From NCBI GenBank assembly GCA_030390025.1, contig CM059432.1:54376001-54440000 (forward strand): DNA of 64,000 nucleotides. The letters run 5' to 3'. Made by a program: the position numbers and the translations under genes. The notes under the pieces are model-generated. The model saw nothing but the letters and a program-made list of their open reading frames with translations, was not told the DNA's origin and made no database searches. The DNA is from Squalus acanthias. Lineage: Eukaryota. The first letter of the stretch is position 1. Each line of letters opens with the position of its first letter. Positions 1-64,000 of this stretch are shown here, piece after piece.

Positions 1-348
1 GACTCTACCTAATCATATTGTGATTTTCCAAGTGCCCTGTTACCACGTCCTTAATAATAGATTCTAGTATTTTCCCTATTACTGATGTCAGGCTAACAGG
101 TCTATAGTTCCCTGTTTTCTCTCTCCCTCCTTTCTTGAACAGCGGGGTTATATTTGCTACCTTCCAAACCACAGGGACCATTCTAGAATCTAGGGAAATC
201 TAGAAGATCAAAACCAATGCATCAACTATCTCTGCAGCTACCTCTTTTAAAACCCTAGGGTGTAGGCCGTCAGGTCCAGGGGATTTGTCAGCTTTTAGTC
301 CCATTAGTTTCTTTAGTACTTTTTCTTTACTAATATTAATTACTTTAA

Positions 349-418
349 GGGGGAAATATTGGGTTGCTTTGCGCCTGGGGCGCTAACAGGAGGCACGAAG
401 CAACCCAATTTTTCCCTC
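349..418. mobile_element. 70-bp palindromic mini-MITE (Harbinger-like ends)
   Basis: Arms 349-376 and 391-418 are reverse complements at 24/28 positions around a 14-nt spacer; GGGGGAAATATTGG end resembles other Harbinger ends in the window; interrupts CR1 sequence. Confidence 0.6.
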
Positions 419-536
419 TTGTTCTTTGTGTCTTCTACTGTGAAGACAGACACAAAATATTTGTTTAACGTCTCTGGCATTTCCTTATTCAGAGGTCGCA
501 CAACACCAGGTTATAGTCCAACAGTTTTATTTGAAA

Positions 537-574
537 TCACAAGCTTTCGGAACTATCGCTCCTTCCTCAGGTGA
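537..574 (-). ncRNA. Mirror copy of the hammerhead ribozyme motif in the left inverted arm
   Basis: Reverse complement of 2427-2464. Confidence 0.83.
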
Positions 575-908
575 AGTAAATTGGATACAGAATCGTCAGA
601 GCATATATAGATGGAAAAAAAAGCATGTGTACTTTACAATTGCAGACCAATAAATTAAATCATCCTGACTATCTGCCGAGGTGTGATAAAGTTAATTAAG
701 TCAGCCAGGAAGGTACCACATCAAAAGACATAGCAAGATACAACTGAGACAATGAGGTGAAGTCGCAGGGGTTCTAACGTGTCAAAAGCTGCCGTCTGTA
801 TGTAAAACGAAAAGCTTTAAAAAAAAATTTACTTTTTTACTGGGAAAATTTTTACTTTTTTACTGGGAATCACATCTGTGAACAAGCTAACGACGACTCG
901 AGTCCGGA

Positions 909-1827
909 TCACGTCATGTATCGTGACATAAACCCAAGATCCCGATTGAGACCGTCTTCATGAGTGCAGAACTTGGCTATCAGTTTCTGCTCGATGATTT
1001 TGCGTTGTCGTGTGTTTCTAAGGTTGCCTTGGAGAACGCTTACCCGCAGATCCGAGGCTGAATGTCCTTGACTGCTGAAGTGTTCCCCGACTGGGAGGTA
1101 ACAATCCTGCCTGGCGATTGTTGCGCGGTGCTCGTTCATACGTTGTCTCAGTGTCTGCATGGTCTCGCCGATGTACCATGCCGCGGTGCATTCTTTCCTG
1201 CAACGTATGAGGTAGACAACGTTGGCCGAGTCACATGAGTATGTACCATGTACCTGGTGGGTAGTGTCCTCACGTGTGATGGTGGTATCTGTGTTGATGA
1301 TCTGGCATGTCTTGCAGAGTTTGCCATGGCAGGGTTGTGTGGTGTCGTGGTCGCTGTTATCCTGAAAGCTGGGTAATTTGCTGCGAACGATGGTACTTCT
1401 GAGGTTAGGCGGCTGTTTGAAGGCAAGTAGTGGAGGCGTGGGGATGGCCTTAGCGAGGTGTTTGTCGTCATCGATGACATGTTGAAGGCTGCGAAGAACA
1501 TGTCGTAGTTTCTCCGCTCCGGGGAAGTACTGGACGACGTAGGGTACCCTGTTGGTTGTGTCCCGTGTTTGCCTTCTGAGGAGGTCTATGCGATTTTTCG
1601 CTGTGGCCCGTCGGAACTGTCGATCGATGAGTCGAGCGTCATATCCCGTTCTTACGAGGGCGTTTTTCAGCGTCCGTAGGTGTCCATCGCGTTCCTCCTC
1701 GTCTGAGCAGATCCTGTGTATTCGCAGGGCTTGTCCATAGGGGATGGCTTCTTTAACATGGTTAGGGTGGAAGCTGGAGAAGTGGAGCATCGTGAGGTTG
1801 TCCGTGGGCTTGCGGTAGAGTGAAGTG
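909..1827 (-). CDS. Penelope ORF C-terminal part: end of RT/thumb-linker plus GIY-YIG endonuclease (5'-truncated, open frame)
   Basis: TSLYRKPTD...SFHPNHVKEAIPYGQALRIHRICS linker, CxxC motif (CKTC), NVVYLIRC...YIGET...LRQRMNEH...E...GLN GIY-YIG signature; the N-terminal MLRGARS... of the listed ORF is read-through from the inverted arm. Confidence 0.88.
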
Positions 1828-2426
1828 CATCGGCGAGACCATGCAGACACTGAGACAACGTATGAACGAGCACCGCGCAACAATCGCCAGGCAGGATTGT
1901 TACCTCCCAGTCGGGGAACACTTCAGCAGTCAAGGACATTCAGCCTCGGATCTGCGGGTAAGCGTTCTCCAAGGCAACCTTAGAAACACACGACAACGCA
2001 AAATCATCGAGCAGAAACTGATAGCCAAGTTCTGCACTCATGAAGACGGTCTCAATCGGGATCTTGGGTTTATGTCACGATACATGACGTGATCCGGACT
2101 CGAGTCGTCGTTAGCTTGTTCACAGATGTGATTCCCAGTAAAAAAGTAAAAATTTTCCCAGTAAAAAAGTAAATTTTTTTTTAAAGCTTTTCGTTTTACA
2201 TACAGACGGCAGCTTTTGACACGTTAGAACCCCTGCGACTTCACCTCATTGTCTCAGTTGTATCTTGCTATGTCTTTTGATGTGGTACCTTCCTGGCTGA
2301 CTTAATTAACTTTATCACACCTCGGCAGATAGTCAGGATGATTTAATTTATTGGTCTGCAATTGTAAAGTACACATGCTTTTTTTTCCATCTATATATGC
2401 TCTGACGATTCTGTATCCAATTTACT

Positions 2427-2464
2427 TCACCTGAGGAAGGAGCGATAGTTCCGAAAGCTTGTGA
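2427..2464 (+). ncRNA. Minimal type-I hammerhead ribozyme motif in the Penelope 3' repeat
   Basis: TCAC CTGAGGA A GGAGC-GATA-GTTCC GAAA GCTT GTGA: stem I TCAC/GTGA, CUGANGA core, stem II, GAAA, palindromic loopless stem III typical of PLE hammerheads. Confidence 0.85.
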
Positions 2465-2766
2465 TTTCAAATAAAACTGTTGGACTATAACCTGGTGTTG
2501 TGCGACCTCTCAATTTTGTCCACCCCAGTCCAACACCGGCATCTCCGCATCATTTCCTTATTCACCATTATAATTTCTCCTGTCTCTGTCTCTAAGGGAC
2601 CCATGTTTACTTTTGCTAATCTCTTCCTTTTTACATACCTGTAAAATCTCTTACAATCTGTTTTTATACTACCTAAATAGTGGATGATCCAATGTGTCTG
2701 AGCCATTTTCTCTCTAGCTAGAGGATAGTATATGGTGTAGCACTGTCATTCTCCAATATCACTTAC

Positions 2767-2854
2767 ATACACCTCCAATTGTGTGGCTCAAGAGCAATAC
2801 ATGGTAGAGCTTTTGGGGACAGGTTTGTCTGCTCAATCTCCCAGCTGCACAATG
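2767..2854 (-). other. Candidate 88-nt internal exon of an unidentified minus-strand transcript
   Basis: Minus strand: pyrimidine tract and acceptor TTTTATTTCTGTCTCCCTCTTGCAG, perfect donor GTAAGT at 2761-2766; two frames open; lies in apparently unique DNA; peptide not recognised. Confidence 0.3.
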
Positions 2855-3279
2855 CTGCAAGAGGGAGACAGAAATAAAATTACATTTTTAACAACTAAAA
2901 GTTTTGTTAACCCTTAGCATGCTGCAGCTGAGCTTATTCATTTGTTGTCAGCCATTTCTTTTCTGACATAAAAATACATAATCTTCGATTTAACAGTACA
3001 ATCTCAACTCTACTAGTTTTCAATGGCCTAAAATGTGGCATCTGACCAAACCTATTTTTCTAAAAGTTAATCCCACCCACAAAACAGAGAATGGCAACTA
3101 GGATAACAAAGAAAAGAAGTAACTAAAGAGTTACTTCTTGGAGAAATAAGATACAGAAAAAATAATACTTGGTTGAAAATAATTAACATTAAAGGGCAAA
3201 GATAACGGGTGAGTGCTGAGTGAGCAGAAGTGTTTGAAATGTTTTATTTTTATTTTCAATATATCTTTCATGAATTTAT

Positions 3280-4883
3280 GGCCGGAATTTTGCCTACCTG
3301 GGTTCAGGCGGTGTCCGTGGCGGGTCGCGACCCCACTGCTGGCTCCATCCCACTGTTGAAAATGAACTTACCTTAATGCGGCCTATTAAGCCCACCCAGC
3401 GCGTTACCCGGTCTAATGAGATGGAGTGGGTCTGGTGACGTCATTCATGACACATTTTCAGCTGGGATCTTTAAAGGGACCATGGCCACATTAGATTTAA
3501 AGTTTAATCTAACATAGTGTTGGAGTGCTACAAACACTGACAATGACTGCACAGAGGCAGAGGGCTGCACCCAGGTTTTCCGATAACTCCCTCCATATGC
3601 CTATGGAGGGAGTCAGAGCACGCAGGGAGGTCCTCTTCCCTTCCAATGGGTGGAAGAGACCTCCCCAGGAGACCAAGACAGCCTGGTTACAGATTGCAAA
3701 AGAGGTCACAAGCAAGGATGTTGTCAGGAGGACCTGGTTGCTGTGCCGCAAACATTTAAATGATCTCATTAGATCAGGAAACATTAGTACAAAGCCACAC
3801 TGGATTTGGGGCTCATCGTGGTCCAATTCTGAGGACCAAGGTGAGACAGTATAAACCGCACCCATGTTGATGGAATAGATGGCAGGTGAAGTACAGATGA
3901 GAGAGTTCTTCCAATGAGGTGACACTTGATGGAGACTTTGCTGGAAACACTTGCAGCCTGCAGAATCTTGCTGTGCCTCTCATCACATCCCCATCACTCT
4001 GCCTTCCCTACCCTACTCCTGCACATCCTTACTCACACCAACATACCTTGCACCTCCACCCATCCCTCTCTCTCTCTATCTACATTATCATATCCCCATC
4101 TCACTTGTCACCCCTCACACTCACCCTCATCCTAGTGCAATCATACCAACTAACAACACACAAGGGTAGCCACTTGGGTGTTTTATCCAATGTTGATGTA
4201 AAGTTTCTGTTAATGTGCTGTCAAACATAAAAATCTTTATTTTCAACACTTTCCGGTCTTGGACAGATTTGTGTGCACCTTTGGAAGTGGCTTAGTGAGT
4301 TGCACTGAATGGGGAGATATAATGGTACCCCCCCACAATGGTGTTGAGAGTGAAAGAAATGGCTTGGTCATTGTAGTGATGCTTTAAGGTGTTGGTGTGG
4401 GGTGGTGCCAACCTGGCGCATCATGTGGCAGCCTTATGGGTGTACAGCTGGAAATGGTCTGAGCAACAGCTTCTGCCTGAAGAAAGTGATCATCTGTCAG
4501 GTGGAGCTTTTACTGTACATTTGATGCTGTCAAGTAATCAGCTGGAGCAATGACCACGGAACTCCCGCCTCAGGTTGACAGACGTGGTTCCCGAGCTGCG
4601 GTATACGCCTGACCATGCAGGGAAATTTAAAAAGTAAGTGAAAAAAGGCTCTTAAGTGCCTGTAAACTACCTGATAATGATTTTGATTGGGTTGTCCTCC
4701 GCTGCAGGTCAGTGAGCATCTTACATAGTATTACTTTGTTCATTGAAGACGTCACAGGTGCTGTGGTGGGAATGGTAAGCAGCCTACAGGGCAGACAGTG
4801 ATCTGCAGAGCAGGATTGTGGCTGTCGCTCCAGGGACAGGCCTGTGTACCAAGCCCACAGCGGCCTGGGCCCAAATATCACCC
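3280..4883 (+). mobile_element. Non-autonomous Harbinger derivative retaining the Myb/SANT exon
   Basis: Starts GGCCGGAATTTTGCC; Myb-like exon; internal blocks are reverse-complement relatives of 15824-17575 and 23473-24760; right end approximate. Confidence 0.7.
3525..3778 (+). pseudogene. Harbinger Myb/SANT-like (trihelix) DNA-binding protein exon
   Basis: RAAPRFSDNSL...RREVLFPS...AWLQIAKEV...RRTWLLCRKHLNDL matches the Myb/SANT-like domain pattern of Harbinger accessory proteins. Confidence 0.8.
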
Positions 4884-6529
4884 AACATCAGACCCCACAT
4901 CAATATCATTAGCACTGTCACACGCCTCGCTGAGTCTTTGAAAAACTGAGCATTGCAAAGTCTTAATTTTTGTTTAGAATACAATAATTTTGCGCTTACC
5001 TAATACTGCAAATCACCCGCCAGAAACTCAAGAGCAGTACCCAAACATAGCAACATGGTGATAACAGGTAGGATTTTTAAAAAGTTTTTTGTAAAGCACT
5101 TTCAAATGCAGTAATATAGTTTTTTGTAAAGAGCTGTGACCTGCTGGGGATTAAATAAAGTCACTAATGAGGTTTATAAACCAACTGTCATACTAGATTG
5201 GTTTATGTTTGTAAAAAAATAGAAACATTGAAACAGATAGTAAGAGCTTCTACAGGTATATAAAAAGGAAGAGGGTAGCTAAAGTAAACATTGGTCCTTA
5301 GAGGATGAGACTGGGGAATTAATAATGGGGAACGGGGAAATGGCAGAGACGCTGAACAAATATTTTGTATCTGTCTTCACGGTAGAAGACACTAACAACA
5401 TCCCAATAATGGATAATCAAGGGGCCACAGGGAGGGGGGAACTAAAGATAATCACTATCATTAAGGAAATAGTACTTGGTAAAATAATGGGACTAAAATA
5501 TGAAAAGTCTTCTGGACCAGATGGCTTGCATCCCAGGGTCTTAAAAGAAGTGATTGCAGAGATAGTGGATGCATTGGTTGCAATATACAAAAATTCCCTG
5601 GACTCTGGAGAGGTCCCAGCAGATTGGAAAACCGCTAATGTAACACCCCTATTTAAGAAAGGAGGGAGACAGAAAGCAGGAAACTATAGAACAGTTAGCC
5701 TAAGATCTGTCATTGGGAAAATGCTGGAGGCCTTCATTAAGGAAGCAGTAGCAGGGCATTTGGAAAATCATAATGCAGTCAGGCAGAGTGAGCATGGTTT
5801 TATGAAAGGGAAATCATGTTTAACAAATTTGCTGGAGTTCTTTGAGTAACGAGCAGGGTGGACAAAGGTGAACCAGTGGATATGGTGTATTTGGATTTCC
5901 AGAAGGCATTCGATAAGGTGCCACATAAAAGGTTACTGCATAAGATAAGAGCTCACGGAATTGGGGGTAATATATTAGCATGGATAGGGAATTGACTAAC
6001 AGAAAGCAGAGAGTCGGGATAAATGGGTCATTTTCCGGTTGGCAAACGGTAACTAGTGGGGTGCCACAGGGATCGGTGCTGGGGCCTCAACTATTTACAA
6101 TCTACATTAATGACTTGGATGAAGGGACCGAGTGTAATATAGCCAAGTTTGCAGATGATACAAAGATGGGTGGGAAAGCAAGTTGTGCAAAGGACTCAAA
6201 GAACCTGCAAAGGGATATAGACAGGCTAAGTGAGTGGGCAAACATTTGGCAGATGGAGTATAATGTGGGAAAATGCGAGGTTATATACTTTGGCAGGAAA
6301 AATAAAAAAGCAAATTATTATTTAAATGGAGAGAGATTACAAAATGCTACAGTTCAGAGGGACCTGGGGGTCCTTGTGCATGAAACACAAAAAGTTAGCA
6401 TGCAGGTACATAAGTAATCAAAAAGGCAAATGGAATGTTGGCCTTTATTTCAAAGGGGTTGGAGTATAAAAGTAGGGAAGTCCTGCTACAACTGTGCAGG
6501 GTATTGGTGAGACCGCACCTTGAGTACTT

Positions 6530-7278
6530 CGTACGGCAATAGATTGGGAAAAGGGGAAGTGCAACGAGACCTGGGTGTCCTTGTGCACCAGTTGCTGAAG
6601 GTAAGCATGCAGGTGCAGCAGGCGGTTAAGAAAGCAAATGGTATGTTGGCCTTCATAGCGAGAGGATTCGAGTACAGGAGCAAGGATGTCTTGCTGCAGT
6701 TGTACAGGGCCTTGGTGAGACCACACCTGAGTACTGAGTGCAGTTTTGGTCACCTTATCTGAGGAAGGATGTTCTTGCCATGGAGGGAGTGCAGCGAAGA
6801 TTCACCAGACTGATACCTGGGATGGCAGGAATGACGTATGAAGAGAGATTGGGTCGATTAGGCTTATATTCGCTAGAGTTTAGAAGAATGAGAGGGGATC
6901 TCATTGAAACTTATAAAATTCTAACAGGACTAGACAGACTAGATGCAGGAAGGATGTTCCCGATGGCGGGGGAGTCCAGAACCAGGGGTCACTGTCTAAG
7001 GATAAGGAGTAAGCCATTTAGGACTGAGATGAGGAGGAATTTCTTCACCCAGAGAGTGGTGAACCTGTGGAATTCTCTACCACAGAAGGCAGTTGAGGCC
7101 AATTCATTAAATAGATTCAAGAAGGAGTTAGATATATTTCTTAAGGCTAAAGGGATCAAGAGATATGGGGAGAAAGCAGGGACAGGGTACTGAATTTGGA
7201 TGATCAGCCATGATCTCATTAAATGGCAGAACAGGCTCGAGGGGCCGAATGACCTACTCCTGCTCCTATCTTCTATGT
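6530..7278 (+). mobile_element. Nested 3' CR1 fragment (subfamily ending GEKAGTGY)
   Basis: Host CR1 breaks at GAGTACT and resumes GTACAGTTTTGG; near-identical to 12100-12840. Confidence 0.85.
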
Positions 7279-7647
7279 ACAGTTTTGGTCTCCTTATTTA
7301 AGGAAGGATATACTTGCATTGGAAGCAGTTCAGTGACAATTCACTAGGTTAATTCCAGAGATGAGTGGGTTGACTAATGAAGAAAGGTTGAGCAGGCTGG
7401 GCCTATACGCATTGGAATTTAGAAGAATGAAAGGTGATCTTATTGAAACATATAAGATACTGAGGGGGCTCGACAAGGTAGATGCAGAGAGGATGTTTCC
7501 CCTCGTGGGGAAATCAAGAACGTGGGGGCACAGTTTTAGAATAAAGGGTCGCCCTTTTAGAACTGAGATGAGGAGGAATTTCTTCTCTCAGAGGGTCGTA
7601 AATCTGTGGAATTCTCTGCCCCAGAGAGCTGTGGAGGCTGGGTCATT

Positions 7648-8349
7648 GGGCCAAAAATTCGGGCACTTGTCGGGTGAGTACGCACTGTGTACTCACCCGT
7701 AAGGCCTCCTGAAGTGCTGGTTTCCTGCATGCACTGCGCATGCACTGCGCATGCGCGGGAAACCGGAACTTCCGGTCATGTGAAGGGAGCAGTTCAGAGG
7801 TGAACTGCGTGCGCGGTAGAGGCTGCGCGCACGCAGCAAACATAGGTTTTTTTTCAGGTTTCTCCGGGAGGATAAGTATTGAAGAACCTGCGCTTTTAAA
7901 AAGGAGACGCAGGACCTGTTTTCAACAAGGTAAGTGGTTAATTAATTATAATTGAAATTTTTTTTTAAGGTTTATCTTTTTTAGATACTTTAAAGAAAGG
8001 TAAGTTTATTTTTAGCACTGTTAAAAAGTATTTTATTTAACTTATAGTTATTTTAAAAATGTGATGGTTTTTTAAAAAATGTATTTGAAGTTTAGCTGTT
8101 CTTTTGGGGCCAATTTCAATTCATAGATTTGACAGGTCTGCTGCCATTGGCTCTCCATGGCCCACGTGATCCCAGGGGACGCATCACACTAACTACGCCC
8201 CTGGGACACGCAAGCACTGCGTGCCGGCAGTTGGGGCAGGCCCAGGAGCTGAAGTCCCCGGGGGCCAGAAGCAGAACGGCAGACGCGGTAGGTAAGTGCG
8301 TGCGCGATCCTTACCCCCGCGGCAAGCCGGAGAGGTGAATTTCTGGGCC
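7648..8349. mobile_element. Harbinger-type MITE (702 bp)
   Basis: TIRs GGGCCAAAAATTC / GAATTTCTGGGCC; 3-bp TSD ATT (7645-7647, 8350-8352); removal restores CR1 GGTCATTAAATAC. Confidence 0.88.
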
Positions 8350-8708
8350 ATTAAATACATTTAAGGTGGAGATAGACAGATTTTTGCAAGATAAGGGAGT
8401 GAAGGGTTATGGGGCAGGGAAGTGGCTTTGAGCCTAAGATCAGCCATGATCTTATTGAATGGCGGAGCAGGCTCGAGGGGCCAAGTGGCCTATTCCTGCT
8501 CCTATTGCTTATGTTCTTATGTTCCCTCCGACAGGGCCTTCACACATACAGCAGGAGTCCATGGATATCACCGACGACGAATCCTCAAAGGAGTTGATTC
8601 CTTCTGAGGGTGCACTGTCACAGGACTCATGCTTACCATGCACCAGTTCAGATACTTGCACTTCGGTGGGTCCAGTTAGACAGATAGTTGGGTTTTTACC
8701 CGGTGACT

Positions 8709-9210
8709 CAAGGCCTGCATGGACACATTTGATTGCCACTATCGATGTTTCATGGAGTTGGCTACTCTAACCACGCAAGAAGACATCCTCGCAATGCCCT
8801 GCGATATCAATCCACTCATGCTTGAGGCGGAGCCCTTCATTCTCTCTGCATTGATGAACAGTGACTCAGATTTCACAAGTGAACAAGACAGACAGTGGTG
8901 GCAAGGACAGCTATGGAGAGTCACGTTGGAGGGCGCAGCCCTCTTAGAGCTCTGCTCATCTGGACATAAATGCGGTGCCCAGGGGCCACCAATGAAAAGG
9001 AGAATCGTCGATGAGTATAAGAAAATATGTGTTGTACTGACAGTCTTTCTAAGCACACTGTCCATCAATGCAAAGAGAATGAAGGGCTCCACCTCAAGCA
9101 TGAGTGGATTGATATCGCAGGGCATTGCGAGGATGTCTTCTTGCGTGGTTAGAGTGGCCAACTCCATGAAACATCGATAGTGGCAATCAAATGTGTCCAT
9201 GCAGGCCTTG
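8709..9210. repeat. 155-bp inverted duplication (8709-8863 vs 9056-9210)
   Basis: About 4 mismatches by eye; left copy flanked by GTGACTCA at 8703-8710 and 8861-8868. Confidence 0.9.
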
Positions 9211-9373
9211 ATCACAGCCATGCAGACTCTGGATGCCAACATATCTTCCGCCTAAAATAGGATGACAGGTATCTTAGCCTTGGGCTTACAGCGCGTCACT
9301 GATCCGCACCAAATTGCTCTCCAGCAGCAGCAGAGTGGTAGCAGTGAAGTGTGGTTAGCCCATGAGAGGGATG

Positions 9374-12300
9374 AGGTAAGGGAGGTGGGGTAGCATTGCT
9401 GGTTAAAGAGGGGATTAACACAATTGAAAGGAAGGATATTAGCTCTGATGATGTGGAATCTGTATGGGTAGAACTGAGAAATAACAAGGGGCAGAAAAGG
9501 AGTGATATATAGACCTCCAAACAGTAATGCGGAGGTTGGGGATGGCATTAAAAGGGAAATTAGAGAAGCGTGCAATAAGGGCACAGCAGTCATCATGGGT
9601 GACTTTAATCTACATATAGATTGGGCTAACCAAATTAGTAACAATACTATGGAGGAGGAATTCCTGGAGTGTTTACGGGATGGTTTCCTGGACCAATATG
9701 TCGAGGAACCAACCAGAGATCAGGCCATCTTAGACTGGGTATTATGCAATGAGAAAGGATTAATTAGCAATCTTGTTGTGCGAGGCCCCTTGGGTCGGAG
9801 CGATCATAATATGATAGAATTCTTCATTAAGATGGAGAGTGAAGTAGTTGACTCAGAGACTAGGGTCCTGAATTTAAATAAAGGAAACTACGATGGTATG
9901 AGGTGCGAGTTGGGTAGGATTGATTGGGGAATGTCACTCAAAGGGTTGACGGTGGATAGGCAATGGCAAACATTCAAAGACTGCATGGACGAACTACAGA
10001 ATTTGTTCATCCCAGTTTGGCATAAGAATAAAACAAAAAGGGTGACTCAACCATGGCTAACAAGGGAAATTAGGGATAGCATAAGATCCAAGGAGAGGGC
10101 ATATAAATTGGCCAGAAAAAGCAGTAACCCTGAGGATTGGGAGCAGTTTAAGATTCAACAAAGGAGGACAAAGGGATTAATTAAGAAGGGGAAAATAGAA
10201 TACGAGAGTAAGCTTGCAGGGAACATAAAAATTGACTGTAAAAGCTTTTATAGATATGTGAAGAGAAAAAGATTAGTGAAATCAAGCATAGGTCCCTTGC
10301 AGTCAGAATCAGGGGAACTTATAATGGGGAACAAAGAAATGTCAGACCAATTAAATACATATTTTGGTTCTGTCTTCACAAAGGAGGACACAAATAACCT
10401 CCCAGAGATGTTGGGGAACATAGGGACTGATGAAAGGGAGGAACTGAAAGAAATCAGTATTTGTAGGGAAATGGTGTTAGGGAAATTGAAGGGATTGAAG
10501 GCCGATAAATCCCCAGGGCCTGATAATCTACATCCTAGGGTACTTAAGGAAGTGGCCCGAGAAATAGTAGATGCATTGCTGATCATCTTCCAACATTCGA
10601 TGGAATCTAGAACAGTACCCATGGATTGGAGGGTAGCTAATGTTACCCCACTATTCAAAAAGGGTGGTAGAGTGAAAACGGGGAATTACAGACCGGTAAG
10701 CCTGACATCGGTAGTGGTGGAAAATGCTAGAGTCCATTATAAAAGATGTAATAGCAGAGCACTTGGAAAACAGTGACAGGATCGGACAAAGTCAACATGG
10801 ATTTACAAAAGGTAAATCATGCTTGACTAATCTACTGGAATTTTTTGAGGATGTAACTGGTAAAATAGATAAGGGAGAACCAGTGGATGTGGTGTATTTG
10901 GACTTCCAAAAGGCTTTTGATAAGGTCCCGCATAAGACATTAGCGTGTAAAGTTAAGGCACATGGGATTGGGGGCAAGGTATTGACTTGGATAGAGAACT
11001 GGTTGGCAGACAGAAAGCAAAGAGTTGGAATAAACGGGTCTTTTTCGAAGTGGCAGGCAGTGACTAGTGGGGTACCGCAGGGATCGGTCCTTGGACCCCA
11101 GCTATTCACAATATATATTAATGATCTAGACAAGGGAACTAGATGTAATATATCCAAGTTTGCAGACGACACAAAACTGGGTGGGCGTGTGTGCTGCGAG
11201 GAGGATGCCGAGAAACTCCAGGATGATTTGGATAGGTTGGGTGATTGGGCAGAAGTGTGGCAGATGCAATATAACGTGGATAAATGCGAGGTTATCCACT
11301 TTGGTGTCCAAAACAGAAAGGCAGATTATTGGCCCAAAAATTAAACCTAATACGCGAGAGTACGCACTGTGTACTCTCGCGTATTAGATCCCGAATTGCC
11401 GGTTTCCTGCATGCACTGCGCATGCGCGGGAAACCGGCACTTCGTGAATTGAAAAGGGGGCGGTTCCTAAGTGAACCGCGTGCGCACTACAGGCTGTGCG
11501 CACGCAGTGCACTTAGTTTTTTTTTCCAGCTTTGAACGCGCAGGTAAGTGGTGAAGATTTTACACACAAAGAAAGCAGGCGTAGGATCCCCTATTAACAA
11601 GGTAAGTAGTTAATTAAGTGTTATTTTAAATTTTTTTCAACAGGTTTATCTTTTTTAGAGACTTTAAAGAAAGGTAAGTTTATTTTTATAACTTTTAAAA
11701 AGATTTTAAATTTTTTCAAAAATTTAATTTTTTGTTTAAAGTGGTTAATTTATTTAACTATACTTATTTTATTAATGTGATGGCTTTTTTTAAATTTAAT
11801 TGAGGTTTAGCTGTTCTTTTGGGGGTTTGTAGTATTCATAGCTTTGACAGCTCTTGCCGTCAAAACTATGAATGAAAGATGGTGTGCTGCCATTGGCTCT
11901 AACTGAATCACGTGATCCCAGAGCTCGCACGAACTAATTGCGCCTCTGGGTCACGCAAGCACTGCACGGTTCCAACAGAGAGAGCCTTTGAAACTAAAGT
12001 TCGTGTGGGCCCGGAGCAAAAAGCTAGGCGCGGAGTGCGATATCGCGGGGAATCCTTACCCCCGCGGGAACCATCCATGTTTAATTTCTGGGCCAATATC
12101 TGAATGGCAATAGATTGGGAGAAGGAGAAGTGCAACGAGACCTGGGTGTCCTTGTGCACCAGTCGCTGAAGGTAAGCATGCAGGTGCAGCAGGCGGTGAA
12201 GAAGGCAAATGGTATGTTGGCCTTCATAGCGAGAGGGTTTGAGTACAGGAACAAGGATGTCTTGCTGCAGTTGTACAGGGCCTTGGTGAGACCACACCTT

Positions 12301-12850
12301 GATTACTGTGTGCAGTTTTGGTCACCTTATCTGAGGAAGGATGTTCTTGCCATTGAAGGAGTTCAGCGAAGATTCACAAAGCTGATACCTGGGATGGCAG
12401 GGATGACATATGAGGAGAGATTGTGTCGATTGGGCTTATACTCGCTGGAGTATAGAAGAATGAGAGGGGATCTCATCGAAACATATAAAATTCTGACAGG
12501 ACAGGAAAACTAAATGCAGGAAGGATGTTCCCGATGGTCGGGGAGTCACAGTCTAAGGATAAGGGGTAAGCCATTTAGGACAGAAATGAGGAGGAATTTC
12601 TTCACCCAGAGAGTGGTGAACCTGTGGAATTCTCTGCCACAGAAGGCAGTAGAGGCCAATTCATTAAATAGATTCAAGAAGGAGTTGGATATATTTCTTA
12701 AGGCTAAAGGGATCAAGGGATATGGGGAGAAAGCAGGGACAGGGTACTGAATTTGGATGATCAGCCATGATCGCATTGAATGGCGGAGCAGGTTACAGGG
12801 GCCGAATGGCCTACTCCTGCTCCTATCTTCTATGATTCTATGATTCTATG
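9374..12850 (+). mobile_element. CR1 LINE ORF2 (APE, RT, 3' tail), relatively young, with few frameshifts
   Basis: ORFs 9502..10776 (IYRPP, GDFN, SDH endonuclease motifs), 10724..11344 (QHGF, DFQKAFD, FADD), 12115..12750; (TTCTATGA)n tail. Confidence 0.93.
11331..12094. mobile_element. Harbinger-type MITE (764 bp), relative of 7648-8349
   Basis: TIRs GGCCCAAAAATTAAAC / GTTTAATTTCTGGGCC; flanks ATT/AAT; CR1 coding sequence resumes across it (ADY|YLNG). Confidence 0.88.
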
Positions 12851-13465
12851 ATGGTGAAAGGGGTCATGGAAGTGGGAACTCCATTCAAAGCACTCCCACT
12901 TTTCACCCGTTGCCACCCCCACCCCTCAGTCGGTACCTGACATGCTGCCTCCTGTCCCGATGGTCGAGTCTGCCCCTGCACAGGTGCAGGTGGAACAGTC
13001 TTTGGCGGGGCCCTCATAGGCTCCAAAACCCAGAGGGTGTCGGCTAGGGATCAGTCAGAGCAGGGATCTGAGCAGCCTGCTTCTGCATCTGCTCAAGCCA
13101 CAGGGGTTGCACCACGTAGGAGCAGTAGGAAAATGAAGAGTAAAGCTTTGTAGTTGTACAAGGGTATGTGCATGGGTGTATGAAAAAATTTTATGTTGTG
13201 AAGTTTCCGTTCTTTGGTAGAAGCACGTGAAAATTGTTAGTTTGCACCACTTTCCCGTGATGCCCATTGATGGTTGTCGGGTGGCAACTCGCCTTTACAC
13301 TTGCTTGATGATGAATGGGAAGGTATGAATTGACGGGGACCAATGGGGGGACTTGAAAAAGGTGTATGATTGCTTTGTCTCAGTGGCATTGAGGGTGGGG
13401 GGAAGGGTAGACATTGTGTGTGGTTCTGACATCGGTCCAGTGGTGGTAAGTAACTGAACCTTGCA

Positions 13466-14330
13466 TTAATAAGGGCATCCCTGGCATCCTGGGCAGCCAT
13501 TTGAGCAGCTGGTGCTTTCATCCTCTTCCTCTTCCTCCTCTTCCTCCTCCTCCTCCTCGGAATCGTCTGCAGACAATGTGCGTTCTGTGCCTTGTTCCTC
13601 CTGCAGCTCCAAACCTCGCTGTTGCACAATGTTGTGCAGAGCGCAGCACACCACGACCAATCTGGGCACTCTGGCTGGTGAGTATTGAAGGGCGCCTCCA
13701 GATCTGTCCAGGCACCTGAAGCACATCTTAAGCATGCCGATCACTTGCTCAATGACACATCTGGTGTTCATATGGCTTTCATTGTCTTGGGATTTAGTGG
13801 TTCGGTTCCTCACGGGTCTCAGCAGCCAAGGTTGATGGGGTTATCCTTTGTCTCCTAGAAGTCTCCAGTAAGTCTGCTTGCAGGTCCAAAGACGTCAGGG
13901 ATGAAAGCATCAAGGCAGCTCCTTGAGAACACCTGCATAAATATCCTTCTGTGGTTCCACAGCAGCTGCACATTGATGGAGTGGAAGTCTTGTGGTTCAC
14001 GAATACACCTGGGTGATCTGGAGCTGCGTGGATTGCCACATGTGTGCAGTTGATACACCTGTGGGAAGCCAGCCAGAGACACAAACCCAAGCGTCCTCTT
14101 GTTCTGACTGACTTCATCACAGGCGAAGTTCACATAATTGCCAGTCCTGGCAAACAACCCATCAGTCACCTGCCTTATTCATTTGTGTGCCACCAACTGA
14201 GAGATCCTGACTATGTCTCCGGCAGAGCCCTGGAAGAATCCAGAGGCAAAAAAGTTGAGGGTGGTGGTCACTTTGACAGCCACTGGTAACACGTGGCCAC
14301 CAGGTCCAGCAAGGAGCAGGTCTTCTTCAC
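13466..14330 (-). pseudogene. Harbinger DDE transposase (HARBI1-like), disrupted
   Basis: [74 protein letters not shown], poly-Glu tail; frameshifts. Confidence 0.88.
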
Positions 14331-15212
14331 CACCTGGCGCTACAACCTGAGCCTCCAGAAGGAAGCTTAGCCTCAGTACACCCTGTTTCACAGGTAGCGC
14401 CTCCTGCGAGCTGCACCCCTCTGCTGCTCCCCTCTCTGCTGCTCCCCTCTCTGCTGTCCAGCTGCAGGTCTGTCAACAGCAGCCTGTTGCTGCTGCTGAT
14501 GGTCATATCGCTTCTCGTCCGAGATCCAATCTAAGGCAGCCAAGGCGCCACCCATCTGATCTGATTTAGAAAACCTCCAAAGTGTAGAAAGTAAACTCTC
14601 AGGAAAAGTATTGTCAACAAACCCTTTCCCACTAGTAGATAAGAAAGCAACTGTGAGTACTGAGTATTTATTGAAGTATTTGCATGACTTTTAATCAGCC
14701 CCTTGAATTGCCATTGTGTTTGCGGTTTCAATGGCAAGTTTCAGGTAGCCCGGGAAACTTGTGGATGTGCTGTTAAATTTGAAAATGTGTTGAAATATCG
14801 CTCCAATTAAGCAATTAGCATATGTTAATAGTTAACCCGCCTCTCGCGCAACCAGCCCAACGAACCCTGGTTAAACCTGGTAGTTGGCTGGTTGGAGGCG
14901 GCATCCAGACGCACCTAAACCCACACGCTGATCCATTTTGAAATTCTCTCCTTTATTCCTATTTTTTGAAAAGTTCTTACCTGGCCTAAAGGCAAAAGAA
15001 GATCTATTGAAGATGATAGAAACATGGCACAGACAACAAAACAATTAACATTCTTACATTTCAATTGTTTTCTTTCCTCTGCTAGTCACCATGATATAAT
15101 TGCTTGCTTAAAATATATCTATCTTAAACCATATTTAACCCTGTCTTTGTTTCCTTGGCCCAGCCTCAGCTATTTACATTGCTATCCTCTTGCATCCTGT
15201 ATGTGTCTGCTT

Positions 15213-15387
15213 GGCACAGTGGTAGCACTCTTGCCTCTGAGTCAAAAGATTGTGAGTTCACTTCTGTGCTATACTGAGGACGTACGGCATTGTCAGAGGT
15301 GTAACCTTTTGGGTGAAATGTTAAACCAAAGTCCCATCTGCCTGTTCAGGTGGGTGTAAAAGATCCCATAGCACTATTTGAAGAGAA
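15213..15387 (+). mobile_element. Decayed DeuSINE (SacSINE1-like) fragment
   Basis: tRNA-like head plus GTTAAACC...TAAAAGATCCCATAGCACTATTTGAAGA, similar to the reverse complement of 40205-40493. Confidence 0.65.
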
Positions 15388-15660
15388 TATCCTTTGTCAT
15401 TGCATTACTCATGTGTGACGTTCTTACAACAAAAATTCTTCTCCCTCCTCAAACAAAACGTTTTGTTCAACATTTTTTCATGACAGTGCCATTTTAAGTA
15501 ATATGAAAAGAAAATGAGGATATTAATGCTGCTGGTGCTTTAGTTGTCTCCATTCATCTTGTCCCTTCAGAGAACTATTTTTCTCTCTCGTTCTCTCTCC
15601 CCTCCCACCGCAGCCCCCCCCCCACTTCCTGTCTCCCCTCCCCTCTCTCCCCTCCCCTCT

Positions 15661-15820
15661 ATGAGGCGAATAGCGTAGATACATTTAAGGGGAAGCTAAA
15701 TAAACACGTGAGGGAGAAATTAATGAAAGGATATCCTGATAGGGTTAGATGAAGAGTGGTGGGCGGAGACTCATGTGGAGCATTAACGTCGGCAGAGACA
15801 AGATTCTATGCTATAGATTC
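15661..15820 (+). mobile_element. Old CR1 3'-end fragment
   Basis: GAGGCGAATAGCGTAGATACATTTAAGGGGAAGCTA resembles CR1 ORF2 C-terminus; ATTCTATG tail. Confidence 0.55.
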
Positions 15821-15823
15821 TAT

Positions 15824-17575
15824 GGCCGCGATTTCGCCGGCGCTCAGTGGGCGGGACTGGGGGCGGGTCAGCTGGGAAATTGACCAAGATTGACAGTGGG
15901 TAGGGAACCCGCTGTCAAGCCGCCTCCACGCTAGTCTCCCAGATGTCGGGTCAATCATTGCTGAACAGACCTGACACCAAGCGGCAGGGGAGGCAATTTC
16001 AACGATTAAGAGCTTGTTAACAGGCACTTAAAAACTATTTTAGGCTCACCTTTAGATTTTAAGACTTCGCCCACGGCTTCCCCGCTGCTCGGGGATCACG
16101 TCAGGTAAGGAGGTCGCGAGTTGTGTCACCATGGGATCATTTCTTAACTTGACAGCTGCAAATGTGCTATAAAAGCTTCCATTTCATAGCTGTTCACTTT
16201 CTAAGGTCAGAAGCTGTTGTTTACTGCATTTGGAAGACAGATTGAGCTTTATGCAGCTTGCAAGTGTTTGGAGCAATCTCTCTATCCAGTGTCACCTCAT
16301 TGGAACAACCTCTCTCACCATTGACTGATCGCTTCTGTCATCTCAACTTCACCTGCCATCTATTCCATCAGCATCGGTGCCCTTGAAACTATCTCACCTT
16401 GGTCCTCAGAATCCCAACACAATCAGCCCCAACACCAGCAGCACCAGGCACACCAGCTGCACCAACAACAACACCAACCTTCTCCACAATCAACTGATGC
16501 TGCACAGGACACAGGGCATCAGCACCTGACCACATTGCTGTCCGGGACGCCAGGGATGGCCTCACCATGGCCAGATTTACTTCACTTGACGCTGTACATC
16601 CTGGCTGCCACATAATGCACCAGGTTGACACCACCCCACACCAACACTATAAAGCATCCCTACAATGCCCAAGCCATTCCTTTCACACTCATCACCATTG
16701 CAGGGTGGGTACCATTATATCTCACCATTCACTGCAACTCACTAAGCCACTTCCAAAGATGCACACAAATCTGTCCAAGAACACAAAGTGTTGAAAATAA
16801 AGATTTCAATGTTTGACAGCACATTAACAGAAACTTTACATGAACATTGGCTAAAACACCCAAGCGCATACCTTTGTGTGTGGTTACTTGGTATGATTGG
16901 ACTAGGATGAGGGTGAGTGTGAGGGGTGGCTAGTGAGGTGGGGAAGTGATAATATAGATAGAGAGGGATGGGTGGATGTGCAAGGTGAGTTGGTGTGAGT
17001 AAGGATGTGCAGGAGTAGGGTAGGGGAGGCAGAGTGATGGGAATATGATGAGTGGCACAGCAGGATGAGGTTGAGTGTGGCTTTGCACTAACATTTCGTG
17101 ATCGACTGAGATCATTGAAAGGTTTGCACTACTGCAGCCTTGTCCTCCTAATGACATCCCTGCTTATGTCCTCCTGTGCAATGTGCAACCAGGCTCCGTT
17201 GATCTCCTGGGGAGGTCTCTTCCGCCCATGGGAAGGAAAGAGGACCTCCAGGCATTCTGTGACTCCCTCCATAAGCTTATGGAGGGAGTCATGGGAGAGC
17301 CTGGGTGCAGCCATGCACCTCTGTGCAGTGCTTGTCATTGTTTACAGCACCTCAATGCTGTAGAACACTGAAAGCTCAATTGTCAAAATCAATTTGCGCA
17401 TGGTCCCTTTAAGGAAACCAGCTGATGACGCATCATCAAGTGACGTCATCAGACCCGCTTCCTTCAATAGGCCGGGAAACGCACTGGCGAAATTAACAAG
17501 CTCAGTTAGCATAAAATCATTTCACAGAGCGGGCTAGAGCCAGCAGCAGGGTCTTCGACCAACAAAAAATTATCC
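15824..17575 (-). mobile_element. Non-autonomous Harbinger derivative with Myb/SANT exon (17129..17338-)
   Basis: Left end GGCCGCGATTTCGCCGGCGCTCAG nearly identical to 23473; AAPRLSHDSL...EVLFPSHGRKRPPQE..AWLHIAQE; right end approximate. Confidence 0.78.
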
Positions 17576-17599
17576 AGCTTCCTCTTAAATTTCTGACAC

Positions 17600-18160
17600 T
17601 AGTAAGGATTTTAACTCCCTGGCATAAAGCAGTGGAAAGGCATCGGACTTTCTACCCAGGAGTTTATGTGAGAAGCCCGATCAATTTTAACAACTGGGCC
17701 TCATTAACATTTTGCCGGAAATGGAAGTAAAGAGGCACATGATCAGCTGCCACCCGCCGGCACTCACATAAGTCACGGGGGATTCAGGAGGTTTTAGCGC
17801 GTGGGAAGGCGGGTGAGGGGCTGGGGGGCCAAACTTTCCTTGTCGGGCCCGCAGAAGTGCTCCTGCACCTCCTGGCCCCACAAAGATAGGTTTTTTGGTT
17901 ACCTTTTGAGGTCACTTCTTCTTCTCCAGCAGCTTTTACTGGCTGGAGTATCAATAGCAGATGCTCCAGCCAGTAGGTTATTAAAATTGTTCGGGAGTCC
18001 TATCACAACAATAAGACCCTGATTTGCATATATTTATGAGGTGTGTGCCTGACTCATGCAGACGTCTCAACCATCTGGTGTTAGAATAGCCGCGGAGCAG
18101 TATCCAAGCAGCAAACATACAGCAAGGTTTCGACTCCCATTCCGCCCGATTTCCACCTTA
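17600..18160. mobile_element. Probable non-autonomous DNA transposon, related to 52715-53440 and 62645-63298
   Basis: Shares motif GTGCTCCTGCACCTCCTGGCCCCACAA with the other two copies; ends GATTTCCACC; boundaries approximate. Confidence 0.45.
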
Positions 18161-18349
18161 TCTGTTACTAATGCCCCTTTGGGAAGCCTGTTTCACATAT
18201 GCACCACCAAATTGTCGTGGAAAAATTGTTGTAAGGAGAATTAAGTGAAAAATATTAAAAATCAAATGGTTTGAGGAGGCAGAATGTTTTTAAAGTGATG
18301 CAATGCATGTAAACAGTCAACAAGCTATAACATTACATATTGCCCAGTT

Positions 18350-20838
18350 AATCTACATATTGACTGGGCAAATCAAATTACCACAAATGGTTTGGAGGAC
18401 AAATTCTTGGAATGCATGCGAGATGGTTTCCTGGATCAGTATGTGGAGGAACCAACCAGGGAACAGGCTATTCTGGATCTGGTACTGTGTAATGAGAAAG
18501 GGCTAATCAATAATTTTGTGGTAAAGGGGCCTTTAGGGACAAGTGACCATAATATGATTGAATTTTACATTATGTTTGCGAGTGATGTAATCCAATCTGA
18601 AACTAAGGTCTTCAATCTAAACAGAGGAAACTACAAGGGTATGAGGGACAAGTTGACCATGGTAGATTGGGAGACTACACTAAAAGGTATGAAGGTGGAC
18701 ATACAACGGCTAACATTCAAGGAAATAATGCATAATTTGCAACAAACATATACAGTATTCCTCTAGGGCATAAAAACCCAAAAGGAAAAGTGATCCAACC
18801 ATGGCTAACAAAAGAAATTAAAGCTAGTATTAAGTCAATAGAGGAAGCTTATAAAGTTGCCAGAAAAAGCAGTCAGCCTGAGGATTAGGATCTTTTTAGA
18901 AATCAGCAAAGGGGGACCAAGAAATTGATAAAGAAAGGGAAAATGGAATATGAGCACAAACTAGCGAAAAATATAAAAACTGATTGTAAAAGCTTCTATA
19001 GGTATGTGAAAAGGAAAAGACTGGTGAAGGTAAATGTAGGTCCTTTACAGTCAGAGATGGGAGAATTTATAATTGGGGATTGAGGAAATGGCAGAGAAAT
19101 TAAATAAATAATTTGTTTCTGTCTTCATGGAGGAAGACACAAAAAACCTCCCAGAAATACGAGAAAACCAAGGGTGTGGCAAGAATGAGGAACTTAAAGA
19201 AATTATTATTAGTAAAAAAAATAGTACTAGCAAAATTAATGGGACTAAAAGTCGATAAATCCCAAGGACCGGATGACCTACATCCTAGGGTTTTGAAAGA
19301 GGTGGCCATTGGGATAGTGGATGCATTGGTTGTCATCTTCCAAAATTCTATAGATTCTGGAACGGTTCCTGCAGATTGGAGGATAGCAAATGTAACCCCG
19401 CTATTTTAGAAAGGAGGGAGAGAGAAAACGGGGAACTACAGACCTGTTAGCCTCACATCAGTAATTGAGAAAATGCTGGAATCTATTATAAAGGATGCAA
19501 TAACTGGGCACTTAGAAACTAATAGTAAGATTGGGCAGAGTCAACATGGATTTATGAAAGGGAAATACTGTTTAACAAACCTATTGGAGTTCTTTGAGGA
19601 TGTAATTAGTGGAGTAGACAAAAGGGAACCGGTAGATGTGGTGTATTTGGATTTTCAGAAGGCCTTCGATAAGGTCCCACACAAGAGGTTGGTGAACAAA
19701 ATTAGGGCACATGGAATTGGAGGTAATATACTAGCATGGATAGAGAATTGGTTAACAGACAGAAATCAAAGAGTAGGGATAAACGGGTCTTTTTCAGGAT
19801 GGCAGGCTGTGACTAGTGGGGTACTGCAAGGATCGGTGCTTGGGCCCCAGCTATTCACAATCTATATCAATGATTTGGATGAGGGGACTAAATGTAACAT
19901 TTCCAAATTTGCTGATGATACAAAGCTAGGTGGCAGTGTCAGTTGTGAAGAGGATGTGAAGAGGCTTCAAGGGATCTCGACAGGCTCAGTGAGTGGGCGA
20001 GAACATGGCAGATGGAATATAATGTGGATAAATGTGAAGTTATCCACTTTGGTAGGAAAAACAGAAATGCAGAGTTTTTCCTAAATGGTGAAAGATTGGG
20101 GAATGCAGATGCTCAAAGGGACCTGGGTGTCCTTGTACATGAGTCACTGAAAGTGAATGTGCAGGTGCAGCAAGCCATTAGGAGGGCAAATGGTATGCTG
20201 GCCTTCATTACAAGAGGATTTGAGTACAGGAGTAAAGAAGTCTTACTCCAATTATATAGGGCCTTGGTGAGACCACACCTGGAGTACTGTGTACCATTTT
20301 GGTCTCCTTACCTAAGGAAGGATATACTTGCCATAGAGGGAGTGCAACGAAGGTTCATGAGATTGATTCCTGGGATGGCGGGACTGTCACATGAGAAGAG
20401 ATTGAGTAAACTAGGCCTGTATTCTCTTGAATTCAGAAGAATGAGAAGGGATATCATTGTAGCATACAAAATTATTACAGAGCTTGATAGGATGGATGCT
20501 GGGAGAATGTTTCCCTTGGCTGAGGAGTCAAGAACCAGGGGCCACAGCCTCAGGATAAAGAGTAGGCCATTCAGGACTGAGATGAGAAGAAATTTCTTCA
20601 CTCAGAGGGTGGTGAATCTTTGGAATTCTCTACCCCAGAGGGCTGTGGAGGCTCAGTCATTGGGTATATTCAAAACAGAAGTCGATAGATTTCTGACTAG
20701 TAAGGGCATCAAGGGATTTGGCGATAGGGCCGATGAATGGAGTTGAGGCAGAAGATCAGCCATGATCTCATTGAATGGCGGAGCAGGCTCGAAGGGCCGA
20801 ATGGCCTACTCCTGCTCCTATTTCTTATGTTCTTATGT
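18350..20838 (+). mobile_element. CR1 LINE ORF2 (partial APE, RT, tail), decayed
   Basis: ORFs 18392..18766, 19113..19409, 19473..20084, 20012..20746; TTCTTATG tail. Confidence 0.93.
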
Positions 20839-22579
20839 AACACTGGGCCAAAAATTAATGATTTTAATTCAAAAATATTTAGGGGTAGTATTTTCAATAC
20901 CTCCAACACAGCGTCAAAAAAATAGGGGGGGTGGATGGCATTGCAGCTTTTCCTGTGCCTGCCATTATCAACAATCTTCAGTGACAGTTGCCTGCAGCCA
21001 AAATGCACCTCCCCCTTAAAAGGTGCAGTTTGCCTTTAAATGGCATCAATAACACGTGATATTGACATCCCCTGCTCCCGCCACCCACTGCCGCCCCCCC
21101 CCCTCACCCACCCCCCATTAGGTGAGCCAATAAACGGCGTTGTTTAATGTGGCCCTTCCAGCAAGGCAGCTAAACAGAGCTTTTGTGAGCCACATTTCAG
21201 CTACAGAAGAGCTGCATGTGGCTTGCAAAATCCAAGGTTGACCACCCTTGATCCAACACATCGAGGTTAGAAGCTTTACTGGGATAAAACTTTTAAAGGA
21301 AACATTTATCCTTCTTGTATCTGATCTTGATATCGTTTTGGATTACTACACTTTAATGAGCTTTTCAGTACATGATTTTAGATTTCACATGATTCTTCAC
21401 CAAGTATAGTGCTCAATAATTGGTTTGTTCTCATGATGTCACGTGATTCTGTATTTCTCAATAAGGAGTTGAGCCCAGTGTTGAAAAACTGACACAACGT
21501 TCTTCATTCTTTTGAAGCTGTTTAGTGGTATCACTTTGATATTTTGATGCTGTATACCAGTAGAAATATAATTTTTATTTTCATTACTTTTTCCCTCGAT
21601 AAAAGTTTCTTGATTTGGGAAGTGAATTACCTGGCGGTAATCCAATCAAATAGTTCAGATAACATTATAAACCAGGAGAGCAAAGGACGAGCTGTTTGTT
21701 AGTCATCTGAATCCCAATATTGGATTACTGCCTGTAATCTTCTGCCACTCATCCAGCATTTACATCAACTTATTTTTAACCTATGTTATTACTGCCGCTT
21801 TTTCTGTGCCATTGCCGTGACAATGACGCAAAATGATGAGGAACGTCACAGCATATCAAGCTGGTGACTCAATGTTGCAGGAACATCAAAGAATATCAAA
21901 TTCTTTCAGAAGTTATTTTACATAATAATTCATGATCTACGAAATATGCAGAGATGATATGCCATAGACAGTCCTGACCTATGATAAATATTTCTGTATT
22001 ACCTTTGTCTCATAACTGGAGATGTTTATTATATGTAATGACTAGTTATGATAAACCTGCTGTAAATGTTAGAAAAACTATCAGCGTGAAATTGGGATCG
22101 GTCGCACCCGTTGTTTTGGTGCTACAGGTGCTGTTTGGGTACCGAAATGGCATCCGATGCGCGCGCGCACTTGTGGGGTGAATCGCGCTGGACACCATAT
22201 TGGTGAGGACACATCTAACGTCCACTGGAAATATGCAGAGCAGGCTGATCATGACATCAATCAGTGTGCAACGCTGATTTGATGGCAGCGATGCCATTTT
22301 GGAGCTCAATGCTCCAGCCAGCACCTTCTCTTAACCTTGCACAGCTGAACACACATTCAGCAGCAGGAAGGACCCCCCCACCAGTGCTATTCAAAGGGAT
22401 CATCAATTACTTACACGTTAGTTGCTGCTTGATTTCTTCTGGCTGTTGCTACGATTCTACAAGTGTTTGGTGCTTTCCATAGATGTTTCGAGTTGCAAAA
22501 GTCTGTAGGGAGTGGTGTGGCAGGTGCTGATGGACTTTTGCTGAGTTCAAAGATTCTGCACAAACCACTTGCTGCCAGA

Positions 22580-25030
22580 TATGTGTGCATTAGTAGGCAT
22601 TCCCCTTGGAATTCAGCAGGACTGGTGAATGAGCAGAGGCCAAGCAGAGCAGGACAAGCTGTTGGAAGAGGGAGGAGAAGTAGGGGGAGAAGGGCTCTCA
22701 GCAGGAGGCCATATCCTCCCAGGGTGTTCAGGGAGAAATTCTCCTATCTGAACCTCAGTGATGTAAAAGATGAGAGACATCTGCGCTTCAGTAAGGATGT
22801 CCTCACTGAAATCTGCCAGCTGCTGCAACCACAACTGCAACCCCAGAGCAGGGCAAGGACCGCATTGCCAGTGGACATGAAGGTGACCGTGGCGATGAAC
22901 TTTTATGCGTCTGGTTCCTTCCAGGCTGGAGCTGGAGGTATTTGCAACATCTTCCAGTTTGCCATCCACTGTTGCATAAGGGAGTTCACTGAGGATCTTT
23001 ATTCAAAGAAAGCTGACTACATTTCATTCTCTCTTCCCCAGACAAGCAGGCAGAGTGAGCACACGGCTTCACTAGGATTGCAGGCTTCCCCGTGGTGCAG
23101 GGTGCCATTGACTGCACACACATCACTTTGTGGGCACTGCATTCCAACTCTGCCCTGTACCAGAACCAAAAGAGATTCCATTCCCTTAACGTGCGGCTGG
23201 TGTGTGTCCATAGGCAGCGCATCATGCAGGTCAATGCCCGGTATCCTGGAGCAGTCATGATGCCTTCATTCTGCGACAGTCTGCTGTGCCAGCTGCATAT
23301 CAGCAACCAAGGCAAACCAAAGGGTGGCTACTGGGCAACAAGGGCTATCTGCTGATGACATGGCTCATGACTCAGGTGCTCAACCCACGCACACGTGCAC
23401 AGCATGCATACAATGAAAGCCATGCTGCCACATGAAATGTGATAGAGCAGAGCATTAGTGTACTGAAACAATGGCCGCGATTTTGCCGGCGCTCAGAGGG
23501 CAGGTTTGGAGGCGGGTCAGAGGTTAAAGTCGTTTTTTTGACGGCAGGTTCCGCATCCGCCATCATCCCTCCTCCACATAACCTTCCCAAGTGTTGGGTC
23601 CCCGATTTGCGAATGGGCCCGACACTTAGCAGCGGGAAACGGATTAAAGGCAATTAACTACTTATTAACAGGTACTTGTGAGCAGTTTTCAGGGTCTTTT
23701 TCGATTTTCCAGCTTCTGGGTCGAGTTTTACGACATCCGGACAACACGCCAGGTAAGTGTGGTGTGTTGTGAGTCTGGCCTGATGTTTGTGAAAAGCTGA
23801 CAGCTGCAGAAGTGGTGTCAAGGATGCCATGTTGCACATGGTGAGTTTCAGAGCAAAGAAAATGTTGGTTACTGCATTTTTAATACATATATAGATTTCT
23901 TTAGCTTACAAGTTTTTAAATCCAACTGTATGTCCAGTGCCACCTCATTGGGAGAACCTCTCTCACCAGTGACAGATCGCTTCTGTCATCTCACCTGCAG
24001 CTGCCATTTATTCCAGCAACATCAGAGCCAATGAAACAATCAGACCGTGGTCCTCCGAACCCTTCCAACACTTCCCCAATACCAACATCTCCAACCTCAT
24101 CACCAACCTTCGCCGCCATCACCTGATACTGCACTGGACACAGGGCGTCAGCCCCTGACAAAATTGCTGGCCGGGATGGCATCACTATGGCCAGACTTTC
24201 TTCACATGGGCATTGGCTGAACCTCTCAAGTGCACACCCTTGTGTGTTGTTAGTTGGTATGCTTGCAGTAGAATGAGGGTGAATGTGAGGGGTGGCTAGT
24301 GAGATGGGGAAGTGATAAAGTATATAGAGAGGGTTGGGTGGAGGTGCAAGGTAAGTTGGTGTCCTGGGGAGGTCACTTCCGCCCTTGGAAGAGAAGAGAA
24401 CCTCCCTATGTACTGTGACGCCCTCCATAAGCATATGGAGGGAGTCATTGGAGAGTCTGGGTGCAAGAGTTCACCTTTGTGCAGTGATTGTCAGTGTTTT
24501 CAGCACCTCAATGCTGTCAAACACTGAAAAATCAACTATCAAAATAAAATTGTGCATGGTCGCTTTAAGGAAACCGACAGATGACGCGTCATCAAATGAC
24601 GTCATCAGACCCGCTTCCTGTTAATTGGCCGGTGGGCGGGCTTAACAAGGCCAATCAAGGGAAAATCATGTCTGCAGAGCAGAGGCAGCTGGGGGCAGAG
24701 CTGGAACCCGGAAACCAGCTGACCCGCCCCCATCCCGACACCGATGAGAAAATCGCGGCCAATGCTTCTGGTGCCTGGACTGCACTGGAGAAACCTTGCA
24801 GTACTCAGCAGAGCGAGTGTCAAGATTCATGGTGGTCTGCTGCACGCTGCACAACCTCGCTATCATGAGGGCACAGCCCTTGCCACCAGCTACATGGCGA
24901 GCAGCTGAGGAGCAAAAGCATGAGGAGGAGTAGGAAGAAGAGGAGGAAAAAGAGGAAGAGGAAGAGAGGAGGCAACCTAGACAGCTCCTTTCTGCCTGGG
25001 CTGTCCATGAAGAACTCATCCAAGTGCGAT
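22580..25030 (+). pseudogene. Harbinger DDE transposase, disrupted and split by insertion 23473-24760
   Basis: RRPYPPRVFREKFSYLNLSD, ALPVDMKVTVAMNFYASGSFQ, VQGAIDCTHI, FHSLNV, VIEQSISVLKQ|CFWCLD, poly-Glu tail. Confidence 0.88.
23473..24760 (-). mobile_element. Non-autonomous Harbinger derivative (1288 bp) with partial Myb exon
   Basis: Perfect 12-bp TIR GGCCGCGATTTT / AAAATCGCGGCC; TSD AAT at 23470-23472 and 24761-24763; host transposase frame restored on removal. Confidence 0.92.
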
Positions 25031-25254
25031 ACCAGTAACTGCAACCCCAATTCCCCATTTACCAACAGTCTCACACTTTACCTTCCCTCTGTCACTGACC
25101 ATCACAGCATTTGCTTGGTCACAATGCAAAAATAAAAGCCACCACAAAATAAATACTCCAAACCAAATTTATCAACGAAATCATGCCATATTGCACGCAG
25201 AAGTCAACTAATCATCCTTGTGCATTCCCTTAGTGCTTGTCTTCCGTGTTTCTT

Positions 25255-25345
25255 TCTTTTTTATTCGTTCATGGAATGTGGGTGTCACTGGCAAGGCCAG
25301 CATTTTATTTCCCATCCCTAATTGCCCTTGAGAAGGTGGTGGTGT
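25255..25345 (-). mobile_element. Short 3' tail fragment of the LINE family at 33115-36511 (or of its SINE)
   Basis: TTTTTTATTCGTTCATGGAATGTGGG...CCTTGAGAAGGTGGTGGTG matches 33115-33203. Confidence 0.8.
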
Positions 25346-27857
25346 GCCTTTGCCTGTCCTAGTGCTCCTATGCAGTGCTACCCCAGTGGCTGCAGCATGG
25401 CTGGTGGAAGGCTGCTGAATTTCAGTGGAGGAAACTGTAGATGTCCTTGGAGGACGACCTCGAGCAGCTCTGGGCTTAGAAGGCCCGGTTGCGGACTGCA
25501 CCATCTCGGCATGGGTGGCAACAGTCTGGACTGGTTGGCTGACAGGCAACAGCAAGGGCACTGACAGAGTGGCATGGGTGGGAGGACAAATGCTATCTTC
25601 CTGAGAGAGGACAGCAGGTTCATGCTCCGTGGAGCCACTCTCCCTCAGCAACCCTAGTAATCTGTTGGAGGACAGATTGCTGGACTGCTGTGACACCCTG
25701 CAAGCCCCTTTACACACTGTCATCCACAGCCATGATGGCAGCAGTCTGACCTTGCATGACAGCAGTCTGAACTTCCACTGCAGCACTCAGATGTTGGGTG
25801 GCTGCTGTTTGTGCTGCAATGGAAGTTACGACGTCAGCCATCAGACGTTGTAGCCTAGTTGGGTCCGCAAGTGTGCAAAAGGAATTGACCAACACTTCCA
25901 TGCTGGAGTGGATGGGCTCCAAGCTCTGTGCAAAGCCCTGTACCAAGTTGGTGCCAGACTCCTCCATGCTTCTTGACATTTCTGGCAGGCTTCCCAATGC
26001 ACCAAGCATTTCATTGTGCATACCCATCAGCCTTCTGCTGTAGCCTGCCCCATCGAAGTCTTCATCTGAGTACTCTGCACCAGAACTCATGTGCAACCTC
26101 ACCCTTCTGTGAGCTGGCACCTGCGCTAACCTTTTACCCTGCTCTGGCTGCAGGCCACTCGTGCCTGGTATCTCACCACGTTCAGATCCCACCTGTTTGC
26201 TATCCTCTATATTACGCAAAGTTTCAGTATCTGAGCTGGTGGCTGCGAGTGTGAAATCAAGTGATGACGTGTCTTCATCATCATTGTCTTCTTCCTCCAC
26301 TGCCTGGCTAGGTTGCACTTCTTGGGTATCTGAAAAGAAAAAGGCACAAGGTTAAGGTTGTGGTGAGGGGAGGGGAGGGAAGAAAGAGGTGCATGCTTAC
26401 ACCTTGTAAATCAGAAGAGATTGTGGGATGAGGGAGAAGTGGGATGTGAGAAGGAAATTAGGTATGAGGATACCATCATCTTCGATGGCTTCAGCCCCGC
26501 CACTGGCCTCGGCCTCAGCAATGACCATTCCAATAATGGCCAGCACTGTCTCCTCCATGGAGGTTATAACATGCAGGCGTGCCTGTCCCCCTTCGGTTAG
26601 CTCCTGCTGCCTCCGGTTGTGCGCCACCTTGTCCTGCAAGAGAGAGGGAAGTGTGTCAGTGAGTGTGGTGCAATCTGTTTGGGTGATGTGGCTGTCATGA
26701 TTGAATAGTTGGCAGTGTGTGCAAGCTGTGAGATGTGGGTGTGAGGCTTGCAGCAGTGCTAAGTGTGTGAGGGTGAGCTGAAGCTATGAATGTTAGGTAT
26801 GAGTCCTGATTGATAGAGATTGTTGGTCGGTGAGTGATGGGGGTGTGGTGCATAAAGCAGAGGCTGAGGCTAGTGGTACAGTTGGTATGGCATTTGAAGA
26901 TGAATTCACTGACCTTGACCACTCATGTGAGGTCACTGAGCTTCTTGAGGCACTGCATCCATGTCCTCGGGGCTTGACTCCTGGCATTGACCTCGGCGGT
27001 TATCTGCTCCCATTGCCTTCTGAGCGTGTGCCTGGAGGGCCTCCTGGCCCCCTGCAGATACAGGACATCTGAACCAGTCTGGGACCAGGGTCCTAGCAGA
27101 AAGGATAAATAGGGCGGTCAAAATGACTTTAAACTAGTAAATGGGGGAGAGGGCTCAGGTGGAAAATGTAGTACAAATAATAGTTCAAAAACAAACAAAA
27201 GGGAAGAGAGTAGATTAACAGTCAGAAATTGTGCTTTAGGCACCGCATGTCAAGGGAAAACTAAAAGATGTAAAGTGATTAAACCAGGAGAGAGAAATAA
27301 GAAACATGTGAGTAAAATATTCGAGCTGAAGGACAGGCTAGGGTGTGTGGCCCAAATAAGCGTTCTTTTTACAAATGCATGGAGTATAAGGAATGAATTG
27401 AATGAACTGCAGGCACAAATTCAACTTGGAGGGTATGACATGGTAGCCATTACTGAGACATGGCTGCAAGACGGTCAGGACTGGCAACAAAATATACCAG
27501 GTTAGAAGGTCTACAGGAAAGATAGGGAAAATGGTAGAGGGGGAGGAGTAGCCTTAGTGATTAAGGATGATATCACTTCAATAATAAGAGAGGATATAAC
27601 AAGAGCTAAGCAGGTAGTGGAGACTTTATGGGTAGAATTAAGAAATAGCAAAGGATTTAAGACTGTAGTGGGAGTTGTGTATAGGCCCCCTGGTAGCAGC
27701 TGTGAAGAGCTAGATTGTATAAATGCAGGATTAGACAAGAATGTAGCAAAGGCAGAGTGGTTTTAATGGAGGATTTTAACTTTCATATAGATTGGGATAA
27801 GCGGTCAGAAAGGTAGTGAATTTCTTGAGTATGTCTGGGATAGTTTTCTGCAACAAT

Positions 27858-28200
27858 GGCCCGTAATTTCCGATGTCTACAGGTGTGTGCGAGCTGTGTA
27901 CACACCCGTAGGGACCTCGCAAGTGCCGGTTTTAGGCATGCGAAACGCATGCGCTGAAAACCGACATTTCCGATCTGGCAAGAATGCTCTTGACAGATCG
28001 CACGACTGCCCTGGAGAAGGGCCTCTGCGGGTGGAGCGTTCCGCTTTCTGCAGAACCTCCGCCCGCTGAAATCCCTTAAAAATCTTACGCCTGGTAAAAG
28101 CAGGCGTAAGGTCTGCTTTTACCAGCATAAGAGTTTAAAAAAATTAAAAAATAATTTTTTTTCACTCATTTATAATGTAAAAATACTTTAAAAAAAAAGT
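27858..28200. mobile_element. Left portion of a Harbinger-type MITE distantly related to 7648 and 11331
   Basis: Begins GGCCCGTAATTTC after AAT; same order of hairpins and AT-rich tract; right end missing. Confidence 0.7.
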
Positions 28201-28202
28201 AA

Positions 28203-28335
28203 TACAAAAGCAAAATACTGTGGATGCTGGAAATCTGAAATAAAAACAGAAAATGCTGGAAATACTCAGCAGGTCAGGCAGCATTTGTGGAGAGAGAAAC
28301 AAAGTTAACATTTCAGGTCGATGACCCTTCGACGA
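28203..28335 (-). mobile_element. Penelope-type 3' terminal remnant with a broken hammerhead
   Basis: Minus strand GAAGGGTC-ATC-GACCT-GAAA-TGTTAAC...GCTGCCTGACCTGCTGAGTATTTCCAGC: stem II and GAAA present, CUGANGA core lost; related piece at 60175-60257(+). Confidence 0.6.
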
Positions 28336-29910
28336 AGATCATCAAATGATGCCATATGGGTTGAACAGAAGAACAGAAAAGGGGCAATTACAATGCTGGG
28401 AGTGTACTATAGACCGCCAAACAGTCAGGGGGAGATAGAAGAGAAAATATGTAAGTACATTTCTGGGAAGTGCAAAATCAATAGGGCAGTAATAGTAGGG
28501 GATTTCAACTACCCCAACATTAACTGGGATAGAATCAGTATAAAAGGTATAGAGGGTGCAGAATTCTTAAAATGAATTCAGGAGAACTTTTTTAGCCAGT
28601 ATGCAGTAAGCCCAACAAGAGAGGGGGTCGTTCTGGATTTGTTTTAGGGAATGAAGCTGGATAGGTGGAAGGGGTATCAGTGGGAGAGCATTTTGTTGGT
28701 AGTGATCATAATTCAGTTAGATTTAGCATAGTTATGGAAAAGGACAAAGAAAAATCAGGAGTAAAAGTTCTCAATTGGGGAAAGCCCAATTTTACTAAGC
28801 TGAGATGTGATTTAGCAAAAGTGGACTGGAAACAGTTACTTGAAGGTAAATCAGTGTCAGAGCAGTGGGAGGCACTCAAGGAGGAAATAGCGAGGGTTCA
28901 GAGCAAATATGTTCCCACAAAGAAAAAGGGTGGGACTCCCAAATCTAGAGCCTCCTGGATGTCAAGGGGTACACAGGGTAGGATAAGACAAAAAAGAGCA
29001 GCTTATGTCAGTTACCAAGAGATAATTACTGCAGAAAGCCGAGAGGAGTATAGAAAGTGTATGGGTGAAATTAAAAAGGAAATTAGGAAAGCAAAGAGAG
29101 GACATGAAAAAATATTGGCAAGTAAAATCAAGGAAAACCCAAAGATGTTTCATAAATACATTAAGAGCAAGAGGATAACTAAAGAAAAAGTAGGGCCTAT
29201 CAGAGTCCAAAAAGGAATCTTGTGTGTGGAGGCGGAAGACGTGGGCATGGTTCTTAATGAATAATTTGCGTCTGCACAAAAGAGAGGGACGATGCAGACA
29301 TTGTAGTTAAGGAGGAGGAGTGTCAAATATTAGATGAGATAAGCATAGTGTGAGAGGAAGTATTAAGAGGTTTGGCATATTTTAAAGTAGATAAATCACC
29401 AGGCCTGGATGAAATGTATCCTAGGCTGTTAAGAAAGCAAGGGAGGCTCTGCCCATCATTTTCCAATCCTCTCTGGCTACAGGTGTGGTGCCGATGGATT
29501 GGAGGACTGCTAACATTGTACTGTTGTTTAAAAAGGGAGAAAGGGATAGATCGAGTAATTACAGGCCAGTCAGCCTAACCTCGGTGGTGGGCAAATAGTT
29601 GGAAAAAATTCTGAAGTACAGAATTAATTGTCATTTAGAAAGGCACAGATTAATCAAGGACAGTCAGCATGGATTTGTTAAGGGAAGGTTGTGTCTGACT
29701 AACTTGATTGAATTTTTTGAGGAGGTAACAAGGAGGGTTGATGAGGGTGGTACATTCAATGTAGTTTAAATGGATTTTTAGCAAGGCTTTTAGCAAGATC
29801 CCACATGGCAGACTGGTTAGAAAAGTAAAAGCCCATGGGATCTAAGGGAAAGTGACAAGTTGGATCCATAATTGGCTCAGTGGCAGGAAGCAAAAGGTAA
29901 TGGTCGACAG

Positions 29911-32849
29911 AGAAAGGGTTAATTAATAACCTTGTAGTAAAGGGGGCTTTAGGAAAGAATGACCATAATATGATCGAATTTTATATTGAATTTGAAAGTG
30001 ATTTAGTTAAATCCGAAACTAGGGTCTTAAATCTAAACAAAGCAAACTATGTAGGTATGAGGGGCGAGTTTGCTAAGGTAGATTTGGAAACTACATTAAA
30101 AGGTATGACAGTGGACAAGCAATGGCTAGCATTTAAAGAATTAGTACATCATTTACAACAAATATACATTCCTTTAAGGCACAAAAACCCCACAGGAAAA
30201 GTAATCCAACAGTGGCTAACAAGAGAAGTTAAAGATAGTATTAGATCAAAGGAAGAGGCTTATAATGTTGCCAAAAAGAGCAGTAAGCCTGAGGATTGGG
30301 AGGATTTTAGAATTCAGCAACGAAGGACCAAGAAATTGACAAAGAAAGGGAAAATAGAATGTGAGAGTAAACTAGCGAGAGACATAAAACAGACTGTAAA
30401 AGCTTCTATAGGTATATAAAAAGGAAAAGATTAGCGAAAGTAAATGTGGGTCCCTTACAGGCTGAGACAGGACAAATTATAATGGGGAATAAGGAAATGG
30501 CAGAGAAATTAAACAAATTTGTGTCTGTCTTCACGGAAGAAGACGCAAAAAACTTCCCGGAAATATGGAGAACCAAGGGTCTAGCAAGAATGAGGAACTG
30601 AAAGAAATTAGTATTAGTAAAAAAATTGTACTGGAGAAATTAATAGGACTGAAAGCTGATAAACCCCCTGGACCAGATAGCCTACATCCTAGGGTTTTGA
30701 AAGAGATGGCTACTGAGATAGTGGATTGTTGGTGAAAAATTAATTCACTCGAGTCTGTCTCAAAGCAAAAGATCACAGTTTGTTAATCAAAGCGCATTGG
30801 GAGAAGAGTCATAGCCCCCGCGGTCTAGTGACCAGCTTTTCAATTTAATAGTAGCAGCCAAGCTTCTTTATACACTTCAAGAAGCCAGAAAGTACAAACA
30901 TCAGCAGTTATTACATCATGAGTGACCCTTAGTCAGGGTCTCTAAAAACAACCTGATTAGAATCTTACAATGTTAGCGAAACCCATTCTCTAGTTCTGCT
31001 TTTGTCTAATGGTGGTTAGCCATCTGGGCTGCAATGTTTATTCTTGCTCCATCATAGCTTCGGTCAACCTGAGTTGTCTGTTAATGATTGAACACCATTC
31101 GAGGTTAGTTTATTATAGACAACAATGATTCACGTTTTGTTCTGCAATGTCTGCATTATCTATACCGCAGACCAAGCAAGCAGGTTCTTATTTAATTATA
31201 CCCCTGTCTCCATCGGCTTGTGGCCTTCGGGAGATACTTTGACCTTTACTCTAGTCCTTTAAGCAGTTCAACTAACTTTAAGCATTACAACTGATTTGCC
31301 CTTACATTATTACAATTAATTTTACCCTTACATGGATGCATTGGTTGTCATTTTCCAAAATTCCATAGATTCTGGAATGGTTCCCGTGCATTGGAAGGTA
31401 GCAAAAGTAACCCCACTATTTAAGAAAGGACGGAGAGAGAATACGGGGATCTACAGACCAGTTAGCCTAACATCTGTAGTAGGGAAAATGCTAGAATCTA
31501 TTATTAAGGATGTGGTAAAAGGGCACTTAGAAAATTATAATAGGATTGGGCAGAGTCAACACAGATTTATGAAAGGAAAATCGTGTTTGACAAATCTGTT
31601 AGAGTTTTTTGAGGTTGTAACTAGCAGAATAGATAAGGGGGAACCAGTGGATGTGGTGAATTTGGATTTTCAGAAGGCATTTGATAAGGTGCCACACAAG
31701 AGGTTGTTAAACAAAATTAGGGCTCATGGGGTAATATACTAGCATGGATTGAGGATTGGTTAACGGACAGAAAACAGAGAGTAGGAATAAATCAGTCATC
31801 TTTCGGTTGGCAGGCTGTAACTAGTGGTGTACCACAAGGATCAGTGCTTAGGCTTCAGCTATTCACAATCTACATCAATGATTTGGATGAGGGAACCAAA
31901 TGTAATATATCTAAGTTTGCTGATGATACAAAGCTGGGTGGGAATGTAAGTTGTGAGGAGGATGCAAACAGGCTTCAAGGGGATATAGACAGGCTAAGTG
32001 AGTGGGCAAGAACATGGCAAATGGAATATAATGTGGAGAAATGTGAAGTTATCCACTTTGGTAGGAAAAATAGAAAAGCAGAGTATTTTTTAAATGGTGA
32101 GAGATTGGGAAATGTTGGTGTTCAGAGGGACCTGGGTGTCCTTGTACACAAATCACTGAAAGTTAACATGTAGGTACAGCAAGCAATTAGGAAAGCAAAT
32201 GGTATGTTGGCCTTTATTACAAGAGGATTTGAGTATAAGAGTAAAGACGTCTTACTGCAATTATATAGGGACTTGGTGAGACCACACCTGGAGTATTATG
32301 TACAGTTTTAGTCTACTTACCGAAAGAAGGATATACTTGCCATAGAGGGAGTGCAACAAAGGTTCACCAGACTGGTTCCTGGGATGGGGGGATTGCCCTA
32401 TGAGGAGAGATTGAGTAGACTAGGCCTATATTCTCTAGAGTTTCGAAGAATGAGAGGTGATTTCATTGAAACATACAAAATTCTTACAGGGTTGACAGGG
32501 TAGATGCAGGGAGGATGTTTCCCCTGGCTGGGGAGTCTAGAACCGGGGTCACAGTCTCAGAATAAGGGGTCAGCCATTTAGGACTGAGATGAGGAGAATT
32601 TTCTTCACTCAGAGGGTGGTGATACTTTGGAATTCTCTACCCCAGAGGTCTGTGGAGACTCAGTCGTTGAGTATATTCAAGGTAGAGATCGATAGATTTT
32701 TGAGGGTTAAGGGAATCAAGGGATCTGGGGATAGTGCAGGAAAGTGGAAATGAGGTAGAAGATCAGCCATGGTCTTATTGAATGGTGGAGCAGGCTCGAA
32801 GGGCCAAATGGCCTACTCCTGCTCCTATTTCTCATGTTCTTATGTTCTT
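29911..32849 (+). mobile_element. Nested CR1 LINE, 5'-truncated, containing a solo LTR
   Basis: ORFs 29970..30419, 31332..31742, 31844..32173; host resumes GACAGA|TGTTTTTGTGACTGG. Confidence 0.88.
30727..31332 (-). mobile_element. Solo LTR (606 bp)
   Basis: TG...CA termini with imperfect terminal IR (TGTTGGTGAAAAATTAATT / AATTAATTTTACCCTTACA); 5-bp TSD TGGAT at 30722-30726 and 31333-31337; orientation tentative, from TATAAGAAG on minus. Confidence 0.8.
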
Positions 32850-33114
32850 AGATGTTTTTGTGACTGGAAAGCTGTTACCAGTGGGGTTATGCAGGGCTCA
32901 GTACTATGTCTCTTGCTTTTTGTGGCATACATCAATGATTTAGACTTCAATGTAGGGGGCATGATTAAGAAGTTTGCAGATGATACAAAAATTGGCCATG
33001 TGGTTGATAGTGAGGAAGAAAGCTGCAGACTGGAGGAAGATATCAATGGACTGGTCCGGTGCGCAGAAAAGTGTCAGATGGAATTCAATCCGGAGAAGTG
33101 TGAGGTAATGCATT

Positions 33115-36100
33115 TTTTTTTATTCGTTCATGGGAAATGGGCATCGTTGGCAAGGCCAGCATTTATTGCCCATCCCTAGTTGCCCTTGAGAAGGTGGTGG
33201 TGAGCCGCCTTCTTGAACCGCTGCAGTCCGTGTGGTGAAGGTACTCCCAGTGACGATGAAGGAACGGTGAAATAATTCCAAGTCAGGATGGTGTATGACT
33301 TGGAGGGGAACTTGGAGGAGGTGGTGTTCCCGTGCACCTGCTGCCCTTGTCCTTCTAGGTGGTAGAGCTCACGGGTTTGGGAGGTGCTGCTGAAGAAGCT
33401 TTGGCGAGTTGCTGCAGTGCATCTTGTAGATGGTACACACTGCAGCGACGGTGCACCGGTGGCGGAGGGAGTGAATGCTTAAGGTGGTGGATGGGGTGCC
33501 AATCAAGCGGGCTGCATTGACTTGGATGGTGTCGAGCCTCTTGAGTGTTGTTGGAGCTGCAGTCATACAGGCAGTGAAGAGGATTCCATAAAACTCTTGA
33601 CTTGTGCCTTGTAGATGGTGGAAAGGCTTTGAGGATCAGGAGGTGAGACACTCACCGCAGAATACCTAGCCTCTGACCTGCTCTTGTTGCCACAGTTTTT
33701 ATGTGGCTAGTTCAGTTAAGTTTCTGGTCAATGGTGACCCCCAGGATATTGATGATGAGGGATTCGGCAATGGTAATGCCATTGAATGTCGAGGGGCGGT
33801 GGTTAGACGCTCGCATGTTGGAGATAGTCATTGCCTGGAACTTGTGTGGCGCGAATGTTACCTGCCACTTATCAGCCCAAGCCTGAATGTCGTCCAAGTC
33901 TTGCTACATGCGGGCATGGAATGCTTCATTATCTGAGGAGTTGCGAATGGCACTGAACACTGTGCAGTCATCAGCGAACATCTCCACTTCTGACCTTATG
34001 ATGGAGGGAAGGTCATTGATGAAGCAGCTGAAGATGGTTGGGCATAGGACACTGCCCTGAGGAACTCCTGCAGCGATGTCCTGGGCTGTGATGATCGACC
34101 TCCAACCACCACAACCATCTTCCTTTGTGCTAGGTATGACTCCAGCCAGTGGAGAGTTTGCCCCCCCCGATTCCCATTGACTTCAATTTTACTGGGGCTC
34201 CTTGATGCCACACTCGGTCAAATGCTGCCTTGATGTCAAGGGCAGTCACTCTCACCTCACCTCTGGCATTCAGCTCTTTTATCCATGTTTTGACCAAGGC
34301 TCTAATGAAGTCTGGAGCCGAGTGGTCCTGGCGGAACCCAAACTGAGCATCAGTGAGCAGGTTATTGGTGAGTAAGTGCTGCTTGATAGCACTAACGACG
34401 ACACCTTCCATCACTTTGCTGATGATTGAGAGTGGACTGATAGGGCGGTAATTGGCCGAATTGGATTTGTCCTGCTTTTTGTGGACAAGACATACCTGGG
34501 CAGTTTTCCACATTGTCGGAGAGATACCAGTGTTATAGCTGTACTGGAACAGCTTGGCTAGAGGCAAAGCTAGTTCTGGAGCACAGGTCTTCAGCACGAC
34601 AGCTGGGATATTGTTGGGGCCCATAGCCTTTGTTGTATCCAGTGCGCTTAGCCATTTCTTGATATTATGTGGAGTGAATCAATTGGCTGAAGACTGGCTT
34701 CTGTGATGGTGGGGACCTCAGGAGGAGGCCGATATGGATCATCCACTCAGAGCTTCTGGCTGATGATGGTTGCAAACACTTCAGCTTTCTCTTTTGCACT
34801 CACGTACTGGGCTCCGCCATCATTGAGGATGGGGATATTCATGGAGCCTCCCCCTTCCGTTAGTTGTTTAATAGTCCACCACCATTCACGACTGGATGTA
34901 GCAGGACTGCAGAGCTTTGATCTGATCTGTTGATTGTGGGATCACTTAGCTCTGTCTATAGCATGTTGCTTCTGCTTTTTAGCAGTCCTGTGTTGCAGCT
35001 TCCCCAGGTTGGCTCTGGTGCTGCTCCTGGCACACTCTTCTACACTCCTGATTGGACCAGGGTTGGTCCCCTGGCTTGATGGTAATGGTAGAGTGAGGGA
35101 TATGCTGGGCCATGAAGTTACAATTTTGCTGCTGCTGATGGCCCACAGCGCCTCATGGATGCTCTATTTAGAGCTGCTAGATCTGTTCTGAATCTATCCC
35201 ACTTAGCACGGTGGTAGTGCCACACAACTCGATGGAGGGTGTCCACAGAGTGAAGATGGCACTTCGTCTCCACAATGACTGTGCGGTGCTCACTGCTACC
35301 AAAGCTGTCATGGACAGTTGCATCTGCGACAGGTAGATTGGTGAGGACAAGGGCATGTAGAAACATAGAAAACATAGAAACTAGGAGCAGGAGTAGGCCA
35401 TTCGGCCCGTCGAGCCTGCTCCACCATTCAATACGATCATGGCTGATCATCCAAATCCAGTACCCTGTCCCTGCTTTCTCACACAGAATCCCCATCGAGC
35501 CTGCACCGACACATATCCCACCCTATCCCCGTAACCCCACGTATTTAATTCCCCCTAACATATCCCATCCTATCCCTGTAAGTTTTTCCATCGTGTTGGT
35601 TCTCTCACCACCTGTCGCAGGCCCAGACTGGCAGCTATGTCCTTCAGGACTCGGCCAGTAGTGGTGCTGCCGAGCCACTCTTGGTGATGGACATTGAAGT
35701 CCCCCACCCAGAGTATATTCTGCACCCTTACTACTCTCAGTGCTTCTTCCAAGTGGTGTTCAACATGGAGGAGTACTGATTCATCAGCTGAGGGAGGTAG
35801 GTGGTAATCAGCAGGTTTCCTTGCCCATGCTTGACCTGAAGCCATGAGACTTCATGGGGTCCGGTGTCAATGTTGAGGACTCCCAGGGCCACTAATTCCT
35901 GACTGTATACCACTGTGCCGCCACCCCTGGTGGGTCAGGTGGGAAAGGTCATACCCAGGGATGGTGATGGAGGAGTTTGGAACATTGGCTGAAAGGTCTG
36001 TGAGTATGACTGTTTCAGGTTGTTGCTTGACTAGTCTGTGGGACAGCTCTCCCATTTTGGCACAAGTCCCCAGCTGTTGGTGAGGAGGACTTTGCAGGGT

Positions 36101-36511
36101 CGACTGGGCTGGGTGTGCCGTTGTCGTGTCCGTAGCCAGTGCCGAGGTCGATGCCAGGTGGTCTGTCCGGTTTTATTCATGTTTTTCGTAGTGGTTTGGT
36201 ACAACTGAGTGGGAAGTTAGGCCATTTCAGAGGGCAGTTAAGAGTCAACCACATTGCTGTGGGTTTGGAGTCACAGATAGGTGCAGATTTCCTTCCTTAA
36301 AAGGACATTAGTGAACCAGATGGGTTTTTACAACAATCCGATAGTTTCATGGTCACCATTACTGATACTAGCTTTTTATTCCAGATTTATTTAATTAACT
36401 GAATTTAAATTCCCCAACTGCCGTGGTTGGATTTGAACTCACGTCTCCGGATCATTAGTCCATGCCTCTGGATTACTAGTCCAGTAACATAATCACTATG
36501 CTACCATTCCC
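33115..36511 (-). mobile_element. CR1-group LINE (ALDIKAAFDRVWH-type RT) with tRNA-like 5' head and no ORF1
   Basis: APE fragments (VKQQP..VILT, GDFNVHH, SEH), RT fragments (NYRPIS, QFGFR, ALDIKAAFDRVWHQG); A-rich tail near 33115; A/B-box head at 36425-36511. Confidence 0.85.
35357..35577 (-). mobile_element. 5'-truncated HE1-type SINE
   Basis: Reverse complement nearly identical to the 3' part of 51555-51997. Confidence 0.88.
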
Positions 36512-39500
36512 ATTATTTGCGGAGGGCTAACAAGGCAATAGAATACACAAAAATGGTAGGGTACTGAGAAAAGTAGAGGAACAGAGGGACCTTGGAGTGC
36601 ATGTCCACAGCTCCCTGAAGGTAGCAAGACAGGTAGATAAGGTGGTTAAGAAGGCATATGGGATACTTTTCCTTATTAACTGAGGCATAGAATATAAGAG
36701 AAGGGAGGTTATGCTTGAACTGTCTAAAACACTAGTTAGGCCACAGCTAAAGTACTGTGTACAATTCTGGTCACCACATGACAGGAAGATGTGATTGTAC
36801 TAGAGAGGGTACAGAGGAGATTTATGAGGATGTTGCCAAGACTGGATAATTTTAGCTATGAGGAGAGCTTGGATAGGCTGAGGTTGTTTTCTTTGGAACA
36901 GAGGAGGCTGAGGGGAGACTTGACTGAGGTGTATAAAATTATGAGGGTTCTAGATAGAGTGGATAGGAAGGACCTATTTCCCCTAGCAGAGAGGTCAATA
37001 ACCAGGGGGCAGAGATTTAAAGTAATTGGTAGAAGGATTAGAAGGGAGTTGAGAAGAACTTTTTTCACCCGGAGGGTGGTGGTGTTCTAGAACTCACTGC
37101 CTGAAAGGGTGGTAGAGACAGAAATGCTCATCACATTTAAAAAGTACTTGGATATGCACTTGAAGTGCCGTAAACTTCAGGGCTACGGACCAAGAGCTGG
37201 AAAGAGGGATTAGGCTGGATAGCTCTTTTTCAGCCGGCACAGACTCGATGGGTCGAATGGCCTCCTTCTGTGCATTAATTTCTATGATTCTATGATAAAA
37301 CCTACACAAAAAAATGTTTAGACTTATATTAGCAAAAAGAAGGCGGTCAGGAGCAATGTTGACCCCTTGAAAATGGATATCAGTGATATTTTCAATGATA
37401 ATAAGGAAATGGCGGGCATGTTGAATAATTACTTTGCATCAGTATTTACAGTAGAGCAAGAGGATAGAATGCCAGAAATCCCAAGGAAACTAATATTGAA
37501 TCAGGGACAGGGACTCAATAAAATTTACATAAGCAAAATAACAGTAATGAAGAAAATAATGGCACTAAAGAGTGACAAATCCCCAACACAGATGGTTTCC
37601 ATCCCAGAGTTTTAAAGGAAATAGGTGAGCACATTGCAGATGCCCTAACTATAATCTTCCAAAGTTCTCTCAATTCAGGAACCGTTCCTTTAAATTGGAA
37701 AATTATGCATATCACTCCGCTATTTAAGAATGGTGAGAGAGGGAAACCAAGGAATTATAGACCAGCTAGCCTAACATCTGCCCTCGAGTCTATAATTAAG
37801 GATAGGGTGACTGAACACCTTGAAAATTTTCAGCTGATCAGAGAGAGCCAGCATGGTTTTGTGAAAGATAGGTCAGTCTGACAAAGCTGATGGAATTTTT
37901 TAAAGAGGTGACTAAAGTAGTGGACAGGGAAATGTCTATGTCTATGTTTATTTATTTGGACTTCCAGAAGGCATTTGATAAAGTCCCTCATAAGAGACTG
38001 TTAACTAAGGTTGAAGCTCATGGAATTGAAGGAAAATTATTGACCTTTTTCGGAAATTGGCTGAACGGCAGGAGACAGAGAATAGGGATAATGGGTAGGT
38101 ACTCAAATTGGCAGGACATGTCTGGTGGTGTCCTGCAGGGATCTATGTTGGGGCCTCAACTATTCATTGTATTTATTAATGACTTAGATGATGGGATAGA
38201 AAGCCATATATCCAGATTTGCCGATGACACAAAGATAGGCGGCATTGTAGGCAGTGTAGATGAAAGCATAAAATTACAAAGGGATATCGACAGATTAAGT
38301 GAATGGGCAAAACTGTGGCAAATGTATTTCAATGTAGGCAAATGTGAGCTCATCCACTTTGGACCTAAAAAGGATAGAACAGGGTACTTTCTAAATGGTG
38401 AAAAGCTAAAAACAGTGGAGGTCCAAAGAGACTTGGGGGTTCAGGTACATAGATCATTAAAATGTCATGAACAGGAACAGAAAATAATCAAAAAGGCTAA
38501 TGGAATGCTGGCCTTTATATCTAGAGGACTAGAGTACAATGGGGTAGAAGTTATGCTGCAGCTATACAAAACCCTGGTTAGACCACAGCTGGAGTACTGT
38601 GAGCAGTTCTGGGCACCACACTTCAGGAAGGATATATTGGCCTTGGAGGGAGTGCAGCGTAGGTTTACCAGAATGATACCCGGACTCCGGGGTTAAATTA
38701 CAAGGAGAGATTACACAAATTTGGGTTATATTCCCTAGAATTTAGATGGCTAAAGGGTGATTTGATCGAAGTTTTCAAGATATTAAAGGGAACAGATAGA
38801 GTAGATAGAGAGAAACTATTTCCGTTGGTTGGGGATTCTAAGACTAGGGGGCATAGTCTAAAAATTAGAGCCAGACCTTTCAGGAGTGAAATTAGGAAAC
38901 ACTTCTACACACAAAGGGTGGTAGAAGTTTGGAAATCTCTTCCGCAAATGGCAATTGATGCTAGATCAATTGTTAATTTTAATTCTGAGATTGATAGCTT
39001 TTTGTTAACCAAAGGTATAAAGGGATATGGGGCAAAGGCGGGTATATGGAGTTAGGTCGCAAATCAGCCATGATCTCATTGAATGGCGGAACAGGCTCGA
39101 GAGCTAAATGACCTATGTTCCTATGTTAACATGTTCCTATGTTCCTATCTCTCCTCCTTTCCACCTCCTCCACCAAGGCCTCCAGTGCAGTGTCCGAAAA
39201 TCTTGCAATTCTCTCTCTCCCATGGTGTGCTACTCTTCACTGTTTCCCAGGTCAGTTATCTTCAACCACGACTCCCACCACCTGCTGAAACCAGAATATA
39301 CCTCCCCTTTAAGAGGTGCAGGCTAGCTTTAAGCAGTGCAGGCTAGATTTAACAGGTGCTAGCCTCTTATGATATTGTCCCCCTGCTGATGTGTCCAGCA
39401 GTTAGCACTGGCTGGACACAAAGATCATTTAACTGAGCAGGCAGCACAAAGTTGGTGTGGTGCCTGCATTGCAATCAACGGGCACGGGTTAATCGCGCAT

Positions 39501-39661
39501 CGCGATCCCTGCGCCCATTTTCGGGGGCTATCCAATTTAGCTCCCTATAAGCCATTTTTAAAACTGAATTTAAATCACCATTTTTGTGAGTACAGAGTGA
39601 ATAAGAAAAACTGAAGTTGCACTACGCTGTTACTCTAATCTCATGCCATTTGTATTGTCAC

Positions 39662-40190
39662 TGGGGGTTTATTTTGGCAAAGGGTGAGAACAGGTGCTAA
39701 ATGGGTGCTGTGCTAATAAGAAATGCCTGTTTGAAAGTCCGGATTTAGCACGCAATTTTCAGGCTAATTGATGATTTTCATGACTTGAACGTGCCTGCAG
39801 GCGCTAACCAGAAACTTGCAGGTGTAGCATTGAAGTGCTGATTAGACGCAATTTTCGTGGAGCACTATATGTGGGCTCCTCACACCTACTCCCACTGAAT
39901 GTGTGGAGTGCTCTGGCTGGCACACAACAGCACGTTGCAGGATGGCTCAGGGACTGAATGAGAGTGCGCAGAAGTTCTCGTGGAGGAAGTCCAGAGGAGG
40001 AGGGATGTCCTGAAGCCATGGTGGGAAAAGACGCCACATCGCCCTCCTCACCCTCCTTTCCCTCTCTCCTGCAGCAGCTGCTGCTGCTCTTCCTGGCCTC
40101 ATGTCCTCCTCCCATTCCTCCTGCAGAACAAGGTGGACACCTAACAAGATGCCGATGACCAAGCACTCCCTTTCTCTTGGTGACTCCTAT
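39662..40190. mobile_element. Probable Harbinger end plus start of the transposase region
   Basis: GGGGGTTTATTTTGG start; purine/pyrimidine-biased segment resembling the N-terminal transposase region of other copies; weak. Confidence 0.35.
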
Positions 40191-40204
40191 AAGGTGTCCA
40201 ATAA

Positions 40205-40493
40205 GGTGATGTTGGTTGAGGGATAAATATTGGCCAGGACACCGGGGATAACTCCCCTGCTCTTCTTCAAAATAGTGCCTTGGGATCTTTTACTGTCCAC
40301 CTGAGAGAGCAGACAGGGGCCTCGGTTTAACGTCTCATCCGAAAGATGGCACCTCCGACAGTGCAGCCCTCCCTCAGCACTGCACTGGAGTGTTAGCCTA
40401 GATTTATGTGCTCAAGTCTCTGGAGTGGAACTGTGAACCCACAACCTTCTGACTCAGAGGTGAGTGTGCTACCCACTGAGCCACAGCTGACAC
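40205..40493 (-). mobile_element. DeuSINE (SacSINE1-like)
   Basis: tRNA-like head GTGGCTCAGTGGGTAGCAC...GGGTTCA followed by Deu-domain-like GATGAGACGTTAAACCGAGGCC...AAAGATCCCAAGGCACTATTT...CCGGTGTCCTGGCCAA. Confidence 0.82.
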
Positions 40494-41489
40494 AGAGAGG
40501 TATTCTCATAGCTAATTAGCATCCCAATGTGGCTGCAAGGATGATGGGTTTGATTTATCTTAAATTGATCAGAATCAGTTTTCTGACCCAAAATTGCTTT
40601 ATTCAAGAATGCATGACTGATTCCGCTAATATTTATTTTGAATCACTTTAGCCATTGATTAAGTATCATGTTGTATACAAAGATTACCAATGGTTTGGTT
40701 ACTTAATCAGTTGACTATTAACTTACTATACTAATCAATCAAATTTGTTCTGGTTGACTAATTTTGCTAACACTATTTTAAATTTTCCTAAAATAACAAT
40801 GTGATGATAAAATAACTTTTAGTTACAATCTTAGGGTGAATAGCATGGCTATGAAGTGATTTTACCTTCACAACCTGAACTGCAGCTAATGTCTCAGACC
40901 AGGTTCCTCAATGTATGCCTAATCACTACTCTGGATTCACCTAGTCTTTTTTTACTCTTTTCAGTCTTCGTGGCATCTTGCACTACAGGCCTTGGCTCTT
41001 CGGTGCTGATTCCAGCGTACTAGCAGCAACATACAAACTATGTATGATCAGGCAGCTACAATCATTTAACAGTCACAACAGTGACTTTTGTCATCTGGGC
41101 GAAGACCTTCCCCTCTCCTCTGCACCGAGCAGGAGAAGTTCCGTACCAACCTGCAATACATTAATGGCCTGTATTGCTGTGCTGATCCCTATCTCCCTCT
41201 TGGGCCAAAAGAAGTGGCAACCAATGGCACTTCTTGAGGCAGTTCTTATCACCCTTTTACATTGCAGTCATCAAAATTAGTGCCAGCATCAGTGGTAGCC
41301 CTATATAGTAAATGCAACATTACACAGTGTCTCATTTGGAAAAAAGATGGAAAGAAATAGCTGAAGTTCATACCTCATTCAAAGTACTCAGGTAAGAAGA
41401 TTTATCATATCAGTTTGATTACAATGCTTAGCACACCTCTTTGCTGGAACACAATAGGAGGTATTTGCATAAGCTTTACACTCGCATAT

Positions 41490-42603
41490 CTTCTTCTTCT
41501 TCTTAGGCAGTCCCTCGGAACCGAGGATGACTTGCTTCCACATTAAAAATGAGTTCTCAGGTGACTGATGAGTCCAATACAGGACCTACAGACTCTGTCA
41601 CAGGCAGGGCAGACGGTGGTTGAAGGTGCGAGTGGGTGGGATGTTTGGGTTGACGTGCGCTCCTTGTGCTGCTTGCGCTTGGCTTCCGCTTGCTCCCGGC
41701 GAAGAGACTCGAGGTGTTCGGCGCCTTCCCGGATGCTTCTCCTCCACTTTGTGCGGTCTTGGGCCAGGGATTCCCAGGTGTCGGTGGGGATGTTGCACTT
41801 CTTCAAGGAGGCTTTGAGGGTGTCCTTGAAGCGTTTCCTCTGCCCACCTGGGGCTCTCTTGTCGTGTCGGAGCTCTGAGTAGAGCGCTTGTTTTGGGAGT
41901 CTCGTATCACGCATGCAGACAATGTGACCAGTCCATCGGAGCTGATCGAGCGTGGTCAAAGCTTCGATGCTGGGGATGTTGGCCTGAGCGAGAACACTGA
42001 CGTTGGTGCGCCTATCCTGCCAATGAATTTGCAGGATCTTACCCTCAGTAAGCTCCCCGCTGGAGTGGAGCTAATTTACAGAACAAACGGGAAACTGTTC
42101 AACCTCCGTCGCCTCCAGTCCAGATCTAAGGTCGTCCCATCCTCTGTCATCGAATTACAGTATGCAGACGACGCTTGCGTCTGTGCTCACTCGGAGGTCG
42201 AACTCCAAACCATCGTCAACACCTTCACCGAAGCGTACGAGAGCATGGGCCTTACACTAAACATCCGTAAGACAAAGGTCCTCTACCAACTTGCCCCCGC
42301 CACACAGTACTGCCCCCCGATTATCAAAATCCACGACAAGGCCTTGGACAACGTGGACCACTTTCCATACCTCGGGAGACTACTGTCAACAAGGGCAGAC
42401 GTCGATGACGAAGTCCAACACGGCCTTCAGTGTGCCAGTGCAGCCTTCGGTCGCCTGAGGAAGAGAGTGTTTGAAGACCAGGACCTCAAACCCAGCACTA
42501 AGCTCATGGTCTACAGAGCAGCAGTGATATCCACCCTGCTGTATGCCTCAGAGACATGGACCATGTACAGCAGGCACCTCAAAGCACTGGAGAGGTACCA
42601 CCA
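41490..42603 (-). mobile_element. RTE-clade LINE, 5'-truncated, with 5' inversion
   Basis: 10-bp TSD ACTCGCATAT (41480-41489, 42604-42613); (GAA)n tail; minus segment 41490-42040 (QLRWTGHI...GGQRKRFKD...CPACDRVC..LISHLRTH); plus segment 42041-42603 (LQYADD, FPYLG, LLYASETW). Confidence 0.92.
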
Positions 42604-44007
42604 ACTCGCATATAAACAATCATCAGGTGGATTAATAGTTTCTCATAATCATTTTACTTGTAATTTTGCAACTACAGAATTGCATATGAATGAAGCAACA
42701 AGGTAAAAATGGATTGATAAATTTTAGAAAAATAAATTTGTTTTAAATTTTCACTAAAAAGAACTGAAGAATTTAAATGGGTGTAGGTGGAGATGCAGAA
42801 ATATTCAAAAGCACCATTCATGCAAGTGAGTCCTGCTCGTAAAGTCGACAATTTACCATCAATTGATCTGCATGCATCACCACTGTAAAAATATATAAAA
42901 TAATGATTACATAAAGTTTAACTTTAACTTACTACTCTTATTTGTTTTATTTTTATCTAGGCTATTGTAGACACATAAGTTTGTCTTTGGCTGAAGGGCT
43001 TTCACCTTTCTGCAGAAGAATTTTAACTATCTTAAAAACAACAAAGATTATTTTTTTAAATAGCCATAATAATTACATATTTTAATCATTTGTTTTGGAT
43101 CCAGTTTGAATTTCAATTTTCTTGATTGTTTTCACACTCTAAATATTAACAAGACTATAAATAAACCGTATTAATGTCGTCATATGGCCTTTCCACTAAC
43201 CGCAGCAACAGAGACACTCTTCTGCTATAATTCCTTCCCAAACTGCCCATTTTAAAATATGTTTACATTTTCAGTGCCAGTGAGTCATGCAGCCAGAAAT
43301 TTAGACTAGCATTTTGACAGATTATTAAAATATACTATTTTGAGATTATTAACTGCAGCCATTGCAGTGGTTTGATGTAAAAGGGAATTGGTCCCTGTCT
43401 ATATAGGTGAATAAATTTAAGCAAATGAAAGACTGTTGAATAACAAAATGTATCAGATGGTCTTTATCCAGATGAATATGTTATAAACTAGGATTCCAGA
43501 ACAATAGACAACTATTTATATAAAAAACTTTGCACTTTCTACAAAACTTGTATATATTTGTATTCATCTCCTAAATGAGAATGACGTTTTAAATCTCTTG
43601 TGAATCAGTTTTTCCTCTTTTTAAGATCTCAAGAAAACTGAATACTGGCAGTGTCAAGCAACAGAATTGTAATTCATTCATCTTTATTCATGGATTCACA
43701 GCATTAAACTGCCATAACCTTTTGAGACTAGGGCTATTTTTAAATTTGTCAAGAATAACTGATTTACATCACATTGCTCAAAAAAAGTTAATTCTGCTTA
43801 AACCCAATAATAAAATATTACAAGCATTGATCAGAAATAGCGCATTGAGGATTTAACCACATCTCAGAATATTTTCATTTACCTATGTAGGTTGGATTGC
43901 TAGACTTACTGCACAATATAAATATTCAACAATCAAATACAGCTCAGGAGCTGTTGTGTTGAAGTGCTGGATACCGAAGTGCAATACACAAGCTCCAATC
44001 CCAGTCT

Positions 44008-44510
44008 CATAAGAACATAAGAATTAGGAGCAGGAGTAGGCCATACGGCCCCTCGAGCCTGCTCCACCATTCAATAAGATCATGGCTGATCTTCGACCTC
44101 AACTCCACTTTCCCGCCTGATCCCCATATCCCTTGATTCCCTTAGAGTCCAAAACTCTATCAATCTCAGCCTTGAATATACTCAACGACTGAGCCTCCAC
44201 AGCCCTCTGGGGTAGAGAATTCCAAAGATTCACAACCCTCTGAGTGAAGAAATTTCTCCTCATCTCAGTCCTAAATGGCTGACCCCTAATCCTGAGACTA
44301 TGCCCCCTAGTTCTAGACTCTCCAGCCAGGGGAAACAACCTCTCAGCATCTACCCTGTCAATCCCCCCTCAGAATCATATATGTTTCAATGAGATCACCT
44401 CTCATTCTATTAAACTCCAGAGAGTATAGGCCCATTCGACTCAATCTCTCCTCATAGGACAACCCTCTCATCCCAGGAATCAATCCGGTGAACCTTTGTT
44501 GCACTCCCTG
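44008..44510 (-). mobile_element. CR1 3' fragment
   Basis: ORF 44099..44338- (SRTRGHSLRI...FFTQRVVNLWNSLP); ATAAGAAC tail. Confidence 0.9.
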
Positions 44511-45485
44511 TTAGTCTCTCAACTAACATTCTCACTCGGACCTCTCTCAAATCAAGAAGCTGTGTGAGGAAGTTAAACCACTCTTCCAAATGACCTTTGC
44601 TCTCTGACAGTATAGGCACTTGGGTTCTCAAAACCCTATGTGAAAATCAAGCTGTTCCTTAGGCTTATCTATTTTAGTTGTCCATCAGCTGGTGTTTTTC
44701 CCCATTGATTAGAAAACAGCAAGTATGGAAATTACTGTGAGTAATGCTAATGTTCATATCAAATTGCGCTCTTTGCTATTTTAATCAAGTTAACCCGTTT
44801 AAAATAATCTGGTTAACAACTCTGTTAAGATAATAGAGAGAGGAATTTGATATGAGCACATTAATCTTTTGTACAATCGCACCACTCACCGTAATTTCCA
44901 GGCTAGTGGGGTAAATTTTCAACTTCACTGCCTTGTCGGTAAACTGCCGAGGGTATCGGTAAAGACCCCGCCCAGTTTTTATTGCATTGATTTCATTCAA
45001 TCCACTCACTACAAAGAATTGATATCAGACACTAATTTCTACAGGCCAGCATCTCCAGTGACAAATGGTCATCCTCATGGAAACCACAGTGAATAAGAAG
45101 TATTACAACAGCTCATCACAACAACATGCGAGAAAGTTTACAAACTTGGCTTTAGAGCAAATTGTGGTGCTGTCACTCTCATGGTCCAGAAATAGAGTGA
45201 TTCTCCAAATGACCAGCATGAAATGTGAGCAAGGCATTCAGCATTCATAGAGCATTTAATATAGCACTGCACATCTGGCTTACTGAGAAGTTCGCCTCTT
45301 ACATCATATCTGATGAGCTGCTGAACCAGGCACACAACACCTTTGGTGCTGGTGAGGCACCACGGGATTAACATCTGCATAGAGGTTACTTTATTAGAAA
45401 TAGATAACATGGTTTTAGAACAAAAAGATCATGGCCCAGAATTTGCAGTCAGCGGTGAAGCAATGGCAATTGCCACTGACCTCAA

Positions 45486-46497
45486 ATCGAGAGAACTTTG
45501 GAAGATTATTGTTAGGGAATCTGCAATGTGCTCACCTACTTCCTTTGATCCCTGTAATGGAAACCATCTGGTCCTGAGGATTTGTCACTCTTTAGTGCCA
45601 TTATTTTCTTCATTACTATTACTTTGTGTATGTTAAATTTGTTGAGTCCCTGTCCCCGATTCAATATTAGTTTCCTTGAGATTTCAGGCATGCTATCCAC
45701 TTCCTCTACTGTAAATACTGACGTAAAAAAATTATTCAATATGTCCGCCATTTCCTTATTATCATTGACAATATCACCGCTATCGGTTTTCAAGGGGCCA
45801 ACATTGCTCCTGACCACCCTCTTTTTCCTAATATAATTGTAAAAAAAGTTTTATGTTGATTTTGTTATCCTTTGAAAGTTTCTTTTCATATTCCCTTTTC
45901 GTAGCTCTTCTGTCTGTTTTGTGTCCCTTTGCTGTTCTTTGTATCTTTCCCATTCACCAGGATCTGTGATACTTTTTGCATTTTTATATGCTTTTTCTTT
46001 TGTCTCTCACCTCTTTAGTTTTTTTGGCAAGTAGAGCTCTTGCCCCTCAGGGGTATAAACTGGTTCTGTATCACATTAAATTCTTTTTTGAACACCTCTC
46101 ACCGATGATCTGTCGTTTTACCCATTAATAGATTTACCCAGTTTACTGTGGACAGTCTCTGTCTCATTGCATTGAAGTCAGAATTACCCAAGTCTAGAAT
46201 CTTAGTAGCTGTTTCGCGTTTCTCCCTTTCAAAAACTATGTTGATCTCGATCATATTATTATCGCTATTAGGTAAATGTTCACGCACATTAAGGCTGTTA
46301 ACTAAATCTTGCTCATACTCATTACCAAATCTAATATGGCTTGCCCTTTGTTGGTTCTAGGACATATTGTTGGAGAAAACTATCCCGGACACACTCAAGA
46401 AATTCACTACCTTTCTGACATGTGCTAATCTGCTTATCCCAATCTATACGAAAGTTGAAATCTCCCATTAAAACCACTCTGCCTTTACTACACTCTT
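45486..46497 (-). mobile_element. Internal CR1 ORF2 fragment (family of the 53460 copy)
   Basis: ORFs 45536..45817- and 46099..46287- match 54760-55495. Confidence 0.85.
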
Positions 46498-46783
46498 ACA
46501 TAAGAACATAAGAAATAGGAGCAGGAATAGGCCACTTGGCCCCTCGAGCCTGCTCCGCCATTCAAGAAGATCATGGCTGATCTTGGCCTCAAAGCCACTT
46601 CCCTGCCCGCTCCCCATAACCCTTCACTCCTTTATCTTGCAAAAATTTGTCTATCTCTACCTTAAATGTATTTAATGACCCAGCCTCCACAGCTCTCTGG
46701 GGCAGAGAATTCCACAGATTTACGACCCTCTGAGAGAAGAAATTCCTCCTCATCTCAGTTCTAAAAGGGCGACCCTTTATTCT
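46498..46783 (-). mobile_element. CR1 3' fragment
   Basis: Nearly the reverse complement of 7540-7647 plus 8353-8525, i.e. the empty-site version of the MITE insertion at 7648. Confidence 0.88.
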
Positions 46784-47512
46784 CTTGTCTAATCCCTGCA
46801 ATTATACAATCTACCACTTCACAGCTGCTACCATCATGACCATCATGGCAATCTCCTCCGCTCAGCAGAGCCATATTTATTTAGGTCTACAATGTCTGCC
46901 TTTTCCAAGGTTTTGTCAGTCCACTCCCTCTTGCTCCATGTGCTGCTTTGCCTCCTTGTTCTGTTTCAGCAAATTAATCCCACACATGCTCTGGCCTTAT
47001 TGTTCAGCTGCTTGCTCTCTCCCACTCCTCTGAAGCTTCCCACAAACAAGCATGAATATTGCAAAAAATAGAAGAGAGATAAATCAGAAGTATTACAGAC
47101 AAACAAGAGAAAGAGAGAGGGGAATACACAGACAGGTAAGAAAGGAACAGAGAAAAAATAAAAAATGAAAGAAAGTAAGAAACTGAAGTGAAAGAAAGAA
47201 GAGTGATCTTGCATTTATACACTTTTCATGTCCTCAGGATATCCCAAAGCTTTTTAGTGAATGCATTTTTTTTCAAAACTAAGGCCTACAGTTTGGAGGT
47301 GTTAGCACTGGCTGTTAAGACCCGTTTTGGTGACCTGCAGCCTGAGAGCAGGGCGACCACGGCTCTCCCAGTGGCAGTCAAGATCACCGTGGCCCTCAAT
47401 TTCTTCGCCAGCGGATCCTTCCAGTCTGCAGTAGGAGACATAGCTAACATCTCACAGTTCGCCGTCCATCGCTGATTCCGGGAGGTCACTGAGGCTCCTT
47501 ACACCAGGAGAA

Positions 47513-48267
47513 CATAAGAACATAAGAAACAGGAGCAGGAGTAGGCCATTCGGCCCTTCGAGCCCGCTCCGCCATTCAATGAGATCATGGCTGATCTTCT
47601 GCCTCAACTCCATTCACCGGCCCTATCGCCATATCCCTTGATGCCTTTACTAGTCAGAAATCTATCGACTTCTGTTTTGAATATACCCAATGACTGAGCC
47701 TCCACAGCCCTGTGGGGTAGAGAATTCCAAAAATTCACCACCCTCTGTGTGAAGAAATTTCTTCTCATCTCAGTCCTGAATGGCCTACACTTTATCCTGA
47801 GGCTGTGGCCCCTGGTTCTAGACTCCCCAGCCAAGGAAAACATTCTCCCAGCATCCACCCTATCAAGCCCTGTAATAATTTTGTATGCTTCAATGAGATC
47901 CCCTCTCATTCTTCTGAATTCAAGAGAATACAGGCCTAGTTTATTCAATCTCTTTTCATACGACAGTCCCGTCATCCCAGGAATCAATCTCGTGAACCTC
48001 CGTTGCACTCCCTCTATGGCAAGTATATCCTTCCTTAGGTAAGGAGACCAAAATTGTACACAGTACTCCAGGTGTGGTCTCACCAAGGCCCTATGTAATA
48101 AGAGTAAGACTTCTTTACTCCTGCACTCAAATCCTCTTGTAATGAAGGCCAGCATACCATTTTCCTTCCTAATGGCTTGCTGCACCTGCTCATTCACTTT
48201 CAGTGACTCATGTACAAGGACACCCAGGTCCCTTTGAGCATCTGCATTCCCCAATCTTTCACCATTT
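47513..48267 (-). mobile_element. CR1 3' fragment inserted in the transposase
   Basis: ORF 47604..48254-, very similar to 20080-20830; AGGAGAA at both flanks (47506-47512, 48268-48274). Confidence 0.9.
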
Positions 48268-48498
48268 AGGAGAAGGGTCTATGTTTTCTTCTCTCTGAGC
48301 AAAGAGAAGCAGGACGAGCGTGCATGTAGCTTTGCCAGGATAGCGGGCTTCCCCATGGTGCAGGACGCCTTTGAATGCACCCACGTGGCTTTGTGGGTGC
48401 CACATAACAATCCTGAGATGTTCCGTAACCACAAAAGCTGCCACTCAATTCATATGCAATTAGTGTACGACCATGCCCAACGCTTCCTGATGGTCAAT

Positions 48499-48601
48499 GC
48501 CTCAGTACTGCCTCTCTGTGAGTGTAGCTCTCCCTCAGTACTGCCACTTTGAAAGTGCAGCACACCCTCAGCACTGCCCCTCTGACAGTGCAGCGCTCCT
48601 C
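48499..48601. repeat. About three degenerate ~33-bp units derived from a DeuSINE internal segment
   Basis: CCTCAGTACTGCC...GACAGTGCAGC units match 40352-40385; inserted between NA and QYPGS codons of the transposase. Confidence 0.7.
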
Positions 48602-50440
48602 AATATCCTGGCAGCAGTCATGATGCCTTCATCTTGCGTCAGTCCGGTGTGCCAGCAATCTTCCAGCCACCACATGAAACTCGAGGGTGGCTGCTCGGAG
48701 ACAAGGGCTATCGGCTCTACACGTGGCCGATGACTCCCCTTCGCAACCCCACCACTACTGCCCAGCACTCATATAATGAGAGCCATGCTTCCACCAGGAA
48801 CACCATCAAGCAGACCATTAGGCTACTGAAGCAATGGTTCCGCTGCCTTGACCGCTCAGGCAGAGCCCTCCAGTATTCGGCGAAGTGGGAGTCCCATTTT
48901 GTGGTGGTCTGCTGCATGCTTCATAACTAGGCCATCATGAGGGTGCAGCCCTTGCCAGCAGGGATTGCGGGACCACCTCAGGAGGAGGAGGAGGTAAAGG
49001 GGGAGAAGGAGGAGGAAGAGGAAGATGAACAAGAGTAAGAGGATGAGGATGAAGGGAGGAGGCAGGCGCCCAATCCCCCTTCTGGCTCGGCTGTCCATGA
49101 CCACCTCATCGGGCTCCGATTCCAATGAATGAAACCCCAGATCCCTGTTGCTCACCACATCCCCATCATTCTATCCCTCTGTCATGGAATATCACAGCGT
49201 CCTACTGGGCACAAAGCTGAAATGAGAGCCACCACAAAACAAACATTCCAAACAAAATGAATAAATTAATCAAAAATTAATTTACACTAATGATATCAAC
49301 TAATCACCCTTGCGCAATCCCTTTCTGCCTGTTGTTTGGGTGCTTTTCCTGATCTGGTGCTCCTATGAAGTGCTCCCCCAGTGGCTGCAGCATGGCTGGT
49401 GGAAGGCTGCTGAGTTTCCATGGGGTAGACTTCAGATGGCCTTGCAGGACGACCTTGAGCAGTTCTGGCCCTCGAAGGCCCGGCTGTAGACTGCACCACC
49501 TCGGCATGAGTGGCAGCAGTCTGGGCTGGATGGCTGACAGGCAACAGCAAGGGCACTGGCGGAGTGGCAGGGGTGGGAATAGGAATGTTGTCATCCTGAA
49601 AGAGGACAGCAGGTTCTTACTCCATGGTGCCACTGCCACTCCTGCAGGGCGGTGCCTCAGCATTCCTAGCCATCTGTTGGAGCACAGATTGCTGGGCTGC
49701 TGCGACACCCTGCAAGCCCCGGTCGACAATGGTAAACCCAGCCATGATGGCAACAGTCTGAGCTTGGGTGGCATCAATCTGAGACTACATAAGAGCGGTC
49801 TGCGCTTCAGCTGCGGCACTAAGACGTTGGCTTGCTTCCGCCTGTGTTGCAATGTCTAGGTCAACATGGTCTCTTCGGGAGTTTTACATAATTTCCAGTC
49901 TGGAAATCCTGGGCCCCAAGCTCTGCGCAAAGCCCCGTGCAATGTTGGAGAGGGTCTCCTCCATGCTCCTTGACATTGCCAACAGGCTCTCTGGCAGGCT
50001 TGCCATTGCACCTAGCAATTCGGTGTACATGCCCATCACCCTTGTTCTGAAGCCCGCCCCATCAAAGTCCTCATCTGAGTCCTATGCAGCAGAACTCATC
50101 CGCGAACTCGCCATCCGGGAAGCTGGCCCTTGAGCTACCCTTTCCCCCGGCCTTGCTGCAGCCCACTCGTGCCCGGTGCCTCACGCTGTGCAGATCCCAC
50201 TTCTACACTAGCCTCTAAAGTACATACAGTGCCAGTTTCTGAGCTGGTGTCTGCAAGTGAGAGATGCAGTGATGCTGTGTCTTCTTCTTCCTCTCCTCCC
50301 CCTCGCTCTCCTCCATCGCCTCGGGAACTGGCTGGTCTGGTGCTTGTGCTTGATTAGCTGAAAACAGAAAAGCACAAGAGTCAGGTTATGGTGAGGGGAG
50401 GGGGAGGAAAGCAAGATATGCATGCATACAGCATCTAGAC

Positions 50441-50588
50441 ACAAAAGGCATGTTAGGGGTATGGGGAGAGAGCGGGAATATGGTATTGAGATAGAGGATC
50501 AGCCATGATCATATTGAATGGCGGAGCAGGCTCGAAGGGCCGAATGGCCTACTCCTGCTCCTATTTTTCTATGTTTCTATGTTTCTAT
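50441..50588 (+). mobile_element. CR1/SINE 3' tail in a Myb-gene intron
   Basis: GATCAGCCATGATC...GGCCGAATGGCCTACTCCTGCTCC and (TTTCTATG)n. Confidence 0.8.
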
Positions 50589-51554
50589 CAGCAGCTTGAA
50601 AGTGAGAAGAGATTGTGGGATGAGGGGGAAATGGGATGTGAGATGAAGGATTAGGAATGAGCATACCATTGTTGTCCCCAAGGGCTTCAACCTCGCCAGT
50701 TGCCACGGCCTCCATGGCTTCCCGTCCAATGATCTCCAGCACTCGCTCCTCCAGTTGGCTGAGGTCCTGGATGGCAGCTTTCCCCCCACCTGTCTACTGC
50801 TGCTCCCTCCTGTTATATGTGACCTTGGCCTGCAAGAGAAAGGGAAGTGTGTAAGTAAGTGTGGTGCAATGTGTTTGGGTGATGTGCCTGCCATAGTTGA
50901 ATAGTTGTCAGTGTGTGCAAGGTGTGAGATGTGGGTGTGAGTGTTGCAGCATTGGTAAGGTTGTGAGGGTTCAGTGAAGCTATGATTGTGAGGTCTGAGT
51001 GGTGTCAGGTAGAGATTGTTGGTAGGTGAGTGATGCGGGTGTGGTGCATTGAGCAGTGCGTGAGGCTTGTGGTGCAGATGGTGGGATATGGCATTTGTTG
51101 AAGCCTTCACTCACCTTGACCTGCCGTGTGAGGTCATTAAACTTCTTGCGGCACTGGATTGCCGACCTGGGGACCACAGTGCTGGCCGTCACATGTTTTT
51201 CATATTATGAGAATTTTATGGGGAATATGTTTCATAAAATAAAAATCTTTAAATTGTACAATAGATTTGATTAACTTCAATAATATTTTGTTTATTTCTC
51301 TTTCTGCTGATTCTTTTTCCTTAAATTATCTCTACATTTAAAATATTGACCTCTTTGCAGTTGCTGGCTCGGAGACGCTGCTGAGCCTAATGACGCAAGC
51401 AACTAGAATTAACAACAGCAAAGATCTAAGCGCCAATTGTAACCTGGGGCGCATCCGGAACGGGCGGGAGTTCCCCATAGACTCCTTGGAGTGAGGCCTG
51501 GGCCATTTTCATTCCGGGCCTCATTTAAATCTGTCTCCCACCCGAAACTCGGTG

Positions 51555-51997
51555 GCAACACGGTGGCATAGTGGTTAGCACTGTTACCTCACAGCGCCAG
51601 GGACCCGGGTTCAAATCCGGCCTCAGGTGACTGTCTGTGTGGAGTTTGCACATTCTCCCCGTGTCTGCGTGGGTTTCCTCCGGGTGCTCCGGTTTCCTCC
51701 CACAGTCCAAAAATGTGCGGATTAGGTTGATTTGGCTATGATAAATTGACCCTTAGTGTTAGGGGGGGATTAAATATGTGGGGTTATGGGGATAGGATGG
51801 GATATGTTAGGGGGAATTAAATACATGGAGTTACGGGGATAGGGTGGGATATGTGTCGGTGCAGGCTCGATGGGGATTCTGTGTGGGAAAGCAGGGACAG
51901 GGTACTGGATTTGGATGATCAGCCATGATCGTATTGAATGGTGGAGCAGGCTCGACGGGCCGAATGGCCTACTCCTGCTCCTAGTTTCTATGTTTCT
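51555..51997 (+). mobile_element. HE1-type V-SINE, full length
   Basis: A box TGGCATAGTGG, B box GGTTCAAATCC, V-domain TGTGTGGAGTTTGCACATTCTCCCCGTGTCTGCGTGGGTTTCCTCCGGGTGCTCCGGTTTCCTCCCACA, CR1-derived tail. Confidence 0.92.
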
Positions 51998-52714
51998 AAA
52001 CCAGTGGGAGCGATATCGCGGTCAGCAGGCAGGAGCGAGAATTCATATGGGACACATGGACACCGGAGAATGGTCCCTGGCATAATGGAGACCACATTGT
52101 CATTAAAACTATCAACAGCCTCTCTGACGATGACATGGAATTCGATAGCAGCAAGGGCCTTTCTGAGTATTTATTTGGAATAGTTTGCAAGTGTATGTTC
52201 ACAGTGAATTGGGAACCTCAGCAAGTGCCTGGAGATGAAAAAGAAAAGAGAGATCGATATAGTTGCCACAGGCCTCCATGATCTGCCGCCCAATGATCTC
52301 CAGCACTCGCTCCTCCAGTTGCCTCTAAACCTTTTATAATGAAGAATAAACCTGTTCATAATATCAATGAAGACTGTAACATGGTCACCTTTTTAAATGT
52401 TACAAGCAATAAGCCATCAGGTGCAGATAGCTTAAATGGCATTTTTTATTAGCAGTGACTTGTCCAATGATATTTCTCATTGATTGAAAACTGAAACTAA
52501 TCAGATCTATTTGGGGTTTCAATGTTTTTCTACAATTAATGACTCAATAAAGTGCATTTAATTTTACGATGTACTTTAATTTACAAGGTTTCCTCTGTGT
52601 ATGTACTTCATTCCTTTTATCTATCTGTCTCTTTTTATCTCCTTTTCGATTTCTCTCATTCTATCTCTTCTTATCTCTCTTTTAATATCTCTCTTTCTAT
52701 GACCCCTCCACAAT

Positions 52715-53440
52715 GGATAGGGGAAGGGTCGTGGGGGGTTGAGGTTAAAGACATAAATATGAGGAACACGTCCCCAACACGCCGCGCGGGACCACCACCC
52801 TCTTTACGGAGGAGGGCATCATGGCGTCCGAGAGTTCCACCGTGGAGAACGGGACACTTCATTAAAATATTCAAATCGGGCTCCCACAGTGCAATTCAGA
52901 GCCCAATTTAAAATTCATTGCTGCTGCAAGCGTTTCCCAGGTGTCGGGAAACCCGGAAGTGAAAGGGAGGTGGGAACTGCCGGCTCCACAAGGGAAATGT
53001 CTTTTCCAACACTCCTTGTGGGGCTGGAGGAGCAGGAGTGCTTTCCCAGCCACTCAAGGAAGACTTCGGCACCCCTCCTTCTGTCGATCGTGGCCTCAGC
53101 TTCCACCATGCCACGATTGCAGACAATCAGTGCACCCCACCCCGCCTAGATGACCTCGCTCCTTGCAGCGATCTCTCCCCCCTACCACGATGGCCGATCT
53201 CTCCCCCCGCTGCGATGGCCGATCCCTCCCCCTCCCATGCCGTGATGGCTGATCTCCTCACCACGCCGCGATGGTCGACCTTCCCCGTTGCTCAAGGTTA
53301 CCCGGCTGCAGACTCCTGCCATTGGTTTTCCCTCCCAGGTGGCGGCCAGGCTGTCAATTTGGCCGGCTGCCAGATGGGAAACAGATCAAAAAATTGATAA
53401 TGAGGTCCTGCCGTTAAAATTGGCAGGACCTCTATGTTCC
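52715..53440. mobile_element. Probable non-autonomous DNA transposon with internal imperfect tandem repeats
   Basis: Inverted relative of 62645-63298 (CTTGTGGGGCTGGAGGAGCAGGAGTG); CGATGGCCGATC repeats 53165-53280; boundaries approximate. Confidence 0.5.
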
Positions 53441-53589
53441 TGCAGAAACTGATCCTATCGAACAGTTACAATGTATTTGCTACCTGTGAGGATAAGGATA
53501 AAGACTGTCGGAAGGACAGCCAGAATGCGGACCATAGGCACTTTGGAGCAGGAGGTAGTCCTAAGGGGGGAGGAGGAGGAGGAGAGGAA

Positions 53590-54040
53590 GTGTAGTGTGC
53601 TAGTTGTAGGGGATTCTATAGTTAAGGGGACAGATAGCATTCTTTGTAAGCAAGATCGAGAGTCCCACATGGTATGTTGCCTACCTAGTGCCAGGGTGAG
53701 GGACATCTCAAACCAGCTTGAAAGGATATTGGAGAGGGAGGAGGAGGATACAGTCGTTGTGGTCCATGTTGGGACCAACAACATAGGGAAAAGTAGGCAA
53801 GAAGTCCTGTTTGGGGAGTACCAGGAACTAGGAGCTAAATTAAAGAACAGGACCTCAAGGGTTATAATCTTTGGATTATTACCTGAGCCACGTGCAAATT
53901 GGTGTAGGGATAAGCTGATTAGTGAAGTGAACATGTGGCTAAAGGAGTGGTGTGGGAAAGAAGGGTTCCATTTCATGGGGCACTGGCACCAGTATTGGGA
54001 CAGGTAGGAACAGTACCATTGGGACAGGCTCGACCTGAAC
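53590..54040 (+). pseudogene. CR1 ORF1 SGNH/GDSL esterase domain
   Basis: GDS block I, G(A) block II, GTN block III, degenerate DxxH (DRLDLN) after a premature stop at 54005. Confidence 0.82.
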
Positions 54041-56316
54041 CGGAAAAGTAAAAGATGTAAAGTGATTAAAATAGGAGAGAGAAATAAGAAACAAGTGAGT
54101 AAAACATTAGAGCTGAAGGACAGGCTAGGGTGTGTGGCCCAAATAAGCATTCTTTATACAAACGCACGGAGTATAAGGAATAAATTGAATGAACTGCAGG
54201 CGCAAAGTCAAATTGGAGGGTATGACATGGTAGCCATTACTGAGGCATGGCTGCAAGACGGTCAGGACTGGGAACTAAATATACCAAGTTGTAAGGTCTA
54301 TGGGAAAGATAGGGAAAATGCTAGAGGGGGAGGAGTAGCCTTAGTGATTAAGGATGAAATCACTTCAATGATAAGAGAGGATATAATGAGAGTTAAGCAG
54401 GCAGTGGAGACATTATGGGTAGAATTAAGAAATAGGAAAGGATTTAAGACTGTAGTGGGAGTTGTGCATAGCCCCCCTGGTAGCAGCTGTGAAGAGCTAG
54501 ATTGTATAAATGCAGAGATTAGACAAGAATGTAGTAAAGGCAGAGTGGTTTTAATGGGGGATTTTAACTTTCATATAGATTGGGATAAGCAGACTAACAC
54601 CTGTCAGAAAGGTACTGAATTTCTTGAGTGTGTCCAGGATAGTTTTCTATAACAATATGTCCTAGAGCCAACAAGGGGGCAAGCCATATTAGATTTAGTA
54701 ATGAGTAATGAGCCAGATTTAGTTAACAGCGTGAACATTTATCCAATTACAATCATAACATGATCGAGTTCAACATAACATTTGAAAGGGAGAAACGTGA
54801 AACAGCTACTAAGATTCTCGATTTGGGTAAAGCTGACTTCAATGGGATGAGGCAGAGACTGTCCACAGTAAACTGGACAAATCTGTTAATGGGTAAAACG
54901 ACAGAAGATCAGTGGGAGATGTTCAAAAAAGAATTCAAGGTGATACAGAACCATTTTATACCCCTGAGGAGCAAGAGCTCTACTTGCCAAAAAAAAGCCA
55001 TGGACAACTAAAGAGGTGAATAAAATTAAAATAAAATGCATACAAAAATGCAAAATTAAGCAAAGATCCTGGCGAATGGGAAAGATACAAAGAACAGCAA
55101 AGGGTCACAAAACCGACAGAAGAGCTACAAAAAGGGAATATGAAAAGAAACTTGCAAGGGATATCAAAATCAACACAAAGAATTTTTACAATTATATTAA
55201 GAAAAAGAAGGTAGTCAGGAGCAATGATGGCCCCTTAAAAACTGAAAGCGGTGATATTGTCAAGGATAATAAAGAAATGGCAGACATGTTGAATCATTAT
55301 TTTGCATCAGCATTTACAGTAGAGGAAGAGGATAACATGCCAGAAATCCCAAGGAAGCTAATATTGAATCGGGGACAGGGACTCAATAAAATTAACATAT
55401 ATAAAATAACAGTAATGAAGAAAATAATGGCACTAAAGAGTGACAAATCCCATGGACCAGATGGTTTCCATCCAGGGTTTAAAGGATGTAGGTGAGCACA
55501 TTGCAGATGCCCTAACTATGATCTTCCAAAGTTCTTTCGATTCAGGAACCGTTCCTTAGAATCGGAAAACTGTGCATGTCACTCCGCTATTTAAGAATGG
55601 CGAGAGAGGGAAACCAGGGAATTATAGACCAGTTAGTCTATCATCTGTTGTTGGGAAATTACTAGAGTTTATAATTAAGGATAGGGTGACTGAACTCCTC
55701 AAAAATTTTCAGTTGTTCAGAGAGAGCCAGCATTGATTTGTGAAAGGTAGGACATGCCTGACAAAGCTGATGGAATTTTTTGAGAACGTAACTAAAGTAG
55801 TGGACAGGGGAATATCTACGGATGTTATTTATATGGACTTCCAGAAGGCATTTGATAAAGTCCCACATAAGAGATTATTAACTAAGGTAGAAGCCCATGG
55901 AATTGAGGGCAAATTATTGACCTGATTAGGAAATTGGTTGAGCGGCAGGAAACACAGAGTAGGGATAATAGGTAGGTACACAAATTGGCAGGCTGCGACT
56001 GGTGGTGCCCTGCAGGGATCTGAGTTGGGGCCTCAACTATTCACAGTATTTATTAACGACTTAGATGATGGGATAGAAAGTCATATATCCAAATTTGCTA
56101 ATGACAGAAAGAGGCACAAAGGGTGGTAGAAGTTTGGAACTCTCTTCTGCAAACAGCAATTGATGCGAGAGCAATTGTTAATTTTAAGTCAGAGATTGAT
56201 AACTTTTTATTAACCAAAGGTATTAAGGGATATGGGCCAAAGGCGGGTATATGGAGTTAGGTCGCAGATCAGCCATGATCTCATTGAATGGCAGAACAGG
56301 CTCGAGCGGCTCAATG

Positions 56317-57573
56317 TGAAGGGATTGTTACTAGTCCTAGCCCCTTTAGGGCTACCCCGGATCAGGTGTATTCCCCAGACGTTCACTTTTAACTAAAGTT
56401 TGAGGTAGCCGAATCCTAAAGACGCTTAACTGGGTCTAAACGTCTGGACCATCTCTCCCTAAAGAAAAGGAACAACCTGAAGATGTTACCGTCCTCCAGA
56501 TAGCACTTTTAATAAGTTTAGCTAGACTGTAACCTTCTGGATATTATGAGGGTCCGGAAAACTCCCCCAGAATTCTGCAACTCCTCACCAAAGAGTGTAC
56601 AGAGATTGAGTTCGCAAGTTTGATACAGAAGAATTATGTGAGACAATTCTAAGAATATATAGATTTATTAAAGAACCGACATGAAATTACAGTAGGTGTT
56701 TCAATCGCAACATTAACAGTTCCAAAAAGAGAAAGCTTACAATTCTTATCAGATCTTAACTTCATTACATTTTTACAGTTCTAGTCTTTATTCCAGGATA
56801 TCCACCAAAATCAAATACAGTACAGTACCTTTGATCCCCGAGATACAAAGAGTTGTAGACTTACAGAGATGCCTCTGAAGCCTGAGAATCACTTTGCCCC
56901 TTTACAGCGAGACTATCATCCCATTTGAAAGTTCAATATTTATATCCTTTTCCAGTGGTATTTCCTTTGAAGTTTTCTGCTGATGTAAGCTAATTATCTC
57001 TAGTCATTTTTCTGCTGACCCCTGCTATTCTTACAGTCACCTCAGCTGGTAGTAACACAGAATTATGTCTCTCCTCTCCTCTAGGTATTCCAATGTAATA
57101 GCAGGTGCATTTATTTGATGTCATTCTTACCAAGGTCTTCTGTTTGTGTCTTTTTATGAAGCGTAAATTAAAACACCTCAACCAGGGTGATCTATTCAAT
57201 TCTTAGTCACCTCAGCTGGTTGCAACACAGAATCGTGTCTCCTGTGTTTCATTTGGTGTCATTTTTACAAAGGCATATGTTTCTTAATTTTATGTGTTTC
57301 TTTCTGAAGTGTAATTTAGAACACCTTAACAGGGTGTACCATTGTGTTCTTTCCAAAGCTTCAGACTTCAGGAGCCTCCAACCTCCTGTTTCAATAAGGT
57401 TATTGATTCAGTGTCAACAACTTATCTTATCCGAATAGCCTGAATGCTGTTAACAATACAGCTTCTCCATTGTTAGGTTTTTAGATTTTCAAGCCCAGTT
57501 TGTCATGTTTTAATAAGGCCAGAATTCTTTCATAGAATGGTGTATTTTTCTGAATATGGCTTATTCCTTCACA
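56317..57573 (-). mobile_element. Solo LTR (1257 bp), ERV/Gypsy-like
   Basis: TGAAGGGATT...TTCCTTCACA termini; 4-bp TSD AATG (56313-56316, 57574-57577); minus-strand TATAAAT near 56940 and AATAAA near 56790 and 56665; ~170-bp internal duplication. Confidence 0.82.
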
Positions 57574-58463
57574 AATGGCCTACTCCTGTTCCTATGTTTC
57601 TATGTTCTTCGGCTATTTTTGACTTCCCCTGCTCCCTTGCAAATATCAGGGCCTGTGTCTCTCTTTGTCTTTCTTTTTCAATGTCTATTTCTTTCTTATA
57701 TTCTGCTTATTCACCCACAACTCTGTGAATGCAGAGGAAACCTCTCTTTTTCTTCTCATGCCTCATTCACCCACTCACTGGTTCACACCGGCCACACCCA
57801 CTGAAACCCACTCCAGATTAAAATCAGCCTCCTTGTATTTTGTAGGATAAATATATCTACGTTCAGATAGTTTATGGGGGGGGGGAAGAGGAAGACATCC
57901 AAGTCCCTAGTGATCTCATGTATACATTTATCTTTGGAACAAGGGTGTGTGTGTGTACACGCTCGGGTGTGGCTGTGAAAGCATCCTAATTCCCTGGTAG
58001 TTTAAAGAGAGAATACCCATGATATTCCCCCTTCCCTTCTTTTCTTTCCTCCACTGGAAAGGTGCAACAAACCCAAAGTGCTCTGTGCCTATCCAAACTT
58101 CAGATCATCCAAATTTGGTGGGCTGGGTTATTTACATGGTCCTATTGCATGTCTAGCGCAGGTCTGCCACCACCCCCACCACCCCTCAGCAGGACCACCA
58201 GCCTCAGGAGAATGACAGCTAGAAGTCCTTGAGAGTCAAAGATCATGGGGGAGGTGGGAAAAGATGGTTTCACTTACCTTCTCAGGTCTCCCTTGCCTTG
58301 CTGCCTTGCCCCTTCACATCAACATCAACTTGCATTTATATGACACCTTTAATGTAGTAAAACATCCCAAGGCACTTTAGAGGTGCGTTATCAGACTAAA
58401 TTTTACACTGAGCCAAATAAGGAGATATTAGGGCAGGTGACCAAAAGCTCGGTAAAAGAGGTA

Positions 58464-60704
58464 GGGGGAGAAATTCGTTTTAGCCAGTAAAGTTGCCGGT
58501 GTCACCAGCAACTGGAGTTAACGGCCGCTGAAAATGGCCACAATGCTAACGGAGCAAAGTTCATTGGGGGGATGAAGCTTCTTGGCGGAGCGCTTACCTG
58601 CCATGCAATGCCGTCCTGATGGCATTACTGGAGGCATCCAATGCGATGTTCGTGTGCAGGAGTGGCGTTGGAGCTTCGCACAGCCTCTGGAAGTGAGGTT
58701 GTGGAGCTCGCAAGGAATTGTGGGCAATGAAGAGGTCTGAGAATTAAAGGGGCCATGCACACTGAAGCAATATAAATTAAAATGAAGTGAAACAATTCAG
58801 TTTTCAGCCCTTTCTGCCTTTTAAAAAAATACTTAACATTAAAAAGAAGTCCTAAATGTGATTATTCATCTGTTAAAGCTGAACTCCCTTACTAATCTCA
58901 AAAAATGGGAAAAATGCCTCAGCACTAACACAAATGGCTCAACAAGCCAGGGAAGGGGCACCCAGGGTCTCGCACGCAGCACTTCATCTTTGTGCAGGGG
59001 GTCAACACTGCAAGACAGACCCTCTACCCACACGGGCCAGGAGGGCCCCCAGAAAGAATGATGTGGGAGTACATCACCGAGGCCACCACTGCCAGCAGTG
59101 TCACCCCCACCACCTGGCTCCAGTGCCCAAAGAAGCTTCATGACTGGTCAGGGATAGTGAATGCATCTTCAACAGCCATCTCCTACCAACTGCACCACTA
59201 GCCTTACATGCTGCTCAATGCATGACGCCCCACCCCAATCACTCACCTTCCAACAATCTGCACCAATCACGAGGCACAACATCCATTCCTAGCCTCACCT
59301 CACCTCCTTGGAGGAGACGGTGCTGGCCATTCTTGGCAGAAGCATGGCTGAGCCCTTAGCCAGCGGCAGGGCTGAAAGGATACAAGACGCTGGTATCCTC
59401 ATATGCTATCCTCCTTCTGGCATGCACCTCATACTTTCCTGCCCTCCCATTACCACAACTTTAGCCTTGTGACTTCTTCATTGCACATACCCAAGAAATG
59501 CAGCCTGCCCAGCCAGTGGATGACCAAGAAGAGGGAGAGGAGAGTGAAGAAGAAGAAGATTGATTTGACACTCCCAGCCACCAGCTCCTCAAGATCAACC
59601 AGCAAGGCCATTTGCAGTGTCCCCCACTGAAAGTCAGCGGCCTTCCACCAGCCATGCTGTAGCCACTGGGGAAGCATTGTATTATATCAGTAAGATAGGC
59701 AAAGGCACACACAAGATACTCACTAAGAGAATACAAAAGGGTGATGAGTTGATTTCTTGATGTCACATTGGATGGATAGACATGTATAGGTGGATTGGAA
59801 AGTTTGCTTTGTGGTGCCTTTAATTTCAGCATCGTGGCCAAGAGGACACTGTGATGGTCAGTAACAGATGGAAGGTAAGGTGTGGGACTAATGTTGAAGG
59901 GGGAATTGGGGTTGCGGTCACTGGGACCGCAGGCGGATGTTTCCATCCTGGATATCCCGGCCACAAAGGGCTGTCTGGGATGCATCCTTCCGTCTGATTC
60001 CTCCTCTTCGGCTTCCTCCTCTTCTGCTTCCTCCTCTTCTGCTTCCTCCTCTTTGGCTTCCTCCTCTTCTGCTTCCTTCTTTTCTGTGTCTTCCTCTTCC
60101 CTCTGCAAGCGGATGCTGTAAATGTGAAATGTCAGCATAAAATAGCTTGAAATACTCAACTGGTCCGGTAGCATCTTGACCTGAGACCTGAACTCTGTTT
60201 TTCTCTACATGGATGTTACATGACCTGCTGAGTATTTGCAGCATATTCTGTCTTCTCAAAGGCCTTCATTTACCATCCGAGCCCTTGCAAGCATCCAGCA
60301 GCACTACCTACTCACTTAAAAATCTTTTCACATCTATTGCAGCAAGCCACCACTTCAATAAAACCAAAAAAAAACAGTCCAAAACCTTTAATCCAAACTT
60401 ACCTGAACAATGTGTGTGTCCCTTTAACAGGTGCAGACATCGTCACTGTCAGCCTGCTTGCTCACCAGGTTAACCTACCATGCTTAGGACCCAGCGCTGA
60501 ATTTAGCACTAGAGTCGAAGTTCGCACTTGTGACGTCACAGCACCGCCATTTTGTTCGGGATGGCACTGCAGCAAAGCAAAGGTAAGGACAAAAACGGCG
60601 GCGGCCGCGGAACCCACCAGCAGCTGGCGAAAGAGTGGCGGCCGCCGTTTTAGCGCCATTTAATGGCTCTATGGAGTGGCGCTAAGGCCACGAATTTCAA
60701 GCCC
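58464..60704. mobile_element. Internally deleted Harbinger (Myb remnant +, transposase acidic tail -)
   Basis: Ends GGGGGAGAAATTCG / CGAATTTCAAGCCC, flanks GTA/ATA; MAQQAREGAPR.. Myb start at 58934; 15-bp EEEEA repeat 59998-60075. Confidence 0.78.
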
Positions 60705-60875
60705 ATAGTTTTTATCAAGGAGTGTCTTAAAGAGGAGAGACAGGTGGAGAGGCAGAGAGATTTGGGGTGGAGGGCGAGTTCCAGAGCTTATGTCCTAGAC
60801 AGCTGAAATCATGGATGCCAGTGGAGGGGCAACGGAAATTGGGGATGCACAAGAGGCCAGAATTGGAGGAATACA

Positions 60876-62382
60876 GGGGGAAAAATTCTGTAGCTTAGTG
60901 CCTTCCGTTAGCGCCTGCAGATGGTGGTAACAGGGGTGCTGATCCAGTAGCGCCAGGGCGAGGTGAATCCAGTGCCCCATGGCAAATCCGGCCCACGCCA
61001 ATTGCGCCGCCAGTACGAGGTACCGCCGGGGACTTCAACACCTGGCAGATCGTGATGTCAGTGAGCATGCACTTCCTGGGTGCCTGATCTGGAAAATTCA
61101 TTGTCGCCACTTACCTTAGCGCCTCGACCAGACAGCGACAGGGAGAGCTGGCGTGCAGCTGCAGGAAGCCGGCTCCAGCGACGTTATTTAAAGGCATCAG
61201 CATTAATCACTCCCAGCTGTCAGGGCAGGTTAGTTTCGGTAGCTTCTTGTCAGTTTCACCCAGTGGAACAGTGTGTATGAGCAATTTCAAGCTTCCTTTG
61301 TATCAGCAGTCTTCTAGCAAGTGCAAAGTAACTACATTTATTGCTCAAAGATTCAAACTGCTACACTTAGCAACCTTAATGGGGGCTGTACTGGCATGCC
61401 ACCTCGCCCTCCAGGATCTACAACAGAGGGAGCGTAGGCAGCGAGAAATATGGGAACATGTGTGCAGAGTGATGAGGAGGGACATCAGGAGTCCTTACCC
61501 TCCAAGGGTATTCTGACAGCACTCCTCCTACCTTCAATTAAGCAAGGAGCAGTGTATTAGACAGCTCCACATCACCAAGGTGCTGGTCACAGAACTCTGC
61601 CACCTCCTCCAAACAGACCTCCAGCCTCACAGCAGGATGACCTAAGCCCCAGATCCCTTTTGCTCGCCACATGCCCATCATACCATCCCTGTGTCATGCC
61701 ACATCACAGCATCCTCCTGGGTGCAAAGGTGAAATGAGAGAGGCCACAAAATATTGCAAACTCCATTAAAAATGTATGCATAAACATATCACACAAATCA
61801 CATTCATTCTAATAACTAATGACCCTTGTGCCTGCCATAGTTGAATAGCTGTCATTATGTGCAAGGCGTGAGATGTGGGTGTGAGTGTTGGTAGGTAGAG
61901 ATTGTTGGAGGATGACCGCTGGGGGTCTGGTGCTTTGGGCAGTGTGTGAAGCTTGTGGTACAGATGGTGGTATGTAGCATTTGTTGAAGCATTCAATCAC
62001 CCTGACCACCCGACTGAGGTGGATCTGCCATGAGCACACCTGCTTCAGTCCTCCGGCTCCTTCTCCTTGTTGTGCTTCTCCTCGCTGAGGCAGCTGCACA
62101 GCCAGCAATGTTGGGAATGAGGTGCTGCAGCATCAATGAACCTTCCCTTTAAGTACTGGGAAAAGCCTGTGGCAATGAAGAGTTGCGATTAGACTGCACC
62201 CAATATTGGTCCACTTGTGTAACACCACTGAGCTAGGCCTTTAAGACTTGATTTAGCACTCCTATCATTTCTTTGAACAGTGAGAATGAATTTTGCGTGC
62301 AGTCTAAAGCAGCACCTGGCACTAATTCTCAAACTTTTCTAAAGATACCACCCATTCCTTGGCTATAATAAATTTCTAGCCC
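60876..62382. mobile_element. Internally deleted Harbinger (transposase N-terminus +, Myb remnant -)
   Basis: Ends GGGGGAAAAATT / AATTTCTAGCCC, flanks ACA/GCA; RSPYPPRVF*QHSSYLQLSKEQCIRQLHITK..ELCHLLQ at 61490-61625. Confidence 0.75.
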
Positions 62383-62644
62383 GCAGAGTTCTCGGAGGGT
62401 TGTAGGGCTCGAGAAGGATACAGAGATAGGAAGGGGCAAGGCCACATCCTCCAATGTCAGGGAGCCAGACTCAAGGCTAACACCAGGTTCTTTTGGACGC
62501 TACTAAAATGGCCGACCTTTGGTCACACAGAAAAAACCTCATCTGCATGGCTGCCATTGTCTTGCACCTGTTGCTTTCAACAACTGCTAAACTGCAATTT
62601 TCTTTCACAAATATTTCATTTAAAGTTGAGTAGAATTAAAGGCC

Positions 62645-63298
62645 TTTAGCCCAGAGGCGCATTCCATGCGGAGGGGATGTTTTGAGGTCGGGAAACCCGG
62701 AAGAAAGAGTTTCCCAAACGTCTCATCTTTAAAAAAATTTCTGTCGGTTTCCCACCCACAGACAGCCTGATGGACCGGATGGTGGTCGGGGTGGCAGATG
62801 GTGGTCTGGGGGAGCAAATGGTGGTCGGGAGGGGTCCAATGGTGGCGGAGGGGCAAATGGTGGTCGGGAGGGGTCCAATGGTGGCGGGGGGGGCAGACAG
62901 ATCACGGAGGGCGGGGAGGATTACTGGGGAACTTGTTGGGCCTGGAGGAAACACTCCTGCTCCTCCTGGCCCACAAGCAGTTCCGTAAAGGCACTTATAT
63001 CATGTATTCAACCCTTCTCACCTCCTTTCAGCTGCCGGGTTTTCCGAGGCCTCTGAAACCCGGCCGCCAGTGGCTAAAAATAGAATCACTGTTAAAATTA
63101 AGCCATGCAGCATCATTAAAATATTTAAATTACCAACCTACCTCCTTCGAGTAGATTGGTCACCCCCCCTTGACCCACCTCCGGTAAAACTGGAAGTGGG
63201 CAGGTTTGAGGTGGTTTGGATTCCTGTTTCAGATTGTTTGAATTTTAACCTCTTACCCAACCTCAACCCACCCGTTTGTGGGAGTTAAGATTCAGCCC
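62645..63298. mobile_element. Probable non-autonomous DNA transposon with a 39-bp tandem duplication
   Basis: Shared CACTCCTGCTCCTCCTGGCCCACAAG motif; ends AGATTCAGCCC; duplication at about 62812-62890. Confidence 0.5.
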
Positions 63299-64000
63299 AA
63301 AGTGTAGGCATGCTGTGTGATTTCAGTTTTCAATCCATGAACAATATGTCAATTTTCCATATTGTCTTAGGTTTTTGAATACACAGCCTCACTTCTATAT
63401 TTGTTTTATAAAGAGGGATGCCAGTAAGAAGTTCTTTGTTGCTTACTCAAGGTGAAGTTGAAAAGAATGAAAACAACTCTGACAATACATTGTATTACTT
63501 CAATCTTTAACAATGACGACTCGTCCTTCTTCTCACCACCTCGTCATAGCTGCAATGTCAGCTATTGTAAGGATCTCTTTTATTAACACGGGCAAAGATT
63601 GGTGCAGAGAGACAGTTTCAAAAATACTTGCTGATGGCCTTCACAGTCCATCTTCAAATTCCATTACCAAACCATTACCTTCTACAAATCACTTATTGAA
63701 ACCCACACAAAGTTTTCATAAGTTTCATGAAATTTTAAACAATAAAATATGTGGGAGAACTTTAGAAGCATCAAGAGTTCTGTCTGTCATTGTCTCCTCT
63801 CCCTCAGTACGTACAGACTCCATCACATATTACATGATGCAGTTGATGTGTAAGGGGTGACACGCCTGTGGCTCTGTGCTTAGCCTGGGTGCTAGTGCGA
63901 GGTTAGGCCTTGTTGCCTGTTCTGGTCTCCAGCCAGCCTGGTAACACTAGACCCCTGTGAGTGGTTCGACCCACTCGCCCTTACGGTTCTGACACTGGAC

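Follow-up and report, generated by a model that had tools for sequence, protein, structure and literature searches.

The DNA analysed here, hereafter the window, is a 64-kb stretch of the Squalus acanthias genome that contains two complete non-coding elements (copies 1 and 2) and a 5' fragment of a more distant relative (copy 3), all inside CR1 LINEs and with their positions collected in Table 1. The element ends are GG(G/C)CC-AAATT and the target duplication is ATT/AAT. Copy 1 ends in GGGCCAAAAATTC and, read inward, GGCCCAGAAATTC, with ATT on either side, and since the paralogous CR1 sequence on the minus strand at 46721 is uninterrupted and has a single ATT, the duplication of this copy is fixed as ATT. 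Copy 2 is flanked by ATT and AAT, and contigs from runs X1, X7 and X15 skip 767-774 bases at its place, while empty CR1 paralogues matching the site of copy 3 lie at 46419 and 54603. In copy 1 the terminal inverted repeat spans 13 bp, two of them mismatched, and in copy 2 it spans 16 bp with a single mismatch; these repeats extend differently in the two copies, yet match within each. Copies 1 and 2 are fully colinear, and neither holds a stop-free frame of at least 120 aa. Copy 3 is alignable with them over its first ~110 bp only, with 73% identity over ~75 bp. A total of 12,732 contigs of run X1 align to copy 2 with 66 bp of flank, a figure that is not a copy number, and three raw DNA reads of run X21 matched. 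Pattern scans for more copies gave none in viral contigs or prokaryote genomes, and in metagenome contigs one AT-rich stretch with surroundings unlike the element by eye.

Table 1. Positions of the three copies and of their inverted repeats and other features within the window.
Feature	Position	Strand	Remarks
Copy 1, complete non-autonomous element, 702 bp	7648..8349	+	Host sequence CR1 LINE
Copy 1, target duplication ATT	left 7645..7647, right 8350..8352		
Copy 1, hairpin 1, perfect 11-bp stem	7671..7699		Two transversion double changes vs copy 2
Copy 1, hairpin 2, inner GCATGC stem	7711..7772		Loop holds 11-bp tandem duplication, 7727-7748
Copy 1, additional hairpin, 8 bp	7789..7808		One CpG-type double change vs copy 2
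Copy 1, hairpin 3, 11 bp	7805..7836		One CpG-type double change
Copy 1, AT-rich middle	7920..8110	+	GGTAAGT (splice-donor-like) at 7929 and 7999
Copy 1, right-end stem, 9 bp	8170..8206		One non-CpG double change vs copy 2
Copy 2, complete non-autonomous element, 764 bp	11331..12094	+	Host sequence CR1 LINE
Copy 2, hairpin 1	11345..11389		Perfect 17-bp stem, 11347-11387
Copy 2, hairpin 2	11392..11444		Perfect 11 bp, 11397-11439
Copy 2, additional hairpin, 7 bp	11460..11479		
Copy 2, hairpin 3, 10 bp	11478..11505		
Copy 2, AT-rich middle	11590..11700	+	GGTAAGT at 11601 and 11673 (also 11543)
Copy 2, 8+9-bp hairpin	11834..11873		Right arm deleted in copy 1
Copy 2, right-end stem	11916..11951		
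Copy 3, 5' fragment of more distant relative	27858..~28198	+	AAT precedes; right end absent
Copy 3, hairpin 1, imperfect	27878..27910		
Copy 3, hairpin 2, perfect 7-bp inner stem	27920..27970		
Copy 3, overlapping inverted repeats	28084..28131		10-bp and 13-bp perfect stems with common arms

With terminal inverted repeats, a target duplication that an empty site bears out, short length, no coding capacity and many copies, the family is a MITE. Most likely it belongs to the PHIS/Harbinger superfamily, as a non-autonomous DNA transposon of high copy number whose target duplication is of the ANT type. The preliminary description, which had called it a Harbinger-type family, is supported on this point. 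Elsewhere in the window, further elements hold remnants of DDE_Tnp_4 and of the Myb/SANT domain Myb_DNA-bind_5 (PF13873, E 9e-6), the latter in an element with similar ends. The duplications observed (ATT, ATT/AAT and AAT in copies 1, 2 and 3) fit neither the strict PIF/Harbinger group, for which the accessible part of PMC4482050 gives TWA, nor the NuwaI group with its Harbinger3_DR-like target, where the duplication is CWG. In the same part of that source the Pangu group is defined by ANT duplications and terminal repeats of 11-40 bp starting with AG or GG, both of which are present here. The family is one more non-autonomous Harbinger-type member in a genome full of such elements.

Chains of spaced inverted repeats lie near both ends. 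Perfect stems of at least 8 bp (loop 3-30) number 6, 5 and 5 in copies 1, 2 and 3, against means of 0.32, 0.55 and 0.14 in 100 shuffles per copy (maxima 2, 3 and 2), and because these counts far exceed the shuffles the hairpins are not a product of chance; the CR1 stretch separating copies 1 and 2 has 2 such stems, against a shuffle mean of 0.98. In all three copies the distance from the element end to the hairpin centre is 36-37 bp, and the loop of hairpin 2 also contains an inner stem of 6-7 bp. The AT-rich middle is the best-conserved part of the element (copies 1 and 2 disagree at 24 of 188 columns), and in copy 2 it is among the deepest bins of runs X1 and X7. Every stem quoted in the preliminary description is present where it had been placed, including the perfect hairpin 1 stems of copies 1 and 2, the GGTTTCC/GGAAACC and GGTTTT/AAAACC arms of hairpin 2, hairpin 3 and the right-end stem. 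New relative to that description are the additional hairpin, which also covaries and lies between hairpins 2 and 3, the 8+9-bp hairpin of copy 2, and the inner stem and the copy 1 tandem duplication in the hairpin 2 loop. Its statement that three copies keep the same stems holds for copies 1 and 2, but is limited for copy 3 by the short alignable region and the missing right end, and hairpin 1 of copy 3 is present but imperfect: of its 15 named pairs, one is A.C, one A.G and two are G.T.

At 39 stem pairs defined from copy 1 alone, copy 2 has five compensatory double changes, no non-complementary double change and four single changes, confirming the covariation between copies that had been proposed. 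The null mean for doubles was 0.49-2.2, and the probability of at least five ranged from 0/40,000 to 0.016 with CpG rate multipliers of 1, 5 and 10; for at least three non-CpG doubles it was <=0.005. Two of the five doubles (in hairpin 3 and the additional hairpin) could represent independent decay, because both arms show CpG transitions, but CpG decay as the sole cause of the doubles is ruled out by P <=0.016 even at raised CpG rates. Across two full copies and one fragment, the basis of the alignment, 4 of 37 named pairs changed on both sides, three of these by transversion, which cannot proceed via a G.U intermediate, and 21 pairs were invariant. The figure of 4 in 37 was reached in 7 of 500 shuffles, a fraction that with three sequences is not a probability, and slid controls gave 0-2. 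Between copies 1 and 2 the outer part of the hairpin 1 arms has changed as a block, yet it is paired within copy 2. We note that multi-base block changes, in the hairpin 1 arms and the terminal repeats, resemble those ascribed to template switching in the accessible text of PMC8794818. The suggestion that pairing rather than primary sequence is maintained is not supported, because the stems are conserved in sequence too: 16 of 115 stem columns differ, against 88 of 233 neighbouring non-stem columns, so that the stems have diverged ~2.7-fold less, a contrast that is partly circular, the arms of hairpin 2 having been picked knowing both copies, and that misalignment at the right end may inflate. 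A three-copy family of the window with similar ends also has conserved stems, but no comparison between its copies gives more than one double change, and there is none in a two-copy family of the window; with such weak replication in other families, strong covariation is established for the family at 7648, 11331 and 27858 alone.

Comparison of copy 2 with related contigs locates this pairing in the lineage. Among the 40 listed of 89 differences, copy 2 departs from the contig majority in 15 cases; in 6 of these a stem is restored by the majority letter, against 0.5 under the null, and at the 8-bp threshold none is broken by it. Majority letters at 11370 and 11388 lengthen hairpin 1 of copy 2 inward and outward, that at 11396 brings hairpin 2 to 16 bp, and that at 11858 restores the inner stem of the hairpin at 11834-11873. 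Pairing is therefore a property of the lineage, while single copies decay; random homogenisation of arms in single copies, the contrary outcome named in the preliminary description, was not seen, and hairpin correction within single inserted copies is rejected, since inserted copies lose pairing. Five of nine minority rows (11386, 11478, 11486, 11697 and 11708; 17-44% of X1 depth) would alone break a stem of at least 8 bp; among the rows listed there is no partner change, and for 11486 it is copy 1 that carries it. A 9-letter arm pattern is shared such that 7 of its 8 strict hits fall in copies 1 and 2, but it is a lead only, because it was derived post hoc from these same copies.

We consider the chances about even that the hairpins of this high-copy PHIS/Harbinger MITE are dyad-symmetric DNA cis-sites for transposition, their symmetry kept by template copying from arm to arm. 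The inverted repeats would be cis-elements required for mobilisation in trans, and the cores of the stems would change slowly because of this requirement. Lying at a fixed distance from the element end, such sites would most likely be bound by the Myb/SANT partner of an autonomous relative. Compensatory changes would arise in one step, when replication or gap repair in lineages that keep transposing copies one arm onto the other by fold-back correction or template switching, and would not stem from step-wise selection on an RNA helix. The paired protein sites suggested in the preliminary description may account for the conserved cores, but would leave unexplained why the outer arms change symmetrically. 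The difference between the + and - strand folds of copy 1, the minority rows that break stems and the mPing result cited below weigh against cis-sites.

Alternatively, as the preliminary description also proposed, the fold itself may be the signal, as cruciforms or as single-stranded folding at excision or gap repair, with pairing selected whatever the sequence. Such selection would account for symmetric outer-arm changes that a fixed protein motif leaves unexplained; both strands fold far better than shuffles, in copy 2 equally so, and z falls to -4 or lower on a strand in 15 of 426 segments of 150 nt, most of them by eye in Harbinger-type elements of several families. It is nevertheless unlikely, given that the stem sequence is conserved well above background and the majority of pairs are invariant. 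DDE cut-and-paste transposases act on duplex ends, and our search of the open literature found no paper with the terms for such a role. A more specific proposal, to which we assign a quite low probability, is that shark-lineage Harbinger-type elements are DDE transposons recognised by DNA shape and not by sequence, through a phased chain of single-strand hairpins or cruciforms near each end, in which case the covarying MITE arms would be the footprint of such recognition. The ends of IS200/IS605 and Helitron elements are read by DNA secondary structure. Should structure and not sequence prove to be recognised here, current views of end recognition by DDE transposons in this superfamily would have to change.

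It is also rather improbable that the hairpins are a functionless mutational by-product, in which template switching rewrites the arms of imperfect palindromes and conservation is inherited from the promoter or 5' region of an autonomous ancestor. The mechanism is published for hairpins generally (PMC8794818, in its accessible part), the overlapping inverted repeats of copy 3 look like template-switch products, and two of the five doubles are plain CpG transitions. However, inserted copies lose pairing and do not regain it, and unbiased correction leaves per-site divergence unchanged, whereas the stems have diverged less than their flanks by the factor given above.

The preliminary description also raised a structured RNA, which is unsupported because both strands fold, wobble states have no strand bias and Rfam gave no match at gathering score across the window. 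That the + strand is transcribed and the hairpins act as functional RNA, either as the leader of an ancestral transposase transcript or as a non-coding RNA, is accordingly very doubtful. All splice-donor-like motifs are on the + strand, and copy 1 folds better on this strand (z -10.7 vs -6.8), but in copy 2 the - strand folds as well as the + strand (z -13.7 vs -12.3). The tip of hairpin 1 is a G.T pair in all three copies, but is Watson-Crick in 56% of X1 depth, and G.T and A.C states account for 4 and 3 distinct pairs, small counts without visible strand bias, with transversions dominating the doubles. From a presumed RNA run 590 contigs align to copy 2, but contigs carry no information on strand or expression level, and pre-mRNA is expected to contain a repeat of such high copy number. 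It is extremely unlikely that the palindromes are host transcription-factor sites of an ancestral promoter, palindromic because the factors dimerise (in hairpins 2 and 3 with what we take to be an NRF1-like motif): TGCGCATGCGC at 7746 and 11417 provides the window's only two such hits, and CpG observed/expected is 0.9-1.1 in the copies vs 0.42 in CR1, but the full motif is absent from copy 3, hairpin 1, the right-end stem and the covarying 11-17-bp arms are left unexplained, and in a non-coding element a promoter would have no gene to act on.

Covariation usually counts as proof of RNA structure, and template switching may fake such a signal; the many copies and subfamilies of this element form a data set for the rate at which it does so. 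The covarying stems also point to candidate cis-elements, and how the ends are recognised in this superfamily is described as poorly characterised in the accessible part of PMC9710019. The open literature searched contains no description of a chain of covarying hairpins, or of a structural role for them, in such elements; Repbase, Dfam and subscription journals lay outside this search, and so the family may already be catalogued.

Zebrafish Harbinger3_DR and the non-autonomous Harbinger3N_DR are likewise vertebrate elements of PHIS/Harbinger type. Harbinger3_DR has a palindromic target (PMC3016246, accessible part) with a CWG core, in contrast to ATT/AAT in the Squalus element, and a subterminal motif of 9 bp is bound by its Myb-like protein (cited in the accessible part of PMC9710019); a chain of covarying hairpins goes unmentioned in the accessible parts of these accounts. 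The Pangu group shares with the Squalus element the ANT duplication and terminal repeats of 11-40 bp beginning with GG, but the accessible part of PMC4482050 (Han et al. 2015) gives it a second ORF without known motif and lists no vertebrate host, whereas similar-ended elements in the window have a Myb/SANT domain. mPing and the Tourist-like MITEs are also short non-coding PIF/Harbinger derivatives, in which internal and sub-terminal sequence affects mobility (PMC9921582). At 430 bp and with a TWA-type target (as PIF/Harbinger in PMC4482050), mPing differs from the elements of 702-764 bp with ATT/AAT described here; PMC9921582 found in mPing no internal promoter of transposition that was sequence-specific and shared, and its accessible text does not contain the words 'hairpin' and 'secondary structure'. 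The template-switch maintenance of hairpins reported by Monttinen and Loytynoja (2022, PMC8794818) is alike in its one-step, multi-base compensatory stem changes with the loop kept, although in the accessible part it is described for RNA genes, while in Squalus it would concern subterminal transposon DNA. In mariner-like elements, double mutation restoring terminal palindromes is known from the accessible parts of PMC5339849 and PMC2955051.

The window is repeat-rich animal DNA with repeat types suggestive of a shark or a relative, in which 30 of 61 long reading frames scanned had domain matches: CR1-type LINE pieces (RVT_1, Exo_endo_phos), a Penelope-like GIY-YIG piece, and DDE_Tnp_4 pieces that are remnants of Harbinger-type transposases. 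Copies 1 and 2, the two complete non-coding elements, align end to end and differ at 180 of 706 ungapped columns; the similarity of copy 3, a 5' fragment of a more distant relative, is confined to its first ~110 bp. The target duplication of copy 1 is ATT, since the site is uninterrupted in a CR1 paralogue on the minus strand at 46721, which has a single ATT there. Copy 2 is flanked by ATT on one side and AAT on the other, and in three of the four public runs there are contigs that pass over its site, leaving out 767-774 bases. The element behaves like a Tourist/Harbinger MITE. Contigs matching copy 2 numbered 12,732 in sequencing run X1 and 8,144, including some on the CR1 flanks, in run X7, which comes from a different organism. 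These counts do not measure copy number; they indicate a family that is abundant and has a history longer than that of one species.

Coordinates of the elements and of side features in the window
Feature	Position	Remarks
Copy 1	7648-8349	Short terminal inverted repeats; within CR1 sequence
Copy 2	11331-12094	Short terminal inverted repeats; within CR1 sequence
Copy 3	27858 to about 28198	Without right end; AAT precedes
Empty-site paralogue	46674-46783	110 bp identical to copy 1 left flank; right flank 93% alike
Lone terminus	20845	First 12 bases of copy 1 exactly; ACT before, unrelated sequence behind
AT-rich MITE middle	7920-8110; 11590-11700	Most conserved part of element, with differences in 24 of 188 columns; GGTAAGT resembling splice donors and pyrimidine runs resembling acceptors; may reflect leftover 5' exons, sites for proteins or mosaic exchange
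Palindrome of Myb/SANT-like remnant	17260-17291; 24416-24447; 3586-3613	Perfect 32 bp at 17260-17291, in reading frame; kept in three copies 27-32% divergent overall; second stem follows
Internally deleted element	23473-24760	12-bp perfect terminal repeats, AAT both sides; nested within transposase remnant of larger Harbinger-type element
Inverted duplication	487-1176; 1825-2514	690 bp, 99.7% identity, flanking GIY-YIG-like frame; probably a young Penelope-like insertion
Very short palindromic element	350-415	12-bp stem; ends similar to GGGGAAAT; may be what is left of a collapsed Harbinger-type element
Stem-loop near CR1 3' ends	8464-8502 and nine other places	Same 8-bp stem, 23-nt loop; presumably the LINE's terminal stem-loop

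The hairpins of the preliminary description are real and non-random. Perfect stems of at least 8 bp number 6, 5 and 5 in copies 1, 2 and 3 against shuffle means of 0.14-0.55, and folding z-scores (20 shuffles each) were -9.5 for copy 2 as DNA, -12.3 and -13.7 for its plus and minus strands as RNA, and -10.7 and -6.8 for those of copy 1 as RNA. Hairpin-rich ends are not unique to this family: across the 64-kb window 15 of 426 folding-scan windows were at z -4 or lower, mostly (by eye) inside Harbinger-type elements. In contrast, comparisons within two other families of the window each turned up no more than one double change.

Compensatory substitutions between copies, as also proposed, were borne out when only copy 1 was used to define stems, as a guard against circularity. 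From the seven stems listed, two that fall in the duplication of copy 1, where copy 2 has gaps, and an AT-rich one (4 pairs the same, 4 single changes, 1 gap, 0 double changes) were set aside. The four retained stems comprise 39 pairs, of which 30 are unchanged in copy 2, five are compensatory doubles, none are non-complementary doubles and four are singles. Random placement of the 14 changes gives a mean of 0.49 doubles, or 1.4 and 2.2 with CpG sites 5x and 10x faster; the probability of five or more is 0 of 40,000, 0.002 and 0.016 at CpG rates of 1x, 5x and 10x, and that of three or more non-CpG doubles is at most 0.005. Stems defined on copy 2, a direction partly dependent on outer-arm alignment, left 43 pairs the same, with 7 compensatory and 1 non-complementary double change, 8 single changes and 24 pairs gapped. 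In the three-copy comparison both sides changed in 4 of 37 named pairs, which 7 of 500 shuffles reached and slid controls (0-2) did not.

Random homogenisation of arms in single copies, raised beforehand as evidence that would speak against maintained pairing, does not describe the contigs. From the 40 of 89 copy 2/contig differences listed, 24 rows with an appreciable X1 share were tested for a stem effect, and in 15 of these the X1 majority has the non-copy-2 letter. Among these listed differences, the majority letter restores or extends stems to at least 8 bp in 6 of 15 rows and breaks none (null mean 0.51, 0 of 20,000 reaching 6; with the threshold lowered to 6 bp, the null mean is 1.72 and P 0.004), and thus the family is better paired than copy 2. 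In two further rows, the majority letters at 11567 and 11584 rebuild, by eye, a hairpin like that of copy 3 at 28084-28110. On this evidence, pairing is kept in multiplying lineages and lost after insertion. Against pairing at the lineage level, five of nine minority letters would break a stem unless the partner also changes, and no partner change is among the differences listed.

The proposal that pairing rather than primary sequence is maintained stands for pairing and fails for 'rather than sequence'. Between copies 1 and 2, 16 of 115 stem columns differ, as against 88 of 233 non-stem columns next to them (Fisher P 3e-6, in a partly circular comparison), and 21 of 37 pairs are invariant in three copies, so sequence is constrained as well as pairing. 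We favour, at about an even chance for the reading as a whole, the arms being candidate dyad transposition sites at fixed spacing (hairpin 1 is centred 36-37 bp from the element end in all three copies), where a Myb/SANT partner protein would probably act and whose symmetry may be renewed when one arm serves as template for its partner. In the arms of hairpins 1-3 a degenerate 9-letter pattern recurs, which was derived after the fact. Three of the four three-copy doubles are transversions, a kind of double change that cannot pass through a wobble pair. In hairpin 1 the outer arm, and in the terminal repeats the inner extension, have been replaced between copies as whole blocks, yet each matches within copy 2; template switching yields one-step multi-base compensation, according to PMC8794818.

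Recognition of the structure itself is unlikely. Covariation as a neutral by-product is similarly doubtful: correction of one arm from the other would not, if unbiased and acting by itself, make the arms evolve more slowly, and we therefore infer some selection on them, for which mobility in trans is the plausible target in a non-coding element. A structured RNA is improbable. Both strands of copy 2 fold, no Rfam family matched in the 64-kb window, and single-sided states (G.T at 4 pairs, A.C at 3) favour neither strand, on small numbers; a run guessed to be RNA has 590 contigs on the element, which carry neither strand nor level, and the joints among those listed in contigs are empty sites only. 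The covarying hairpins are most likely a DNA-level phenomenon. That the same arms are host promoter sites is highly improbable.

The element is a further one of an already known kind, with a hairpin feature for which a literature search, with repeat databases and subscription journals outside its reach, found no description. Its target duplication is neither the TWA of PIF/Harbinger in the strict sense nor the CWG of NuwaI, as defined in PMC4482050, and agrees with the ANT of Pangu. Among these groups the target would fit Pangu, but the Myb/SANT domain of a similar-ended element in the window would not, Pangu being described there as lacking one. The proposed use of the candidate dyad sites by a Myb/SANT partner would parallel that of the subterminal motifs of zebrafish Harbinger3_DR, according to work cited in PMC9710019.
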